DNA from: Thermoanaerobaculia bacterium
Lineage (GTDB): Bacteria > Acidobacteriota > Thermoanaerobaculia > Multivoradales > UBA5704
Assembly: GCA_035308185.1 (NCBI GenBank)
Contig: DATGHG010000502.1
Coordinates: 1 to 62,996 of the forward strand
DNA length: 62,996 nt
Direction: 5' to 3'
Positions 1 through 62,996 of the stretch are shown here, in pieces. The position numbers and the translations under genes are program-made. The notes under the pieces are model-generated. The model did no database searches. It was not told the origin of the DNA and worked only from the letters and a program-made list of their open reading frames with translations. Within the stretch, counting starts at the first letter, position 1. Each line of letters opens with the position of its first letter.

Positions 1-130
1 CACCTGGCTGGTGCGCCCGGAGAACCAGGCGCGCCTCGACCAGGCCCTGGCCGCGCTCGCCGCCACCCGCGGCTGGCGCGAGACCTTCGGCGGCGACGGG
101 GCGGCGAACTTCTCGCCCACGCCCGCGTAA
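1..130 (+). CDS. 3' end of an unidentified CDS (5' part lies outside the window)
   Basis: Frame 2 is open from the window edge to TAA 128-130 with strong G/C third-position bias (..TWLVRPENQARLDQALAALAATRGWRETFGGDGAANFSPTPA*). No family recognised. Confidence 0.4.
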   Translation, partial: TWLVRPENQARLDQALAALAATRGWRETFGGDGAANFSPTPA

Positions 131-197
131 CTCTCTTGCAGTTGGACTCGAACTGCCGCCGGCTTGGCGAGCGGGTGGCTCCCGCGGAGGAGGACGC

Positions 198-1595
198 ATG
201 GATCGCCGCACCTTTCTCAAGCACCTGGGACGTACCGCCGCGGTCGCCGGCGCCGCACGCTGGACGCCGGCCGCGAACGGCACGGCGGCGGTCGCCGCCA
301 GCGATCGGTTGACGCTGGTCGGCGCCGGCGACTGCATCCTCTCGCGCCGCGTCTCGGGGCTCGGCGATCCCGATTTCCTGGCGCTGGTCGAGCTGCTCCG
401 CGGCGCCGACTGCGCTTGGGGCAACTGCGAGATCGTGATCGGCAAGGCCGGCGAGCTCTATCCCGGGCTCAAGGGCGAGGACCCGCACGCCATCGGCGAT
501 CCCTTCGCCGCCGACGAGTTTCGCTGGTTGGGCTTCAAGCTGATGGGGACCGCCAACAATCACACGCTCGACTACGGCTACGAGGGCCTGGCGTCGACCA
601 TCGAGCAGCTGGACCGGGTGGGGATCGCTCACGCCGGCAGCGGCCTCGATCTCGAGCATGCGGCGCGGCCCGCGTACTACGACGGCGCCGCCGGGCGCGT
701 CGGCCTGGTGAGCTGCGCTTCGACGTTCCCGCCCTATTTTGCCGCCGCTCCCGCCCACCCCTACGTCAAGGGGCGCCCCGGCATCAACCCGTTGAACGTC
801 AAGACGACCGTGGTCCTCGACGACGCCACCTTCCAGCGGCTCAAGGCGGCGCGGAAGGTGCTGGGCGACCTGTGGGGGGAGAACGACTACCAGGGGCTGG
901 GGCCGCCGCCGCCGCCGCCCGACCCCAGGAAGTTCGACTTCGCCGACCTCACCATCGCCAACGGCGACCGCGTCGACCTGGTGAGCGAGGCCGACGCCGG
1001 CGACGTCAAGCGCATCGCCGAGGCGATCCAGGTGGCCCGCCGCGCCTCGCGGGTGGTCATCGCCTCCATCCACGCCCACGAGGCGCGGAAGAAGCTCGAG
1101 GTCTCGGACCTCTTCCTGCAGCCCTTCGCCCGCGCCTGCATCGACGCCGGCGCCGACGCCTATTTCTCTTCCGGGCCGCACGTGCTGCGCGGCATCGAGC
1201 TCTACAAGGGGAAGCCGATCTTCTACTCGCTCGCCAACTTCTTCTTCCAGGTCGACACCAACGGCTCGGTGCCGGCCGAGGACTTCGCCGCCGAAGGCCT
1301 GGACCGCCGCACCCTCGACCCGCGGGCTTTCGAGGACAAGATCGGCTTTTCCAGGCAGGAGCGCTTCTGGCAGAGCGTCCTGCCGCGCATCACCTACGAG
1401 GGCGACAAGGTGGCGGCGATCGAGCTGTTCCCGCTCACCCTGGGTTGGCGCGATCCGGTCTATCGCCGCGGCACGCCGCGGCTGGCGCACGGCGAGGAGG
1501 CGGCAGGGATCCTCGCGCGCCTCGCCGAGCTCTCGGCTCCCTATGGCACGGTGATCGAGATCGCCGGCGACACCGGCCGGGTGCGGCTGGGCTGA
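198..1595 (+). CDS. CapA/PGA_cap-family metallophosphatase-like protein with a twin-arginine signal
   Basis: The N-terminus MDRRTFLKHLGRTAAVAGAA is Tat-like. LVGAGDCILSRR, GNCE, LMGTANNHTLDYGYEGL and IAHAGSG match the CapA family layout. Confidence 0.8.
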   Translation: MDRRTFLKHLGRTAAVAGAARWTPAANGTAAVAASDRLTLVGAGDCILSRRVSGLGDPDFLALVELLRGADCAWGNCEIVIGKAGELYPGLKGEDPHAIGDPFAADEFRWLGFKLMGTANNHTLDYGYEGLASTIEQLDRVGIAHAGSGLDLEHAARPAYYDGAAGRVGLVSCASTFPPYFAAAPAHPYVKGRPGINPLNVKTTVVLDDATFQRLKAARKVLGDLWGENDYQGLGPPPPPPDPRKFDFADLTIANGDRVDLVSEADAGDVKRIAEAIQVARRASRVVIASIHAHEARKKLEVSDLFLQPFARACIDAGADAYFSSGPHVLRGIELYKGKPIFYSLANFFFQVDTNGSVPAEDFAAEGLDRRTLDPRAFEDKIGFSRQERFWQSVLPRITYEGDKVAAIELFPLTLGWRDPVYRRGTPRLAHGEEAAGILARLAELSAPYGTVIEIAGDTGRVRLG

Positions 1596-1642
1596 CGCGG
1601 CGGCGCGAGCATCCGGCGACGGGGCGCTGCTACACTGGACCG

Positions 1643-3052
1643 ATGGCCGATCCTTCCGGTCGCGAGGGGCACTACAAGGACGAGGTGCTCGATCGCCTGG
1701 CGGCGACCGCCAACGTCGCGCAGTTCGTCAGCTTCGGGCCCGACCTGCGGCAGCGCTTCGCCTGGGTCCAGGGGTTCCCGCCCAACACTCGCTTCGACTC
1801 GCTCGCCGCGGCGGTGGCGGCCATCCTCGGCGCCGCGCCGGAGGGCGCGGTCAACGTCCGCAGCTATCACCCCCAGAGCGCCAAGAGCCGGGACTTCCTC
1901 TACGGCTTGCGCACCGGCGCCGAGGTCGTGGCAGCCCTGCAGCGGCTCGCCGCCGCGGGCCTCTTCACCGTGGTCAACGAGACCATCGACGTGGCCGACG
2001 GCGGGGTGTCAGGCGTGGCCTTCGGCGCCGTCCTCGAGGTGGCTCCGGGCGACACGCCGCGCTGCGTCGAGAAGCCGGGCACCGCGGCCCTGCCCAGGGC
2101 CATGGGGCTGCGGCTGCTGCAGACGGTCTACGGCGTGGCCCCCGAGCTGCCGGCGGACCCCGAGTTGCGGGTCGAGTTCAGCCTGCACCCGTTGCGCCGC
2201 GGCTACCGCCGCGGCCACACCGTCCTCTGGGAGACCGAGCGTTTTGCCAGCGCCCCGGCCGAGGCGCCGCTGCAATGGCCGAACCGCTGGAGCCGGCTGA
2301 TGGGCGACAAGGCCTTCGGGCTGCTCGTCGCCGACGCCGCCGGCCTGCCCGTGCCGCGGACGCTGGTGGTGCCGCGCGGCCTGGCGCCCTTCAGCTTCGG
2401 CGCTCCGACCGGCCTTGCCGAGACCTGGATCCGCACCTGTCCGGTGGTGCAGCAGCCGGGGAAGTTCACCACCCGCCACGGCTGGATGGATCCCTTCCGG
2501 CTGCTGCAGCAGGAGGACCCGGAGGGCACCGAGATCGCCTCGGTCCTGGCGCAGCAGGGCGTCGACGCCCGCTACTCGGGGGCCCTGATCGCGCAGGCCA
2601 ACGGTGAGCCGCTGATCGAAGGCGTGGCCGGCGAGGGGGACGAGTTCATGCTCGGCCGGCGCGCGCCCGAGGCGCTGCCGGCCGCGCTCGACGGGTCGTT
2701 GCGCGAGCTCTATGGCCGGGCGGCGGCGGCGCTGGGGCCGGTGCGCTTCGAATGGGTCGCCGATGCGGGCACGGTCTGGGTGGTGCAACTGCACAACGGG
2801 GCGAGCCCCACCGCGGGTCGTGTCCTCTATCCGGGCACGGCCGCCCGGTTCCATCCCTTCCGAGTGGAGGAGGGAATCGACGCCCTGCGGGAGCTGGTGA
2901 GCCGCGTCGAGGGGACCGGCGACGGCATCACGGTGATCGGCCGCGTCGGCGTCACCAGCCATCTCGGCGACGTCCTGCGCCGGGCTCGCGTGCCCTCCCG
3001 CCTCGAAGACACCCCCGCCGGCGCCCCGGCCGGCGCCGCCCATCCGAGCTGA
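1643..3052 (+). CDS. Hypothetical ATP-grasp-like protein with a C-terminal PEP-utilising (phosphohistidine swivel)-like motif
   Basis: In-frame ATG at 1643 inside the 164..3052 ORF. GDKAFGLLVADAAGLPVPRT resembles an ATP-grasp lid. The C-terminal ITVIGRVGVTSHLGDVLRRARVPS resembles the G-x-TSH-x-AI-x-AR-x-GIP swivel motif. Confidence 0.55.
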   Translation: MADPSGREGHYKDEVLDRLAATANVAQFVSFGPDLRQRFAWVQGFPPNTRFDSLAAAVAAILGAAPEGAVNVRSYHPQSAKSRDFLYGLRTGAEVVAALQRLAAAGLFTVVNETIDVADGGVSGVAFGAVLEVAPGDTPRCVEKPGTAALPRAMGLRLLQTVYGVAPELPADPELRVEFSLHPLRRGYRRGHTVLWETERFASAPAEAPLQWPNRWSRLMGDKAFGLLVADAAGLPVPRTLVVPRGLAPFSFGAPTGLAETWIRTCPVVQQPGKFTTRHGWMDPFRLLQQEDPEGTEIASVLAQQGVDARYSGALIAQANGEPLIEGVAGEGDEFMLGRRAPEALPAALDGSLRELYGRAAAALGPVRFEWVADAGTVWVVQLHNGASPTAGRVLYPGTAARFHPFRVEEGIDALRELVSRVEGTGDGITVIGRVGVTSHLGDVLRRARVPSRLEDTPAGAPAGAAHPS

Positions 3053-3145
3053 ACCGGGCCGGCGCCGGGACCCACCCGGAATCGGAAGCGGCTTGTCCGT
3101 CTAGAATGGCGAGTGCTCCATCAAGAAGACAAGGAGTTGCCGGCC

Positions 3146-5902
3146 ATGCGTAGAGCTGCCCTGCCGCTTTTCCTGGTACTGATCGCGGGTTGCGGATCCC
3201 CGGCCACCGTCCCTTCTCTGTGGTTCGTCCACGCCACTGATCCGCACCTGTTCTCGCTGTCGCCAGCCGATGCCTTTCAGGACCAGCTGAGCCAGGGCGA
3301 TTTCGCCAACCTGCTCACCGCGGCGGGCTCGCCTCGCGATGCGGCGGCCAGGCCTGCCTTCCTGGTGCTCACCGGCGACCTGGGGCTGGAGGCGCTCTCG
3401 CGCCGGGTCCTCGCCGGTCCGCAGGCCCGTGCGGACAAGATCAAGCAGCTCGCCGACGCCCTGCGCGTCAGCCCGCTCAAGGACATCTACTACGTGCTCG
3501 GCAACAACGACGTCTGCGGCGAGGAGGCGATGGGTCCCGAGGTCGACGACGCGGAGGAGATCCTTGGGGAAGTCAACCGGCAGCTCGGCAGCCAGGTGAC
3601 GCTGCACGACCTCACGGCCTGCTACCAGACGTCGCGGTCCTCGTCGCTCGACGCCTGCAGCGCCGACGTCGGCAACGGCTACCGGCTGATCGGCTTCCCG
3701 TCGCAGTCGTTCAAGGCTGCCAAGGCCAACCGGGACTGCGATGAAGCGGAAGCTCGGGCGCGTGCGGCCGCCGGCGGCCCTCGCGGCGCGGCGTCCCGCG
3801 CTGCCGGTGCTGCGGGCACTGCCGCCGCTGCCACCGCGCCTGCCGCGACGGCGCCGGCGCCGAGCGTGCCGGCGACGCGCGACGCCCAGCAAAAGGTTCA
3901 GGTCGAGATCTTCCTGAAGCTCGTGGCCAAGGCTGCCGCGGACGGCAAGAGGGTGCTCGTCGTCACCCACATCGCCGAGCTCGACGATCCTTACCTGCAG
4001 GCGCAGAACCTCTTTGCGGGGGTGAAGAACCGGCGGGCCGCGCCGCGGCCGCCCTGGTCCGCCTGGGACGTCAGTCCCGAGATCTTCCAGAAGTGGCAGC
4101 GTCAGGTCGACTCCGACGTCGTGATCGGAGTCCTGGCCGGCCACTTCCATGACTCGCATCGCGCGGCCTATTACCCGCCCTATGCCTGGTCGACGGCGGC
4201 GGGCGACCGGTCGCGCAAGGACAAGGTGCTGCTCGCGCCGCCCCTGTCGATCAGGCTCCAGAGCGATTCGCCGTATCAGGCGCGCGGCTTTGCCCTGGTG
4301 GGCCTCGACGAAGACCGGGTCCGGCGCCGGCTCTATTGGTACGACGGCCACCGCTCCTTCCTGCCCGATCCGGTCGAACGTTCCCACTCGGCGCCGCAGG
4401 TCCGGTCCGCCGGTTGGCTTGGCGGGAGCTTGGGCTGGCTCTGGGAGCTGGCAGCGGACATGGAAAAGATGCAGCGCGCGGCGATCTGGGCGATCGCGCT
4501 GCTGGCGGCGTTCCTGACCAGCGTCCAGGTCTGGCAGATCCCGCCGCCGGCCACGCGGATGGCGACGCCCGCGGCCACCGCCCAGGCGCCAGCCGCTGCC
4601 GGCGCGGCCGGTCCGGCTCCGGGTGCCGGCGGTGCCGGCGGGGGAGGCGGGGGAGGCGCGGCAGGGGGGGACAGCGCCAAGAGCGGTCCTTTCGACAGCA
4701 ACTTCGCGAAGACCATCATGGGCGGCCTGGTCGGCATGTTCGCGGTGTCCGCTCTCGAATCGCTATGGCGCACCACGTCCAACTCGGGCTTCGACCCCAA
4801 GATCTATTACCTGGTCCTCTTCGTCTGCTTCTTCCTGGCCATGCTGACGCTGTCGGCGATGCTGCGATCGGCGGCCGAGGCCTTGCGCAGCCGGATCCTG
4901 CTGCCGTTGCCGGCCGGCGGTGCGCCGCAGGGCGGCGCCGGCGTCGGCGTCTGGTCGCGGCGCGCCTGGCGTTGGCTGCTCTCCCTCCGCAACCCTTTGC
5001 TGGTCTTCGGCGACACCTTCTACAACGTCATCCAGGGCAAGAATCAGCTGCAGACGGCCATCTTCGCGAAATCCATCATCGACCTGCAGATGTCGCTGTC
5101 CCTGGCCGCCGACAAGACGGCGCGGGCGGTCCACCGCGCCCTGCTGCGCGCCCTGAGATGCGCGGGCGTGGACGCCGGCGACGCCGACGTCAGGGTCAAC
5201 GTCAGCGTCCTTGCCGACGATCAGCAGTCGCTCTACTACGTGTCCTGGGAGCCTGGCAGCTCCTCGCGCAGCTTCGCCATGAACTCGGTAGCCTGGGTGG
5301 CCGTGCGCGCCGGTATCGCGAGATGGTGGAAGAGCACGTACACGACCAGCTGGGACTCCGGCACCGATCCGGCCAAGTTCACCATCCCGCTCTACAACGG
5401 CGATCCCCTGCCGCCGCTGCCGGCGCCGCAACCGCCGGAGACGAAGCTCACTCTCAAATTGAAGGCCTTCTTCCAGGACCGTGGTCCGATCGACTACGCG
5501 GCATTCATCGTGCTGCCGATCCCCTTTCGGCAGCGTGACGGCGCGGCGCGCCGGAGCGGCCTCCACATCTCGTTCAAGACCGAGGCGATGATGAACGCGA
5601 TCTGGGACGGGCTCGACGATGCCACGAAGAAGCTGCCGGCGTACGACTGCTGGTTCCAGCTCCTGGACCCGAAGACGATCTGCGGCAAAGCGGTGACGCC
5701 GGCATCGGTGGCGGCGGCTTCAGGGGCGGCATCGCCGGCATCGGCGGCAGCGGCAGAGCCGGCGGGCGACTGCGCCATCGTCATCAAGGACGAGGCGTTG
5801 CAGCAGTCGCTCCAGCAGTCGCTGGCGGTGCTTGCCGAGGTGCTGAGGCCGTTCAACGAAGCCATCTTCCTCGACTACATCCGTCCGCCGAAGGAGGGCT
5901 GA
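3146..5902 (+). CDS. Lipobox-bearing calcineurin-like metallophosphoesterase fused to about 3 TM helices and a C-terminal GAF-like domain
   Basis: AAGGAG lies 7 nt upstream of ATG 3146. MRRAALPLFLVLIAGC is a lipobox. MPE motifs: HATDPH, LTGDLG, GNND, GHFHD. TM helices: AIWAIALLAAFL, IMGGLVGMFAV, IYYLVLFVCFFLAMLTL. C-terminal beta-rich pattern: VNVSVLADDQQSLYYVSW..AAFIVLPIPF..SGLHISF. Confidence 0.7.
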   Translation: MRRAALPLFLVLIAGCGSPATVPSLWFVHATDPHLFSLSPADAFQDQLSQGDFANLLTAAGSPRDAAARPAFLVLTGDLGLEALSRRVLAGPQARADKIKQLADALRVSPLKDIYYVLGNNDVCGEEAMGPEVDDAEEILGEVNRQLGSQVTLHDLTACYQTSRSSSLDACSADVGNGYRLIGFPSQSFKAAKANRDCDEAEARARAAAGGPRGAASRAAGAAGTAAAATAPAATAPAPSVPATRDAQQKVQVEIFLKLVAKAAADGKRVLVVTHIAELDDPYLQAQNLFAGVKNRRAAPRPPWSAWDVSPEIFQKWQRQVDSDVVIGVLAGHFHDSHRAAYYPPYAWSTAAGDRSRKDKVLLAPPLSIRLQSDSPYQARGFALVGLDEDRVRRRLYWYDGHRSFLPDPVERSHSAPQVRSAGWLGGSLGWLWELAADMEKMQRAAIWAIALLAAFLTSVQVWQIPPPATRMATPAATAQAPAAAGAAGPAPGAGGAGGGGGGGAAGGDSAKSGPFDSNFAKTIMGGLVGMFAVSALESLWRTTSNSGFDPKIYYLVLFVCFFLAMLTLSAMLRSAAEALRSRILLPLPAGGAPQGGAGVGVWSRRAWRWLLSLRNPLLVFGDTFYNVIQGKNQLQTAIFAKSIIDLQMSLSLAADKTARAVHRALLRALRCAGVDAGDADVRVNVSVLADDQQSLYYVSWEPGSSSRSFAMNSVAWVAVRAGIARWWKSTYTTSWDSGTDPAKFTIPLYNGDPLPPLPAPQPPETKLTLKLKAFFQDRGPIDYAAFIVLPIPFRQRDGAARRSGLHISFKTEAMMNAIWDGLDDATKKLPAYDCWFQLLDPKTICGKAVTPASVAAASGAASPASAAAAEPAGDCAIVIKDEALQQSLQQSLAVLAEVLRPFNEAIFLDYIRPPKEG

Positions 5903-5931
5903 GAGAGGGCCTGCGCTATGATCGCCGCGCT

Positions 5932-6561
5932 TTGCGCTACCTGAATCGCGACGGCGAGCTCGACGGCCTCCTACATCCGCGCACCTATGGCGAGGACGTG
6001 CGCATCGCGCTGTCGCTGCTCGACGGTGCGCTCAACGGCGAGCGCGCGCTCTACGGCAGCAGCGAGCTGACCACCGGCCGGCGGCTCTACGCGATGCTGC
6101 GGCAGTACGCCGTGCACGACCTCTCGGCGCTGCGCGAGAAGCTCGGCCAGGCCGAGCTCGATCGCCTTTTCTGGCAACCCAACCTCACGGCGGCCGCCGC
6201 CTTCGCGCACGTCCTGCGCGACCGGTCCGGCGGGCGCGAGCTGGTGGTCACGCCGGCCTCCTTCAGCGCTCCGGGCTGGGGCCAGTCCGAGTATCTTGCC
6301 TTCTGGGAAACCCTGATTCGCACCCGCTTCAAGGCGGTCTTCTTCAACGACGGCTGGGAGTACAGCAACGGCTGCGCTTTCGAGTTCGCGGTGGCGCAGA
6401 GCGAGGCGCTGCCCACCTTCGACGCCGCCGGCGAACCGCTCGCTCGCGCCGCCGGCATCGAGCGCTTGACGACGGCGGCGCGAGAGCTGGCTGGCGGTGG
6501 TTTCGATACCGCCGGCTTGCGCCGGGCCCTGACTTGGCTCGGCGTTTCCCTTCCGGCCTGA
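5932..6561 (+). CDS. DUF4406 / nucleoside 2-deoxyribosyltransferase-like protein (hypothetical)
   Basis: TTG start 29 nt after the preceding stop. AVFFNDGWEYSNGCAFEFAVAQSEALP resembles the GW-x-x-S-x-G-x-x-x-E signature of the DUF4406/NDT-like fold. Confidence 0.5.
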   Translation: MRYLNRDGELDGLLHPRTYGEDVRIALSLLDGALNGERALYGSSELTTGRRLYAMLRQYAVHDLSALREKLGQAELDRLFWQPNLTAAAAFAHVLRDRSGGRELVVTPASFSAPGWGQSEYLAFWETLIRTRFKAVFFNDGWEYSNGCAFEFAVAQSEALPTFDAAGEPLARAAGIERLTTAARELAGGGFDTAGLRRALTWLGVSLPA

Positions 6562-6602
6562 AGCGCCGGGCCGCGGCCGGGTCCGTCAGCGATGGCGGGC
6601 CG

Positions 6603-7766
6603 TCAGGGATGGCGGGCCAGAGCCAGGCCGAACAGGTTGTCAGGATCGGTGAACCAGCCGACCGGCTCGAGGCCGGCGCCGGTGAGCAGGGCTTCGGCGC
6701 TGGCGCGGTCGTACTTGGCGCTGATCTCGGTGCGGATCTCTTCGCCCGCGGCGAGCTCGAAGTCGAGGTCGGCGGCCGGCAGCCGGACCTGCTGCCGGCG
6801 CTCGGAGCGCAGGCGCATCTCGATCCAGCGGCGGTCGGCGTCGTAATAGGCGTGGTGGCGGAAGGCAGCCGGATCGAAGTCGCCGCCCAGGGCCACCTGG
6901 TTGGCGACCCGCAGGATGTTGCGATTGAACTCGGCGGTGACGCCGGCGGTGTCGTTGTAGGCCGCTTCGAGGCGGGCAATCGGCTTGATCAGGTCGACGC
7001 CGAGCAGGAAGTGATCGCCCGGCGCCATCTCGCGCCGGCGGATGGCCAGGAACTCGCGTGCCTCCTCCGGCTTGAGGTTGCCGATGGTGCCGCCCAGGAA
7101 GATGACCAGGCGGCGCCCGGCGCGGCGGTCGACGTGTACGGCGCCCGCGGTGTCGGCGGCGTCCACGAGCGCCGAGGAATGTGCAGGGTGGGCCGTGTCC
7201 GGGACGCCGGCCGAGTCGGCGGCGGGGCCGGTGCCTGCCGGGTGGGCCGGGTGGGGGACGCGGGAGCCGTTGCGCCGTTGCGGGGCGTCCGCTTCGGTGG
7301 GGTCCGGCAGCGAGAGGTCCTGGTTGAAGTCCGCGACGATGCCATGGACGGCGAGGTCCGGGTACTCCGCGGCGAGCTCCTCGGCGACGCGGCGCACGAT
7401 GCCCTCGGCGACGTCGATCGGCACGTAGAGGTTGAGCCGGCCGGTCGCGGCCAGGGCGTCGAGCAGCACGCGGGTCTTGGTGGCGGCGCCGGAGCCGATC
7501 TCGACCAGCTGGGAGGCCCGCGACATCGCCGCGACGCGGCCGGCGACGGCGCGCAGCAGGGCATGCTCGGTACGAGTCTGGTAGTACTCGGGCAGCTCGG
7601 TGATGCGCTCGAACAGCCGCGAGCCGACGTCGTCGTAGAAGAAGCGCGACGGGATCTCCCTGGGCGAGCGCAGCAGCGCCTCCCGCAGCTCGCCGCGGTC
7701 GCGGGCCGCCTGCCCGTCGCGGTTGTGGATGGTTACCAGGACGCGCTCTGAAGTCGCGATCACCAC
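6603..7766 (-). CDS. egtD: L-histidine N-alpha-methyltransferase (EgtD-like, Methyltransf_33) with a low-complexity insert
   Basis: FFYDDVGSRLFERITELPEYYQTRTE, LVEIGSGAATKTRVLL, YVPIDVA, FLGGTIGNL, DHFLLGVDL, AYNDTAGVTAEFNRNIL, RWIEMRL. The GTG 7766 start is preferred because GGAGGG lies 9 nt upstream. Confidence 0.8.
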   Translation of the reverse strand: MVIATSERVLVTIHNRDGQAARDRGELREALLRSPREIPSRFFYDDVGSRLFERITELPEYYQTRTEHALLRAVAGRVAAMSRASQLVEIGSGAATKTRVLLDALAATGRLNLYVPIDVAEGIVRRVAEELAAEYPDLAVHGIVADFNQDLSLPDPTEADAPQRRNGSRVPHPAHPAGTGPAADSAGVPDTAHPAHSSALVDAADTAGAVHVDRRAGRRLVIFLGGTIGNLKPEEAREFLAIRRREMAPGDHFLLGVDLIKPIARLEAAYNDTAGVTAEFNRNILRVANQVALGGDFDPAAFRHHAYYDADRRWIEMRLRSERRQQVRLPAADLDFELAAGEEIRTEISAKYDRASAEALLTGAGLEPVGWFTDPDNLFGLALARHP

Positions 7767-7909
7767 GGCTGCGGACCCTCCAATTGCGCGCTGCGTTGGA
7801 CTGGCCGGCCCCACCGGGCAGCCGGGTGCGGCAGGGAAGCGCCGGGGCTGAATACGGCGCCACGCCCCGGGTGGATGCATCGGGCCGCTGCCGCGGCCTC
7901 CCGGTCCTG

Positions 7910-9667
7910 TTAACCGTCGTTTGCCGCCGCCGTCTTCCCTCTGGCGCCGGCGCTGTCGAGTCCTGCCGGGCGCACCGCCCGCTCGACGGCTGCAAGCGCG
8001 AGATCGACAAGCAAGGCCAATGCCGCCGCCGGGATGGCGCCGGACAGGATCATGCCGGTGTTGGCGAGCTGCAGGCCGGTGACGATGGGCTCGCCGAGCC
8101 CGCCGGCGCCGATGAAGGCGGCGAGCGTGGCGGTGCCGACGGTGATCACCGCGGCGGTGCGCACGCCGGCCATCAGCACCGGCGCGGCAAGCGGCAGGCG
8201 GACCTCGCGCAGCACCTGGCCGGGGGTCATGCCCAGCGCGGTGGCGGCTTCGACCGCCCGCGGGTCGGCGTCGCGCACCCCGGTGTAGGTATTGCGGACC
8301 ATCGGAAACAGGGAGTAGAGCCAGAGCGCCGCGACCGCCGGCAGGGCCCCCACCCCCAGGAAGGGAATCATGAACGCCAGCAGCGCCAGCGAAGGGACGG
8401 TTTGGATCAGCCCGAGCAGCCCGATCACCGGCTCCGCGCCGCGGCGGTGACGCTCGAGGTAGAGGCCGAGAGGGATGGCGATCAGCGCGCCGGCCAGCAG
8501 CGCCACGGCACAGAGTCCGAGATGGGTCCAGACCCGGCGCGCCAGGGCCGCGCGGTCGCGCCAGAGGATCGCCGCGACTCCGGCCGGGCGGCGCCGGCCG
8601 GACCGGGCGCCTTGCGGGTTCGCCTGATTCGTGGGGTTCGCCGGGTTTCCCGACAGCGCCGGCGTCCCGGGCGGCGGCGGGGCGGGCGGCACCAGCCCGA
8701 GCGCCGCGAGGGCGTCGCGCGCCACCGTCACCTCGCTCTCCTTGCCCTCCTGCAGGCGCAGGTTGAGGCGGCGCATGGCGTCCTCGTCGAAGGCGCCGGC
8801 GAGCAGGCCCAGGGCGGCGCCGAGCTCGGGGTGGACGGCGAGCGTGGCGCCCCGCACCAGCGGCGCGGCTTCATAGGGAGGAAAGAAGCCGCGGTCGTCA
8901 CGGAGCACGGTGAGGTGGTAGAGCAGCAGGCGGGCGTCGGTGGTGTAGACGTCGAGCACGTCGACGCCGCCGGCCCGGGTCGCCTGGTACTTGAGCGTCT
9001 CCTGCATCGCCTGGACGGACTTGAAGCGGATGCCATAGGTGTGGGCGAGGCCTGGCAGGCCGTCGTCGCGTTCGAGGAACTCGTGGCCGAAGGCGGCGCG
9101 CAGGCGGGGAGCGATGCGGGCGAGGTCGGAGAGCGTTGCCAGGTGCTCGCTCCGCGCCAGCGCGCCGGGCACCGCGATCTCGTAGGCGTTCTCGAAGCCG
9201 AGCGGCGCGATCCACCAGAGGTTCCAGCGGGCCAGGAACTCCGCCCGCACGCGCCGCAGGGTCTCACTCTTGCCGCCGGCGCCCGCGGACTGCCCGAGGA
9301 TCGAGACCAGGCCGGTGCCGGTGTACTCCGGATAGACGTCGATGGCGCCGCCCTTGAGCGCCTCGAAGCAGATCTGGGTCCCGGCCAGGCCCAGCCGGCG
9401 CTGGACGCGCAGCCGGGTACGGGCCTCGATCAGCTGGGCGAACATCTCGCCGAGCAGCCGGCTCTCCTCGAAGTTCTTGGAGCCCACCACGACGGTGGCG
9501 GCGCCGCCTCCCGGGCGCGCCACGGCGCCGAGCCGCGGTGGCCCGGCGGTGGCGACGGCGGTGCCGGCCTCGCGGGCGGCCCAGGCCGGGCCGTCGCCGC
9601 CGGTTAGCGCGATGGCCGCGGTCGTGGCGGCGAGGAGCGCGGGCAGGAGGTGATGGTGGCGGCGCAT
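7910..9667 (-). CDS. Fused glycine-betaine/osmoprotectant-type ABC substrate-binding domain plus permease (OpuC/OpuB class)
   Basis: Signal peptide MRRHHHLLPALLAATTAAIAL. OpuAC-like SBP region: VVVGSKNFEESRLLGEMFAQLIE. C-terminal BPD permease region: LIQTVPSLALLAFMIP, LYSLFPMVRNT, LPLAAPVLMAGVRTA. Confidence 0.85.
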   Translation of the reverse strand: MRRHHHLLPALLAATTAAIALTGGDGPAWAAREAGTAVATAGPPRLGAVARPGGGAATVVVGSKNFEESRLLGEMFAQLIEARTRLRVQRRLGLAGTQICFEALKGGAIDVYPEYTGTGLVSILGQSAGAGGKSETLRRVRAEFLARWNLWWIAPLGFENAYEIAVPGALARSEHLATLSDLARIAPRLRAAFGHEFLERDDGLPGLAHTYGIRFKSVQAMQETLKYQATRAGGVDVLDVYTTDARLLLYHLTVLRDDRGFFPPYEAAPLVRGATLAVHPELGAALGLLAGAFDEDAMRRLNLRLQEGKESEVTVARDALAALGLVPPAPPPPGTPALSGNPANPTNQANPQGARSGRRRPAGVAAILWRDRAALARRVWTHLGLCAVALLAGALIAIPLGLYLERHRRGAEPVIGLLGLIQTVPSLALLAFMIPFLGVGALPAVAALWLYSLFPMVRNTYTGVRDADPRAVEAATALGMTPGQVLREVRLPLAAPVLMAGVRTAAVITVGTATLAAFIGAGGLGEPIVTGLQLANTGMILSGAIPAAALALLVDLALAAVERAVRPAGLDSAGARGKTAAANDG

Positions 9668-9703
9668 GGCGGAGGTGGGGGACGAGGGTGCGAGAGGCCA
9701 GCG

Positions 9704-10684
9704 TCAGCGCTGGGGTGGCGGGGTGCCGCGATCGCCGGCGGCGGGAGATCCGGCAGTGGTGGCAGTGGTAGTGGTAGTGCCCGGGGGCGGTGGGATCCGG
9801 GTGCCAGCCGTGGAATGTGCCGGCGGTGGCGGGGTCTGGGCGTCAGGCGGGGAGGGCGCCGGAGGCGGCGGGCCTGCGGCGCCGGTCGCCGGAGGTGGCG
9901 GTGCTGGCGGCGGCGGTTGGGAAGGCAGGCCGCCGCGCAGCGCCAGCAGCTCGCGCACGTAGTCGTTGGCGGGAGCGGCGACCAGCTCCTCGGGGCGGCC
10001 GAGCTGCAGCAGCCGGCCGCTGCGCATGACGCCGATGCGATCGCCCAGGCGGAAGGCCTCGCCGAGGTCGTGGGTGACCAGCACCGTGGTCTTGGCCAGA
10101 CGGCGCTTGAGCTCGAGGAACTGGCGGTGCAGCTCGAGGCGGGTGAGCGCGTCGAGGGCGCCGAACGGCTCGTCGAGGAGCACCACCGTCGGGTCGGCGG
10201 CGAGCGCGCGTGCGAAGGCGACGCGCTGGCGCTGCCCGCCGGAGAGCTCGGCCGGGTAGCGGCCGGCATGGGTGGCGGGGTCGAGCCCCACCAGCTCGAG
10301 CATCTCGCGGGCGCGCTCGCCGCGCCGGCGGCGATCCCAGCCGAGCAGCCGCGGCACCAGCTCGACGTTGCGCGCGACGCGCCAGTGGGGCAGCAGGCCG
10401 CCGTCCTGCGGCACGTAGCCGATGCGCCGGCGCAGCGCGATAGGGTCGACGCCGGAAACCGGCTTGCCGGCGACGCGTGCTTCGCCGGTGGTGGGCTCGA
10501 CCAGACGATTGAACAGGCGCAGCAGGGTGGTCTTGCCGCTGCCGCTCTCGCCGACCAGCGCCAGCGTCTCGCCGGCGGCAACGGTGAAGCTGACGCCGGC
10601 CAGGGCGAGGGTGCCGTCGGCCCACATCTTGCCGACCTCGACGACCTCGAGCGCGGCGACCCCGGCCTGGTCTGCTTCAGGCAC
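9704..10684 (-). CDS. ABC transporter ATP-binding subunit (OpuCA/ProV class) with a Pro-rich C-terminal tail
   Basis: Walker A GESGSGKTT, signature LSGGQRQRV, Walker B VVLLDEPFGALD. Start is uncertain: GTG 10684 is chosen over ATG 10777, which would abut the divergent gene. Confidence 0.85.
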   Translation of the reverse strand: MPEADQAGVAALEVVEVGKMWADGTLALAGVSFTVAAGETLALVGESGSGKTTLLRLFNRLVEPTTGEARVAGKPVSGVDPIALRRRIGYVPQDGGLLPHWRVARNVELVPRLLGWDRRRRGERAREMLELVGLDPATHAGRYPAELSGGQRQRVAFARALAADPTVVLLDEPFGALDALTRLELHRQFLELKRRLAKTTVLVTHDLGEAFRLGDRIGVMRSGRLLQLGRPEELVAAPANDYVRELLALRGGLPSQPPPPAPPPPATGAAGPPPPAPSPPDAQTPPPPAHSTAGTRIPPPPGTTTTTATTAGSPAAGDRGTPPPQR

Positions 10685-10785
10685 GGGCGTAGTGTATCCG
10701 CACCGCCAAATTTCGAGCCCCGATCCTGGATCGTGAATGCCGCCGGATGTGGGATTTGCGGCGCGGTGCACTAGCATCTTTGGCT

Positions 10786-12414
10786 ATGAACCATGAGAAC
10801 GTCGGCTTTCCTGGCTCGCAGGGGGCGCGGCTGGCGGGGCGGATCGATGCACCGGAAGGGGAGCCGGCCGCCTATGCCCTGTTCGCCCACTGCTTCACCT
10901 GCTCGAAGGACCTTAAGTCGGCGGGCGCGATCAGCCGCGAGCTGGTGGCGCGGGGCATCGCCGTGCTGCGGTTCGATTTCACCGGCCTCGGCGCCAGCGG
11001 CGGAGAGTTCGCCGACACCAACTTCACCTCGAACGTCGAGGACCTGGTCGCGGCGGCCGATTTCCTGCGGCGGGAGCGGCAAGCGCCGGCGCTGCTGGTC
11101 GGGCACAGCCTGGGCGGCACGGCGATGCTGGCGGCGGCGGCGCGTATCCCGGAAGCGGTGGCGGTGGCCACCATCGGTGCGCCGAGCGATACCCGCCTGC
11201 TGCGCGCCAAGCTGGCCGCGCGCCTGCCGCAGTTGGCTGGCGACTCCGGTACCGGCGCTGCGCCCCGCCGCGCCGGCCTGACCGCGGAGGCGAGGGCGGC
11301 CGAGGGCACCGGCCCAGGCGTCGAGGAGGCTGGGCAGGGAGTCGAGAGGGCTGCGGAAGGCACCGAGGATGCCGTGGAAGGCGTCAAGAGGGCTGGGCAG
11401 GGTGCCGTGAAGACCGCGGAAGGTGTCGAGGAGGCAGTGGAGAGCGTCGGGCAGACCGAGGAGCCTGCCTTCGAGATCAACCTCGGCGGGCCTCGTCCGG
11501 TCCGCATCCGCCGCCAGCTGCTCGAGGACTTGGCGGGCGACCACCTGGGGGGAGTGCTGGCCGGTTTGGGCAAGGCGCTGCTGCTGTTCCACTCGCCGGC
11601 CGATCGCATCGTCGGCATCGAGCAGGCCGAGCGCCTGTTCCTGGCCGCGCGCCACCCCAAGAGCTTCGTCTCGCTGGGCGATGCCGACCACCTCCTCTCC
11701 AACCCGCGTGACGCCTCCCAGGCCGGAGCGGTGCTGGCGGCCTGGGCCACCCGGTACCTGGCGGCTGGAAGCGGCCAGGGTTCACATGTCAACGGGCAGG
11801 ATCCCCACGCGGGTCAGAGTCCCCACGCCATCGGCCAGGGTCCAGGGAAGGTCGGCGTCGTCACCGGTACGGGCATCCCGGCGCTCCCGGCCACGCTCGG
11901 AGCCGCGGAAACCGGGGAGCTGTCTGCCGGTACGGGCAGCGAGTCCCCGCTCGGCGCCGGCGCCGCGACCCCATCGCTCCCCGCCTTGGCGGCCGGCGAG
12001 GTCGAGGTCACCGGCGGCGCGCCGGCGTTGCGCCAGGAGGTGCGAGTGGGCGGACACCGCCTGGTCGCCGACGAGCCGGTGGCCGACGGCGGCGCCGACG
12101 CCGGTCCGACCCCCTACGGCTTGCTGCTGGCCGCCCTGGGCACCTGCACCGGGATGACCCTGCGGCTCTATGCCGACCGCAAGGGCATGCCGCTGACCGG
12201 CACTCGGGTGCGTTTGCGCCACTCGCGCGACCACCGGGTGGACTGCGAACAGTGCGCCGAGAGCGGAGCCAGAATAGAGCGCATCGACCGCCAGCTCGAG
12301 CTGCTCGGGCCGCTCAGCGAAGAGCAGCGCGCCCGGCTGCTGGCGATCGCCGACCGCTGCCCCGTCCACCGCACCCTGACCTCCCACGTCGAGGTGGTGA
12401 CCCGGCTGGTCTAG
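10786..12414 (+). CDS. Bifunctional alpha/beta hydrolase / OsmC-family protein
   Basis: N-terminal FAHCFTCSKD..LRFDFTGLG..GHSLGG (nucleophile elbow). C-terminal OsmC-like GPTPYGLLLAALGTCTGMTLRLYA. A repetitive Glu/Gly/Ala linker separates the two parts. Confidence 0.85.
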   Translation: MNHENVGFPGSQGARLAGRIDAPEGEPAAYALFAHCFTCSKDLKSAGAISRELVARGIAVLRFDFTGLGASGGEFADTNFTSNVEDLVAAADFLRRERQAPALLVGHSLGGTAMLAAAARIPEAVAVATIGAPSDTRLLRAKLAARLPQLAGDSGTGAAPRRAGLTAEARAAEGTGPGVEEAGQGVERAAEGTEDAVEGVKRAGQGAVKTAEGVEEAVESVGQTEEPAFEINLGGPRPVRIRRQLLEDLAGDHLGGVLAGLGKALLLFHSPADRIVGIEQAERLFLAARHPKSFVSLGDADHLLSNPRDASQAGAVLAAWATRYLAAGSGQGSHVNGQDPHAGQSPHAIGQGPGKVGVVTGTGIPALPATLGAAETGELSAGTGSESPLGAGAATPSLPALAAGEVEVTGGAPALRQEVRVGGHRLVADEPVADGGADAGPTPYGLLLAALGTCTGMTLRLYADRKGMPLTGTRVRLRHSRDHRVDCEQCAESGARIERIDRQLELLGPLSEEQRARLLAIADRCPVHRTLTSHVEVVTRLV

Positions 12415-12869
12415 GCCCACCAGCCTGTCGAACCCGACCCGACCCGGGCGGCTGGCGATCCGACTGTAACGCCAGGCTAGACCTCTAGAGGCGCCAGCGC
12501 CGTCCCCGCCAAGAGACGCGCGACCTGGCGCCAGACCTGCGCCGTCGCTGCTTCGGACCGGCAAACTATTCTCTGTAAGTCATTTAGGTCCTGGCGCGGG
12601 CAGTGGCACGGTTCTTGATTTATACCCCCTGCGGACGAGGAAAGACGTGATGACGAACCACCGCAAGTCGACGTCAGGCCACCCCCTCAACGCCCTCCCT
12701 CCGGCGGCAGGCCAGAGGAAGGGCTCGGCCAAGCCGGCTGCGCCTCGCTCATCCCGTCTTCCCCTCGCCCGGTAGCGCGCATCGACAGTCTCCTCTCCCA
12801 AGCGCCGGGGCGGGTCTCAACCCTCCACCCTCCCCGGCCACTTTTTTCTACCACCGTATAATCGTCGGT

Positions 12870-14189
12870 GTGAGCGAAGACGCCGAGCTGGCGCCCCGGA
12901 TCGTACCGCGGTCCGAGCACCCGATCTCCCGCAACGACATCGACAAGAACGCCGTCAAGGTTCTCTACCGGCTGAACAAGGCAGGCTATCGCGCCTGCCT
13001 GGTGGGCGGCGGGGTGCGCGACCTCATGCTCGGTCGGCGGCCGAAGGACTTCGACGTCGGGACCAACGCCCGCCCCAACGAGGTGCGGCGGCTCTTCGGC
13101 AACTCGCGCATCATCGGCCGCCGCTTCCGCCTCGTCCACGTCTATTTCCAGGACGGCGACGTCGTCGACGTCTCCACCTTCCGCCGCGACCCCGACCCCG
13201 ACGAGCAGTCCGCTCCCGGTGAGCTGCTGATCACCAGCGACAATTCCTACGGCACCCCGCGCCAGGATGCCTTCCGCCGCGACTTCACCGTCAACGCGCT
13301 GTTCTACGACATCGCCGACTTCAGCGTCATCGACTACACCGGCGGCATCGAGGACCTGCGCAAGCAGCTCATCCGGGCCATCGGCGACCCCGGCGTCCGC
13401 TTCCGCGAGGACCCGGTGCGGATGCTGCGCGCCTGCGAGTTCGCCGGCCGCCTGGGCTTCGGCATCGAGGCCGGCACCCAGGAGGCGATTCACCAGCATC
13501 GGCGCGAGCTCGAAAAAGCCTCGCCGGCGCGGGTCACCGAGGAGATCGCGCAACTGCTGCGCTGCGGCCACGCCGGCGCCGCGATGCAGTGGATGCTGGA
13601 GCTGGGCCTGCTGGAGGTCCTGCTGCCGGAGGCTTACGCCATGCTCGCCGCCGACGAGCGCGGCCTGGGCAGCTTCGGCCAGATCCTGCCGGTGGTCGAT
13701 CGCCTGGTCTCCGGCGGCCGGGAGCTCCCCGACACCACGCTGCTCGCCGCCCTGCTGCTGCCCAAGATCATGCTCCGGCGCGACGACGTCGAGGGCATCG
13801 GCCAGCGGCCGATGAGCCGCGCCGCCATCGAAGAGCTGGTCGAGGAGGAGAGCGAGCCCCTGCTGGCGCGCTTCACGGTCTCGAACCTGAAGTCGCAGCA
13901 GATCCGCCGCGCCCTGGTCGGTTTCTTCCGCCTCTGCGAGCCGCGCGCCAGCGTGGCGGAGCGCCTGCGACTGACGCGCCGGCCCTTCTTCGGGGATTCC
14001 CTGGTGCTGTTCGAGCTGCTGGTGCTGGCCACCGGCGAAGGCAAGGAGGCCCTCGCCGAATGGCAGGCGCTGGCCCGCCGCCGCACGGGGCCGACGGCAG
14101 CCGTTGCGCAACCGGCGGCAGCGGCGCAGCCGGCGGCGGAGGCGCCGGCGCGCGCCCGAGTCCGCCGGCGCCGGCGGCGGCGCGGTTGA
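12870..14189 (+). CDS. pcnB: Poly(A) polymerase I
   Basis: ISRNDIDKNAVKVLYRLNKAGYRACLVGGGVRDLMLGRRPKDFDVGT, RIIGRRFRLVHV. GTG start, preceded by TATAAT at about 12857. Confidence 0.9.
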   Translation: MSEDAELAPRIVPRSEHPISRNDIDKNAVKVLYRLNKAGYRACLVGGGVRDLMLGRRPKDFDVGTNARPNEVRRLFGNSRIIGRRFRLVHVYFQDGDVVDVSTFRRDPDPDEQSAPGELLITSDNSYGTPRQDAFRRDFTVNALFYDIADFSVIDYTGGIEDLRKQLIRAIGDPGVRFREDPVRMLRACEFAGRLGFGIEAGTQEAIHQHRRELEKASPARVTEEIAQLLRCGHAGAAMQWMLELGLLEVLLPEAYAMLAADERGLGSFGQILPVVDRLVSGGRELPDTTLLAALLLPKIMLRRDDVEGIGQRPMSRAAIEELVEEESEPLLARFTVSNLKSQQIRRALVGFFRLCEPRASVAERLRLTRRPFFGDSLVLFELLVLATGEGKEALAEWQALARRRTGPTAAVAQPAAAAQPAAEAPARARVRRRRRRRG

Positions 14190-14260
14190 AGCGAAGTCCC
14201 ATCGCAGAGGGGGAAGGGCATACGATAGGCGCGGGCGGCGCGACTCGATGAGGACAATGC

Positions 14261-14944
14261 ATGGCCTGGTTCCCTGACCTGTACCGGTCCGCGGTCGGCA
14301 AGAAGGCGGTGATGGGCGCGACCGGGATCGTGCTGTTCGCATTCGTGCTCGGGCACATGCTCGGCAACCTCAAGCTCTACCTGGGGCCGGAGGCCTACAA
14401 CGGCTATGCCCGCTTCCTGCGCACCGTCGGCGAACCGGTGGTACCGGCCAACGTGCTGCTGTGGCTGGTGCGGCTGGTGCTCATCGCCTGCGTCCTGCTG
14501 CACGTCGCGGCGGCCTGGCAGCTGACCCGCGTGAGCCGGGCGGCGCGCCCGGCGGCCTACGTCGCCGGCGCCCGCATCCACACCACTTACGCTTCCCGCA
14601 CCATGCGCTGGGGCGGCGTGATCATCCTGCTCTTCGTCGTCTACCACCTGCTGCACTTCACCTGGGGCACCGTGCACCCGAGCTTCATCCCGGGCGACGT
14701 GTACCACAACGTGGTCACCGGTTTTCAGGTGTGGTGGGTCGCCCTCTTCTATGTCACGGCGCAGCTCGCTCTCGGCCTCCACCTCTACCACGGCCTGTGG
14801 AGCATGTTTCAGTCGCTGGGCTGGAACCATCCGCGGTTCAATCTCTGGCGTAACGGCTTCGCCCACGCCTTTGCCTGGATCGTCACCGCCGGCAACATCT
14901 CGTTCCCGGTGGCCGTGCTGACCGGCCTGGTCGGCCTGCGCTGA
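14261..14944 (+). CDS. sdhC: Succinate dehydrogenase/fumarate reductase cytochrome b subunit (b558 type)
   Basis: Five-TM haem-b protein directly upstream of sdhA/sdh[28 protein letters not shown] is typical of the family. Confidence 0.85.
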
Positions 14945-14958
14945 GGGAACCGACGGCC

Positions 14959-16892
<1,934 letters not shown>

Positions 16893-16893
<1 letters not shown>

Positions 16894-17639
16894 TGGACCT
16901 CACGCTCTACGTCTGGCGCCAGTCGGGGCCTGCCGCACCCGGGCGGATGGAGCGCTACGAGGCCGCCGGCATCAATCCCGACAGCTCGTTCCTCGAGATG
17001 CTCGACGTCGTCAACGAGCGCCTGGCCGAGCGCGGCGAGGACCGCATCACTTTCGATCACGACTGCCGCGAGGGGATCTGCGGCATGTGCGGCTTCATGA
17101 TCAACGGCGAGGCCCACGGGCCGCGGCGCGGCACCACGGTCTGCCAGCTGCACATGCGGCACTTCCGGGACGGTGACGTGCTGCACCTCGAGCCCTGGCG
17201 GGCCAAGGCGCTGCCGGTGGTCAAGGACCTGATGGTCGACCGGAGCGCCTTCGACCGCATCATCGAGGCCGGCGGCTTCATCTCGGTGTCGACCGGCAGC
17301 GCGCCGGAGGCCAACCTGACGCCGGTGCCCAAGCCGATCGCCGATCGCGCCTTCGAGGCCGCCGAGTGCATCGGCTGCGGCGCCTGCGTCGCCCAATGCC
17401 CGAACGGCGCGGCGCAGCTGTTCACCGCCGCCAAGGTCTCCCACCTGGGGCTGCTGCCGCAGGGGCAGCCCGAGCGCTACGACCGGGCGCTGGCGATGGT
17501 GGAGGCGATGGAGCGGCAGGGGTTCGGTGCCTGCTCCAACCACGCCGAATGCCAGGCCGTCTGCCCGAAGGGGATCTCGATCGACTTCATCGCGCGCCTG
17601 AATCGCGACTTCCTGCGGGCGCGGGCGCGCAAGACCTGA
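16893..17639 (+). CDS. sdhB: Succinate dehydrogenase/fumarate reductase iron-sulfur subunit
   Basis: Cys clusters CREGICGMCG, CIGCGACVAQCP and CSNHAECQAVCPKGI. The ATG overlaps the sdhA stop. Confidence 0.95.
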
Positions 17640-17660
17640 GGAGATAGGGGGGAGAACGCG

Positions 17661-18149
17661 ATGGCGGCCGATCGTGGCGCAGCGGACCAGCACCTGCAAC
17701 CGGCGGCGCGCTCGGCGACGCCCCCGGCCCCGACCCCTCCCCCTCCGACATCGCCGGGAGCGTCGGCTCCTCCTCGCCGTCGCCGCCGTCGCTGGCCGCT
17801 GCTGCTGGTGGCGCTGCTGGTTCTGGCGGCTGCCTGCTGCGCGCTCTACGTCTGGGCGGCGCTGGGCTACAGCTACTCCTCCGGCGAGCGTGCCGGCTAC
17901 GTGCAGAAGTTCTCTCACAAGGGTTGGATCTGCAAGACCTGGGAGGGCGAGCTGGCGATGGTGAACCTGCCCGGGTCGATGCCGGAGATCTTCCGCTTCA
18001 CCGTCCGCGGCGACGCGGTCGCGGCGCGCCTGAACCAGACCATGGGCCAGCGGGTGGCGCTGCACTACGAGCAGCATCGCGGCGTTCCCACCTCCTGCTT
18101 CGGCGAGACCGAGTATTTCGTGACCGACGTGCGGCCGGTGGGCCCGTAG
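17661..18149 (+). CDS. Hypothetical membrane-anchored protein
   Basis: Pro/Ala-rich N-terminus, single TM helix WPLLLVALLVLAAACCALYVWAAL, then a compact soluble domain. Coding-like third-position bias. No family name recalled. Confidence 0.6.
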   Translation: MAADRGAADQHLQPAARSATPPAPTPPPPTSPGASAPPRRRRRRWPLLLVALLVLAAACCALYVWAALGYSYSSGERAGYVQKFSHKGWICKTWEGELAMVNLPGSMPEIFRFTVRGDAVAARLNQTMGQRVALHYEQHRGVPTSCFGETEYFVTDVRPVGP

Positions 18150-18163
18150 GGAGCTCGCGCGGC

Positions 18164-18508
18164 ATGGCTCACCTGGTGCTGCAGGACGTGGATCCGCGGG
18201 TGATCGACAGCCTGAGCGCGCGCGCCGGCCGCCACGGGCGCTCGGTGGAGGAGGAGGCGCGCGCCCTGCTCGAAGGCGCCCTGGGCTTTTCCCGCGAGCG
18301 GGCGCTGGAAGGCGCCCGCCGCCTGCGGGCGCAATGGGCCGGCCGGCCGCTCACCCCGAGCGGCGAGCTCATGGCCCAGGACGGCGACCGGCTTGCCGCG
18401 GAGACCGCGGGTGCGAGCGGCGCTGCACCTTCCGCGTCCTCCGCCAGGTCCAGGGGTGCCGGCGGCGCCAGCCAGGGCGGCGCCGGGGAGGGTAAGGACC
18501 GGTGGTAG
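18164..18508 (+). CDS. vapB: Ribbon-helix-helix (FitA/Arc-like) type II antitoxin
   Basis: In-frame ATG 18164. MAHLVLQDVDPRVIDSLSARAGRHGRSVEEEARALLEGAL is the FitA/Arc RHH pattern. A PIN toxin gene follows. Confidence 0.7.
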   Translation: MAHLVLQDVDPRVIDSLSARAGRHGRSVEEEARALLEGALGFSRERALEGARRLRAQWAGRPLTPSGELMAQDGDRLAAETAGASGAAPSASSARSRGAGGASQGGAGEGKDRW

Positions 18509-18536
18509 CGGCCCTGGTGATCCGGAGGAGCGTCCG

Positions 18537-18965
18537 GTGCGGCGCTGCGTGATCGACGCCAGCGTCGCGGCGCAGTGGTATTTCCCCGAACCGCTCACCG
18601 CTCACGCCGACGCGCTGCTCGCCGGCTCCTGCGACCTGCTGGCGCCCGATCTGCTGGTCCTCGAGATCGCCGGCCTGCTGGCGCGGCGGGTGCGTCTCGG
18701 CGAGATCGACGAGCAGGGCGCCCGGGCGGTGCTGGCCGAGTTGCGCCAGGTCCCCTTCGAATGGACACCGCTGTCGGCGCTGGTGCCGGCCGCGATGGGT
18801 CTGGCGCTGGCCGGCGATCTGCCGCTTGCGAGCGGCGTCTACCTGGCTCTGGCGATGCAGTCCGATTGCTCGCTGGTCACCGCCGACCGCCAGCTCCACG
18901 ACACCCTCAGCGCCGGCCGCTTCGCCGGGCATCTGGTGTGGCTGGGGGACTTGGCGGCCGGGTGA
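18537..18965 (+). CDS. vapC: PIN-domain type II toxin (VapC family)
   Basis: GTG 18537 start. CVIDASVAAQW (first acidic Asp), LVLEIA, LALAMQSDCSLVTADRQL (C-terminal Asp). Confidence 0.8.
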   Translation: MRRCVIDASVAAQWYFPEPLTAHADALLAGSCDLLAPDLLVLEIAGLLARRVRLGEIDEQGARAVLAELRQVPFEWTPLSALVPAAMGLALAGDLPLASGVYLALAMQSDCSLVTADRQLHDTLSAGRFAGHLVWLGDLAAG

Positions 18966-18972
18966 GGCCGGC

Positions 18973-19332
18973 TCACCCGGGAGGAGCCTCGGTCTGGAAT
19001 TGCTGTATCAAGGTGGACAACTGTTTCGTGAGCGGGGGAAGCTTTGAGTCGACGATATCCCAGATGATATCAAGATCGATTCCGAAGTAACCGTGGATCA
19101 GGATGTCTCGCAGGCCGGCGAGCTTCCGCCACTCGATATCTGGATGTCGCGATCTGAGCGATTCTGGTACTTGCTTGGCAGCCTCACCGAGTATCTCCAG
19201 ATTTCGTACCACGGCGTCGACCGTGCGCGTGTCACCAAGGAAGTCTTGGTAGGTCAGCCCCACCGTGTAGGATCTTATTCTCTCAGCCGCGGCCAGCATG
19301 TCTCCCAGGTAGATTTTAGAGTCCCGGGGCAT
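18973..19332 (-). CDS. hepT: HepT-like (DUF86) ribonuclease toxin
   Basis: VVRNLEILGEAAKQVP and RDILIHGYFGIDLDIIW (R-x4-HxY motif). Overlaps the upstream MNT gene by 17 nt. Confidence 0.9.
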   Translation of the reverse strand: MPRDSKIYLGDMLAAAERIRSYTVGLTYQDFLGDTRTVDAVVRNLEILGEAAKQVPESLRSRHPDIEWRKLAGLRDILIHGYFGIDLDIIWDIVDSKLPPLTKQLSTLIQQFQTEAPPG

Positions 19333-19621
19333 AGATGGTTTCGCTCAAGATCCGATCGCGGAGCTGCGGCTTGAGCCCCTCGGAGGTGACCAGGTCGATG
19401 GTGCGACCGCAGAGCTGCTCCAGGAAGTACTTCAGATCCATGTAGTTGTCGAAGGTCTTGCGACCTGGCTCGAAGTCGACCACGAAGTCCAGATCGCTGT
19501 CAGGGCCGGCCTCGTTCCGCGCGACGGATCCGAACAGGCCAAGCCGCTGCACTCCCCAACCACGGAGGCGGGTCCGCTGATCGGCGAGCGCTTGCAACAG
19601 TTGGTGGCGATCGAGGTCCAT
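19316..19621 (-). CDS. mntA: MNT-type nucleotidyltransferase antitoxin
   Basis: LGLFGSVARNEAGPDSDLDFVVDF (GS-x10-DxD nucleotidyltransferase motif). Confidence 0.9.
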   Translation of the reverse strand: MDLDRHQLLQALADQRTRLRGWGVQRLGLFGSVARNEAGPDSDLDFVVDFEPGRKTFDNYMDLKYFLEQLCGRTIDLVTSEGLKPQLRDRILSETIYAPGL

Positions 19622-19636
19622 CGTTCGGTTTCTCCC

Positions 19637-21241
19637 CTACGAGAATATCCTGAACCACCAGCCGAAGAGCTTGCGGACGCGCGGGGTGAGCTTGCCGCGG
19701 CGCCAGGTGTCGGCGGCCTTCTTGACCACCTCGGCTTGCGTGGGGTACGGGTGGATGACGCCGGCGATGCTGCCCAGGCCGATGCCCTGGGTGATCGCCA
19801 GGCAGAGCTCGCCCAGCATGTCGCCGGCGTGCTCGGCGACCAGCGTGGCGCCGAGGATCCGGTCGCCGCCGCGCTCGAGGTGGATGCGCAGGAATCCCTC
19901 GTCCTCGCCGTCGAGGACCGCACGGTCGTTGTCGGCGAGCGGCACGGTAAGGGTGTCCACCGCGATACCGCGGTCGCGGGCCTCGCGCTCGTAGAGGCCG
20001 ACGTGGGCGACTTCGGGGCTGGTGTAGGTGCACCAGGGAACGGTCAGCGCGCTGGCCTTCCCCCGGCCGAAGAACAGCGCGTTTTGGATCACCAGCCGCG
20101 CCTGGGCGTCGGCGACGTGGGTGAACTGGAAACGCGACGACACGTCGCCGCAGGAACGCGACGCCACGTCGCCGCAGGAATAGATGCGCGGGTTGCCGGT
20201 GCGCAGGCGGTCGTCCACCTCGACGCCGCCCGCGCCGTAGCGGACGCCGGCGGCCGCGAGGCCCAACCCCTCGACGTTCGGCTGGCGGCCGGTGGCGACG
20301 AGGATCTCGTCCACCGCCAGCTCGCGGCCGCCCTGAGGCGTGGCGCCCCCGGTCGCTCCAACCGCTCCGGTACTTGCGATCGTCAGCACCTTGCCGGCGC
20401 CCTCGCGCCGCACCGCCGTGGCCTCGACGCCGAGCTCGAGGTGCACGCCGTCGCGCGCCAGGGCGGCCGCCACGATCGTCGCGGCGTCCGCATCCTCGCG
20501 CGGCAGGAGCTGCGCCGAGCGGCCCACCAGCGTCACCTCGCTGCCGAAGCGCGCGAAGGCCTGCGCCAACTCGCAGCCGATCGGGCCGCAGCCCAGCACC
20601 GCCAGGCGCGGCGGCAGCACGGTGAGATTGAAGATCGTCTCGTTGGTGCGGTAGCCGGCCGCGGCCAACCCGGCGATCGGCGGCACCGCGGCCCGCGCAC
20701 CGGTGGCGATGACGGCGCGGCGGAAGTGCAGGCGACGGCCGTCCACCTCGACGGCGTCCGGGGCCACGAAGCGACCGTCGCCCAAGAACAGGTCGATGCC
20801 GAGGCCGCGGAAGCGCTCGGCGCCGTCGTGCGGGCTGATGCCGGCACGCAGCCGGCGCATCCGCTCCATGGCGGCGGCGAAGCTCCCTTCGCCGGTCGCC
20901 GGGGGTCCGCCGAAGTGCGCGGCGGACCGGCGCGCCTCCGCCCAGGAGCGGGCGGCGCGAAGGACGGCTTTCGACGGCACGCAACCGACGTTGAGGCAGT
21001 CGCCGCCCATCAGGTGGCGCTCGACCAGCGCCACCCGCGCGCCCAGCCCCGCCGCGCCCGCCGCCGACACCAGACCGGCGGTGCCGGCGCCGACGACCAC
21101 CAGGTGATAGCGCGGCGCCGGCTGGGGATTGATCCAACCCGCCGGATGGACGTTGGCGAGCAACTCCCGGTTGTGCTCGTCGAGCGGCTCGACCGGAAAC
21201 GGCGCTGCCGTGGGCGTGGCGGCGGTTCCAGGCTCAGGCAT
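19637..21241 (-). CDS. Pyridine nucleotide-disulfide oxidoreductase (mercuric-reductase/dihydrolipoamide-dehydrogenase-like)
   Basis: YHLVVVGAGTAGL, redox-active GGDCLNVGCVPSK, second Rossmann motif LAVLGCGPIGCE, GDV motif, and C-terminal dimerisation HPYPTQAE. Confidence 0.9.
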   Translation of the reverse strand: MPEPGTAATPTAAPFPVEPLDEHNRELLANVHPAGWINPQPAPRYHLVVVGAGTAGLVSAAGAAGLGARVALVERHLMGGDCLNVGCVPSKAVLRAARSWAEARRSAAHFGGPPATGEGSFAAAMERMRRLRAGISPHDGAERFRGLGIDLFLGDGRFVAPDAVEVDGRRLHFRRAVIATGARAAVPPIAGLAAAGYRTNETIFNLTVLPPRLAVLGCGPIGCELAQAFARFGSEVTLVGRSAQLLPREDADAATIVAAALARDGVHLELGVEATAVRREGAGKVLTIASTGAVGATGGATPQGGRELAVDEILVATGRQPNVEGLGLAAAGVRYGAGGVEVDDRLRTGNPRIYSCGDVASRSCGDVSSRFQFTHVADAQARLVIQNALFFGRGKASALTVPWCTYTSPEVAHVGLYEREARDRGIAVDTLTVPLADNDRAVLDGEDEGFLRIHLERGGDRILGATLVAEHAGDMLGELCLAITQGIGLGSIAGVIHPYPTQAEVVKKAADTWRRGKLTPRVRKLFGWWFRIFS

Positions 21242-22178
21242 GACGGGTCCCTTCTCCCGCCGGGTTTTCCCGCGCCGGTTCGCGCTCGCGCGAACCGGCG
21301 GCCGGCGAAAATGTGCCAGCGGCGCCGGACGACGCGGCTCCTGAGGTCGCGCCGGCTGATGCCGCGGTCGCGGCGGCCGGGCCGGGCGCCGTCCCGCCGG
21401 CTTTTCCCAGCTCCTGCCGCAGCGCCTTGCCGGCCAGCCGGGTGACGTAGGTGGTGACCGCGATCGTCGCCAGCAGCCCGACCGCCAGCAGCGCCCAGGA
21501 GGCAGCCTTCGACTGACCGCCGGCCGCCGGCGCGGCGGCGGCGCCGCTGCCGGAGAACGCCGCGGCGAGGCTGCCCGCCGCCTTGCCGTAGTAGACGTAG
21601 AGCAGGGTGCCGGGCAGCATGGCGATGGAGGCGGCGAAGTAATCGAGGAAGCGCACGCGGGTGAGGCCCAGGGCGTAGTTGAGCAGGTTGAAGGGAAACA
21701 CCGGCGACAGCCGCAGCAGGGCGACGATCTTGAACCCCTCGCGGCCGACGGCGCGGTCGATGGCCTGAAAGCGCGGGTTGCCGGCGATCCGGTGCTCGAC
21801 CGCGCCGCGCGCCAGGTAGCGCGAGACCAGGAACGCGAGCGACGCCCCGAGGGTGGCGCCGACCAGGGTGTAGGCGGTGCCGTAGACCAGGCCGAACAGC
21901 GCTCCCGCCGCCAGCGTCAGCACCGCGCCGGGAGCGAAGGCGACGGTCGCGGCGGCGTAGCCCAGGATGAAAACCACCGGCCCCCAGATGCCGAGCCCTT
22001 GCACCCAGGTGGCGAACCGCTGCAAGGGGCCGATCAGGGTGCGGCCGCCGAGCACCAGCACGGCGACCGCCGCCAGCCCGACGACGGCATAGAGCACGAG
22101 CCGGAGGCGCGAGGTGCGGCGCCGCTCGCCGGGACCGGCGGCAGGCGTGGCGCTGGGGTTGGCGGGCATTTCCGGCAT
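21234..22178 (-). CDS. TVP38/TMEM64 (DedA-related) family membrane protein
   Basis: LAAGALFGLVYGTAYTLVGATLGASLAFLVSRYL and LRLSPVFPFNLLNYALGLT. Overlaps the downstream oxidoreductase by 8 nt, a pairing known from other bacteria. Confidence 0.85.
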   Translation of the reverse strand: MPEMPANPSATPAAGPGERRRTSRLRLVLYAVVGLAAVAVLVLGGRTLIGPLQRFATWVQGLGIWGPVVFILGYAAATVAFAPGAVLTLAAGALFGLVYGTAYTLVGATLGASLAFLVSRYLARGAVEHRIAGNPRFQAIDRAVGREGFKIVALLRLSPVFPFNLLNYALGLTRVRFLDYFAASIAMLPGTLLYVYYGKAAGSLAAAFSGSGAAAAPAAGGQSKAASWALLAVGLLATIAVTTYVTRLAGKALRQELGKAGGTAPGPAAATAASAGATSGAASSGAAGTFSPAAGSREREPARENPAGEGTRHA

Positions 22179-22424
22179 GAGCGAGGCTCCTGATCCCTGA
22201 TCTCGGATTCCTGATCCGGATTCCTGATCTCGGACTCCTGATCCCAGATCCCAGATCTCGAATCGCGGTTCATCTCACGGCTACGTGGCCCGCCGGCCGG
22301 ATGGATGGGCGGCGGCCGGCGCCCGGGGCGGCGCGTGAAACCCGGCCATGGCCTTTGACGATGCCATCTTAGCCGAGTCGAGGCGCCTGATGACGCCGGC
22401 GCGGTGCACCACGGATTGTGCATT

Positions 22425-22440
22425 TGGCGCATGTTTTGCC
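22425..22440 (+). promoter_or_regulatory. Candidate sigma-54 (-24/-12) promoter of glnA
   Basis: TGGCGC-ATGTT-TTGCC compared with the consensus TGGCAC-N5-TTGCW. It lies about 83 nt upstream of the glnA ATG. An imperfect palindrome TGCAC-N8-GTGCA lies at 22405-22422. Confidence 0.6.
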
Positions 22441-22522
22441 TGCCATTTTGACGAAATGGTGGTTGCGCTCGGGCGTAAGAGGCCCTATAGTCTGCGCAAC
22501 AGTCACATTCATGGAGACAGCG

Positions 22523-23851
22523 ATGAAAAAAGAGGAAATCCTGAAGGCTGCTGACGGGGAGGCGGTCCGCTTCATGCGGCTTCAGTTCACGGACATCCTG
22601 GGAATCATCAAGAACGTCGAGATCCCGCGCAGCCAGTTCGAGAAGGCCCTGGACGGTCAGATCCTGTTCGACGGCTCGTCGATCGAGGGCTTCACCCGCA
22701 TCGAAGAGTCCGACATGCTGCTGGTGCCGGACCTCAACACCTTCCGGGTCAACCCCTGGTCCAACCCGGACGGCTCGAAGGTGGCGCGGATGATCTGCGA
22801 CATCTACCTGCCGGACGGTTCGCCATTCGCGGGTTGCCCGCGGATGACGCTCAAGCGCCAGGTCGACCGCGCCAAGCAGCACGGCTTCACCATGGTGGCG
22901 GGACCCGAGGCGGAGTTCTTCCTCTTCCAGAAGGACGCCAAGGGCGACGTGTTGATCGAGACCCACGACGTCGGCGGCTATTTCGACCTGACGCCGGTGG
23001 ACCGCGGCGAGGAGTGCCGGCGCGACATCGTCATCGTGCTGGAGGCGATGGGTTTCGAGGTGGAGGCGGCGCATCACGAGGTGGCGCCGGGCCAGCACGA
23101 GATCGACTTCAAGTACGCCGACGCGCTGTCCACCGCCGACAACGTCACCACCTTCCGCTTCGTGGTCAAGCGGGTGGCCCAGGACCACGGCCTGCACGCC
23201 ACCTTCATGCCGAAGCCGATCTTCGGGGTCAACGGCTCGGGCATGCACGTCCACCAGAGCCTGCTGACCAAGGCCGGCGAGAACGCCTTCTACGACGCGC
23301 AGGCGCAGTGGCAGCTCTCCAAGGTGGCGCTCAGCTACATCGCCGGCATCCTCGATCACGCGGTGGGGTTCGCGGCGGTGACCAATCCGCTGGTCAACTC
23401 CTACAAGCGCCTGGTCCCCGGTTACGAGGCGCCGATCAACGTCGCCTGGTCGGAGAAGAACCGCAGCCCGCTGGTACGGGTGCCGGCCAAGCGCGGCATG
23501 TCCACGCGCTGCGAGGTGCGCATGCCGGACCCCGCCTGCAACCCCTACCTGGCGCTGGCGGCGATGCTGGCGGCGGGCCTCGACGGCCTCGAACGCAACC
23601 TCGAGCCGGGCGCGCCGGTCAACAAGAACATTTTCACCATGAGCGCCCGTGAGAAGCGCCGCCTGCGCATCGCGCAGCTGCCGGCCAACCTGAGCGAGGC
23701 GCTCGACGAGCTCGAGCAGGACAGCGTCGTCCGCGGCGCGCTCGGCGACCACATCCTGGAGCACTACCTGCGCGCCAAGCGGCAGGAGTGGGCCGACTAC
23801 ATCTCGCACGTCCACCCCTGGGAGCAGGAGCGCTATCTGTCGGAGTACTGA
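22523..23851 (+). CDS. glnA: Glutamine synthetase type I
   Basis: [84 protein letters not shown]. An alternative ATG is at 22511. Confidence 0.95.
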
Positions 23852-23872
23852 GTTGCGCGGCCTCGGGGAGAG

Positions 23873-25060
23873 GTGATCTACTTGCGCGCCGTGTTGCCGC
23901 GCGATCCGATCCTGCCCTTCTCCAGGCCCGACATTGGCGAGGAAGAGATCGCCGAGGTGGTGGACTGCCTGCGCTCCGGCTGGATCACCACCGGGCCGCG
24001 GGTGGCGCGGCTCGAGAACGAGTTCGCGGCGGCGGTGGGCGCCCGGCACGCCCTGGCCTTCTCGTCCGGCACCGGCGCGCTCCACGCCACGCTGCTCGCC
24101 CTGGAACTCGAGCCGGGCGACGAGGTGGTGGTGCCGGCGCTCACCTGGCCCTCCACCGCCAACATGGTGGTGGCTTGCGGCGGGGTACCGGTGTTTGCCG
24201 ACATCGACCCGTCGACCTGGAACCTCGACCCGGCGGCGCTGGCGGCGGCGGTCGGCCCGCGCACCCGGCTGGTGATCCCGGTACACTTCGCCGGCCTGCC
24301 CTGCGATCTCGATGGATTGCGCGAGGCGCTGGCGGCCGCCGGCAGGCCCGAGGTCGGCATCCTCGAAGATGCCGCACACGCCGCCGGCGCCGCCTACAAG
24401 GGCCGGCCGATCGGCGCCGCCGCGGCGAACGGCACGCTGGCGGCCATTTTCTCGTTCCACCCGATCAAGAACATGACCACCGCCGAGGGCGGCATGGTGA
24501 CCACCGACGACGACCGGCTGGCCGCCGCGATCAAGCTCTGGCGCTTCCACGGCGTGCAGCGCGATGCCTGGCAAGCCTATGCCGCCACCGCGAAGGCGCC
24601 GGCCGGCTACGACGTGGTGCTGCCCGGATTCAAGTACAACCTGAGCGACCTCCACGCCGCGCTGGGCCTGCACCAGCTGCGCAAGCTGCCGGGGTTCAAC
24701 CGCCGCCGGGCGGAGATCGCCGCGTTCTACCGCCGCCACCTGTCCGACCTGCCGGGGTTGCAGATCCCGGGGCGGGCGCAGTACGAGTGCCACCATCCCT
24801 GGCACCTGTTCACCGTCCTGCCGCCCAGCCGCGCACCGTTCATGGAGCGGCTGCGCGAGCTCGGCATCGGCACCGGCCTGCACTTCGAGGCGGTGCACCT
24901 GCACGACTACTACCGCCGCCGCTTCGGCTGGCAGCCGGGCTCGCTGCCGGTCGCCGAAGAGGTCTGCGCGCGCATCGTCTCGCTGCCGCTGTTCCCGGCG
25001 ATGACCGACGACGACGCCGGCGACGTCGTCCTGGCGGTGCGCCAGGCGCTCGCCGCATGA
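23873..25060 (+). CDS. arnB: DegT/DnrJ/EryC1-family aminotransferase (UDP-4-amino-4-deoxy-L-arabinose aminotransferase-like)
   Basis: LPFSRPDIGEEEI, WITTGPRV, FSFHPIKNMTTAEGGMV (PLP-binding Lys). Lies in arn context. The start may be GTG 23891 (better RBS spacing). Confidence 0.85.
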   Translation: MIYLRAVLPRDPILPFSRPDIGEEEIAEVVDCLRSGWITTGPRVARLENEFAAAVGARHALAFSSGTGALHATLLALELEPGDEVVVPALTWPSTANMVVACGGVPVFADIDPSTWNLDPAALAAAVGPRTRLVIPVHFAGLPCDLDGLREALAAAGRPEVGILEDAAHAAGAAYKGRPIGAAAANGTLAAIFSFHPIKNMTTAEGGMVTTDDDRLAAAIKLWRFHGVQRDAWQAYAATAKAPAGYDVVLPGFKYNLSDLHAALGLHQLRKLPGFNRRRAEIAAFYRRHLSDLPGLQIPGRAQYECHHPWHLFTVLPPSRAPFMERLRELGIGTGLHFEAVHLHDYYRRRFGWQPGSLPVAEEVCARIVSLPLFPAMTDDDAGDVVLAVRQALAA

Positions 25061-26079
25061 GCGCGTCGTCCGCCACCGCGGGCAGCTCGCCGCCGGTGGC
25101 TTCGATCGTCATCCCGGTGTTCGACGAGGAGGCCAACCTGGCGGCGCTGTACGCCCGCCTGGCGCCGGTCATGGACGGCATCGCCGGCGGCGCCGAGGCG
25201 ATCTTCGTCGACGACGGCAGCGCCGACCGCTCGCTCGAGCTGCTGCGCGGCCTGGCGGCGGCGGACCCGCGGGTGCGGGTGATCTCGTTCAACCGCAACT
25301 ACGGCCAGCACGCGGCGGTCATGGCCGGCTTCGAGGTCACCCGCGGCGAAACGGTGGTGACGCTCGACGCCGATCTGCAGAACCCGCCCGAGGACATCCC
25401 GAAGCTGCTGGCCAAGGCGGCGGAGGGCTTCGACGTCGTCGGCGGCTGGCGCGCCGACCGCAGAGACACCTGGTTCCGCCGCTGGGCGTCGCGGCAGGTC
25501 AACCGCATGATGCGGCGCGTCATGGCCGGCGTCGAGCTCCGCGACTATGGCTGCATGCTGCGCGCCTACTCGCGGCCGGTGGTCGAGTCGCTGCGACGCT
25601 GCGAGGAGCGCACGCCGTTCATCCCCGCCCTCGCCTGCCAGTTCGCCCGCCGCATCGCCGAGGTGCCGGTCGGGCACGCCGAGCGCGCCGCCGGCGCCTC
25701 GAAGTACTCGCTCTGGCGGCTGCTGCGGCTGCAGGCCGACCTGATGACCGGCTTCACCTCGATGCCGCTACGGTTGGCGACGCTGGCCGGCACCGTGATC
25801 TCGCTGCTGTCGATCGGCTTCGGCGTCTTCCTGGTCATCCGGCGCCTGCTCCAGGGCCCGGAGGCCGAGGGCCTGTTCACGCTCTTCGCCATCCTGTTCC
25901 TGCTGGTCGGGGCGGACTTCCTGGCGCTCGGCGTGCTCGGCGAGTACGTCGGCCGGATCTACGTCGAGGTGCGCCGCCGGCCGCGCAGCGTGGTCAAGGA
26001 AACGATCAACCTCGCCCCCGCGGCCCCTGCGGCCCCCGACGCGGCTCCCGCGGTCCCTGCGGGCGGAGCCGGGCGTTGA
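25057..26079 (+). CDS. arnC: GT2 undecaprenyl-phosphate 4-deoxy-4-formamido-L-arabinose transferase-like
   Basis: The ATG overlaps the arnB TGA (ATGA). VSIVIPVFDEEANL, FVDDGSAD, SFNRNYGQHAAVMAGF, LDADLQNPPEDI, and C-terminal TM helices. Confidence 0.85.
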   Translation: MSASSATAGSSPPVASIVIPVFDEEANLAALYARLAPVMDGIAGGAEAIFVDDGSADRSLELLRGLAAADPRVRVISFNRNYGQHAAVMAGFEVTRGETVVTLDADLQNPPEDIPKLLAKAAEGFDVVGGWRADRRDTWFRRWASRQVNRMMRRVMAGVELRDYGCMLRAYSRPVVESLRRCEERTPFIPALACQFARRIAEVPVGHAERAAGASKYSLWRLLRLQADLMTGFTSMPLRLATLAGTVISLLSIGFGVFLVIRRLLQGPEAEGLFTLFAILFLLVGADFLALGVLGEYVGRIYVEVRRRPRSVVKETINLAPAAPAAPDAAPAVPAGGAGR

Positions 26080-27002
26080 GGGTCCTGTTTTTCGGCTACA
26101 GCCAGCTCGGTTACCGCGCGGTCAGACTGCTGCCGGAGTTGGGGTGCGACGTCGCCGCGGTGGTGACCCATCGCGACGACCCGGAGGAAAACCGCTGGTA
26201 CCGGACGCCGGCGGAGGCGGCGGGCGAGCTGGGCGTTCCCGTCCACGAAGCCGGCGAGCTGGCGGCGGCGCCGGGCGGCCTGGGCGCCTTCGCCGAGCGG
26301 CTCGCCGCGGACCTCGTGCTGAGCGTGTTTTTCCGCGACCTGCTGCCGGCGGCGGTGCTGGCGTCGGCGCGCCTGGGGGCGCTCAACCTGCATCCCTCGC
26401 TGCTGCCCGCCTACCGCGGGCGGGCGCCGATCAACTGGGTGCTGGTGCGCGGCGAGACGCGGACCGGGGTGACGCTGCATCATATGATCGGACGCGCCGA
26501 CGCCGGCGACATCGTGGGCCAGCGCGCCATCGCCATCGCGCCGCGCGAGACGGCGCTGACGCTGTACCGCAAGGTCGAGGAGGAGGGCGTGCGGCTGCTC
26601 GCCGAGATGCTGCCGCGGGTCGCCGCCGGCACCGCGCCGCGGCTGCCCCAGGACGAGTCGCTGGCCAGCCGCTGCGGGCGCCGGCGGCCCGAGGACGGCC
26701 GCATCGACTGGAGCTGGCCGGCGGCGCGCATCGACTGCCTGGTGCGGGCGGTGGCGCCGCCCTGGCCGGGAGCCTTCGGCGAGCTCGAGGGGCGGCGCGC
26801 CTGGATCTACCAGGGGCGGCCGGCTGGTGCGGTCGCCGCGGCGCCGGCGCCCGAGTCGGCGACGGGCGGGCGGCCGGCCCCCGGCACCGTGCGGCGCGAG
26901 GGTGGGCGGGTGTGGATCGCCACCGGCGATGACTGGTACGAGGTGGAGGGGGCGGCGGGCCTGGCCGGGGCGCCGCCCCCCACCGATCCCTTTTCCAAGT
27001 AG
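26076..27002 (+). CDS. arnA: Formyltransferase (ArnA N-terminal-domain-like, separate gene)
   Basis: TTG start overlaps the arnC TGA. NLHPSLLPAYRGRAPINW and GVTLHHM match the Fmt/ArnA formyltransferase motifs. Confidence 0.8.
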   Translation: MRVLFFGYSQLGYRAVRLLPELGCDVAAVVTHRDDPEENRWYRTPAEAAGELGVPVHEAGELAAAPGGLGAFAERLAADLVLSVFFRDLLPAAVLASARLGALNLHPSLLPAYRGRAPINWVLVRGETRTGVTLHHMIGRADAGDIVGQRAIAIAPRETALTLYRKVEEEGVRLLAEMLPRVAAGTAPRLPQDESLASRCGRRRPEDGRIDWSWPAARIDCLVRAVAPPWPGAFGELEGRRAWIYQGRPAGAVAAAPAPESATGGRPAPGTVRREGGRVWIATGDDWYEVEGAAGLAGAPPPTDPFSK

Positions 27003-27062
27003 GCCAGGGTCGGCCCGGTCTCGTGCTGCGAGGGCCGGCGCCAGCCAGAGAGGGCTAGAAAG

Positions 27063-28043
27063 ATGAAAGTTCTGATCACGGGCGGCGGCGGCTTCCTCGG
27101 CTCGCACCTCGGCGACGGCCTGCTCGCCGCCGGCCACGAGGTGATGGCGCTCGACATCGCGCCGGACCTCAAGGTGCGGCACAACGTCGGCAAACCGGGC
27201 TTTCGCTATGTCAAGGGCTCGGTGTTCGACGTCGACCTGATGGAGAGCCTGGTGGTCAAGGCCGACCTCGTCTATCACCTGGCGGCGGTGGTCGGCGTCG
27301 AGCACTACGTCGAGGACCCGATGCACGTCCTCAACGTCAACGTCAACGGCACCCAGAACATCCTCAAGCTCACCCACCGCTACGACAAGCGGCTGGTCTT
27401 CGCCTCCACTTCGGAGGTCTACGGCAAGTCGCGCGACACGCCGTTCCGGGAGGACGGCGACCGGCTGCTGGGCTCGACCGAGATCGACCGCTGGTGCTAT
27501 TCGACCTCGAAGGCGGTAGGGGAGCATTTCTGCTTCGCCTACGGCAAGCTCGGGCTGCCGGTGGTGATCGTGCGCTTCTTCAACGCCTACGGGCCGCGCC
27601 TGGACCGCATCGACGTCGGGCGGGTGATCACCATCTTCATGGGGCAGCTGCTGCGCGGCGAGGATCTGACGGTGATCGGCGACGGCCGGCAGACCCGCGC
27701 CTTCACCTACGTCGACGACGCCGTCCTGGCGCTGATCCGCGCCGGTACTCTGCCCGAGGCGGTGGGGCGCATCTTCAACATCGGCACCGACCGCGAGACC
27801 ACCATCCTCGAGCTCGCCGAGACCATGATCCGCGCCTGTCCGGGGACCGGCTCGAAGGTGAGGCTGGTGCGCCAGGAGGAGGTCTACGGCGACTCTTACG
27901 AGGACATCCCGCGCCGCTTCCCCGACATCACGCGGATGCGCACCATCCTCGGGGTCGAGCCCGGGGTGCCGCTCGAGGAGGGGCTGCGCCGCACCATCGA
28001 CTGGTTCCGCCAGGATCAGGCGTGGAGCCCGCGGCCGGGGTGA
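27063..28043 (+). CDS. arnA: NAD-dependent UDP-glucuronate decarboxylase/dehydrogenase (ArnA C-terminal-domain-like, separate gene)
   Basis: ITGGGGFLGSHL, STSEVYG, YSTSKAVGE, VRFFNAYGPRLD. Confidence 0.8.
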   Translation: MKVLITGGGGFLGSHLGDGLLAAGHEVMALDIAPDLKVRHNVGKPGFRYVKGSVFDVDLMESLVVKADLVYHLAAVVGVEHYVEDPMHVLNVNVNGTQNILKLTHRYDKRLVFASTSEVYGKSRDTPFREDGDRLLGSTEIDRWCYSTSKAVGEHFCFAYGKLGLPVVIVRFFNAYGPRLDRIDVGRVITIFMGQLLRGEDLTVIGDGRQTRAFTYVDDAVLALIRAGTLPEAVGRIFNIGTDRETTILELAETMIRACPGTGSKVRLVRQEEVYGDSYEDIPRRFPDITRMRTILGVEPGVPLEEGLRRTIDWFRQDQAWSPRPG

Positions 28044-28987
28044 GCGCACCGCCGCCGCCGCGGACGGCGCCGCCGGGGCGCGCGCCGCGCGTCGCGCTGA
28101 AGGTCGACGTCGACACCTTCCGCGGCACCCGCGACGGGGTGCCGGCGCTGCTCGCGGACCTGGCGGTGGCGGGGGTCCGCGCCAGCTTCTTCTTCACCCT
28201 CGGCCCCGACAACTCCGGGCGCGCGGTGTGGCGGGTCTTCCGCAAGCGCGGTTTCCTGGCCAAGATGCTGCGCACCAACGCCGCTCGCATGTACGGGTGG
28301 CGCACCGCGCTCTACGGCACGCTGCTGCCCGCTCCCGAGATCGGCCGCCGCTGCCGCGCGGTGCTGGCTGCGGTCCAGGCCGCCGGTCACGAGGTGGGCC
28401 TGCACGCCTGGGACCACGTCGCCTGGCAGGACCGCCTGCAGCGGATGTCCCGGGCGGCGATCGACCAGCAGCTCGACCGCGGCATCGCCGCCTTCGTGGC
28501 GATCTTCGGCGCGCCGCCGCGGGGCTTTGCGGCCCCCGCCTGGTTCTGCACCGACGAGGGCTTCGCGGCGCTGGACGCCCGGGGCTTCGACTACCTTTCG
28601 GTGTCCCGCGGCGTCGCGGCGCCCTTCTACCCGCGGGTGGGTGGCCGCGTCCTCGCCACGCTGGAAGTCCCCACCACCCTGCCGACCCTCGACGAGGAGC
28701 TGGGCCGCGACGGCATCCATGCCGGGAATTACGTGAACCGCCTGGTCGCCCGCTACCGCCCCGGCCGTGACGAGGTGCTGACCGTCCACGCCGAGACCGA
28801 GGGCCTGGCCCACCGCGGGCTGTTCCAGGAGCTGCTGCGCCGTCACCGCGAGCTGGGAGTGGAGACCCGCACCGTCGGCGAGCTGGCGGCGGCGGCGCGC
28901 GGGACGGCGGGGGAGGGCGGCGTCGGGTTAGGCGAGGTGCCCGGGCGCGCCGGGAAGGTGGTGGTGGCGGGCCCTCGTGACAGTTGA
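28040..28987 (+). CDS. arnD: Polysaccharide deacetylase-family 4-deoxy-4-formamido-L-arabinose-phosphoundecaprenol deformylase-like
   Basis: GTG 28040 overlaps the preceding TGA. LKVDVDTFRGTRDGVP, FFFTLGPDNSGRA, GLHAWDHVAWQ. Confidence 0.8.
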   Translation: MSAPPPPRTAPPGRAPRVALKVDVDTFRGTRDGVPALLADLAVAGVRASFFFTLGPDNSGRAVWRVFRKRGFLAKMLRTNAARMYGWRTALYGTLLPAPEIGRRCRAVLAAVQAAGHEVGLHAWDHVAWQDRLQRMSRAAIDQQLDRGIAAFVAIFGAPPRGFAAPAWFCTDEGFAALDARGFDYLSVSRGVAAPFYPRVGGRVLATLEVPTTLPTLDEELGRDGIHAGNYVNRLVARYRPGRDEVLTVHAETEGLAHRGLFQELLRRHRELGVETRTVGELAAAARGTAGEGGVGLGEVPGRAGKVVVAGPRDS

Positions 28988-29048
28988 ATCGAGGCGCTGG
29001 CCTGGTGAGACGATCGTTCGAGGGACTAAGGGAATCAGTTGGTTCTCG

Positions 29049-29077
29049 TTGACAGGAAAGATCTCCCATGCTAACTT
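29049..29077 (+). promoter_or_regulatory. Candidate sigma-70-type promoter of the TIR/ATPase pair
   Basis: TTGACA (29049-29054), a 17-nt spacer, then TAACTT (29072-29077). It lies 34 nt upstream of ATG 29111, in an AT-richer gap. Confidence 0.4.
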
Positions 29078-29110
29078 ATGTAAAGCCTACTCTATATCGG
29101 AGCGTGCGGC

Positions 29111-29719
29111 ATGCCCTGTGTGTATCAGCACGATTTCTTCGTCAGCTACTCGCATATCCCTGGGGTGAACCTGCTCAGCGAGTTCGTCGCCGAGCTCGTC
29201 AGAGAGATCCGCTATCAGCGAGTCGGCGATCGACTGGACGAGCCGGTTTACCTGGATCGACAGCGCCTGCAACCAGGCTTCGTTTGGAAAAGCGAGCTAT
29301 CGAGGGCGCTGTGCCATAGCCGCTGCATGTTAGCGATCTACACAGATGACTATTTCTCACGTGACTATTGCATCCGCAAGTGGGACGCCATGGTCACTCT
29401 CGAGACCCAGCGGATCGGTGGCACGTCTCGCCGCATGATCATTCCGATTCTGCTGCGCTGCGCCAATGATCAGGGCGAGCCGGCGCTCCCCGCGCGGATG
29501 CGCGAGCTCCAGTACGAAGATTTTCGCTCCATCGTGGCGCCAAAGCAGCAATTCGCCACCATCAAGACAAAGAACAAGGTGGCGACGTTGCTCAGACGCA
29601 TCGATGACCTGAAGCGTCGCTCCAAGGATCCCAGCGTGGACTGCGACAGCTTCGAGGCTTTCCTGGTTTCTACTCCTCAGCCGGCCCCCGCGGAGGCCTT
29701 CGGCGGGAGCTGGGGCTGA
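29111..29719 (+). CDS. TIR-domain protein (202 aa)
   Basis: The beta-A signature DFFVSYSH sits at residues 8-15. BB-loop-like YLDRQRLQPGF. Beta-C/alpha-C region CMLAIYTDDYFSRDYCIRKW. Composition is lower in G+C than the flanks. Confidence 0.8.
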   Translation: MPCVYQHDFFVSYSHIPGVNLLSEFVAELVREIRYQRVGDRLDEPVYLDRQRLQPGFVWKSELSRALCHSRCMLAIYTDDYFSRDYCIRKWDAMVTLETQRIGGTSRRMIIPILLRCANDQGEPALPARMRELQYEDFRSIVAPKQQFATIKTKNKVATLLRRIDDLKRRSKDPSVDCDSFEAFLVSTPQPAPAEAFGGSWG

Positions 29720-29724
29720 CATTC

Positions 29725-32214
29725 ATGGCAGAGGAGACAGCCGCATCGAGCGCCAGGCCCGGCGAGATCATCACCTTCTACTCCTACAAGGGTGGCACGG
29801 GCCGCTCGATGGCTGTGGCCAACGTCGGCTATATTCTGAGCAAGGGTGCTGTCTTGCCTCGTGGCGTGCTGCTCATCGACTGGGATCTGGAAGCGCCGGG
29901 TCTGCATCGCTACTTCGCGGATCGCTTCCAAAAAAAACTTTCATTAGTAACAGGCATCGATCAAAAACCAGGGTTGATCGATTTCTTTGTTGCCGCAGAC
30001 GCTGCGTACAAAAAGGCGGGATCCACCGTAGTACAGGGAGGCGCCGAGTCGACGGGTAACTCCGAACAGCAGCGTTCGATCTTGGATGCTGACCCGTACG
30101 CGGAGGTGCGCGCAGCGGTACTCGCAAGCCTCGTGGATTTCGTGCTTCCCGTTGATGACCAAGGCCTGTTTCTGCTCAAGGCCGGGAAATTCGACGTCAC
30201 CTATCCCGACCGCATCCGGGAGTTCGACTGGGAAGGGTTTCACCGCCGCGACCCACGCTTTTTTGGCGACTTGCGCTTGTCCCTGATGGCGCGCTACGAT
30301 TACGTGCTGATCGACTCGCGCACTGGCCTCACCGACACCGCTGGCATCTGTGCACAGCAGATGCCCGAGAAGTTGGTGCTGGTCTTCGTCCCCAACCACC
30401 AAAGTCTTGACGGAGTATTGGATGTGGCGCGGAGGGCGCGCCGGCATCGGCTTGGCTCGTCAGACCTGCGGCCGTTGGTGAGCTTTCCCCTCGTGTCGCG
30501 GATCGATGGCAAGGCCCAGCGCCTGCGAAACACCTGGCGCAGGGGCGGCACGACTGCGACGGAGGCCGTGACCGGCTATCAGAAGCTCTTCGAGGATCTG
30601 TTTATCGAGATCTACGAGTTGGACGAATGTGATCTCGAGGCGTATTTTGACACCACCCAGATCCCTCACGAGAGTGAATTCGCTTATGGCGAACAAATTG
30701 CGGCGCGTGCTGGGACGACCGACAACCTCTCCCTCGGATACTCCTATGCCAACTTTTCGCGCCGCCTTACGACTCTCGCGGCCCCGTGGGAACCGTTGCC
30801 GGAAGAGCAGGAGCTCGAGGAGGTCAAGCGCTCCGCGCGCGTCGAGACCGCCCTGGCGTTGAGGAAGACCAGGATCGTGCGCTGGATCAGTGTTGCCGCG
30901 ACCGTCGCCGCGCTGATAGCCGCGGCGCTGGTCGTTGGGAGCAGTCGCAAGGCGAATGTCGAGCACCTGCGGGCTGAGAAGGTTCTCTCAGCGGTTGCCG
31001 CTTCGCCTGACCCGCTGGAAAAGGCACTCTTGCTTGGCGAGCTTCAGGATGCGGAGGAGCCACCAGGAGGGCTCGCCGTGGCTAGGGAGGTTGCCTCGAC
31101 GCCGCTGCCGGCAGCCGTTCTTGGCGGAGCCTCGAGAGCGATCTCAGGCATTGCCTTCTCGCCCGCTGGCGACCGCATCGCTGAGCTGGCCGGCGATCAG
31201 ACTGTGCGTTTATTCAAGGCTGATGGCACCGGAGACCCGGCGCTCTCGCAGGTAAAGGGTGATATAGCCACCGTTTTCGCGTTCAGTACCACCGGGCAGC
31301 TCTTGGTCGTGGGCGCCGCCGACGGCACTGTGAGTACGCTGCCGGCCGCCGGGGGAGTTACCACACTGCGTGGGCGCGTAGACGGGCCAATTCTAGCGGT
31401 GTCATTCGATACTGGCGACAACCAGGTGCTGGTGGCGACAGGACAAGGCGTCACGACCATTGACCAGGCGGGTAAGGCGCAGAATCCTTTTCCGCCAACA
31501 GCCTTGACCGGCTGCGATTTTGCTCCTCGAGCCAATCGTATGGTCGCCATTAGCGAGGGCGATAGGGTCGTCACCTGGGATTTGTTGAGTCCCGACCTCG
31601 TCGATGAAGGGATCATGATTCGCAAGGCGGCTGGAACCGGATTGCTCCTCTCGGACGATGGACGGCTGCTGATCACCAGCACTCCTGAAGGCACTGCGCT
31701 TTGGGAGCTAACGCCCAACGGCATCAAGAAGGAGCTCTTCGGCTCGGTGAAGCGAGCAGGCGATGCCTTCGCGCTGAGTCCCGATGGTCGACTTTTCGCC
31801 TACCCCGCTCCCGACGGCTCTGTCGTCGTGCGCACGGTCGACAGCCTTCGGTCGAATGATCCGACGGGTAAAGGATGGCAACTTCGCGGGCAACGGGCGC
31901 CGATTCGGGCCATGGCCCTCAACAATTTGCATCAACTCGTCACTGGCGCTGAAGACGGTTCAACCTGGGTCTGGAATCTCAACGCAACCTACAATGGGAA
32001 TCTTGGATGGTCGGCGACTCTCGACTATTTGCGCCATGCGAGCACGGCCTGCCTGTCGGTCAGCCAGCGCAAGCGGCTGCTTACCGAGTCCGACGTCGAC
32101 GCCGTGGAAACCGCTGCGCGCTGCGAGCAAGGACACGGCCGCACTCCACTCGGCTCTGCCGCCGTCGGTACACGCTTCAACCCCACGAGTGGAGCGCCGC
32201 GCACCGGAAATTGA
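29725..32214 (+). CDS. ParA/MinD-like (SIMIBI) ATPase with a KGGTGR deviant Walker A, one TM helix and a seven-blade WD40-like beta-propeller
   Basis: IITFYSYKGGTGRSMAVANVG, LLIDWDLEAPGL, YDYVLIDSRTGLTD. TM helix WISVAATVAALIAAALVVGS at about 30883-30942. Seven blades, e.g. IAFSPAGDRIAELAGDQTVRLF .. LVTGAEDGSTWVWNL. Starts 5 nt after the TIR gene stop. Confidence 0.85.
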   Translation: MAEETAASSARPGEIITFYSYKGGTGRSMAVANVGYILSKGAVLPRGVLLIDWDLEAPGLHRYFADRFQKKLSLVTGIDQKPGLIDFFVAADAAYKKAGSTVVQGGAESTGNSEQQRSILDADPYAEVRAAVLASLVDFVLPVDDQGLFLLKAGKFDVTYPDRIREFDWEGFHRRDPRFFGDLRLSLMARYDYVLIDSRTGLTDTAGICAQQMPEKLVLVFVPNHQSLDGVLDVARRARRHRLGSSDLRPLVSFPLVSRIDGKAQRLRNTWRRGGTTATEAVTGYQKLFEDLFIEIYELDECDLEAYFDTTQIPHESEFAYGEQIAARAGTTDNLSLGYSYANFSRRLTTLAAPWEPLPEEQELEEVKRSARVETALALRKTRIVRWISVAATVAALIAAALVVGSSRKANVEHLRAEKVLSAVAASPDPLEKALLLGELQDAEEPPGGLAVAREVASTPLPAAVLGGASRAISGIAFSPAGDRIAELAGDQTVRLFKADGTGDPALSQVKGDIATVFAFSTTGQLLVVGAADGTVSTLPAAGGVTTLRGRVDGPILAVSFDTGDNQVLVATGQGVTTIDQAGKAQNPFPPTALTGCDFAPRANRMVAISEGDRVVTWDLLSPDLVDEGIMIRKAAGTGLLLSDDGRLLITSTPEGTALWELTPNGIKKELFGSVKRAGDAFALSPDGRLFAYPAPDGSVVVRTVDSLRSNDPTGKGWQLRGQRAPIRAMALNNLHQLVTGAEDGSTWVWNLNATYNGNLGWSATLDYLRHASTACLSVSQRKRLLTESDVDAVETAARCEQGHGRTPLGSAAVGTRFNPTSGAPRTGN

Positions 32215-32250
32215 TCGCTCGGGGCAATGCGCCGCAAGCCTGCGCCACCT

Positions 32251-32433
32251 CGCAGCATGGCCGGCAGTACCAGGGTCCAGGGCAGGTAGGCGGCGGCGCC
32301 GGCCGGCAGGTAATACCAGAACGTTTGCCGGTGGCTGAGGGCGCGGCCGGCCTCGGTGGCGAGCAGCCGGTCGACGGTATTGCCGATCAGGCACTCGCGC
32401 AACGCCCGGTGGCGATGACGAACGGCGAGGCCT
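32251..32433 (-). pseudogene. arnT-derived fragment (internal segment fused out of order to the arnT 3' tail)
   Basis: 32251-32406 aligns by eye to arnT 34026-34181, with about 16 mismatches in 156 nt (ALRECLIGNTVDRLLATEAGRAL..). It is joined directly and out of frame to a 28-nt exact copy of arnT 33171-33198. Confidence 0.7.
32406..32433. repeat. Left copy of a 28-bp perfect direct repeat (CCGGTGGCGATGACGAACGGCGAGGCCT)
   Basis: The identical 28-mer recurs at 33171-33198. The two copies bracket vapBC. Confidence 0.9.
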
Positions 32434-32468
32434 GAGTGCCCAAGGCGGGGATATGTTAAAATGCTTTT

Positions 32469-32729
32469 ATGAGGACGACTTTGGAGTTGCCTGACGAGTT
32501 GCTCAAGCGCGCAAAGATCGCGGCTGTCGAGCGGGGCATGACGCTGCGTGAGCTGATCGGGTCCGCTCTCGCCCGGGATCTGGCGGCGGGGGCATCGCCG
32601 CCCAGGGGAAAGAGGATTCAGTTGCCGGTTTTCCCGTCGGCGCAACCAGGCAGCCTCGAGCTGACCAACGCCGATCTCGCACGTTCCGAGGCCGACGAGG
32701 ACCGGCGGCGGCATGGGCTACCTGGCTGA
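32469..32729 (+). CDS. vapB: VapB-family type II antitoxin
   Basis: MRTTLELPDELLKRAKIAAVERGMTLRELI is the typical VapB/DUF2191-type N-terminus. Overlaps the PIN gene by 17 nt. Confidence 0.75.
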   Translation: MRTTLELPDELLKRAKIAAVERGMTLRELIGSALARDLAAGASPPRGKRIQLPVFPSAQPGSLELTNADLARSEADEDRRRHGLPG

Positions 32730-33141
32730 CGTCAACGTCCTGATCGCGCTCCTGCACGCCCGCCACGCCCTGTCCGAGCGGGCGCTTGCCTGGCTGGACC
32801 GGCAGGAGCAGCCGGGCAGCATCTGCCTCTGCCGTGTCGCCCAGATGGGTGTCCTGCGTATCCTCACCAACCCGGCCTGGCTGGGTCTGGAGGCCCAATC
32901 TCCGGCCGCGGTTTGGGATGCGTGGGATTTCCTGTTGACCGACGAGCGCTTCATCCGAGCGACGGAGCCGGTCCGCCTCGACTCGGAGTGGCGCCTGGTG
33001 ACCAGGGACTTGCCTGCCGGGCGAAGCGCCGATACCGACTCCTATTTCGCAGCCTTTGCGCGCGCCGGAGGATATCGCCTGGCCACCTTCGACCGCGGCT
33101 TCCGGCTCTTCCGGGGCCTCGACGCGGAAATCATCGAATGA
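32713..33141 (+). CDS. vapC: PIN-domain toxin (VapC family)
   Basis: YLADVNVLIALL (N-terminal Asp), TDSYFAAFARAGGYRLATFDRGF (C-terminal Asp). Its 3' end overlaps the arnT 3' end by 11 nt. Confidence 0.8.
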   Translation: MGYLADVNVLIALLHARHALSERALAWLDRQEQPGSICLCRVAQMGVLRILTNPAWLGLEAQSPAAVWDAWDFLLTDERFIRATEPVRLDSEWRLVTRDLPAGRSADTDSYFAAFARAGGYRLATFDRGFRLFRGLDAEIIE

Positions 33142-35155
33142 GCTGGGCGCCGGCCCGATTGGCGCCATCGCCGGTGGCGATGACGAACGGCGAGGCCTTG
33201 GTGGCGGTCTCGTCATAGAGCAGCCGGAGCCGCGCACGCAGGGGCGCCGGCAGGTGGCGCAAGGCGTCGAGCGACAGGACCAGCCGATCCGCGGGCTGGG
33301 TGGAGAAGAGTGCGGCAACCTCGGCGGGGCTGCTCAGGGAGCGAACCTGGCGGCCGAGGTCGAAACCGATGATGCCCAGGGTGGTCTCGCTGGGGCGGTA
33401 GGCGGCCACCGGGGCGGTGCCGGGATCGAGGCGGGCGACGGCGGCGGTCAGGTCGTGAGGGCTCTTGAGCGGTTCGATGGCGGCTTTGACGGCGATCTGG
33501 TAAGCAAGGGCGATGGTGAGGAAAGGCAGCACCAGCCAGGCTCCTGCCGGGGTGGTGGCGGTGCGCAGATGGCGCGCGCCGCGGCAGAGGAGCAGAGCGG
33601 CGACGGCGACCGCGGCGAGGCCGGCGGCGGCAAGGTGGGTGCCGGTCAGCTCGGCGCGCAGGGGGGCGGCCGGGAAGGAGCGCCAGACGCCGCGCCCCGC
33701 CCCCCAGGCTCCCAGCCATAGGGTGGGTGGCAGGAAGGCCGCCAGGGTCAGCAGCAGCAGGGCGGTCGGCCGGTCCCAGCGCGAGCGCTCGGCGCGGCCC
33801 AGCCCGTCCAGCCAGAGGCCCAGCGGCACCGCCAGGGCGGGCAGCAGCGGCACCAGGTAGAGCGAGCGCTTGCTGGCGGCCAGCGACAGCAGCAGGACCC
33901 CGATCAGGCTGGACGCGAGAAGCAGGCGGCGTCCGCTCTCGGCGCTCTGGCGGTGGGCTGGGGCGCAGGCCCCGGCGACGGTCAGCCCGATGGGCCGAGT
34001 TGCCGGCGATGGGTCCGCACGGCTTCGCAGCATTGCGGGCAATGCCAGGGTCCAGGGCAGAAAGGCGACGGCGCCAGCCGGCAGGTAATACCAGAACGGC
34101 TGGCGATGGCCGAGGGCGCGCCCGGCTTCGGTGGCGAGCAGCCGGTCGACGGTATTGCCGATCAGGCATTCGCGCAACGCCGCCCAGCCGCCCTCGCGCA
34201 GCAGGGCCAGGGCCCACGGCAACACCACGGCCGCGAACAGCGGCACCGCGAGGAGCGCCAGCGGCGCCAGCAGGCGCACGGTTCCAGCAAACCCCCGAGG
34301 CTCGGGTCCTGCAAGCCTTCGACGCATGGTTGCGGCAAATCCTCGCGGCTCGGGGCCGGCAGGCCTTCGACGCATGGTCCCGGCAAGACCTCGGCGCATC
34401 GCTGCCGAGCCCTCGGCTTTGCCGGCCGGGCGCGTCCGCGCGCGGCCGGCGGCGGCTCCCGCCAGCAGCAGGTAGAGCACCGGCGGTCCCAGGGTGAGCC
34501 CGATCCCCACCACCCCCTTGGCGAGGAAGGCGAGCGGCACGGCCAAGGCGATCAGCAGGTAGGCGCCCCAGCGTTCCGCGCCGGCACCGCGGCCGCCGGC
34601 TTGCCTGAGGGTCCCGCCGGCGTCCCGGCCGTCGCTCACCAGCAGGACGAAACCGGCGTAGGCCAGGGTCACCATCAACACCAGCGGCGGATCGACGATC
34701 GCCCGCCCCATGTCCTCGCTGAACTCGACGGTGGCGGCCAGGGCGCCGGCCGCCAACCAGCCGGCCCGCGCGCCGCCGAGCCGCCTGGCGACGGCGAAGG
34801 TGACCAGCAGGGTCAACGTCGCGAACAGCGCCGACGGCACCCGCGCCGCGGCGTCGGAGACGCCGAACAGCCGGAAGGACACGGTCTGCGCCCACCAGGC
34901 GAGCGGCGGCTTTTCGAGGAACGGGCGGCCGTTCAGGCGCGGCACGACGAGGTCGCCGCTGACCCACATCGCCTTGCCGATCGCCGCATCGCGCGGCTCG
35001 TCCGGGGTCCACAGGGAGTGCGAGCCGATGCCGGCGAACGACACCGCCGCCGCGGCCAGGGCGGCCAGCGCCAGCGCCGCCAGCCGTGCCCGCCTCGATT
35101 CCCCGGCCGGCTTCACGTCGCTCCTGCCGACCGGCGCTGCCTGGCCGCGTGACAC
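33131..35155 (-). CDS. arnT: GT39/GT83-type 4-amino-4-deoxy-L-arabinose (ArnT/PMT_2-like) glycosyltransferase
   Basis: HSLWTPDEPRDAAIGKAMW, RLNGRPFLEKPPLAWW, and multiple TM helices. Convergent with arnBCAD. Contains a 48-nt tandem repeat in a loop. Confidence 0.8.
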   Translation of the reverse strand: MSRGQAAPVGRSDVKPAGESRRARLAALALAALAAAAVSFAGIGSHSLWTPDEPRDAAIGKAMWVSGDLVVPRLNGRPFLEKPPLAWWAQTVSFRLFGVSDAAARVPSALFATLTLLVTFAVARRLGGARAGWLAAGALAATVEFSEDMGRAIVDPPLVLMVTLAYAGFVLLVSDGRDAGGTLRQAGGRGAGAERWGAYLLIALAVPLAFLAKGVVGIGLTLGPPVLYLLLAGAAAGRARTRPAGKAEGSAAMRRGLAGTMRRRPAGPEPRGFAATMRRRLAGPEPRGFAGTVRLLAPLALLAVPLFAAVVLPWALALLREGGWAALRECLIGNTVDRLLATEAGRALGHRQPFWYYLPAGAVAFLPWTLALPAMLRSRADPSPATRPIGLTVAGACAPAHRQSAESGRRLLLASSLIGVLLLSLAASKRSLYLVPLLPALAVPLGLWLDGLGRAERSRWDRPTALLLLTLAAFLPPTLWLGAWGAGRGVWRSFPAAPLRAELTGTHLAAAGLAAVAVAALLLCRGARHLRTATTPAGAWLVLPFLTIALAYQIAVKAAIEPLKSPHDLTAAVARLDPGTAPVAAYRPSETTLGIIGFDLGRQVRSLSSPAEVAALFSTQPADRLVLSLDALRHLPAPLRARLRLLYDETATKASPFVIATGDGANRAGAQLIR
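33171..33198. repeat. Right copy of the 28-bp perfect direct repeat (inside the arnT 3' coding end)
   Basis: Identical to 32406-32433. On the minus strand it encodes ..KASPFVIATG.. of ArnT. Confidence 0.9.
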
Positions 35156-35310
35156 GCGCGCACTTTAGCATCGGCAGGCCGGCATGCAGGCGAGCGCACC
35201 AAGGCGTCGGCCGGAAGCGGCGTGCGCTCCGGCCGCCGGGCGACGGACCCTCACCCCTGCCGGATGCTGGATGACAAGGCCATGGCAGCGAGATAAGGTT
35301 CGTCCGCACC

Positions 35311-36750
35311 ATGGCCCATCAGGTTGACAGTAGCGGCGGCGGCATGGGCCCCGCCAGGCGGCTGCTGGCGGCGGTGCCGCCGGCGCTGGCCGCCGTCCTC
35401 TCGCCGCGGGCGCCGGCGGACGCCGCCTCGGACGCAGTGGCAGCGCTGGACGGCCCGGCCGGCGGGGACGGCCGCTGGCGGCGCGCCGCCTACTATGGCT
35501 ACGCGCTCCACCTGTTCGCCATCTTCGCCCTGGCGCTGTCGAACATCCTGCTCGCCCTGACCCTGGCGCTCGCGCCGCGCGCCCTCGCCGAGCGCCGCGC
35601 ACGCTGGCAGGTGCTGCAGCCGGTGCTGCTGCCGATGGGCTTCTACCTGGTCTTCCTCACCGCCTCCATCCTGCTCTCCCACGACGTACGCACCAGCCTC
35701 TTCAGCTTCGGCGAGACCTTTGCCATGGCGACGCTGTATCTCGGACCCGGCCTGGTGCGTGGCGAGCGCGAGCTGCGGCGGGTGATCGACGGCATGATCG
35801 CGGTCGCGGCGGTGCTGGCGCTGCGCAGCATCTCGCAGTACCTGTGGAGCTTCGGCGAGCTCGATCAGCGGATCCGCGGCCCGTTCTCGCACTACATGAC
35901 CTTTTCCGGGGTGTTGCTGATCTGCGACGTCCTGCTGGTGACGCAGCTGGCCTGCGGTCGCGCGGCGTGGCGCAGCCCCTGGCGATGGGTCGCCCTGGCG
36001 TCGATCAACGCCGCCCTGCTCGGCACCATGACCCGCGGCGCCTGGGTGGCGCTGGGCGGCACGCTCTGCTGCCTGCTCGCCTTCTATGCTCATCGCGGCC
36101 GGCACGCCGGGCGCGGCGGCCACGATCAAGCCAGCGCCCCGCGGCACCGCGGGCGGCAGGCGGCGGCGGTGTGCTTCGTCTCGCTGCTGGCCGTCTTCCT
36201 GCTGGTCCCGGCGTCGGTGCTGCACCGCGCCGCGTCCATCCTGGATCTGCGGGACCGGTCCAACTACGACCGCCTGTGCATGCTCGACGCCGGCCTGCGG
36301 ATGATCGCCGAGCGGCCGTTCGTCGGTCTCGGTCCCGACATGGTGGACCACCGTTACGAGATCTACCGCCAGCCGACGGCGCCGCGCTACTGGGTACCGC
36401 ACCTGCACGACAGCTTCCTAGAGATGGCCGCCGAGCGGGGCCTGCCGTCGCTCGCCGCCTACCTGTGGATGATGGTCGCCGGCGTGCGCCTGGCGGTGCG
36501 CCGCTACCGCGCCGAAGGCGGTCTGGCGGGTCCGCGGGCCGAGCTCTACCTGGGGAGCGTCCTGGCGCTGCTCGCTTTCAATCTCGCCGGCCTGTTCGAG
36601 AACAACTGGGGCGACGCCGAGGTCAAGCGCCTGGCGCTTTTCGCGCTGATGATTCCCTTCTGCCTCGAGCTGGCCGATCCGCCGCCCGCGACGGCTGCTG
36701 CCACGGAACCGCCGGCGGCGATCCCGGCGGCTGCCGCGGTGCAGGGTTGA
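35311..36750 (+). CDS. O-antigen ligase (Wzy_C)-family membrane protein
   Basis: TMTRGAWVALGG, ERPFVGLGPDM, PHLHDSFLEMAAERGLP. Polytopic. Start is uncertain. Confidence 0.75.
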   Translation: MAHQVDSSGGGMGPARRLLAAVPPALAAVLSPRAPADAASDAVAALDGPAGGDGRWRRAAYYGYALHLFAIFALALSNILLALTLALAPRALAERRARWQVLQPVLLPMGFYLVFLTASILLSHDVRTSLFSFGETFAMATLYLGPGLVRGERELRRVIDGMIAVAAVLALRSISQYLWSFGELDQRIRGPFSHYMTFSGVLLICDVLLVTQLACGRAAWRSPWRWVALASINAALLGTMTRGAWVALGGTLCCLLAFYAHRGRHAGRGGHDQASAPRHRGRQAAAVCFVSLLAVFLLVPASVLHRAASILDLRDRSNYDRLCMLDAGLRMIAERPFVGLGPDMVDHRYEIYRQPTAPRYWVPHLHDSFLEMAAERGLPSLAAYLWMMVAGVRLAVRRYRAEGGLAGPRAELYLGSVLALLAFNLAGLFENNWGDAEVKRLALFALMIPFCLELADPPPATAAATEPPAAIPAAAAVQG

Positions 36751-38282
36751 CCCCTCCGGGAAGCTGGTCGCGCCGCGCCGCCGAGCGGTGGATCTGGACC
36801 GGCTTCGGCGCCGGGTTGCTGCTGCTGGCGCTGATGGTGATGCGCAGCCAGGTCGGCGGCGATCAGCTCAACCTGCTGGCGCGCGGCTGGCTGCTGGCGG
36901 CGCGCCGGCAGATGGTCTGGTTCGGCAACCCGCTGTCGACCGGCGGCAAGGTGCCGGGCGGGGTCACCAGCCTGCTGGTCGGGTTGCCGCTGCTGCTGTG
37001 GCGCGACCACCGCGCCGCTACCGCGGTGGTCGCGCTCTGCCACCTGGCGGCGTTCCTGCTGCTCGACCGCACTCTCGCCCGCATCGTCGGGCAGCGGGAA
37101 CGACTGCTGTTCGTCGTCCTCTACTGGTTGAGCCCGTGGCAGCTCTATTTCGGCAGCTTCCTGTGGAACCCGAACTATCTCTTCCTGGGCGGCGCCCTGC
37201 ATCTTGCCACCGCCTGGCGGCTGCGCCGCGGGCCGCGATTCGGAGCCTCGCTGCTGCATGCCGCGACGCTGGTGCTGGCCTTGCAGATCCACCCGGCCTT
37301 CCTGCTGCTGGTGACGGCGTCGGCGCTGCTCTGGTGGCGCGGCTACCTGCGGCCGCATGCCGGCGGCGCGCTGGCGGGCGCGGCGCTCGGCGCCCTGCCG
37401 TTGCTGCCCTGGGCCTGGGAGGTGCTGTCCCATCCGGCGCTGATCGGCGAAGTGCACAAGGGATTCCCGGGCCGCGGGCTGATCTTCTCCCTGCCGCGCG
37501 GCGTCTTCTACTGGCTGCGCTACTCCTCGCTCGCGCTGGCCGGCAGGAGCGGGTCGTTCGACTTCACCGAAGCCTTCGGCGCCGCCGCCGATCACCGCCT
37601 GACGCCGGTCTTCCGGGCTCTCACCACCTGGGTCGGCCCGGCCACCGTGGTGCTGCCGCTCGTTGCCAACCTCTGGCTTTGGCGCTCCTACCGCAAACGC
37701 TCGCGGCAAGGCGCGGCCGTGGAGCACGGCCCGCTGCCGGGGCCGGACCGGCGCGCGGCGAACGGCCGCCGGGCGCGGCTGGTGCCGCCGAGACTGGCGC
37801 GGCTGGTGCCTCTGGCGCGGCTGGTGCGGTTGGCCCGGTTGGCGCGGTTGGAGGATACCGCCTCGGACCGCGACTGGCTGCGCGGCTACGTCGTGCTCAC
37901 TTTCCTGGCCGCCGCCGCCGTCTACATCGTGTCGCCCACCACCATGATGTACTGGCAGGGGCTCTGCCTCTTCCACGCCGCGGTGCTGCCGCTCACCCTC
38001 TACGGCGGGCTGCTGCTGCGCACCCGCCATGCCCGGCGGGTGCTGGCCGGCGCCGCCGCCTATGCCGCCCTCGAACTGGCGCTGGTCTTCGGCATCGCTT
38101 TCGGCACCCCCGATTACCGCTGCCACGGGCTTGAAACGGTCGTCTTTCCGCTGGTCGGCGACTCGCCGATGTTCCACGATCTCCACATCCAGGAGACCTG
38201 TCCCTGGCCGCTCGGCGATCCGCACGGCTGGTGGCCGGACGTGCTGCCGCGCCCCGGCGAGCCGGGAGGCGCTGTATGGTAA
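36747..38282 (+). CDS. Polytopic membrane protein, possibly a GT-C-fold glycosyltransferase (hypothetical)
   Basis: 3' portion of ORF 35844..38282. A candidate TTG at 36747 overlaps the previous TGA. About 10 TM helices, e.g. WIWTGFGAGLLLLALMV, FVVLYWLSPWQLYF. Family not recognised. Confidence 0.55.
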   Translation: MTPPGSWSRRAAERWIWTGFGAGLLLLALMVMRSQVGGDQLNLLARGWLLAARRQMVWFGNPLSTGGKVPGGVTSLLVGLPLLLWRDHRAATAVVALCHLAAFLLLDRTLARIVGQRERLLFVVLYWLSPWQLYFGSFLWNPNYLFLGGALHLATAWRLRRGPRFGASLLHAATLVLALQIHPAFLLLVTASALLWWRGYLRPHAGGALAGAALGALPLLPWAWEVLSHPALIGEVHKGFPGRGLIFSLPRGVFYWLRYSSLALAGRSGSFDFTEAFGAAADHRLTPVFRALTTWVGPATVVLPLVANLWLWRSYRKRSRQGAAVEHGPLPGPDRRAANGRRARLVPPRLARLVPLARLVRLARLARLEDTASDRDWLRGYVVLTFLAAAAVYIVSPTTMMYWQGLCLFHAAVLPLTLYGGLLLRTRHARRVLAGAAAYAALELALVFGIAFGTPDYRCHGLETVVFPLVGDSPMFHDLHIQETCPWPLGDPHGWWPDVLPRPGEPGGAVW

Positions 38283-38333
38283 ATTTGCTGAAATAAAAGT
38301 ACCTCATGCCGTCACGCCAGGAGGAGGCCTGCC

Positions 38334-40343
38334 ATGTCCGAGCCCAATGGTTCCGATCGCATCGTGAGCTGCGCCATCCATCCCTCGATCGGCATCGCCC
38401 GGGTGGGCAACGCTCCGGAGGATTTCTTCCTGGCGCCGGAGGTGCCGGGAGCGGCGCCCGATCCGGGAGCGCCGGGGTTCAAGACCGCCAAAGGGGAGGT
38501 CAAGCGCGAGGCGGTGCGCTTCCGCGTCTATGGCTACGACGCGGCAGGGCGGGTGGTCCGGGAGCTCACCGCCGACGATGCCGCCATCCAATGGCAGGCG
38601 CATCTCGCCAATCGCAAGGCGGCCTGGTATCAGTTCAACAACGCGCTCGACCTGAAGCAGTACGCGATGCCGAGCGCCTTCCGCAACTCCGCGATCACCG
38701 GCGTGCTCCGCGAGCAACTGGTGATCGATCCCGGGCCGAAGGAGATCTCCGGACGGAACCGGCATGGCGCGCGGTACCGCTGCGATCAGGGCTACGTGAA
38801 CTTCAACGCCGGCAACGGGCCGCATCAGGTGCCGCTGGGCGAACTGCGGACCGACGAGCAGGGGCGCCTCATCGTCCTGGGTGGCTTCGGCAAATCGGCG
38901 TCGGACAGCGGCTCGCCGGCGACGACGTTCGCCAACAACGACGGCTGGTACGACGACGTGTCGGATGGGCCAGTGCGAGCGCGGGTGAAGCTGGCGGACG
39001 GCCGCGTGCTCGAGGCCGCGCCGGCGATGGTGGCGGTGACGCCGCCCAATTTCGGCCAGGGCCTCTACGGCGCGGTCACCATGTACGACGTGGTCTACGA
39101 CCTCTTCCTGCGCCAGGGCTGGCTGGCGCCGCCGGCGCAGCTGCGGTTCTGGGACGACATCTACCCGCTCTTCGAGCGGCTGGTGGGCAACCAGTGGGTG
39201 AGCGAGGGGATGTTCTTCCTATTCGGCGCCGGCTCGCCGAGCGACCTCACGGAGCCGGCGCTGCTGGCGCGCCTGGCGAGCCCCGATGCGGCGCACCGCG
39301 AGGAGCGGGAGTCGCTCTGCCGGTGGTTCCGCAAGCCGCCGCCGCCCTGGGACGCCCCCGGCGAGCGGGCGCAGCTGCCGCCGCCCCGGCATGCCAAGCT
39401 GCCGCCGTTCTATGGCGACGGCGTCGATTACCAGACGACCACGATCTACGACCTCGCCGTCACCACCACCCAATACGACTGGTTGCAGCGCTGGGCGGCG
39501 GGAGATTTCGTTCCCGGCGAGCGGCGGCCGGCGCCGCGCCGCCTCGACGAGATCCCGCTGCAGGAGCAGCCGGCGGCGCTCGACCGCGCACCGCTCGAGA
39601 GCTGCCTGGGTGGACCGTTCCACCCCGGGATCGAGCTGACCTGGCCGATGCGGGTGCCGGCGATGTGGCAGCGGCCGGACCCGCTGCCGTTCCGGCTCAA
39701 CATCCTGCCGCCGGACCGCGAGCCGCGTGACGACTTCGGCACCATCCTGACGCCGGCGATCGCGCTGTCGGTGGAGGGCCCGTGCGCGGCCAGCGGCCCC
39801 CGCACGCTCACCCGCTGGATGGGCGTGCCATGGCAGACCGACGAGGCGAGCTGTCTCGACGGCTACGACACCTCCACCTACCTGCCGCTGCCGTCGTTCT
39901 GGGCGGCGCGGGTGCCCAACGAGGTGCTGAGCCTGGAGTCCTTCGAGCGGCTCGGCGCGGCCGAGCTGCCGGAGCTGCAGCGCACCAAGCACCTGGCCTA
40001 CCGGCAGTTCTGGCTGCGCGACCTGATCAAGGGGGCGGGCAGCAGCTACCAGGGGCGCATCAACAACATGGTGAAGCAGTGGCACCTGCTGGGAATCGTC
40101 GCCGAGCATCCCGCGCCGGCGGCGGCCGAGGTTCCGGGCTGGCCGGAGCGCTACTGGGTCGAGAGCCAGCGCAGCCGGACGTTCAGCGCCAAGGATCCGA
40201 CCTGGCGCCAGACCCTGCGCGCCGAGCACGCGGTCGCGGACGACGAGGCGGCGCCTGCGGAGTCGGCGCTGCTCAGGAGCGTGGCCCCGGCCTCGGCGCC
40301 ACAGGAGGAGCCGCAGCACCCGGTCCGGCGCGACGAGCGTTGA
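38334..40343 (+). CDS. lodA: LodA/GoxA-family CTQ quinoprotein amino-acid oxidase
   Basis: IHPSIGIARVGN, HLANRKAAWYQF, LGELRTDEQGRLIVLGGFG, DGWYDDVSDGPV, CLGGPFHPGIELTW, WMGVPWQTDEASC. Strong AGGAGGAGG RBS. Confidence 0.85.
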   Translation: MSEPNGSDRIVSCAIHPSIGIARVGNAPEDFFLAPEVPGAAPDPGAPGFKTAKGEVKREAVRFRVYGYDAAGRVVRELTADDAAIQWQAHLANRKAAWYQFNNALDLKQYAMPSAFRNSAITGVLREQLVIDPGPKEISGRNRHGARYRCDQGYVNFNAGNGPHQVPLGELRTDEQGRLIVLGGFGKSASDSGSPATTFANNDGWYDDVSDGPVRARVKLADGRVLEAAPAMVAVTPPNFGQGLYGAVTMYDVVYDLFLRQGWLAPPAQLRFWDDIYPLFERLVGNQWVSEGMFFLFGAGSPSDLTEPALLARLASPDAAHREERESLCRWFRKPPPPWDAPGERAQLPPPRHAKLPPFYGDGVDYQTTTIYDLAVTTTQYDWLQRWAAGDFVPGERRPAPRRLDEIPLQEQPAALDRAPLESCLGGPFHPGIELTWPMRVPAMWQRPDPLPFRLNILPPDREPRDDFGTILTPAIALSVEGPCAASGPRTLTRWMGVPWQTDEASCLDGYDTSTYLPLPSFWAARVPNEVLSLESFERLGAAELPELQRTKHLAYRQFWLRDLIKGAGSSYQGRINNMVKQWHLLGIVAEHPAPAAAEVPGWPERYWVESQRSRTFSAKDPTWRQTLRAEHAVADDEAAPAESALLRSVAPASAPQEEPQHPVRRDER

Positions 40344-41494
40344 GGCCGCAGGTGGCGATCGTGGGCGGCGGCCCCGCTGGCGCGGTCGCCGCCCTGGTCC
40401 TCGCCCGCCGCGGGGTGCGGGTCACCGTCCTCGAAGCGCGCCCCGCGCCCGCGGCGAAGCCCGGCGAATGCCTGCCGCCGAGCCTCACGCCGCTGCTGCG
40501 GCGGCTGGGGCTGGACGACCTGCTCGCCGCGGACGGCCATCTGCGCTCCCACGGCAATCGCTTCGTCTGGGGCGCGGCGGCACCGGGCGAAAGGTCATTC
40601 CTCGCCGGGACCCGCGGCGACGGCTGGCACGTCGACCGCCGCCGCTTCGAGGCGCGGCTCGCCGAGCAGGCTTGCGCCGCCGGGGCCGAGTGGCGATGGG
40701 GGTGCCGCGTCGTGCGGTGCGTCCGCGGCGAGGCGGCATGGCGGCTAGAGATCGAGGCAGGCGGCCGGCGACAGGAGCTGGCGGCGGCACTTGTCGCCGA
40801 CGCCACGGGCCGCCCGGCGCGCCTCGCCCGCCGCCTGGGGGCGCGGCGCCTGCGCTACGACCGCCTGGTCGGGGTCGCCGGGCTGCTGGCGAGCGCCACG
40901 CCGGCGGCGGACTCCTACACGCTCGTCGAGGCGACGCCGGAGGGATGGTGGTACACGGCGCTGCTCGCCGACGGGCGGCTGGCGGCGGCGGTCTTTGGCG
41001 ACGGCGACCTGCTGCCGCGCCCGCTGCTCCATCCGGCGAGCGCCGCGGACCTGTGGTGGCGGCTGCTGGGCGCGACGTCGGCGACGCGCGAGCGGGTGGC
41101 GGGACATGGATACCGGCAAGCCGATCTGGTCTTGCAGGTGGTGCCGGCGGAGAGCTCGCGCCTGGACGTCATCGCCGGGGAAGGCTGGCTGGCGCTCGGC
41201 GACGCGGCGGCGGCCTACGATCCCCTCTCCTCCCACGGCATCGGTTCGGCGATGGGCTCCGGCTTCTACGGCGGGCAGGCCGCCGCCGACCTGCTGGCCG
41301 GCCGCGACGAGGCCCGGCCGGCCTACCTGGAGCTGATGCAGAACGCCTATGGTGCCTACCTGGATCTCCAGCGCCGATGCTACGCCCAGGAGCGGCGCTG
41401 GCCGGAGGCGCCGTTCTGGCGCCGGCGGCATGATCCGGCGTACTGCCTGGCACCCTTAGGGGGCGACCCGCCGGATCGGGCTCAGGCTTCCTGA
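40340..41494 (+). CDS. lodB: LodB/GoxB-like FAD-dependent flavoprotein (CTQ-biogenesis partner)
   Basis: VAIVGGGPAGAVAALVLARRGVRVTVLE (dinucleotide fold), GEGWLALGDAAAAYDPLSSHGI. Start is TTG 40340 or GTG 40352, overlapping or abutting the lodA stop. Confidence 0.75.
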   Translation: MRPQVAIVGGGPAGAVAALVLARRGVRVTVLEARPAPAAKPGECLPPSLTPLLRRLGLDDLLAADGHLRSHGNRFVWGAAAPGERSFLAGTRGDGWHVDRRRFEARLAEQACAAGAEWRWGCRVVRCVRGEAAWRLEIEAGGRRQELAAALVADATGRPARLARRLGARRLRYDRLVGVAGLLASATPAADSYTLVEATPEGWWYTALLADGRLAAAVFGDGDLLPRPLLHPASAADLWWRLLGATSATRERVAGHGYRQADLVLQVVPAESSRLDVIAGEGWLALGDAAAAYDPLSSHGIGSAMGSGFYGGQAAADLLAGRDEARPAYLELMQNAYGAYLDLQRRCYAQERRWPEAPFWRRRHDPAYCLAPLGGDPPDRAQAS

Positions 41495-43086
41495 TGCTCG
41501 GGGCGGAGGAGGTCGAGGATCGTCTTGACCGGGGCGAAGGTGGCGTTCGGGATCTCGACGAAGACGGTGTTCCAGCCGGCCATGGCGCCGTTCCAGAGGC
41601 CGGGACGTTCGAGCGCCTGGAGCGGGCGCCCCTCGTGCGATTTGGCGGCGATGAACACCGTCGCGGGATCGACGAAGCGGTCGAGCTCGTAGGGGCGCCC
41701 GGCGTGGTCGTGCAGGGCGCAGGCGACGTCGACCGGATTGAAATGGGTGGAGGCGGCGAACGCCGCCTGCTGGTCGGGCTCGGGTCCGATCTGCGAGGCC
41801 TCGACGATCTGCAGCGACACCTCGCCCGCCGGCGATTCGACCCAGAACGGCCCACCGCCCGGCTCGCCGGTGTTGCGCACCACCCCGGCGACCCGCAGCG
41901 GGCGGTCGAGCGCCTGCCACAGCACATGCCGCTGCTCCGCCGGGCTCGCCTCGGCAAATCCCGGCGGCAGCTGGCGCGATAGCTCGAACTCCACGAAGCG
42001 GCCGGCCTCCTCGATCAGCTCTTCGTCGGGTAGGTCCGAGGCGAGCTCCGCGAGCAGCCGGCAGGTGCGGTCACGCAGGGCCAGCAGCAGCCCGCCCAGC
42101 AGCCGCTGCCAGCGCGTGACCTCCGGCTTCAGGCGGTCCGGCACCACGTTGTCGATGTTCTTGAGCACCACCACGCCGGCGCCACCATCCGCCATCTCCT
42201 GCAGGTTGGCGAGCAGCGCGCCGTGGCCGCCGGGGCGGAACAGCAAGGAGCCGTCGGCAAGCCGGAACGGCTGCTGGGCGGGGTCCACGGCCAGGGTGTC
42301 GGTGGCGCGGCGCTGGTGGGAGAAGGTGACCTCGAAGCGGCACCCCAGCCGGCGCGCCAGCACCGCCTCCTTGCCGGCCAGCAGCGCACGGAAATCCGCC
42401 TCGTGCTGCGGCGACACCGAGAAATGCAGGCGACAGACGCCGTCGCGGTCGCGGGCATAGTCCGCCGCCTCCACCAGGTGCTCCTCGAACGGCGTGCGCG
42501 AACCGTCCGGATAGCGATGGAACAGGATCAGCCCTTTCGGTCGCTCGGCATAGCCGAGGCCGTCCGCAGCGAGCAGGCAGGCGAGGATCGCCCGGCGCCC
42601 CGCCGGGGTCGCTGCCGGCGCCCCGGCGGCGGCGGCATCAGGCTCGAGGGCGATGCCGCGGGCCGCGGCGGCGGCCGCCAGCTCCGCGAAGAAGGCGAAG
42701 CGCGGCAGCTCGGCGAAGAACGTCCGCACCTCGGCGGCAGGCTCCGGCGCCGGCCCGCCGGCACCGTGCTCGAATCGTTCGAGCTGCTCGAGATGCTCGA
42801 GCAGCGCCTTGAACAGGCGCGAGGCCGCTCCCGAGGCGGGCACCAGCTTGTGGATGGCGCCGCCGGCCGCCGCTTCCGCGAAGCGCGCCACGAGGCCGGG
42901 CTCGTCGTCGGGGAAGATGGCGCGGATGCCGTCGCCAAGGGTACAGGCGTGCCGCACCCGGGTGTGCGGCGGCGGGTTCCGGAACAGCTCGAGGTGGCGC
43001 CGCGTCTCCTCAGGCGCGATGCCCAGCTCCGCCATCTGACGGTAGTCCCCCGCGGTGAAGGCAGGCGATTCGATCGATTCGGTCAT
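41482..43086 (-). CDS. DUF4301-like protein (nucleotidyltransferase-like fold, function unknown)
   Basis: N-terminal FTAGDYRQMAELGIAPEETRRHLELF, LVPASGAASRLFK and PGGHGALL resemble DUF4301 / UDP-sugar pyrophosphorylase-like motifs, from memory. 13-nt convergent overlap with lodB. Confidence 0.55.
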   Translation of the reverse strand: MTESIESPAFTAGDYRQMAELGIAPEETRRHLELFRNPPPHTRVRHACTLGDGIRAIFPDDEPGLVARFAEAAAGGAIHKLVPASGAASRLFKALLEHLEQLERFEHGAGGPAPEPAAEVRTFFAELPRFAFFAELAAAAAARGIALEPDAAAAGAPAATPAGRRAILACLLAADGLGYAERPKGLILFHRYPDGSRTPFEEHLVEAADYARDRDGVCRLHFSVSPQHEADFRALLAGKEAVLARRLGCRFEVTFSHQRRATDTLAVDPAQQPFRLADGSLLFRPGGHGALLANLQEMADGGAGVVVLKNIDNVVPDRLKPEVTRWQRLLGGLLLALRDRTCRLLAELASDLPDEELIEEAGRFVEFELSRQLPPGFAEASPAEQRHVLWQALDRPLRVAGVVRNTGEPGGGPFWVESPAGEVSLQIVEASQIGPEPDQQAAFAASTHFNPVDVACALHDHAGRPYELDRFVDPATVFIAAKSHEGRPLQALERPGLWNGAMAGWNTVFVEIPNATFAPVKTILDLLRPEHQEA

Positions 43087-43203
43087 GGCTGCATGCGGCT
43101 CCCTCGCTCGCTGGCTCCGGATCTCCGGCCCGCCGGGTCATCGGCATCCCTGGAGCATCGGGCCTGCAGCATCTTTGCCAGCTCGCCCCGCGCGATTTTG
43201 GAG

Positions 43204-43240
43204 ATTGGCGATTGGAGATTGGCGTGCGGCGATTGGCGAT
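43204..43240. repeat. Three ATTGGCG(A/T) boxes at exact 14-bp spacing
   Basis: ATTGGCGAT at 43204, ATTGGCGT at 43218 and ATTGGCGAT at 43232. They lie between the rfbC stop (43242) and the DUF4301-like start (43086). Confidence 0.8.
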
Positions 43241-43241
43241 C

Positions 43242-43817
43242 CTACCCGGACGGCGACAGCAGGCCACGGTAGGCGGCGAGCCGCGGTCGCAGGTCGGCAA
43301 GGCGCGGCCAGGTGCGGTCGCGGTCGTTGAGCAGCGGCTCGCCCGGCGGCCACCGGATCCCGACCTCCGGGTCGTCCCAGACCAGCCCGATCTCGTCGGG
43401 GCGGTCGTAGAGGCCGGTGCACTTGTACTCCACGTGGGCGGTGTCGCTCAGGACGAGGAAGCCGTGAGCGCACCCCGGCGGCACGTAGAGCTGGCGGCAG
43501 TCGTCCCCCGACAGCACCTCCGAGACCCAGCGCCCGAAGGCCGGCGAGTCCGGCCGCAGATCCACCGCGACGTCGAAGACCTGGCCGACGACGGCCCGCA
43601 CCAACTTGCCCTGGGGGTGGTGGAGCTGCGCGTGCATGCCGCGCAGCACGCCGCGCACCGACGAGAACGAATGGTTGTCCTGCACGAACTCGCCGGGCAG
43701 GCCCGCTTCCAGGAACTTGCGGCGATGGAAGGTCTCGAGGAAGTAGCCGCGCGGGTCGATGAAGACGTCCGGCTCGACCACCAGCACGCCGGGAATGCTC
43801 GTCGGAGTGACTTTCAC
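43242..43817 (-). CDS. rfbC: dTDP-4-dehydrorhamnose 3,5-epimerase
   Basis: IPGVLVVEPDVFIDPRGYFLETF, RGMHAQ, KLVRAVVGQVFDVAVDLR, LYVPPGCAHGF. GTG start overlaps the rfbB stop. Confidence 0.92.
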   Translation of the reverse strand: MKVTPTSIPGVLVVEPDVFIDPRGYFLETFHRRKFLEAGLPGEFVQDNHSFSSVRGVLRGMHAQLHHPQGKLVRAVVGQVFDVAVDLRPDSPAFGRWVSEVLSGDDCRQLYVPPGCAHGFLVLSDTAHVEYKCTGLYDRPDEIGLVWDDPEVGIRWPPGEPLLNDRDRTWPRLADLRPRLAAYRGLLSPSG

Positions 43818-44887
43818 GCCAGCGTGCCCAGGCCCAGGCGCTCGCGCCGATAGCGGTCGGCCTGGACGGCTTCGCACCACGCGCGGTGATCCAGGTACCA
43901 GCGGACGGTGGCGGCGATGCCGGAGGAGAAGTCGTGGCTCGGCTCCCAGGCGAGCTCGCGCCGGGCCTTGCCGTCGTCGATGGCGTAGCGCCGGTCGTGG
44001 CCGGGGCGGTCGGCGACGAAGCTCTTGAGGTCGCGGTAGGCAGCGGCGCCGCGGGTCGCCAGCGCCGGGTTGGCGGCCGCCGGCAGCTCGCGCTCCAGCA
44101 CCGCGCAGAGCTCGTCGACGATCTGCACGTTGGTGCGCTCGCTGCGCCCGCCCAGGTTGTATTTCTCGCCGGGCCGGCCGCGCTGCAGGGCCGCGAGCAG
44201 CCCGCGGCAGTGGTCGGCGACGTGCAGCCAGTCGCGCACGTTGCCGCCGTCGCCATAGATGGGCAGCGGGCGCCCCTCGACGGCGTTGAGCACCATCAGC
44301 GGGATCAGCTTCTCCGGGTACTGGTAGGGGCCGTAGTTGTTGGAGCAGTTGGTGATCAGCGTCGGCAGGCCGTAGGTCTCGCGGTAGGACCGCACCAGAT
44401 GATCGGCGGCGGCCTTCGACGCGGCATACGGCGAGTTCGGCGCGTAGGGAGTGGTCTCGCTGAAGGCGCCGTCCGGTCCCAGGCTGCCGTAGACCTCGTC
44501 GGTCGAGACATGCAGGAAGCGGAAGCCATCGCCGCTCGACGGCTGGCGGCGCGCCGCCTCCAACAGCTCGAAGGTGCCGGCGACGTTGGTGTGGATGAAG
44601 GCGCTGGCGTCGTCGATCGAGCGGTCGACGTGGGTCTCGGCGGCGAAGTTGAGCACCGCCTCTGGCCGGTGCTCGGCGAAGATGCGCCGCACCTCGGCGC
44701 GGTCGGCGATGTCGCCGGCGACGAAGGTCAGGCGGGGCTGGCCCCAGACGTCGGCGAGGTTCTCGAGGCTGCCGGCGTAGGTGAGCTTGTCGAGCACGAC
44801 CACCCGGGCGTCGGTCTCGGCGAGCGCCAGCCGCACGAAGTTGCAGCCGATGAAACCGGCGCCGCCGGTGACCAGGAGTGTTTGCAT
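43814..44887 (-). CDS. rfbB: dTDP-glucose 4,6-dehydratase
   Basis: LLVTGGAGFIGCNFV, HVSTDEVYG, YAASKAAADHLV, NCSNNYGPYQYPEKLIP. Confidence 0.95.
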   Translation of the reverse strand: MQTLLVTGGAGFIGCNFVRLALAETDARVVVLDKLTYAGSLENLADVWGQPRLTFVAGDIADRAEVRRIFAEHRPEAVLNFAAETHVDRSIDDASAFIHTNVAGTFELLEAARRQPSSGDGFRFLHVSTDEVYGSLGPDGAFSETTPYAPNSPYAASKAAADHLVRSYRETYGLPTLITNCSNNYGPYQYPEKLIPLMVLNAVEGRPLPIYGDGGNVRDWLHVADHCRGLLAALQRGRPGEKYNLGGRSERTNVQIVDELCAVLERELPAAANPALATRGAAAYRDLKSFVADRPGHDRRYAIDDGKARRELAWEPSHDFSSGIAATVRWYLDHRAWCEAVQADRYRRERLGLGTLA

Positions 44888-44975
44888 GGGGCCGTCGCCA
44901 GCGGGAAGTATATACAATCGCCGCCGGCCGGCCGGGCACGCCGGCCTCGCGAGCCGACCTCCGGAGGAGCCCACC

Positions 44976-45785
44976 TTGACCCCCATGCAAGCGATCGTGC
45001 TGTCGCTGGTCCAGGCAGTGACCGAGTTCCTGCCGATCAGCTCGTCGGGCCACCTCATCTTGGTGCCCTATTTCCTGGGCTGGCCGGACCAGGGGCTGTC
45101 GTTCGACGTCGCCGCCCACTTCGGGACCATGCTGGCGGTGGTGGCCTATTTCCGCGCCGAGCTGGTCGACCTGGTGACCGGCTTCTTCACCGGCGCGCCC
45201 GGGCGCCACGATTTCGACCCGCGCCGCCTGGGGTGGGCGCTGGTGGTGGGAACCATACCGGCGGCCCTGGCCGGCCTCGCCTTCGCGTCGACCATCGAGG
45301 CCCGCCTGCGCTCGCCGGCGCTGATCGCCTGCACCACCCTGGTCTATGGCTTGGTGCTGCTCTGGGCCGATCGCGCCGGGCGCCAGCAGCGGGACCTCGC
45401 CAGCCTCGGCCTGGGCGCCGCCCTGGTGATCGGCTTGGCGCAGGCGCTGGCCCTGGTACCCGGGACTTCGCGCTCCGGCATCACCATCACCGCCGCGCTG
45501 CTGCTCGGCTTCACCCGGCCGGTGGCGGCGCGCTTCGCCTTCCTGCTGTTCATCCCGGTGGGCCTGCTGGCCGGCGGCCACGACCTGCTCAAGCTGTGGC
45601 GCACCGGCGAGCTGTGGCACCAGATCACTCCCATCACGATCGCCATCGTGGTGTCGGGAGCGGCCGGGTACCTGGTCATCGGCTGGCTGCTGGGCTGGCT
45701 GCGCAGCCGTCCGCTGACGGTCTTCGTGGTCTACCGAGTGGTGCTGGCGGGAGTGATCGTCGCGACGCTCCTCGCGAGGCGGTAG
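44976..45785 (+). CDS. uppP: Undecaprenyl-diphosphate phosphatase
   Basis: VTEFLPISSSGHLIL, PGTSRSGITI. TTG 44976 has GGAGGAG 7 nt upstream; an alternative ATG is at 44985. Confidence 0.9.
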   Translation: MTPMQAIVLSLVQAVTEFLPISSSGHLILVPYFLGWPDQGLSFDVAAHFGTMLAVVAYFRAELVDLVTGFFTGAPGRHDFDPRRLGWALVVGTIPAALAGLAFASTIEARLRSPALIACTTLVYGLVLLWADRAGRQQRDLASLGLGAALVIGLAQALALVPGTSRSGITITAALLLGFTRPVAARFAFLLFIPVGLLAGGHDLLKLWRTGELWHQITPITIAIVVSGAAGYLVIGWLLGWLRSRPLTVFVVYRVVLAGVIVATLLARR

Positions 45786-45934
45786 CGAGTGCCGGGGCCG
45801 GGTCCACGGCGCGGGAAAAACCGTCGGTACCGGGGAGGGGTGTTACGGTGTTTTTCCATATTGACAAGGATCAATAAGTCGGGATACGGTGCTCGATGCG
45901 GGGAGGCAAGCTCCTCCTCTCATCCCTCCCGAAA

Positions 45935-45962
45935 AGGAGCGCCCAACGGCGCTCCTCTTTTT
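45935..45962. terminator. Bidirectional intrinsic terminator
   Basis: 9-bp stem AGGAGCGCC / GGCGCTCCT with loop CAAC. It is followed by CTTTTT on the plus strand and preceded by AAAA, which gives a T-run on the minus strand. It lies between convergent uppP and the CHI-like gene. Confidence 0.75.
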
Positions 45963-46021
45963 ATGTGGCGCCCGGAAGGCACCCGGGAAGAACCCCGGGG
46001 AAGGCCCCCCGCGAAAGCATC

Positions 46022-46591
46022 TCAAGGAGCGCCCAGGACGGCTTGCTTGAAGTCCTCGCCGGGTCCCGGGTGGGATCCGATCCAGGTGGCGAGGATGGCG
46101 TCGGCGGTGGCCTTGCCGGGGATCGTGCCCTTGGCCTTGCCGTTGACCTCGACCTTGGTGCCCTGGCCGGGGAGGTAGGTCAGCGCCATCTCGTTGCCCT
46201 TCGGGATCTCTTCCATGTAACCGCAGAGCGTCGTGAAACCGGCCTTGACCTCGGCGCCGGCGGTTGGCGTGTTGTCGGCAAGACCCTCCTTCCAGGCATC
46301 GCACATCTGCTGGGCGGAGACGCCGTAGAGGAAGTGGAAGGCCATGCGCCGCGGCGCATCGGCGGCCATGACCTTGGCCGGCGACCGCTCCTTGGCGGGC
46401 AGGTACAGGGCGCCAACGTATACTTTGACGAAGAACTTTTTGCGCAGCCCCAGGCCGTCCAGCACCAATGCCTGACCGCCGGCATCGACGCGGTCGGGCA
46501 TGGTGACGTCGGCGAGGGTCGCGGCGGCGGCCGGCGGCGCCGGAACCAGGGCCAGGGTGGTGAGCAGGGCGCCCAGCAACAGCTTTCGCAT
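46022..46591 (-). CDS. Chalcone-isomerase-like family secreted protein
   Basis: Signal peptide MRKLLLGALLTTLALVPAPPAAA, then GLGLRKKFFVKVYVGALYLP. Confidence 0.8.
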   Translation of the reverse strand: MRKLLLGALLTTLALVPAPPAAAATLADVTMPDRVDAGGQALVLDGLGLRKKFFVKVYVGALYLPAKERSPAKVMAADAPRRMAFHFLYGVSAQQMCDAWKEGLADNTPTAGAEVKAGFTTLCGYMEEIPKGNEMALTYLPGQGTKVEVNGKAKGTIPGKATADAILATWIGSHPGPGEDFKQAVLGAP

Positions 46592-46760
46592 CGCGAGTCC
46601 TCCCGCTGAGAAGGGGTCTGGCTTGCGCACCAGAGCGTCCGGAGTCTAGCCCAATCGGGGAGGCGCCCCGCCCGGCGGCACCGCGGGGCTTGAACTCGGC
46701 TCGCGGCCCCGCGTATCACGCTGCATCCCGGGAACGGCCCGTCGCGGCCCCGGATCTGAG

Positions 46761-47375
46761 ATGATGCCGACCGATGCCGAGCTGGTGGCGAGCTCCCTGC
46801 GGGGCTCGGACGACGCGTTCCGGGACCTGGTGGTACGCTTCGAGCGGCCCGTCTACGCCCTGATCCTGCGCATGGTCCGCGATCCGGAGACGGCGGAGGA
46901 CCTGGCGCAGGAGGTGTTCGTCAAGGCCTACCGGCACCTTGGCTCCTATGACCCGCGGCGCAAGTTCGCGAGCTGGTTGTTCAAGGTCGCGCACAACACC
47001 ACGATCGATCACCTGCGGCGCGCCGAGCTCGACACCGTGCCGCTGGCGGCGGACAACGACGAGGGTGGCGGGCTGCTGGCGGTGCTCGCCGATCCCGCCG
47101 CCGAGAGCCCGGCGGCGGCGACCGAGCGGCACGGCATGGCCCGGGCGCTCGAGCGCGCCATCGCCGGCCTGCGCCCCGAGTACCGCGAGGCGGTCGTGCT
47201 GCGCTATGTCGAGGGCTTGACCTACCAGGAGATCTGCGAGGTGCTGAGGCTGCCGGAAGGTACGGTCAAGACCAACCTGCACCGCGCCCGCAAGGAGCTG
47301 GCCGCGGCGATGCGGGCCGCGGGGTGGGGACCGGTGGCCGCGGTTGCAGAAACTCTCCCGCGCGAGGAGCCGTAG
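46761..47375 (+). CDS. ECF (sigma-70 family) RNA polymerase sigma factor
   Basis: Region 2 EDLAQEVFVKAYRHL..WLFKVAHNTTIDHLRR. Region 4 YREAVVLRYVEGLTYQEICEVLRLPEGTVKTNLHRAR. Confidence 0.92.
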   Translation: MMPTDAELVASSLRGSDDAFRDLVVRFERPVYALILRMVRDPETAEDLAQEVFVKAYRHLGSYDPRRKFASWLFKVAHNTTIDHLRRAELDTVPLAADNDEGGGLLAVLADPAAESPAAATERHGMARALERAIAGLRPEYREAVVLRYVEGLTYQEICEVLRLPEGTVKTNLHRARKELAAAMRAAGWGPVAAVAETLPREEP

Positions 47376-47412
47376 GGTGGAGGGAGCAGGAAGTGACGAT
47401 CGCGTGACGGCC

Positions 47413-48021
47413 ATGCCCTTCGACGAACCCCAAACCGACGCCCTGAACCGCTGGCTGGCCGCCGAGCGATCCGGCCTCGACTCCGACTCCGAGGCGGCGT
47501 TGGCCGAGCTGCTCGGCGGGTTGCCGCGGCCGGCGCCGCCGGCCGGCTTCGCCGACCGCGTGCTGGCGCGGGCCCGGCCGCGGGCCGCCGCGCCCCGCGC
47601 CTGGCGCTGGCGATGGGTGCCGGCGCGCGGCGGCGCGGTGGGCTGGGCGGCAGCTGCCACGATCGCGGCGCTGGTGTCGCTGCTCGGACTGCTGGCCGCG
47701 CGCCTGGCGCCGGTGAGCTCGCTCAAGCCCCTGCATCCCTTGGCGCCGGCGGCGGTCCGGGCCATGCTCGACGCCGCCAACGTCGCCGCGGTGCTGCAGG
47801 CCGGGATCCATACCGTCGTGGCCCTCGGCGAATGGCTGGCGGCCACGGTCGTCTTCGCCAACCAGCTGCTGCTTCTGGTCAGGGCGGTGGCGGAGCCGCT
47901 CGCGACCCTCCCCGTCGCGGCCCTGACCGGCGGCTGCCTGCTGGTCTCCGCCCTTGCCCTGCGGTTTCTGTACGACCTCATCCAACGTGACAGGAGGTGG
48001 GTCTATGTGGACCCCATCTGA
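47413..48021 (+). CDS. Putative membrane anti-sigma factor / hypothetical membrane protein
   Basis: Lies immediately downstream of the ECF sigma gene and has several TM helices. No zinc-finger anti-sigma motif seen. Confidence 0.5.
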   Translation: MPFDEPQTDALNRWLAAERSGLDSDSEAALAELLGGLPRPAPPAGFADRVLARARPRAAAPRAWRWRWVPARGGAVGWAAAATIAALVSLLGLLAARLAPVSSLKPLHPLAPAAVRAMLDAANVAAVLQAGIHTVVALGEWLAATVVFANQLLLLVRAVAEPLATLPVAALTGGCLLVSALALRFLYDLIQRDRRWVYVDPI

Positions 48022-49765
48022 TCGTTCTGCCCGCGCCGGCCGTGCCGCGGCGCGCGCTTGCCGCCGCTGGCTGCCCCTGCTGGCCTTTGTCGTGGTCGCC
48101 GTCGTGCCCGGCGCCGGTGCGCTGGCCGGGTCGGCGCGCGCCGCGTCGCTGTCGGCCGCCGCCAGCCGCGAGCTGCGCCAGCAGATCGAACAGCTGTACC
48201 GGGTGTCGAGCGTCCACAACGGCGTCCTCCTTCGGCCGCGCGGCGAGCGGGAAGGCATCAACGAGGTCGAGGTCAGCGGCGATTCGATCCTGGTCAACGG
48301 CGCCCGTGTCCCGACCGCGACGGTGCGCGAATGGCTCCGCGATGCCGGCGCCGCCCAGCTGTTGCGGCTGCTCGAGCTGCCGCCCGCCGAGCGCCAGGCG
48401 CTCTTCGACCTGCCGCGGGACGCGGCGCCGGCGTCTCCGGCCGCCGGCGCGCCCGGCGCCGGCGGTGCCTCGCCTGCCACCGCCGCCGGCGGTGCCGGCG
48501 TCGCCGGGGAGGCCGACCAGGGAGCCGGCCGCGGCTTGCCGTCGATCCCGTCGATCCCGTCGATCCCGTCCGTGCCGACGGTGCCGCCGGTGGCGATCGA
48601 GCCGCCGGAACCGCCGGAGCCGCCGGAGATGCCGGCGACGCCGGCGCTGCCGATGGTGGTGAACTCCGGCAGCCGCGTCATGTTCGGTCACCCGGTGACG
48701 GTGCGGAAGAACGAGGTCGCCGAGTCGGTGGTCACCATCGGCGGCGCCGTGCACATCGACGGCGGGGTGAGTCGCGACGTGGCGGCGGTGGGCGGCTCGG
48801 TGCGGGTCAACGGGCATGTCGGCGGCAGCGTCAAGGCTTTCGGCGGCAACGTCCATCTCGGTCCGCATGCCGAGGTGATGGGCGACGTGGCGGCGCTCGG
48901 CGGCACCGTGGTGCGCGACCCCGGGGCGTTGGTTCACGGCAGCATCTCCGACGTCGGCAACATGGCACCTTGGGGCCACACCGACGACGACTGGGACGAC
49001 AGCTGGCTGACGCTGGCGCCGCTGGGTCACTCGCTGCACCTGTTCTGGTCGCTGGCCGGGCTGCTGCTGCTGCTGCTGGCGGTGACGCTGGTGGTGCTGC
49101 TGGCGCCGGGAGCTCTCGAACAGGTGCGGGTGCGGGTCGCCGACGAACCCTGGACGGCGGCCGCGGCGGGGTTCCTGGGTCAGATCCTGGTGGGACCGGC
49201 GCTGGTGGCGCTGGTGGTGGTGCTGATCATCTCGATCATCGGCTGCCTGTTGCTGGCGCTGGTGCCATTCCTGATCCTGGCGCTGCTGATCGCCGGGCTG
49301 GTGGGCTTCGCCGGTGTCTCCTACCAGGCGGGACGGCTGCTCGAAGAGCGGTTCAACGTTCACTTCGGTGGCGCCTACCTCGCCACCATGGTGGGCGTTC
49401 TGGTGATCGAGGCGCCCACCTTCCTGGGACACCTGCTGGCCGTCGGCGGCGGGCTGTTTCACATCCCCGCGACGATGTTCGTGATCTTCGGCCTGCTGCT
49501 CCGCTACCTGGCCTGGACCGTGGGCTTCGGCGCGGCGATCCTGACCGCCTTCGCCAACCGGCCGCAGCGCCTGCGCCGCCGGGGGCAGCCGGGGCCGGTC
49601 GCGCCGTCGGGGGCGCCGCCGCCGTCGCCTACCCCGCCCACCCCGCCCACCCCGCCCGCACGGCCCCTGGCCGGCACCTTCGAGCCGCCGGCGGCATCCG
49701 GTGCTGCCCCGGCGCCGCCGGCCGCGGCTGGCGACGTGGGGCCGCCGCCGCCGGCCGTGCCCTGA
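48005..49765 (+). CDS. Membrane protein with a bactofilin-like (polymer-forming) beta-helical repeat region
   Basis: The ATG overlaps the end of the previous gene. VTIGGAVHIDGGVSRDVAAVGGSVRVNGHVGGSVKAFGGNVHLGPHAEVMGDVAALGGTV. About 5 TM helices and Pro-rich segments. Confidence 0.6.
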   Translation: MWTPSDRSARAGRAAARACRRWLPLLAFVVVAVVPGAGALAGSARAASLSAAASRELRQQIEQLYRVSSVHNGVLLRPRGEREGINEVEVSGDSILVNGARVPTATVREWLRDAGAAQLLRLLELPPAERQALFDLPRDAAPASPAAGAPGAGGASPATAAGGAGVAGEADQGAGRGLPSIPSIPSIPSVPTVPPVAIEPPEPPEPPEMPATPALPMVVNSGSRVMFGHPVTVRKNEVAESVVTIGGAVHIDGGVSRDVAAVGGSVRVNGHVGGSVKAFGGNVHLGPHAEVMGDVAALGGTVVRDPGALVHGSISDVGNMAPWGHTDDDWDDSWLTLAPLGHSLHLFWSLAGLLLLLLAVTLVVLLAPGALEQVRVRVADEPWTAAAAGFLGQILVGPALVALVVVLIISIIGCLLLALVPFLILALLIAGLVGFAGVSYQAGRLLEERFNVHFGGAYLATMVGVLVIEAPTFLGHLLAVGGGLFHIPATMFVIFGLLLRYLAWTVGFGAAILTAFANRPQRLRRRGQPGPVAPSGAPPPSPTPPTPPTPPARPLAGTFEPPAASGAAPAPPAAAGDVGPPPPAVP

Positions 49766-49805
49766 GACGGCTGGTCGGTGGCGGCCGGCATTGCGGAGCC
49801 GAGAC

Positions 49806-51431
49806 TCAACCGGTGCGTTCGAAGATCGCTTGGACCTTTTCGATCAGCGCCGACAGGGTAAACGGCTTTTCCAGCAGCTGCGAACCCGCCGGCAGGACGT
49901 TCCTGCTGCCGGCCGCTCTCTCGAAGTAGCCCGACATGAAGAGCACGCGCGTCTCCGGCCGGACCGCGGTGAGCCGCGAGGCGAGCTCGGGACCGCTGCA
50001 CCCCGGCAGTGTGATGTCGGTGAGCAGGAGATCGAGCGGACCGCGCAGCTCGCTGGCCAGCGACAGCGCGGCCAGTGCGTCCGGCGCGTCGTACACGGTG
50101 TAGCCGCCGCGTTCGAGGGCGGCGCGAATCAAGCGGCGCAAGGTCGCCTCGTCCTCGACGATCAGCACCGTTTCCGAGCCCTTCCTGTCGCTCCGGGGCA
50201 CCGCGGGCGCGCTCGCCCCGCGCTCCGGTTCGAGATCCACGCGGGGGAAATAGACCCTGAAGGTCGTACCCCGGCCAGGCTCGCTGTGCACGTCGATGTG
50301 GCCGCCGCTTTGATGGACGATCCCATAGACGGTGGCCAGACCCAGGCCGGTGCCCCTGCCTTGCTCCTTGGTGGTGAAGAAGGGCTCGAAGATCTGGGTG
50401 CGAGTTTCCGGGTCCATGCCGTGGCCGGTGTCGCTCAGCGTGATCATCACGTGGGGTCCGACACGGGCGTCGGGCTGCTCCTCGGCATCGGCCGCGGTGA
50501 CTTCGACCGGTGCGGTCTCGAGGATCAGCTTGCCGCCCTCCGGCATGGCGTCGCGCGCATTGACCGCCAGATTGACGATGATCTGCTCGACATGGCCGGG
50601 ATGCAGCAGCGCCTGACCGGCGTTGGCGTCCAATGACGTGACCAGCTGGATCTCTTCGCCGATGAGCTGGCGCAACATGTCCACGACATCCACGATCACC
50701 GCATTGAGGTCGATGACCGCGGGTTGCAGCGCCTGGTTGCGACTGAAGGCCAGGAGCTGACGGGTGAGCGCTCCCGCCCGCTCGGCGGCCTTGCGAATCT
50801 CGTCGAGGTCGCGCAGATCGGCCGGCGCTGGGAGGCGGCCGGCCAGCAGGTCGGAGTAGCCGAGGATCGCGGTAAGGAGGTTGTTGAAATCGTGGGCGAT
50901 GCCGCCGGCAAGCCGACCCACGGCCTCCATCCTTTGGGCCTGGAGGTACCGTTCCGCGAGCCGTTTCCTTTCGCTGACGTCGGTGACGATTTCCAGCCAG
51001 GCTCGCCGCCTGCCCAGGGTGATGGGGCTGACCGAGAGCTCGACGTCGAGGAGCGTGCCGTCCCGCCGCCGGCGCTGTCGCACTCGCGGCAGGCCAAATG
51101 CCTTCAGGTCCCGGTCCCAGCCTCGGCTCGCGACGAGGTCGTCGTGGGCGGCGGCCCCCTGGGGCGGCTGCAGGTCGCTGGTCGTCATCGCCAGGAATTC
51201 GTGGCGGGAGTAGCCATACTGAGAGACCGCGGCCTCGTTGACGGCAAGAAAGCGCAGCGTCGAGTCGTCATAGACCCACATCGGTTGCGGGTTGTGGTCG
51301 AACAGCAGCCGGTACTGTTCCTTGCTCTGCTCGAGGCGTCGCTGCGCCTGCCGCAGAGCGCCCTCGGCGGCGCGCTGCTTGGTGAGGTCGTTACTGCCGA
51401 GCATCTTGTAGATCCCCTTCCATAACAGCAT
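49806..51431 (-). CDS. Hybrid PAS sensor histidine kinase / response regulator
   Basis: PAS-like N-terminus. His[21 protein letters not shown]. HATPase [14 protein letters not shown]-terminal receiver [22 protein letters not shown]. Confidence 0.92.
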
Positions 51432-51555
51432 AGACTTGAATCATAATAGCGTCAATGCTGTATTATCTCTTCCGGCAATAAAGCCGTAAGTCGCGACACG
51501 ATAGAGGAGCCGTGGCCTGAGTTGGTGATTGACTTTGTGAGAATTCCCATCTAGA

Positions 51556-51590
51556 ATTGGCGATAGAGCTAATATTGGCGATAAGGCTAA
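51556..51590. promoter_or_regulatory. Two 17-nt direct repeats (ATTGGCGATAGAGCTAA / ATTGGCGATAAGGCTAA) just upstream of the RBS
   Basis: Copies at 51556-51572 and 51574-51590, then AAGGAGG at 51594-51600 and ATG 51606. They share the ATTGGCGAT core with 43204-43240. Confidence 0.6.
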
Positions 51591-51605
51591 CTGAAGGAGG
51601 TGGGA

Positions 51606-52400
51606 ATGGACTTCAAGCGCTTGACCATCTTGGCCTTAGGCTCCGCCGCGCTCCTCGCGGGACCGTCGGCCTTTGCGCAGCAGTTGAGCACATTCGCGGT
51701 GCTGGGTGGCTCGACGGTGACCAACACGGCAACGCCGACGATCGTCACGGGCAACCTGGGCGTCAGCCCGGGAAGCGCGGTCACCGGCTTTCCTCCGGGT
51801 ATCGTGATCGGCGGGACGATCCACGCCGCCGACGCGGTCGCGGCCCAGGCGCAGAGCGACCTCACGACCGAGTACAACATCCTGACGAACACGGCGTGCA
51901 ACACCGACTTGACCGGGCAGGATCTTGGCGGCAAGACGCTGACGCCGGGCGTCTACTGCTTTTCGACCTCGGCCCAGCTGACGGGAACGCTGACCCTGGA
52001 CGCGCAGGGCGACTCGAATGCCGTCTTTATCTTCAAGATTGGCAGCACGCTCACCAGCGCCAGCGCGTCGTCCGTGCTCCTGATCAACGGCGCATCCAGC
52101 TGCGGCGTGTTCTGGCAGGTAGGCAGCTCCGCGACCCTGGGCACCGGCACCGCGTTGGCGGGCACCATCGTCGCGCTCACCAGCATCACCCTCGATACCA
52201 GCGCCAGCCTCAGCGGCAGGGCCTTGGCGCGCAACGGTGCCGTGACGCTGGACGACAGCAACGTCACCGTCTGTAGCGGCGGCCCCGGCTTGCCGCTTCC
52301 TGAGGCGGCGGTTCCGACACTCTCGGGGTGGGCGATGGTCGTGCTGGTTGGACTCGTGGCCTGGTCTGGCCTGGCGGCGATGCGCCGGCGAGCTAGCTGA
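51606..52400 (+). CDS. DUF3494 (ice-binding-like) family protein with an IPTL-CTERM-type sorting tail
   Basis: Signal peptide. FAVLGGSTVTNTATPTIVTGNLGVSPGSAVTGFPPG is typical DUF3494. The C-terminal VPTLSGWAMVVLVGLVAWSGLAAMRRR resembles the IPTL-CTERM motif. Confidence 0.85.
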   Translation: MDFKRLTILALGSAALLAGPSAFAQQLSTFAVLGGSTVTNTATPTIVTGNLGVSPGSAVTGFPPGIVIGGTIHAADAVAAQAQSDLTTEYNILTNTACNTDLTGQDLGGKTLTPGVYCFSTSAQLTGTLTLDAQGDSNAVFIFKIGSTLTSASASSVLLINGASSCGVFWQVGSSATLGTGTALAGTIVALTSITLDTSASLSGRALARNGAVTLDDSNVTVCSGGPGLPLPEAAVPTLSGWAMVVLVGLVAWSGLAAMRRRAS

Positions 52401-54693
52401 CTCCCGACGGGCTGGCCAGGCGCTCGGCCAGGCGGCTGAAGCGCTTCTGCATGCGGCGGTTGGCGACCGCGGTCGCCAGCGCTCGGTACTCGCCGACCAG
52501 CACCGCCAGGCGCTTGGCGCGGGTGATGCCGGTGTAGAGCAGGTTGCGCTGCAACATCACGTAGTGTTGGGTGTGCAGCGGGATGACGACGCATGGGTAC
52601 TCGCTGCCCTGCGCCTTGTGGATGGAGCAGGCGTAGGCCAGCGCCAGCTCGTCGATCGCGGCCAGCTCGTAGAGCACCTCGCGGCCATCGAACATCACCT
52701 GTAGGCGCTGCTCCTCGTCGTCGATGCCGGTGACGCGGCCGATGTCGCCGTTCCAGACCTCCAGGTCGTAGTTGTTGCGGACCTGCATGACCTTGTCGCC
52801 GATCCGCAGGGTATGAGTACCGCGGGTGAGGCTCCGGCCGTGCGGATTGAGCGCCTCACGCAGCACGGCGTTGAGGTTGGCCGAGCCCAGCAGGCCGCGC
52901 TTCATCGGCGTCAAGACCTGGATCTGCTCGACCGCGTCCAGGCCGAAGCGGGCCGGGATGCGCCGCGTCACCAACTGCACCAGGGTCCGCAGCGCCTCCT
53001 CGGGGTCGCGGCGCTCGACGAAGAAGAAATCGCCCTCCTTGTCGATCGATTCGAGCACCGGCATCTCGCCGCTCTGCACGCGGTGGGCGTTGACCACGAT
53101 CAGACTGCGCTCGGCCTGACGGTAGATCTCGGTCAGCCTCACCACCTCGACCGCCGCCGAGCGGATCAGGTCGGCCAAGACCTGGCCGGGCCCCACCGAG
53201 GGCAGCTGGTCGATGTCGCCCACCAGCACCAGGCGACCGTCGTCGGGTACCGCCCGCAGCAGGTGGTAGGCCAGCACCGCGTCGATCATCGAGGCCTCGT
53301 CGACGATCAACAGGTCGCAGGCGAGCGGCCGCTCGCGGTTGCGATCGAAGGCCCGGCTCAGGGGATTGAGCTCGAGCAGGCGATGAATGGTGCTGGCGGC
53401 ATCGCCGGTCGCCTCCGCCAGACGCTTCGCCGCGCGCCCGGTGGGGGCGGCGAGCAGGACCCGCTGGCCCTTGCGGGTCAGGATCTTGACCAGCCCGCGC
53501 ACGAGCGTCGTCTTGCCGGTCCCCGGGCCGCCGGTGATCACCAGCAGCTTGCGGGTGAGCCCGGCGCGGATCGCCTGGCGCTGCTCGCGGGCCAGGGTCA
53601 GGCGCTCGCCCTTCTCGAACCAGGCGAGCGCGCGCTCGACGTCGATCTCGAGCGGCAGCGACGCCTGCGCCAGCAGGCTCCGCACCCGCGCCGCCACGCC
53701 GGTCTCGGCGGCGTGCAGCGGCTTGAGGTAAACGGCCTGGTCGCCGCCATCCCCGCGATCACCGCCATCCTCGCCGACACCGCCCACCCCGGCGCCAGGG
53801 TCCGCGCCGGCAGCGGGCTCGGCGGCGGCGAGGGTCTCGACCTCCACCTGGTCAGCGGCGGCGAGCGCCGTCACCGCCGCATCCACCGGCCCCGGCCCCG
53901 CTCCCAGCAGGCGGTCCGCCTCTTCGACCAGCCGGCGGCGCGGCAGGTAGAGGTGGCCGCGGTCCGCCGCCTCGCCCAGCACGTGCAGCGCGCCGGCCGC
54001 CAGCCGCTGCGGGGCGAGGCGCGAGATGCCGAGCGAGGCGGCGATACGGTCGGCGGTCGCAAAGCCGATGCCGTGCACGTCGATGGCCAGCCGGTAGGGG
54101 TTGTCGCGCACCCAGCGCACCGCGGCGCTGCCGTAGCTCTTGTAGATCTTGATCGCGTAGCTGGTGGAGACGCCGTGCGACTGCAGGAAGACCATGACCT
54201 CCTTGATGTCGCGCTGCTCGTCCCAGGCGCGCCGGATGTCGGCGCTGCGCTTGGGGCCGATCCCTTCGACCTCCTGCAGCCGCTGCGGCTGACCCTCGAT
54301 GACCTCCAGGGTCGCGAGGCCGAAGGCCGCCACCAGGCGGGAGGCCATCACCTTGCCGATGCCGCGGATCAGGCCGGAGCCCAGGTAGCGCTCGATGCCT
54401 TTGACCGTGGCCGGCACCACCGTGGCATAGGAGGTGACCCGGAACTGGCGGCCGTGGCGGGGGTCCTCGATCCAGGAGCCGGTCAGGCGCAGGCTCTCGC
54501 CGGGCTGCACGCCGAGCAGGTTGCCGACCGCCGTCGCCGGCTCGCGCGCGCCGGCGACCGCCAGGCGCACGACGCTCCAGGCATTCTCCTCGTTGGCGAA
54601 GACCACCCGCTCGAGAGTGCCCTCGAGCACCTCGGGCCCGTCGGCGACGGGTCCTGTGAAGGGGCCTGGATCTGGCTGGGGCATCGCCTCCAT
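52393..54693 (-). CDS. recD2: RecD2-type SF1B ATP-dependent DNA helicase
   Basis: In-frame ATG 54693 (MEAMPQ). ITGGPGTGKTT, LLIVDEASMID, VGDIDQLPSVGPG, ACSIHKAQGSEYPCVV. Confidence 0.92.
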   Translation of the reverse strand: MEAMPQPDPGPFTGPVADGPEVLEGTLERVVFANEENAWSVVRLAVAGAREPATAVGNLLGVQPGESLRLTGSWIEDPRHGRQFRVTSYATVVPATVKGIERYLGSGLIRGIGKVMASRLVAAFGLATLEVIEGQPQRLQEVEGIGPKRSADIRRAWDEQRDIKEVMVFLQSHGVSTSYAIKIYKSYGSAAVRWVRDNPYRLAIDVHGIGFATADRIAASLGISRLAPQRLAAGALHVLGEAADRGHLYLPRRRLVEEADRLLGAGPGPVDAAVTALAAADQVEVETLAAAEPAAGADPGAGVGGVGEDGGDRGDGGDQAVYLKPLHAAETGVAARVRSLLAQASLPLEIDVERALAWFEKGERLTLAREQRQAIRAGLTRKLLVITGGPGTGKTTLVRGLVKILTRKGQRVLLAAPTGRAAKRLAEATGDAASTIHRLLELNPLSRAFDRNRERPLACDLLIVDEASMIDAVLAYHLLRAVPDDGRLVLVGDIDQLPSVGPGQVLADLIRSAAVEVVRLTEIYRQAERSLIVVNAHRVQSGEMPVLESIDKEGDFFFVERRDPEEALRTLVQLVTRRIPARFGLDAVEQIQVLTPMKRGLLGSANLNAVLREALNPHGRSLTRGTHTLRIGDKVMQVRNNYDLEVWNGDIGRVTGIDDEEQRLQVMFDGREVLYELAAIDELALAYACSIHKAQGSEYPCVVIPLHTQHYVMLQRNLLYTGITRAKRLAVLVGEYRALATAVANRRMQKRFSRLAERLASPSGVS

Positions 54694-54723
54694 CCTATCG
54701 GGACTTGCCCGGAATGTGCCAAA

Positions 54724-56127
<1,404 letters not shown>

Positions 56128-56141
56128 TCCGAGGAGAGCGG

Positions 56142-56357
56142 ATGGAACTACCGGCCGAGGTGTTGATCCACAACGAGGTGATGAGCTTCAAGGGCATCAT
56201 GGGCACGCTGATCACGGTGAGCCCCGACGGCTACTACGAGATCAACTGCCGGTTCGGCGAGCGCCTGCACCGCACCCTGTTCCCGATCCAGAGCACCGTG
56301 CTGATCGCCCGCGAGCCGGAGGAGGCGCTGGTCTCCGACCTGGAGATCGAGCGCTAG
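56142..56357 (+). CDS. Small hypothetical protein (71 aa)
   Basis: ATG 56142 is preceded by GGAGAG. Coding-like codon bias. No family recognised. Confidence 0.45.
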   Translation: MELPAEVLIHNEVMSFKGIMGTLITVSPDGYYEINCRFGERLHRTLFPIQSTVLIAREPEEALVSDLEIER

Positions 56358-56365
56358 TGTCTTAA

Positions 56366-57166
56366 GTGCCGGTCAGGCTGTCGCTCAACGTCGACCACGT
56401 GGCGACGCTGCGCCAGGCGCGCCGCGCCCCTTATCCGGATCCGGTCGAGGCCGCCCGGCTGGCCGAGGCGGCGGGGGCGGCCGGCATCACCGCCCACGTG
56501 CGCGCCGACCGCCGCCACATCCAGGACGCCGACGTCGAGCGGCTGCGCGCCGCGGTGCGCGGCAAGCTCAACCTGGAGCTGGCGGCGACTCCCGAGATGA
56601 TGACCCTGGCCGCCGCCGTGCGGCCGGACCAGGTGACCCTGGTGCCCGAGCGGCCCGAGGAGATCACCACCGAGGGTGGCCTGGACCTGGTGCGGCAGCA
56701 GGAACAGGTGGCGGCGGCGGCCGAGCGCCTGGCCCGGGCCGGCATCGCGGTCTCGGCATTCGTCGATCCCGACGCACAGCAGATCGAGATCCTCGCCCGG
56801 CTCGCCGGCGGCGGTGGTACCGGTGGTGCCGGCGGCGGCCGGTCTCGCCCGCCCGGCGCGCCGCCGCGAATCGCCGGGATCGAGCTCAACACCGACGCCT
56901 ACACCAAGGCGGCGCTCGCCGGCGAGCCCGCGGCGGTGGAGCGCGAGCTGCGCCAGCTGCGCGCGGCGGCGGCGCTGGCCCGCGAGCGCGGCTTCCATCT
57001 CTATGCCGGCCACGGCCTGACCGTCGCCAGCGTCGGCGCGGTCGCGGCGCTCCCTGGTATGGAGGAGCTCAACATCGGCCATGCCCTGATCGCGCGCGCC
57101 GTCATCGTCGGCATCCCCGGTGCGGTGCGGGAGATGCTGGCCGCGATGGGCGATCGACAGGGGTAG
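56366..57166 (+). CDS. pdxJ: Pyridoxine 5'-phosphate synthase
   Basis: LSLNVDHVATLRQARRAPYPDPV, GITAHVRADRRHIQD, ELNIGHALI. Contains a Gly-rich insert (GGGGTGGAGGGRSRPPGAPP). Confidence 0.9.
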   Translation: MPVRLSLNVDHVATLRQARRAPYPDPVEAARLAEAAGAAGITAHVRADRRHIQDADVERLRAAVRGKLNLELAATPEMMTLAAAVRPDQVTLVPERPEEITTEGGLDLVRQQEQVAAAAERLARAGIAVSAFVDPDAQQIEILARLAGGGGTGGAGGGRSRPPGAPPRIAGIELNTDAYTKAALAGEPAAVERELRQLRAAAALARERGFHLYAGHGLTVASVGAVAALPGMEELNIGHALIARAVIVGIPGAVREMLAAMGDRQG

Positions 57167-57200
57167 GAGGCGGGGTGCCGGAGGTGACGCGCGCGCGGCG

Positions 57201-58919
57201 TCAGCCGGCGGGCTGGCCCAGCTCGTCGGCGAGGACGCCGGCGAGGCGGGCGGCCAGGGATTCGACGGTTTCCTGGTCGGGACCTTCGATCATCACCCTG
57301 GCGAGGGGCTCGGTACCGCTGTAGCGCAGCACCAGGCGGCCGTCGGCGCCGAGCTCGCTTTCGACCGCGCGGGCGGCGGCTGCCACCCGCGGCAGGGTGG
57401 CGAGGTCCGGCTTGCGGGCCACGCGGACGTTGACCAGGATCTGCGGATAGCGGCGGAAGCCGGCGAGCAGCTCGGAGAGCGGGCGGCCGGCGTCGCGAAC
57501 CATGACGGCGGTCTGCACCGCGGTGAGCAGGCCGTCGCCGGTGACGGCGAGGTCGAGCCGCACGATGTGGCCTGACTGCTCGCCGCCGACCAGGATGCCG
57601 TCGCGGCGCATGGTCTCGACCACCAGGCGGTCGCCGACCCCGCAGCGCACCACCGCGATGCCGTGGCGCGCGAGCGCCCGCTCGAGGCCCAGATTGCTCA
57701 TCGAGGTGGCGACGATCGCCGGCGGCACGAGGCGTCCTGCCGCCAGCAGCCGCGTCGCCCATAGATAGAGAATGGCATCGCCGTCCCGCACCTCGCCGCG
57801 CTCGTCGGCGAGGACGCAGCGATCGGCGTCACCGTCGAAGGCCGCGCCGAGGTGGGCGCCGGCGGCGACGACCGCCGCCGCCATCCCGGCAGGGGCGGTC
57901 GAGCCGCATCCCAGGTTGACGTTGCGGCCGTCCGGCGTGGTGCAAAGCACGACGACCTCGGCGCCGAGGCGTCCGAAAAGCTCGCCGGCGTAAGCCGAGG
58001 CGGCGCCGTTGCCGGCGTCGAGCACCACGCGCAGGCCGGCGAGCGGCGGCTGAGCGCCTGGCGCCGGTATGGTCGCCGGCGCCGCCGGCGTGACAAGGCC
58101 GGCGCTGGCGGCGCCGACCGTGGCCGCAAGGTGCTCGAGGTAGCGCTCCCGCAGGCCGGTCTCGGGGGCGAGGGGAGGCGGCGGAGGCGGCGGGATCGGT
58201 GGGGCGAGGGGAAACGGCGGGATCGGCGAGGACTCGGCCGGCCCCGATGCCAGCAAGCCCAGCGGGAACGGCAGGGACGCGGCCGGCCGCGATGCCAGCG
58301 GAGCCGGCGGCAGCGGCGGAGCCTTGGCTGGCGCTGATGCCGGCGGCGCCAGCGGCGCCCGTGGCACCGGCAGCGGCGAGGCGGTTTCGCCGCTGCCGGC
58401 GGCGGGGCCGGTCGTCGCGGTGGCCTCAACCCTCGCTTCGCTGGCGCGCAGGCGCTCCTCCAGCGCCGCCTCGGCTTCGTCGCTCCATTTGCGGCCCTGC
58501 CCGTCGAGCAGCTTGATACCGTTGTCGGGGTAGGGATTGTGGCTCGCCGACACCACCACGCCGGCCGCCGCACCCAACTCGCGGGCGAGGAAGGAGATGC
58601 CGGGGGTGGGGATGACGCCGGCGTAGCGAACGGCCGCGCCGCCGGCGGTCAGGCCGGCGGCCAGCCAGCCGCAGATCTCCGCGGTGCTCTCGCGGGTGTC
58701 GCCGCCCAGCACGACCTGCGGCCGCGGTCCGGTAGCGGCAGCAGGTCCGGCAGCGGCAGCAGGTCCGGCAGCGGCGGCCCGCGCCTGGTCCTCCACGAGT
58801 CCCGCCGCCAGCTCTCGGGCGAGCAGGGTCACCGTGTTGCGGTCGAGCGGCGGCTCGCCGGCGCGTGCGCGGATGCCGTCGGTGCCGAACAGCCGCTCCG
58901 CGGCGGCGGCGGCGCTCAG
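57201..58919 (-). CDS. glmM: Phosphoglucosamine mutase with large Pro/Ala-rich insertions; start codon unresolved
   Basis: LFGTDGIRA, SASHNPYPDNGIK, GDGDADR, GGEQSGH, RYSGTEP. The only in-frame candidate just upstream of LFGTDG is a CTG at 58917-58919, which overlaps the cdaR TGA. Confidence 0.85.
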   Translation of the reverse strand: MSAAAAAERLFGTDGIRARAGEPPLDRNTVTLLARELAAGLVEDQARAAAAGPAAAAGPAAATGPRPQVVLGGDTRESTAEICGWLAAGLTAGGAAVRYAGVIPTPGISFLARELGAAAGVVVSASHNPYPDNGIKLLDGQGRKWSDEAEAALEERLRASEARVEATATTGPAAGSGETASPLPVPRAPLAPPASAPAKAPPLPPAPLASRPAASLPFPLGLLASGPAESSPIPPFPLAPPIPPPPPPPLAPETGLRERYLEHLAATVGAASAGLVTPAAPATIPAPGAQPPLAGLRVVLDAGNGAASAYAGELFGRLGAEVVVLCTTPDGRNVNLGCGSTAPAGMAAAVVAAGAHLGAAFDGDADRCVLADERGEVRDGDAILYLWATRLLAAGRLVPPAIVATSMSNLGLERALARHGIAVVRCGVGDRLVVETMRRDGILVGGEQSGHIVRLDLAVTGDGLLTAVQTAVMVRDAGRPLSELLAGFRRYPQILVNVRVARKPDLATLPRVAAAARAVESELGADGRLVLRYSGTEPLARVMIEGPDQETVESLAARLAGVLADELGQPAG

Positions 58920-59614
58920 CCGTGCCTCCCGCGGCCGCGGCGCGCCGGATGCACCGGCGGCGCCTCCACCTGCGGGGGCGTCAACATCACGTGCACCAAC
59001 ACCTTGAACGGCTGCACCACCTGGATCAACGGGTCGGGCGACACCACCGGCACCTGCACCTCGAAGGCGATGGCGTGGCCGTCGAGGCTGATCGGCTGGG
59101 TGGAGAGGGTACCGGCCTTGGCAATGCGCGAGGCAGGGCCGGAAACCAGCACCTGGTTGGGGAGCACCTCCGGCTCCTCGAGCGTGGCGCCGCCGGCAGG
59201 CTCGCCGGTCAGCTTGGGCACCACCGGCAGGCGCTGCGTGACCTCTTTCTCGAGCTCTGCCCGGATGAGCGGCGGCTCGATCGAGACCAGCTCGAGGTTC
59301 TCCGGCATCAACACGTTCTCGGGCCCCAGGTTGACCGTCCAGGACCCTTCCCGGTATTGCGACAGGTCCACCTGGACGTCCACCTGGAAGGGGCTGACGC
59401 GGCGCACCGCCTTGCTGCTGCCGCGCAGCCTGACGTTGACCGTCTGCACCGGGTCGAGGACCATGTAGCCGCGCGGCCGGTTGTAGCTGACCGCGGCTTC
59501 GATCAGGCGCTCCGAGGGCGCCTCGCGCGCTTCGAACGAGAGGTTGAACCACAGCCCGATGGCGATGCCGAGCGCCAGCACCCGCAACCCCCAGGTCTGC
59601 GTCGCGGCGTTCAT
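58916..59614 (-). CDS. cdaR: YbbR-domain protein (CdaA regulator)
   Basis: N-terminal TM helix LRVLALGIAIGLWF, followed by YbbR-like repeats. Lies between cdaA and glmM. Confidence 0.8.
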   Translation of the reverse strand: MNAATQTWGLRVLALGIAIGLWFNLSFEAREAPSERLIEAAVSYNRPRGYMVLDPVQTVNVRLRGSSKAVRRVSPFQVDVQVDLSQYREGSWTVNLGPENVLMPENLELVSIEPPLIRAELEKEVTQRLPVVPKLTGEPAGGATLEEPEVLPNQVLVSGPASRIAKAGTLSTQPISLDGHAIAFEVQVPVVSPDPLIQVVQPFKVLVHVMLTPPQVEAPPVHPARRGRGRHG

Positions 59615-60441
59615 CGCGCGCTGGCCCGCGGTCCCGGCGATCCCTGCGGCCCCGGCGGCCCCGGCGGATACAGGTCGGTGATCAGGTGCTCGTACAGCGC
59701 ATTGCGCAGCGTCTTGCCGTCGAGCTCGCGCACGATCCTGCCGTCGCAGGCCACCGAGATGATCCCGGTCTCCTCGGAGATCACCACCGCCACGGCGTCG
59801 GTCTCCTCGCTGATGCCGAGTGCGGCGCGATGGCGGGTGCCGAGGTCTTTCGCCAGACCCGGATTCGAGGACAGCGGCAGGAAGCAGGCGGCGGCGGCGA
59901 TGCGGTCCTCCTGCACGATCACCGCGCCGTCGTGGAGCGGAGTGTCGGGAGTGAAGACGTTGATCAGCAGGTCGAAGGAGAGCAGCGCATCGACGGCGAT
60001 GCCGTTCTCGACGTAGGTGCGGAGCCCCTGCAGGCGCTCGATGACGATGAGGCCGCCGACCCGCCGCGACGAGAGAGTGGTGGCGGCGAGCACGATGTCG
60101 CCGAATCCCGACGCCGCCTGCTGCTGCTTGGAAAGACCCCAGAGCGGGTTGCGGCCGAAGTTGGCGAGCGCGTGGCGCACCTCCTGCTGGAACAGCACGA
60201 TGATGGCGAACGGCAAGGCGATCAGCAGGCTTTCGAGGATGGTCTGCAGGGTCACCAGCTCGGCCCAGCGGGCGAGGTAGTAGACCAGGCCGACGAACAC
60301 GATGCCCAGCAGCACCTGCACCGCACGCGTGCCGCGGATCAGCAGCAGCAGGTTGTAGATCACCACCGCCACCGCCAGGATGTCGACGGCGTCGTGCCAG
60401 TTGAGCAGCACGAAGAACTGCGTCCAGCCGGTCCAGCTCAT
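59611..60441 (-). CDS. cdaA: Membrane diadenylate cyclase (DisA_N/DAC domain)
   Basis: Three N-terminal TM helices. PLHDGAVIV, ACFLPLS, LGTRHRAALGISEETDAVAVVISEETG. Confidence 0.92.
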   Translation of the reverse strand: MSWTGWTQFFVLLNWHDAVDILAVAVVIYNLLLLIRGTRAVQVLLGIVFVGLVYYLARWAELVTLQTILESLLIALPFAIIVLFQQEVRHALANFGRNPLWGLSKQQQAASGFGDIVLAATTLSSRRVGGLIVIERLQGLRTYVENGIAVDALLSFDLLINVFTPDTPLHDGAVIVQEDRIAAAACFLPLSSNPGLAKDLGTRHRAALGISEETDAVAVVISEETGIISVACDGRIVRELDGKTLRNALYEHLITDLYPPGPPGPQGSPGPRASAR

Positions 60442-61304
60442 GAGCCGGCCCCGGCGGCCCCGGTCAACGCGGCAGCTTCACCGGTCTCCGTGGCCTCCGC
60501 CAGGGCTCGCCAGGCGGCCAGGAAATGGATGGACTCGGGGACGTCGTGGACGCGCACGATGGCGGCACCGCCGGCCGCGGCCCAGGCCAGCGCCGCCAGG
60601 CTGCCGGCGAGGCGGGGATGCCAGCCGGCTGGCGCCGCCGCGCCATCGGCGAAGGCGGCGAGGAAGCTCTTGCGGCTCGCGCCCACCAGCAGCGGCCTGC
60701 CGAGCGCGGCGAAGTGCGGCAGGCGCCGCAGTAAGATGAGATTCTGCGCGGCGGTCTTGCCGAAACCCAGCCCGGGGTCGAGGATCAGCTGCTCTTGCTC
60801 GACGCCGGCCGCCGCCGCTCGCTGCATCGCGAGCTCGAGCTCGCCGCGGACCTCGCCCAGCAGGTCGCGAAAGGCGATGCCGCGCTGCATCGTTCCCAGC
60901 TCGCCGCGGCTGTGCATCAGCACCAGCGGGCAGCCCGCCGCGGCGACCGCGTCGCCCAGCGCCGGATCGCCCAGCGCGCTGACGTCGTTGATCAGGTCGG
61001 CGCCGGCGGCGAGCGCCGCGCGGGCGACCTCGCCCTTGCGCGTGTCGACCGACAGCGGCGCCGCGGTGGCGCGGCGGAGCGGCCGCAGCACCGGCAGCAG
61101 CCGCTCGAGCTCCTCGGCGGCCGGGACCGGGCGCGCGCCGGCGCCGTAGACGCCGCCGCCCGGCCGGGTCGATTCGGCGCCGAGGTCCACCAGGTCGGCG
61201 CCGCTCTCGAGCATTGCCAGGGCATGATCGACGGCGCGGCTCGGATCGTTCCAGAGGCCGCCGTCGCTGAAGGAGTCAGGGGTGAGATTGAGGATCCCCA
61301 TCAC
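60438..61304 (-). CDS. folP: Dihydropteroate synthase
   Basis: VMGILNLTPDSFSDGG, DLVDLGAESTRPG, SVDTRK, INDVSA, LILDPGLGFGK. GTG start: an in-frame TAG lies at 61434-61436 with no ATG/GTG/TTG between it and the start. Confidence 0.9.
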   Translation of the reverse strand: MMGILNLTPDSFSDGGLWNDPSRAVDHALAMLESGADLVDLGAESTRPGGGVYGAGARPVPAAEELERLLPVLRPLRRATAAPLSVDTRKGEVARAALAAGADLINDVSALGDPALGDAVAAAGCPLVLMHSRGELGTMQRGIAFRDLLGEVRGELELAMQRAAAAGVEQEQLILDPGLGFGKTAAQNLILLRRLPHFAALGRPLLVGASRKSFLAAFADGAAAPAGWHPRLAGSLAALAWAAAGGAAIVRVHDVPESIHFLAAWRALAEATETGEAAALTGAAGAGS

Positions 61305-61550
61305 CAGCGGCCGCTGCGGGAGGGGCAGGCGGCGCCCCGCCGGCAGCCGCAGGGTCCAGCGCGCCGAGGTCGGGGTGGTGGTGGCGGTTCCAGGCAGGCG
61401 GGCGGTCTCCGTGAAAGCCAGCGCCAGGCTAGTCTATCGCGGGCGCCCGCATCGGGGTCCCCTTCCTGGCGGCTTGACGCGACGGCGGCGCAACGCCGCC
61501 CCCGCCGTCGAGGGCAAGACGGGCACCAGCGGTTCAGCTGAGACGGGACA

Positions 61551-62996
<1,446 letters not shown>

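Follow-up and report, generated by a model that had tools for sequence, protein, structure and literature searches.

Described relatives of the locus

The closest described counterpart of the locus analyzed here is FxsC/FxsT, a pair belonging to the actinobacterial FxSxx-COOH locus (NF040588, TIGR04276, NF040586), whose function is unknown. It is a homologous pair in the same order, with the TIR-like gene located 5', and both FxsT and the second gene of our pair begin with a KGGVGR-variant ParA/MinD-like domain. Streptomyces members of the family are in fact this FxsC/FxsT pair; at one such locus (L072), FxsC (232 bits) lies upstream and is followed by a gene that matches AAA_KGGVGR plus FxSxx_TPR (1035 bits). 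Kaur et al. 2020 (PMC7159879) mentioned an "inactive MinD/ParA-like domain" adjoining TIR/AP-ATPase genes, predicting the domain to be inactive, and described the FxSxx_TPR region of FxsT as an AP-ATPase. Literature searches found no experimental work on any family member.

The pair studied here lies in a window of 62,996 nucleotides (the whole stretch of DNA analyzed) from the genome of a soil acidobacterium. It differs from FxsC/FxsT in both partners: gene 1 scores 63 bits against FxsC_Nterm, under the cut-off of 130, and lacks FxsC_Cterm, while gene 2 carries a TM helix and a WD40 propeller where FxsT has FxSxx_TPR. A radical-SAM (FxsB) gene was looked for within ~10 kb of the pair and was not found. 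PADLOC identified no named system in the window; its candidate PDC-M28B is a remote relative. Gene 2 and its relatives match this gene B of PDC-M28 at 58–86 bits over the ParA-like core, but the matches are partial and low-scoring, and the TIR partners gave 0 PDC-M28A matches. Given the curated NCBIfam model for the ATPase domain of gene 2 ("KGGVGR-motif variant AAA ATPase"), the FxsC/FxsT homologues, the report of Kaur et al. 2020 (PMC7159879) and the PDC-M28B relative, the pair is not wholly undescribed, contrary to the first-pass annotation. Parts of it are catalogued in public databases, and the pair is a transmembrane variant of a catalogued TIR-NTPase candidate conflict cassette.

With NLR-like/STAND systems (Avs, bNACHT) that have TIR effectors and WD40/TPR sensors, the pair shares the logic of a sensor made of repeats, an NTPase switch and a TIR effector, and some relatives of gene 2 contain an nSTAND1 segment. 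However, the gene 2 NTPase has a SIMIBI ParA/MinD fold, the TIR is a separate gene, and the sensor is predicted to lie across the membrane. Thoeris (ThsB TIR plus ThsA effector) also comprises two genes with a small stand-alone TIR, and the catalytic Glu is kept in our family, but the pair has no SIR2/SLOG or Macro-type effector; a search with Thoeris models returned only a negligible match (E=0.034), and PADLOC gave no Ths match. MinD/ParA proteins share with gene 2 the signature Lys, the switch-I D-x-D and the Walker B Asp. In gene 2 and its relatives, however, Arg takes the place of the P-loop Lys family-wide and the domain has a C-terminal extension of ~110 aa, and gene 2 has a true TM helix, not an amphipathic membrane-targeting helix; it scores 30 bits against the minD model, versus a cut-off of 202. 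Functional analogies are found in Toll-like receptors, whose extracellular repeat sensor is linked by one TM helix to a cytoplasmic module driving TIR signaling, and in PknB-type receptor kinases, with a large cytoplasmic N-domain, a TM helix and an extracellular sensor. Beyond the TIR fold these share no homology with the pair, and the gene 1 TIR is a separate, enzyme-type protein.

Organization and genomic context of the gene pair

Gene 1 (29111-29719, + strand; HLX10991.1) encodes a 202-aa stand-alone TIR protein distantly related to the FxsC N-terminal domain, and gene 2 (29725-32214, + strand; HLX10992.1) encodes an 829-aa membrane protein annotated as "hypothetical protein". The ORF calls reproduce exactly the two ORFs of the first-pass annotation, with their coordinates, strand and 5-nt gap (gene 1 TGA 29717-29719, gene 2 ATG 29725). 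They also lie, as it stated, in the most AT-rich stretch: GC is 0.575 at 29-30 kb, the minimum of the window, and ~0.62 at 30-32 kb, versus ~0.72 elsewhere in the window. Located 5' of gene 1 is a weak promoter-like site (29049..29077, + strand) composed of TTGACA (29049-29054), a 17-nt spacer and TAACTT (29072-29077), a -10 hexamer that fits the consensus at 3/6 positions. A consensus scan did not call this site which, read directly from the sequence, is a lead only.

Together with a VapBC cassette, the gene pair has been inserted into an arn operon (lipid A modification), where it borders a remnant of arnT. The remnant (32250..32438, − strand) marks the islet boundary, outside the system, and matches the intact arnT-like gene (33131-35155) in two segments: 32250-32406 has 90% identity to 34025-34181, and 32397-32438 has 86% identity to 33162-33203. 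The toxin-antitoxin pair (32469..33141, + strand) consists of a VapB-like gene (32469-32729) and a PIN/VapC-like gene (32713-33141; PF01850 PIN). It is a neighbor only, being absent at other loci and not conserved with the TIR-ATPase pair. The toxin-antitoxin cassette and gene scar reported at first are real, and the GC dip and the insertion by the arnT remnant are signs of horizontal acquisition. Compared with the loci of the three closest relatives, the arn context is specific to this genome.

The further suggestion of a defense islet was not upheld. Only the pair and VapBC sit in the arn operon, and ~8-10 of 121 flanking ORFs at 61 other loci match PADLOC defense models, a count made without a control set. 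Embedding of the gene pair in defense islands is weak, and the neighborhoods of relatives consist mostly of non-defense genes. The cassette was absent from the phage collection searched and is rare on plasmids.

The TIR and ATPase genes are functionally coupled

A co-directional TIR ORF is found just upstream in 81 of 85 ATPase ORFs (82 loci), its end falling between −80 and +150 nt relative to where the ATPase domain begins. Taxa represented among the loci include Acidobacteriota, Cyanobacteria, Burkholderiales, Bacteroidota, Planctomycetota and Actinomycetota, besides others. In each of the three closest relatives, the ATPase gene is preceded by the same TIR gene (203-204 aa); P0001 and P0004 have some flanking genes in common, and the neighborhoods of P0002 and the window are wholly different. 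A third conserved gene was sought at the loci, and none was common to more than 6 of ~68 lineages. TIR and ATPase distances are correlated (Mantel r = 0.77; permutation maximum 0.10), and TIR_2 is fused C-terminal to the ATPase in about a third (38) of the best 120 homologues. Conserved adjacency, co-evolution and Rosetta-stone fusions indicate that genes 1 and 2 are functionally coupled, bearing out the proposed coupling and the TIR gene as the conserved 5' neighbor.

Gene 1 and its E90K allele

Gene 1 passes Pfam TIR_2 (52 bits versus GA 28), and its AF2 model (pLDDT 79.5) has Foldseek matches to TIR structures only (RUN1, RPV1, RPS4, AbTir, MyD88, SPARTA); the modeled fold matches that of NAD-cleaving TIRs. 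The start at ATG 29111 is backed by the N-terminus MPCVYQHDFF, which is kept in 15/17 close homologues. Across the upstream TIRs of the family, FxSY, D49, G56 and E90 are each at least 95% conserved, suggesting that the residues for competence are kept family-wide.

At residue 90, however, the window carries Lys (codon AAG, 29378..29380, + strand), an E90K allele at the family-invariant TIR glutamate. Glu occupies this position in 98/98 relatives (81/81 other upstream TIRs and 17/17 close homologues), and in alignments the residue corresponds to the Glu in "ARELDGL" of TcpB/BtpA and in "QKELDGL" of PdTIR. Four other sequences of gene 1 (L001, L002, P0254, P0255) have GAG/Glu90. One of them, L002, differs from the window by a single base across 8894 nt, namely at codon 90, and the Glu90 allele is also present in the same population. 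Because Lys90 occupies the position that corresponds to the catalytic Glu in NADase TIRs, the TIR copy of the window is probably an inactive allele. Of the TIR effector proposed at first, the TIR domain stands but activity in this copy is doubtful. The first-pass annotation had overlooked E90K.

Domain architecture and predicted topology of gene 2

Residues 14-357 of gene 2 (29764..30795, + strand) form a predicted cytoplasmic ParA/MinD-like "KGGVGR-motif variant" NTPase domain. Residues 14-237 pass NCBIfam NF047398 AAA_KGGVGR (115 bits versus a cut-off of 90), the C-terminal extension is conserved and family-specific, and pLDDT in the AF2 model is >90. The best solved relative is archaeal MinD (P. 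furiosus, P. horikoshii); in the alignment, KGGTGRS stands opposite KGGTGKT and YVLIDSRTG opposite FILIDCPAG. A Pfam search for NACHT and NB-ARC domains in gene 2 found none, in agreement with the initial view that a SIMIBI ParA/MinD NTPase takes the place of the STAND NTPase. The deviant Walker A, K22-G-G-T-G-R27-S28 (29788..29808, + strand), retains the signature Lys and has the claimed Arg for the P-loop Lys. KGGTGR[ST] was found in 116/120 homologues, and the remaining 4 gave no motif match.

The hydrophobic helix first taken as a membrane anchor is a single TM helix (residues 388-406; 30886..30942, + strand; Kyte-Doolittle 2.28), which in the AF2 model forms the last part of an unbroken stalk helix (359-405). 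A juxtamembrane helical bundle follows (residues 409-457; 30949..31095, + strand), whose "DPLEKALLLGEL" motif is common to P0004, and then a WD40 beta-propeller (residues 462-751; 31108..31977, + strand). This most likely has the seven blades claimed: gene 2 passes Pfam WD40 (40 bits versus GA 27), several beta-propeller families also match, the model has 24 strands at 462-751, and the top Foldseek matches are complete 7-bladed WD40 propellers (target-normalised TM-scores 0.69-0.72). The full-length model is of a single protein, not a complex, and has moderate confidence in the propeller (pLDDT ~45-85). C-terminal helices (residues 762-803 in the model; 32008..32133, + strand) carry the motif W..LL.YLR..T.ACLS..QR..LL.E....ACE..GR with two conserved Cys. 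The ACLSVSQRKRLL helix, described earlier as a cap, is native and is kept, with the second conserved Cys, in 6/8 same-architecture relatives.

Relatives of gene 2 also bear on which side of the membrane the propeller occupies. Among 84 fused-TIR relatives, inspection showed no TIR that is preceded by an odd number of TM helices: 78 of them lack TM helices, 5 contain a two-helix hairpin, and in P0192 the second helix is weak. One TM helix with no TIR behind it is present in 80 relatives. K+R content is higher on the ATPase side in 52/70 relatives and lower in 6/70 (positive-inside bias, p=3e-9). Because of this helix-count rule and charge bias, the propeller is predicted to be extracytoplasmic; it is most likely outside the cell, with the ATPase and TIR inside, a topology supported by sequence statistics. 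We take the helical bundle, WD40 and Cys-helix tail to resemble sensor modules that are cytoplasmic in bacterial STAND proteins, and export of the propeller is predicted solely from the TM-helix statistics, against this resemblance. Many relatives have no TM helix. Propeller identity is 28-34% to relatives whose ATPase identity is 57-67%, that is, the propeller evolves ~2x as fast as the ATPase. C-termini of relatives vary (WD40, TPR, FGE-sulfatase, nSTAND1, kinase) and appear to be modular and sensor-like.

Proposed mechanism and alternative explanations

We propose that genes 1 and 2 form one unit, a widespread two-gene conflict cassette (immunity or programmed cell death) in which a TIR is paired with a ParA-like sensor-switch; we give this reading an even chance of being correct. 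Gene 2 would have its NTPase in the cytoplasm, connected by a stalk helix and one TM helix to a small helical bundle and a 7-blade WD40 propeller on the outer side of the cytoplasmic membrane. We infer that the fast-evolving propeller would sense an envelope or extracellular cue, such as a component of a phage or competitor, or damage to the envelope, and that the signal would pass via the stalk and TM helix to alter the way in which the ParA-like domains self-associate depending on nucleotide. The ATP sandwich dimer of ParA/MinD proteins is spanned by the signature Lys. With Arg in place of the P-loop Lys, gene 2 is predicted to bind nucleotide in such a dimerization switch but to hydrolyze it slowly or not at all. 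The assembled cytoplasmic domains would activate the partner TIR by recruiting or licensing it, and its NADase output, through NAD+ depletion or a signal product, would result in growth arrest or cell death.

The same layout could instead serve non-antiviral outside-in signaling, in response to envelope stress, in kin or competitor recognition, or in developmental death, with the TIR modulating NAD+ metabolism. The predicted extracytoplasmic sensor is consistent with this, as are the filamentous or social taxa involved (Streptomyces, Micromonospora, Cyanobacteria, Saprospiraceae, Kofleriaceae), which echo Kaur et al. 2020 (PMC7159879), the mostly non-defense neighborhoods, and the connections with the Fxs peptide-maturation locus and, at L004, with a cNMP-binding gene. 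However, immune systems typically show variable sensors combined with a TIR that retains its catalytic Glu, a patchy distribution and signs of horizontal acquisition, and the many relatives without a TM helix must sense cytoplasmic cues. We therefore consider a purely signaling role unlikely.

It is equally conceivable, and in our view similarly unlikely, that the ParA/MinD-like domain is a nucleotide-independent scaffold, with ligand-induced clustering alone joining the TIRs and no NTP switch. TIR enzymes are in general activated by clustering, which would suit a scaffold. The canonical P-loop Lys is also missing family-wide, and Kaur et al. 2020 (PMC7159879) published the "inactive" prediction. 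Against this, conservation reaches at least 90% for the signature Lys (K22), the glycine-rich loop (G23-R27), S/T28, the switch-I Asps (D52, D54) and the Walker B Asp (D197), and S198-R199 and G201 do not vary, across proteins of ~32-57% full-length identity to gene 2. The near-invariant residues are K22, G23-R27, D52, D54, D197-G201, N224, Q226, D247, R249, R259 and W271. An eroded site would be expected to lose such residues, and the nucleotide site of the KGGxGR domain appears to be under selection.

Under a Thoeris-like order, the upstream TIR would make an ADP-ribose-derived nucleotide, the KGGxGR domain would be its receptor and the C-terminal module the output. The TIR as invariant partner, the systematically altered P-loop and the enzyme-like nature of some C-terminal modules (TIR, kinase, alpha/beta hydrolase) would fit. 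Yet the commonest non-TIR modules are ligand-binding repeats or lectin-like (WD40, TPR, FGE-sulfatase) with no obvious killing activity, that of the window's variant is predicted to be outside the membrane, and nothing would be left to trigger the stand-alone TIR, making this order very improbable. Finally, a housekeeping ParA/MinD/BcsQ-type positioning ATPase beside an unrelated TIR gene, as the automatic JGI name "cellulose biosynthesis protein BcsQ" and the site inside the arn operon might suggest, is effectively refuted by the pairing in 81/85 ORFs in mostly unrelated neighborhoods, by co-evolution (Mantel r = 0.77) and fusions, by minD, ParA and EpsG model scores far under their cut-offs, and by an arn context found only in the genome of the window.

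For this family, the topology rule with its charge bias, the ~2x divergence of the propeller and the E90K allele are new. An extracytoplasmic propeller changes what the gene pair could sense. The pair is widespread and probably works as an immune or cell-suicide switch.

The gene pair and its domains

In the window, which is a contig from a MAG of Thermoanaerobaculia (Acidobacteriota), the TIR gene (gene 1; 29111-29719, + strand; 202 aa) is followed in the same direction, after a gap of 5 nt, by an 829-aa gene (gene 2; 29725-32214, +), and the two are annotated by NCBI as a TIR-domain protein and a hypothetical protein, respectively. Gene 1 scores 52 bits against Pfam TIR_2 (PF13676; gathering threshold 28), and a structure model built from an 18-sequence alignment is a confident TIR fold (pLDDT 79.5, pTM 0.81). 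Its Foldseek neighbours are exclusively TIR domains, headed by RUN1, RPV1 and RPS4, which are NAD-cleaving plant TIRs, and followed by AbTir, MyD88 and SPARTA. Across the family of TIR proteins encoded upstream of the ATPase, the βA motif F-x-S-Y, D49, G56 of the BB loop and Glu90 are each at least 95% conserved. Past the TIR fold, in the C-terminal third (residues ~140-202), close homologues have in common a long helix followed by a tail that is strongly conserved, with the motif DP.VDCDSY……FGG.W at the extreme C-terminus; the tail may serve to dock gene 1 on the ATPase protein.

The N-terminal domain of gene 2, modelled with pLDDT >90, aligns to archaeal MinD (gene 2/MinD: KGGTGRS/KGGTGKT, IDWDLE/VDGDLT and VLIDSRTG/ILIDCPAG), and residues 14-237 match the NCBIfam family NF047398 (AAA_KGGVGR, "KGGVGR-motif variant AAA ATPase") with 115 bits over a curated cut-off of 90. 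Its Walker A motif, KGGTGRS (residues 22-28), has GR where MinD/ParA proper has GK, and the protein falls below the cut-offs for MinD/ParA proper (minD_arch, 30 bits vs 202; minD_bact, 15 vs 213). No STAND NTPase (NACHT, NB-ARC or nSTAND) was matched in gene 2 with Pfam, NCBIfam or PADLOC. A continuous helix at residues 359-405, the final 19 residues of which are strongly hydrophobic, leads into a small helical bundle (409-457) and a WD40 region (Pfam WD40, 40 bits vs a threshold of 27) modelled with 24 strands. Full-length gene 2 returned WD40 matches only in Foldseek; the best matches of the propeller are complete 7-bladed propellers (target TM-score 0.69-0.72), and its own blade number is put at 6-7, a count that the moderate-confidence model does not fix. 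The C-terminal helices carry ACLSVSQRKRLL and a second Cys, a motif kept in six of eight relatives of the same architecture. Readthrough of gene 2 into the arnT scar can be ruled out, since relatives share this motif and the scar begins only at 32250, past the stop codon. Both folds recovered by Foldseek, TIR for gene 1 and WD40 for gene 2, are those predicted in the first-pass annotation, and the rest of its anatomy (the ORFs, the TIR_2 and MinD-like assignments, the TM helix and the C-terminal motif) was borne out.

A widespread family of KGGxGR ATPases

More than 3,179 homologues of gene 2 came up in a word-indexed search, and 1,742 proteins at E<=1e-30 in an exhaustive one against representatives at 50% identity. 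When one genome per species was scanned, at least 596 genomes from many phyla carried a relative. The layout of the family is fixed, with an ATPase domain of ~350 aa first and a variable module after it. Among the best 120 of the >3,179 homologues, these C-terminal modules are TIR_2 (38), an nSTAND1 segment (11), TPR (7), WD40 (5), FGE-sulfatase (5) and protein kinase (2-3). When the same protein pairs are compared, propeller identity is 28-34% vs 57-67% for the ATPase, a roughly twofold faster divergence that is expected for what would be the ligand-recognising part of a conflict system.

The P-loop Lys is replaced by Arg in 116 of the 120 best homologues; the other four have no motif match, and some of these are apparently N-terminally truncated. 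Elsewhere among P-loop NTPases, replacing this Lys by Arg usually cripples hydrolysis while binding is kept. Conservation in family alignments is at least 90% for the signature Lys, the glycine loop, both switch-I Asp residues and the Walker B Asp, and complete for S198-R199 and G201 in the motif after the Walker B Asp. These alignments take in proteins whose full-length identity to gene 2 is just ~32-57%, and we read the conservation of the nucleotide site as selection for nucleotide binding.

Some loci depart from the usual arrangement. Three (L054, L067 and L076) have two KGGxGR-ATPase genes each, which is local paralogous expansion. The two genes of L067 are oppositely oriented; those of L054 and L076 are tandem copies, and there the TIR fused to the first ATPase doubles as the upstream TIR of the second. 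In P0002, a relative 55% identical to gene 2 (L005:8001-10423), the ATPase gene stops after the TM helix at 440 aa, a separate 170-aa ORF encoding a WD40 fragment lies ~590 nt downstream, and 6 kb upstream there is a reverse transcriptase of the group II intron type (RVT_1 + GIIM). P0002 is possibly a split or decaying copy.

Conservation of the TIR-ATPase pair

The conserved pairing of the two genes is the central result. The three closest relatives of gene 2 (55-59% identity) each have a TIR gene of 203-204 aa directly upstream; two of them, P0001 and P0004, have some flanking genes in common, and the neighbourhoods of P0002 and the window are wholly different. The survey was extended to 82 loci from many phyla, annotated with six-frame ORFs, a phmmer search for the ATPase and an iterated TIR HMM. 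Out of 85 ATPase ORFs, 81 have a co-directional TIR ORF whose end falls within -80 to +150 nt of the start of the ATPase domain; the remaining four include one at a contig edge and one with a fused TIR only. The upstream TIR is kept even where the ATPase protein has its own C-terminal TIR. Fused TIRs were counted by precomputed Pfam annotation and upstream TIRs by the iterated HMM; phmmer with gene 1 linked only 1 of 120 relatives through a fused TIR, as these sequences are too diverged. Pairwise distances of the TIR and ATPase domains are strongly correlated (Mantel r = 0.77; maximum of 999 permutations, 0.10). The coupling of the two genes proposed in the first-pass annotation is strongly upheld by these results, with a TIR gene as the conserved 5' neighbour of the ATPase.

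Flanking genes were clustered after shadow ORFs overlapping the ATPase had been removed and related genomes (Duganella/Massilia synteny) collapsed, leaving ~68 lineages. Since no flanking family beyond the ATPase and the TIR occurs in more than 6 of these, the unit is a two-gene cassette. FxsA/B, a cNMP-binding regulator and a small TM protein were each rejected as a third member of the cassette, being found in at most 6 lineages.

A small predicted membrane protein of ~180 aa is encoded directly downstream of the ATPase gene in six lineages (L012, L023, L026, L030 at 7376-7915, L034 and L038); the preceding ATPases are TIR-fused in those checked, and it may be an accessory effector of the TIR-fused subtype. 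A protein of ~700 aa with a TIR-like N-terminus is encoded near the cassette in six lineages (L016, L018, L024, L055, L056 at 10555-12654, and L082) and may be a separate conflict system co-located with it. MAP3K_TRAF_bd and TPR-S Pfam matches in the flanking set may belong to this protein.

Predicted membrane topology

Membrane topology was classified for 319 family members with a finer TM-helix detector and inspection of individual sequences. In 84 members the ATPase is followed by a fused TIR; 78 of these lack any TM helix from one domain to the other, and 5 have two closely spaced helices there, forming a hairpin. P0192 is the only fused-TIR member scored with one helix, and a weaker second helix is visible in its sequence; the hairpins of P0060, P0068 and P0117 likewise appear as one helix at a stringent threshold and as two by inspection and with the finer detector. 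A single juxta-ATPase TM helix is present in 80 members, none of which (0/80) has a TIR behind it. Since no TIR lies behind a single TM helix among the classified members, the TIR appears to stay on the ATPase side, and the WD40, TPR and FGE-sulfatase modules are predicted to lie on the opposite side of the membrane.

Charge distribution around the helix points to an orientation. For 70 single-TM members, Lys+Arg content in the 15 residues on the ATPase side exceeds that on the far side in 52 and is lower in 6 (mean 3.54 vs 1.99; Wilcoxon p = 3e-9). This bias is the one given by the positive-inside rule for a protein that is N-in and C-out, and gene 2, with RKTRIVR before its helix, fits the predicted orientation. 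We newly infer from these sequence statistics, which support rather than demonstrate it, that gene 2 is N-in with an extracytoplasmic propeller. The two conserved Cys residues of its C-terminal helices are compatible with an oxidising compartment, which is only a hint.

A Lys codon at the catalytic position of gene 1

The family has Glu at position 90 of the TIR protein (17/17 close homologues and 81/81 other upstream TIRs), where the window MAG contig has the codon AAG (29378-29380, +), encoding Lys (compare L001:9654 and L002:4526). Glu90 (GAG) is found in four other sequences of gene 1, namely two metagenome assemblies carrying the same genes (L001 and L002) and two further protein records (P0254 and P0255). 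The window differs from L002 at one base over 8,894 nt, which is the codon-90 base, and from L001 at 13 positions over 22,490 nt, of which only the codon-90 base falls within the two genes; gene 2 is identical across all three. In alignments, Glu90 falls opposite the Glu of 'ARELDGL' (Brucella TcpB/BtpA) and of 'QKELDGL' (PdTIR), and residue 90 is at the start of a model helix (85-101). This position is that of the catalytic Glu known from NADase TIRs; the top Foldseek match is the E100A mutant of RUN1. A catalytic Glu at the start of helix alpha-C, a feature of NADase-type TIRs, is present in the family and absent in the window allele. The TIR allele in this contig is probably enzymatically dead.

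Lys90 is either a consensus error of the MAG or a loss-of-function TIR allele segregating in one soil population. Chance is an unlikely reason for the lone difference to hit the one catalytic codon. Relief from a costly effector would fit this single observation. A natural Glu/Lys polymorphism in one soil population would provide a ready active/inactive pair for experiments, and hints at a cost of the active allele.

Genomic surroundings

The gene pair sits inside an arn-type operon for aminoarabinose modification of lipid A, with an arnD-like gene on one side and an arnT-like gene on the other, in a stretch with the lowest GC of the window (0.575-0.62 vs ~0.72 elsewhere). Downstream are a composite arnT remnant, a VapB/PIN-VapC pair and the intact arnT-like gene (33131-35155). 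The remnant (32250-32438), upstream of the VapBC pair, consists of two non-contiguous pieces, the first (32250-32406) 90% identical to 34025-34181 and the second, of 42 nt (32397-32438), 86% identical to 33162-33203. This arrangement and the GC dip indicate that foreign DNA was inserted into the arn operon. The 42-nt piece forms a direct repeat flanking the VapBC cassette, which suggests that VapBC entered arnT at its 3' end or that recombination took place there.

Other features of the region were recorded. At 34275-34394 (- strand), the arnT-like gene contains 24-nt tandem repeats (48-nt unit), and a loop of the encoded ArnT-like glycosyltransferase accordingly has a repeated peptide, …MRRRPAGPEPRGFAATMRRRLAGPEPRGFAGT…. 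Downstream of the arn genes, at a distance of a few kb, a gene for a LodA-like quinoprotein amino-acid oxidase (LodA_N/LodA_C; ~38334-41494, L001:18610-21770) is followed by one for a LodB-like flavoprotein.

At 61 other loci, a weak sample with no control set, ~8-10 of 121 flanking ORFs match canonical defence models (type I R-M, DinG, PD-T4-6 and a few PDC candidates). Domains of conflict systems (TPR-S, patatin, nSTAND1 and extra TIRs) are found in about as many, and the remainder are housekeeping-like. What the first-pass annotation called an accessory defence islet appears to be small and not a defence island. A mobile-element or phage-borne system was also rejected, as the KGGxGR family had no match in the phage collection and just 8 plasmid records, mostly rhizobial megaplasmids.

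Relation to named systems

In Streptomyces, the cassette is the FxsC/FxsT pair of the FxSxx-COOH (Fxs) locus: the upstream gene scores 232 bits for FxsC_Nterm and 168 bits for FxsC_Cterm, and the downstream gene 138 bits for AAA_KGGVGR and 1,035 bits for FxSxx_TPR. With these Streptomyces genes as positive control, gene 1 scores 63 bits against a cut-off of 130 for FxsC_Nterm and has no FxsC_Cterm match (NF040588 + TIGR04276), and gene 2 has no match to FxsT/FxSxx_TPR (NF040586, cut-off 300 bits) at E<=0.1. Among called genes within ~10 kb either side, no Radical_SAM Pfam match was found for an FxsB radical SAM/SPASM maturase; the sole CxxxCxxC ORF near the pair (22037-25108) is likely a shadow ORF. 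No FxsA precursor was found within ~10 kb, a range in which a small peptide could escape gene calling. Because the FxsC/FxsT cut-offs are missed and no radical SAM gene lies within ~10 kb, the window genes are, by these profile comparisons, remote relatives of the Fxs pair and not members.

With PADLOC, the ParA-like core gives a partial match to PDC-M28B, part of a candidate system (58 bits for gene 2, up to 86 bits for relatives), and neither gene 1 nor the TIR partners of relatives match the PDC-M28A models. The two genes have no Ths match in PADLOC, the ThcB4 model scores just 13 bits vs a cut-off of 220, and no ThsA-type effector (SIR2/SLOG or Macro/TM) accompanies the TIR. Thoeris, Avs/bNACHT, SEFIR and Argonaute-TIR were rejected as the identity of the pair, with at most marginal PADLOC matches. 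PADLOC recognises no named system in the pair.

Kaur et al. 2020 (PMC7159879) noted an 'inactive MinD/ParA-like domain' beside TIR/AP-ATPase genes, count MinD/ParA-like domains as modules of VMAP ternary systems, and remark on a linkage of some Fxs-type loci to regulators that sense cNMP. The linkage is echoed in a Thermoanaerobaculia relative, whose TIR gene is immediately preceded by a cNMP-binding (PF00027) + DUF1003 gene (L004:6219-7094). Literature searches found no experimental paper on any family member, and nothing on 'KGGVGR' as a protein family, 'PDC-M28' or a MinD-like/ParA-like ATPase + TIR defence system; the DGR paper of Doré et al. 2024 does not mention the KGGVGR family. The description of the module as undescribed was too strong, since computational catalogues already contain the ATPase domain and the FxsC-like TIR, as well as the association of the two. 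We file the window pair as a transmembrane, WD40-bearing variant of the TIR-KGGxGR cassette, catalogued and never characterised.

Interpretation

Domain identities, a conserved and co-evolving pair, conserved nucleotide-site and TIR active-site residues and fast sensor divergence are established here. The best-supported reading is that the cassette is a two-component conflict system, in which the partner TIR enzyme is under the control of a modular sensor-switch protein whose core is a ParA/MinD-like nucleotide-binding domain. In the window variant, the WD40 propeller would be an extracytoplasmic sensor that binds its ligand outside the membrane. By analogy with ParA/MinD sandwich dimers, nucleotide-dependent dimerisation would then act as the switch and activate the partner TIR, whose cleavage of NAD+ would lead to growth arrest or death.

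Among the rivals are a Thoeris-like scheme, in which the order of events would be reversed, and a non-immune role in outside-in signalling. In a third, the ParA/MinD-like domain would be a nucleotide-independent scaffold, to be weighed against the conserved nucleotide site. A housekeeping ATPase is effectively excluded.

The two-component conflict system can be narrowed to an outside-in TIR receptor, which we put forward tentatively and as rather doubtful in its full form: the extracytoplasmic WD40 propeller would detect an envelope or extracellular threat, one TM helix would set nucleotide-dependent pairing of the ParA/MinD-like domains, and the partner TIR NADase would thereby be licensed. 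If true, it would be the first immune switch to use a SIMIBI-class NTPase in place of a STAND, AAA+ or ABC ATPase, and a prokaryotic functional analogue of Toll-like-receptor signalling; the TIR + KGGxGR core, in at least 596 species, would also explain the purpose of actinomycete FxsC/FxsT.

The pair is large in scale, with ~1,700 clusters at the 50% level (E<=1e-30) in many phyla, and is of moderate-to-high interest as an experimental target, with the caveat that the window allele is probably dead as an enzyme. If the cassette is an immune or cell-death switch, ParA/MinD (SIMIBI) proteins would be a fourth NTPase class controlling TIR effectors, the long-catalogued FxsC/FxsT genes would gain a function, and the single-TM variants would sense threats outside the cytoplasmic membrane and answer with a cytoplasmic TIR.
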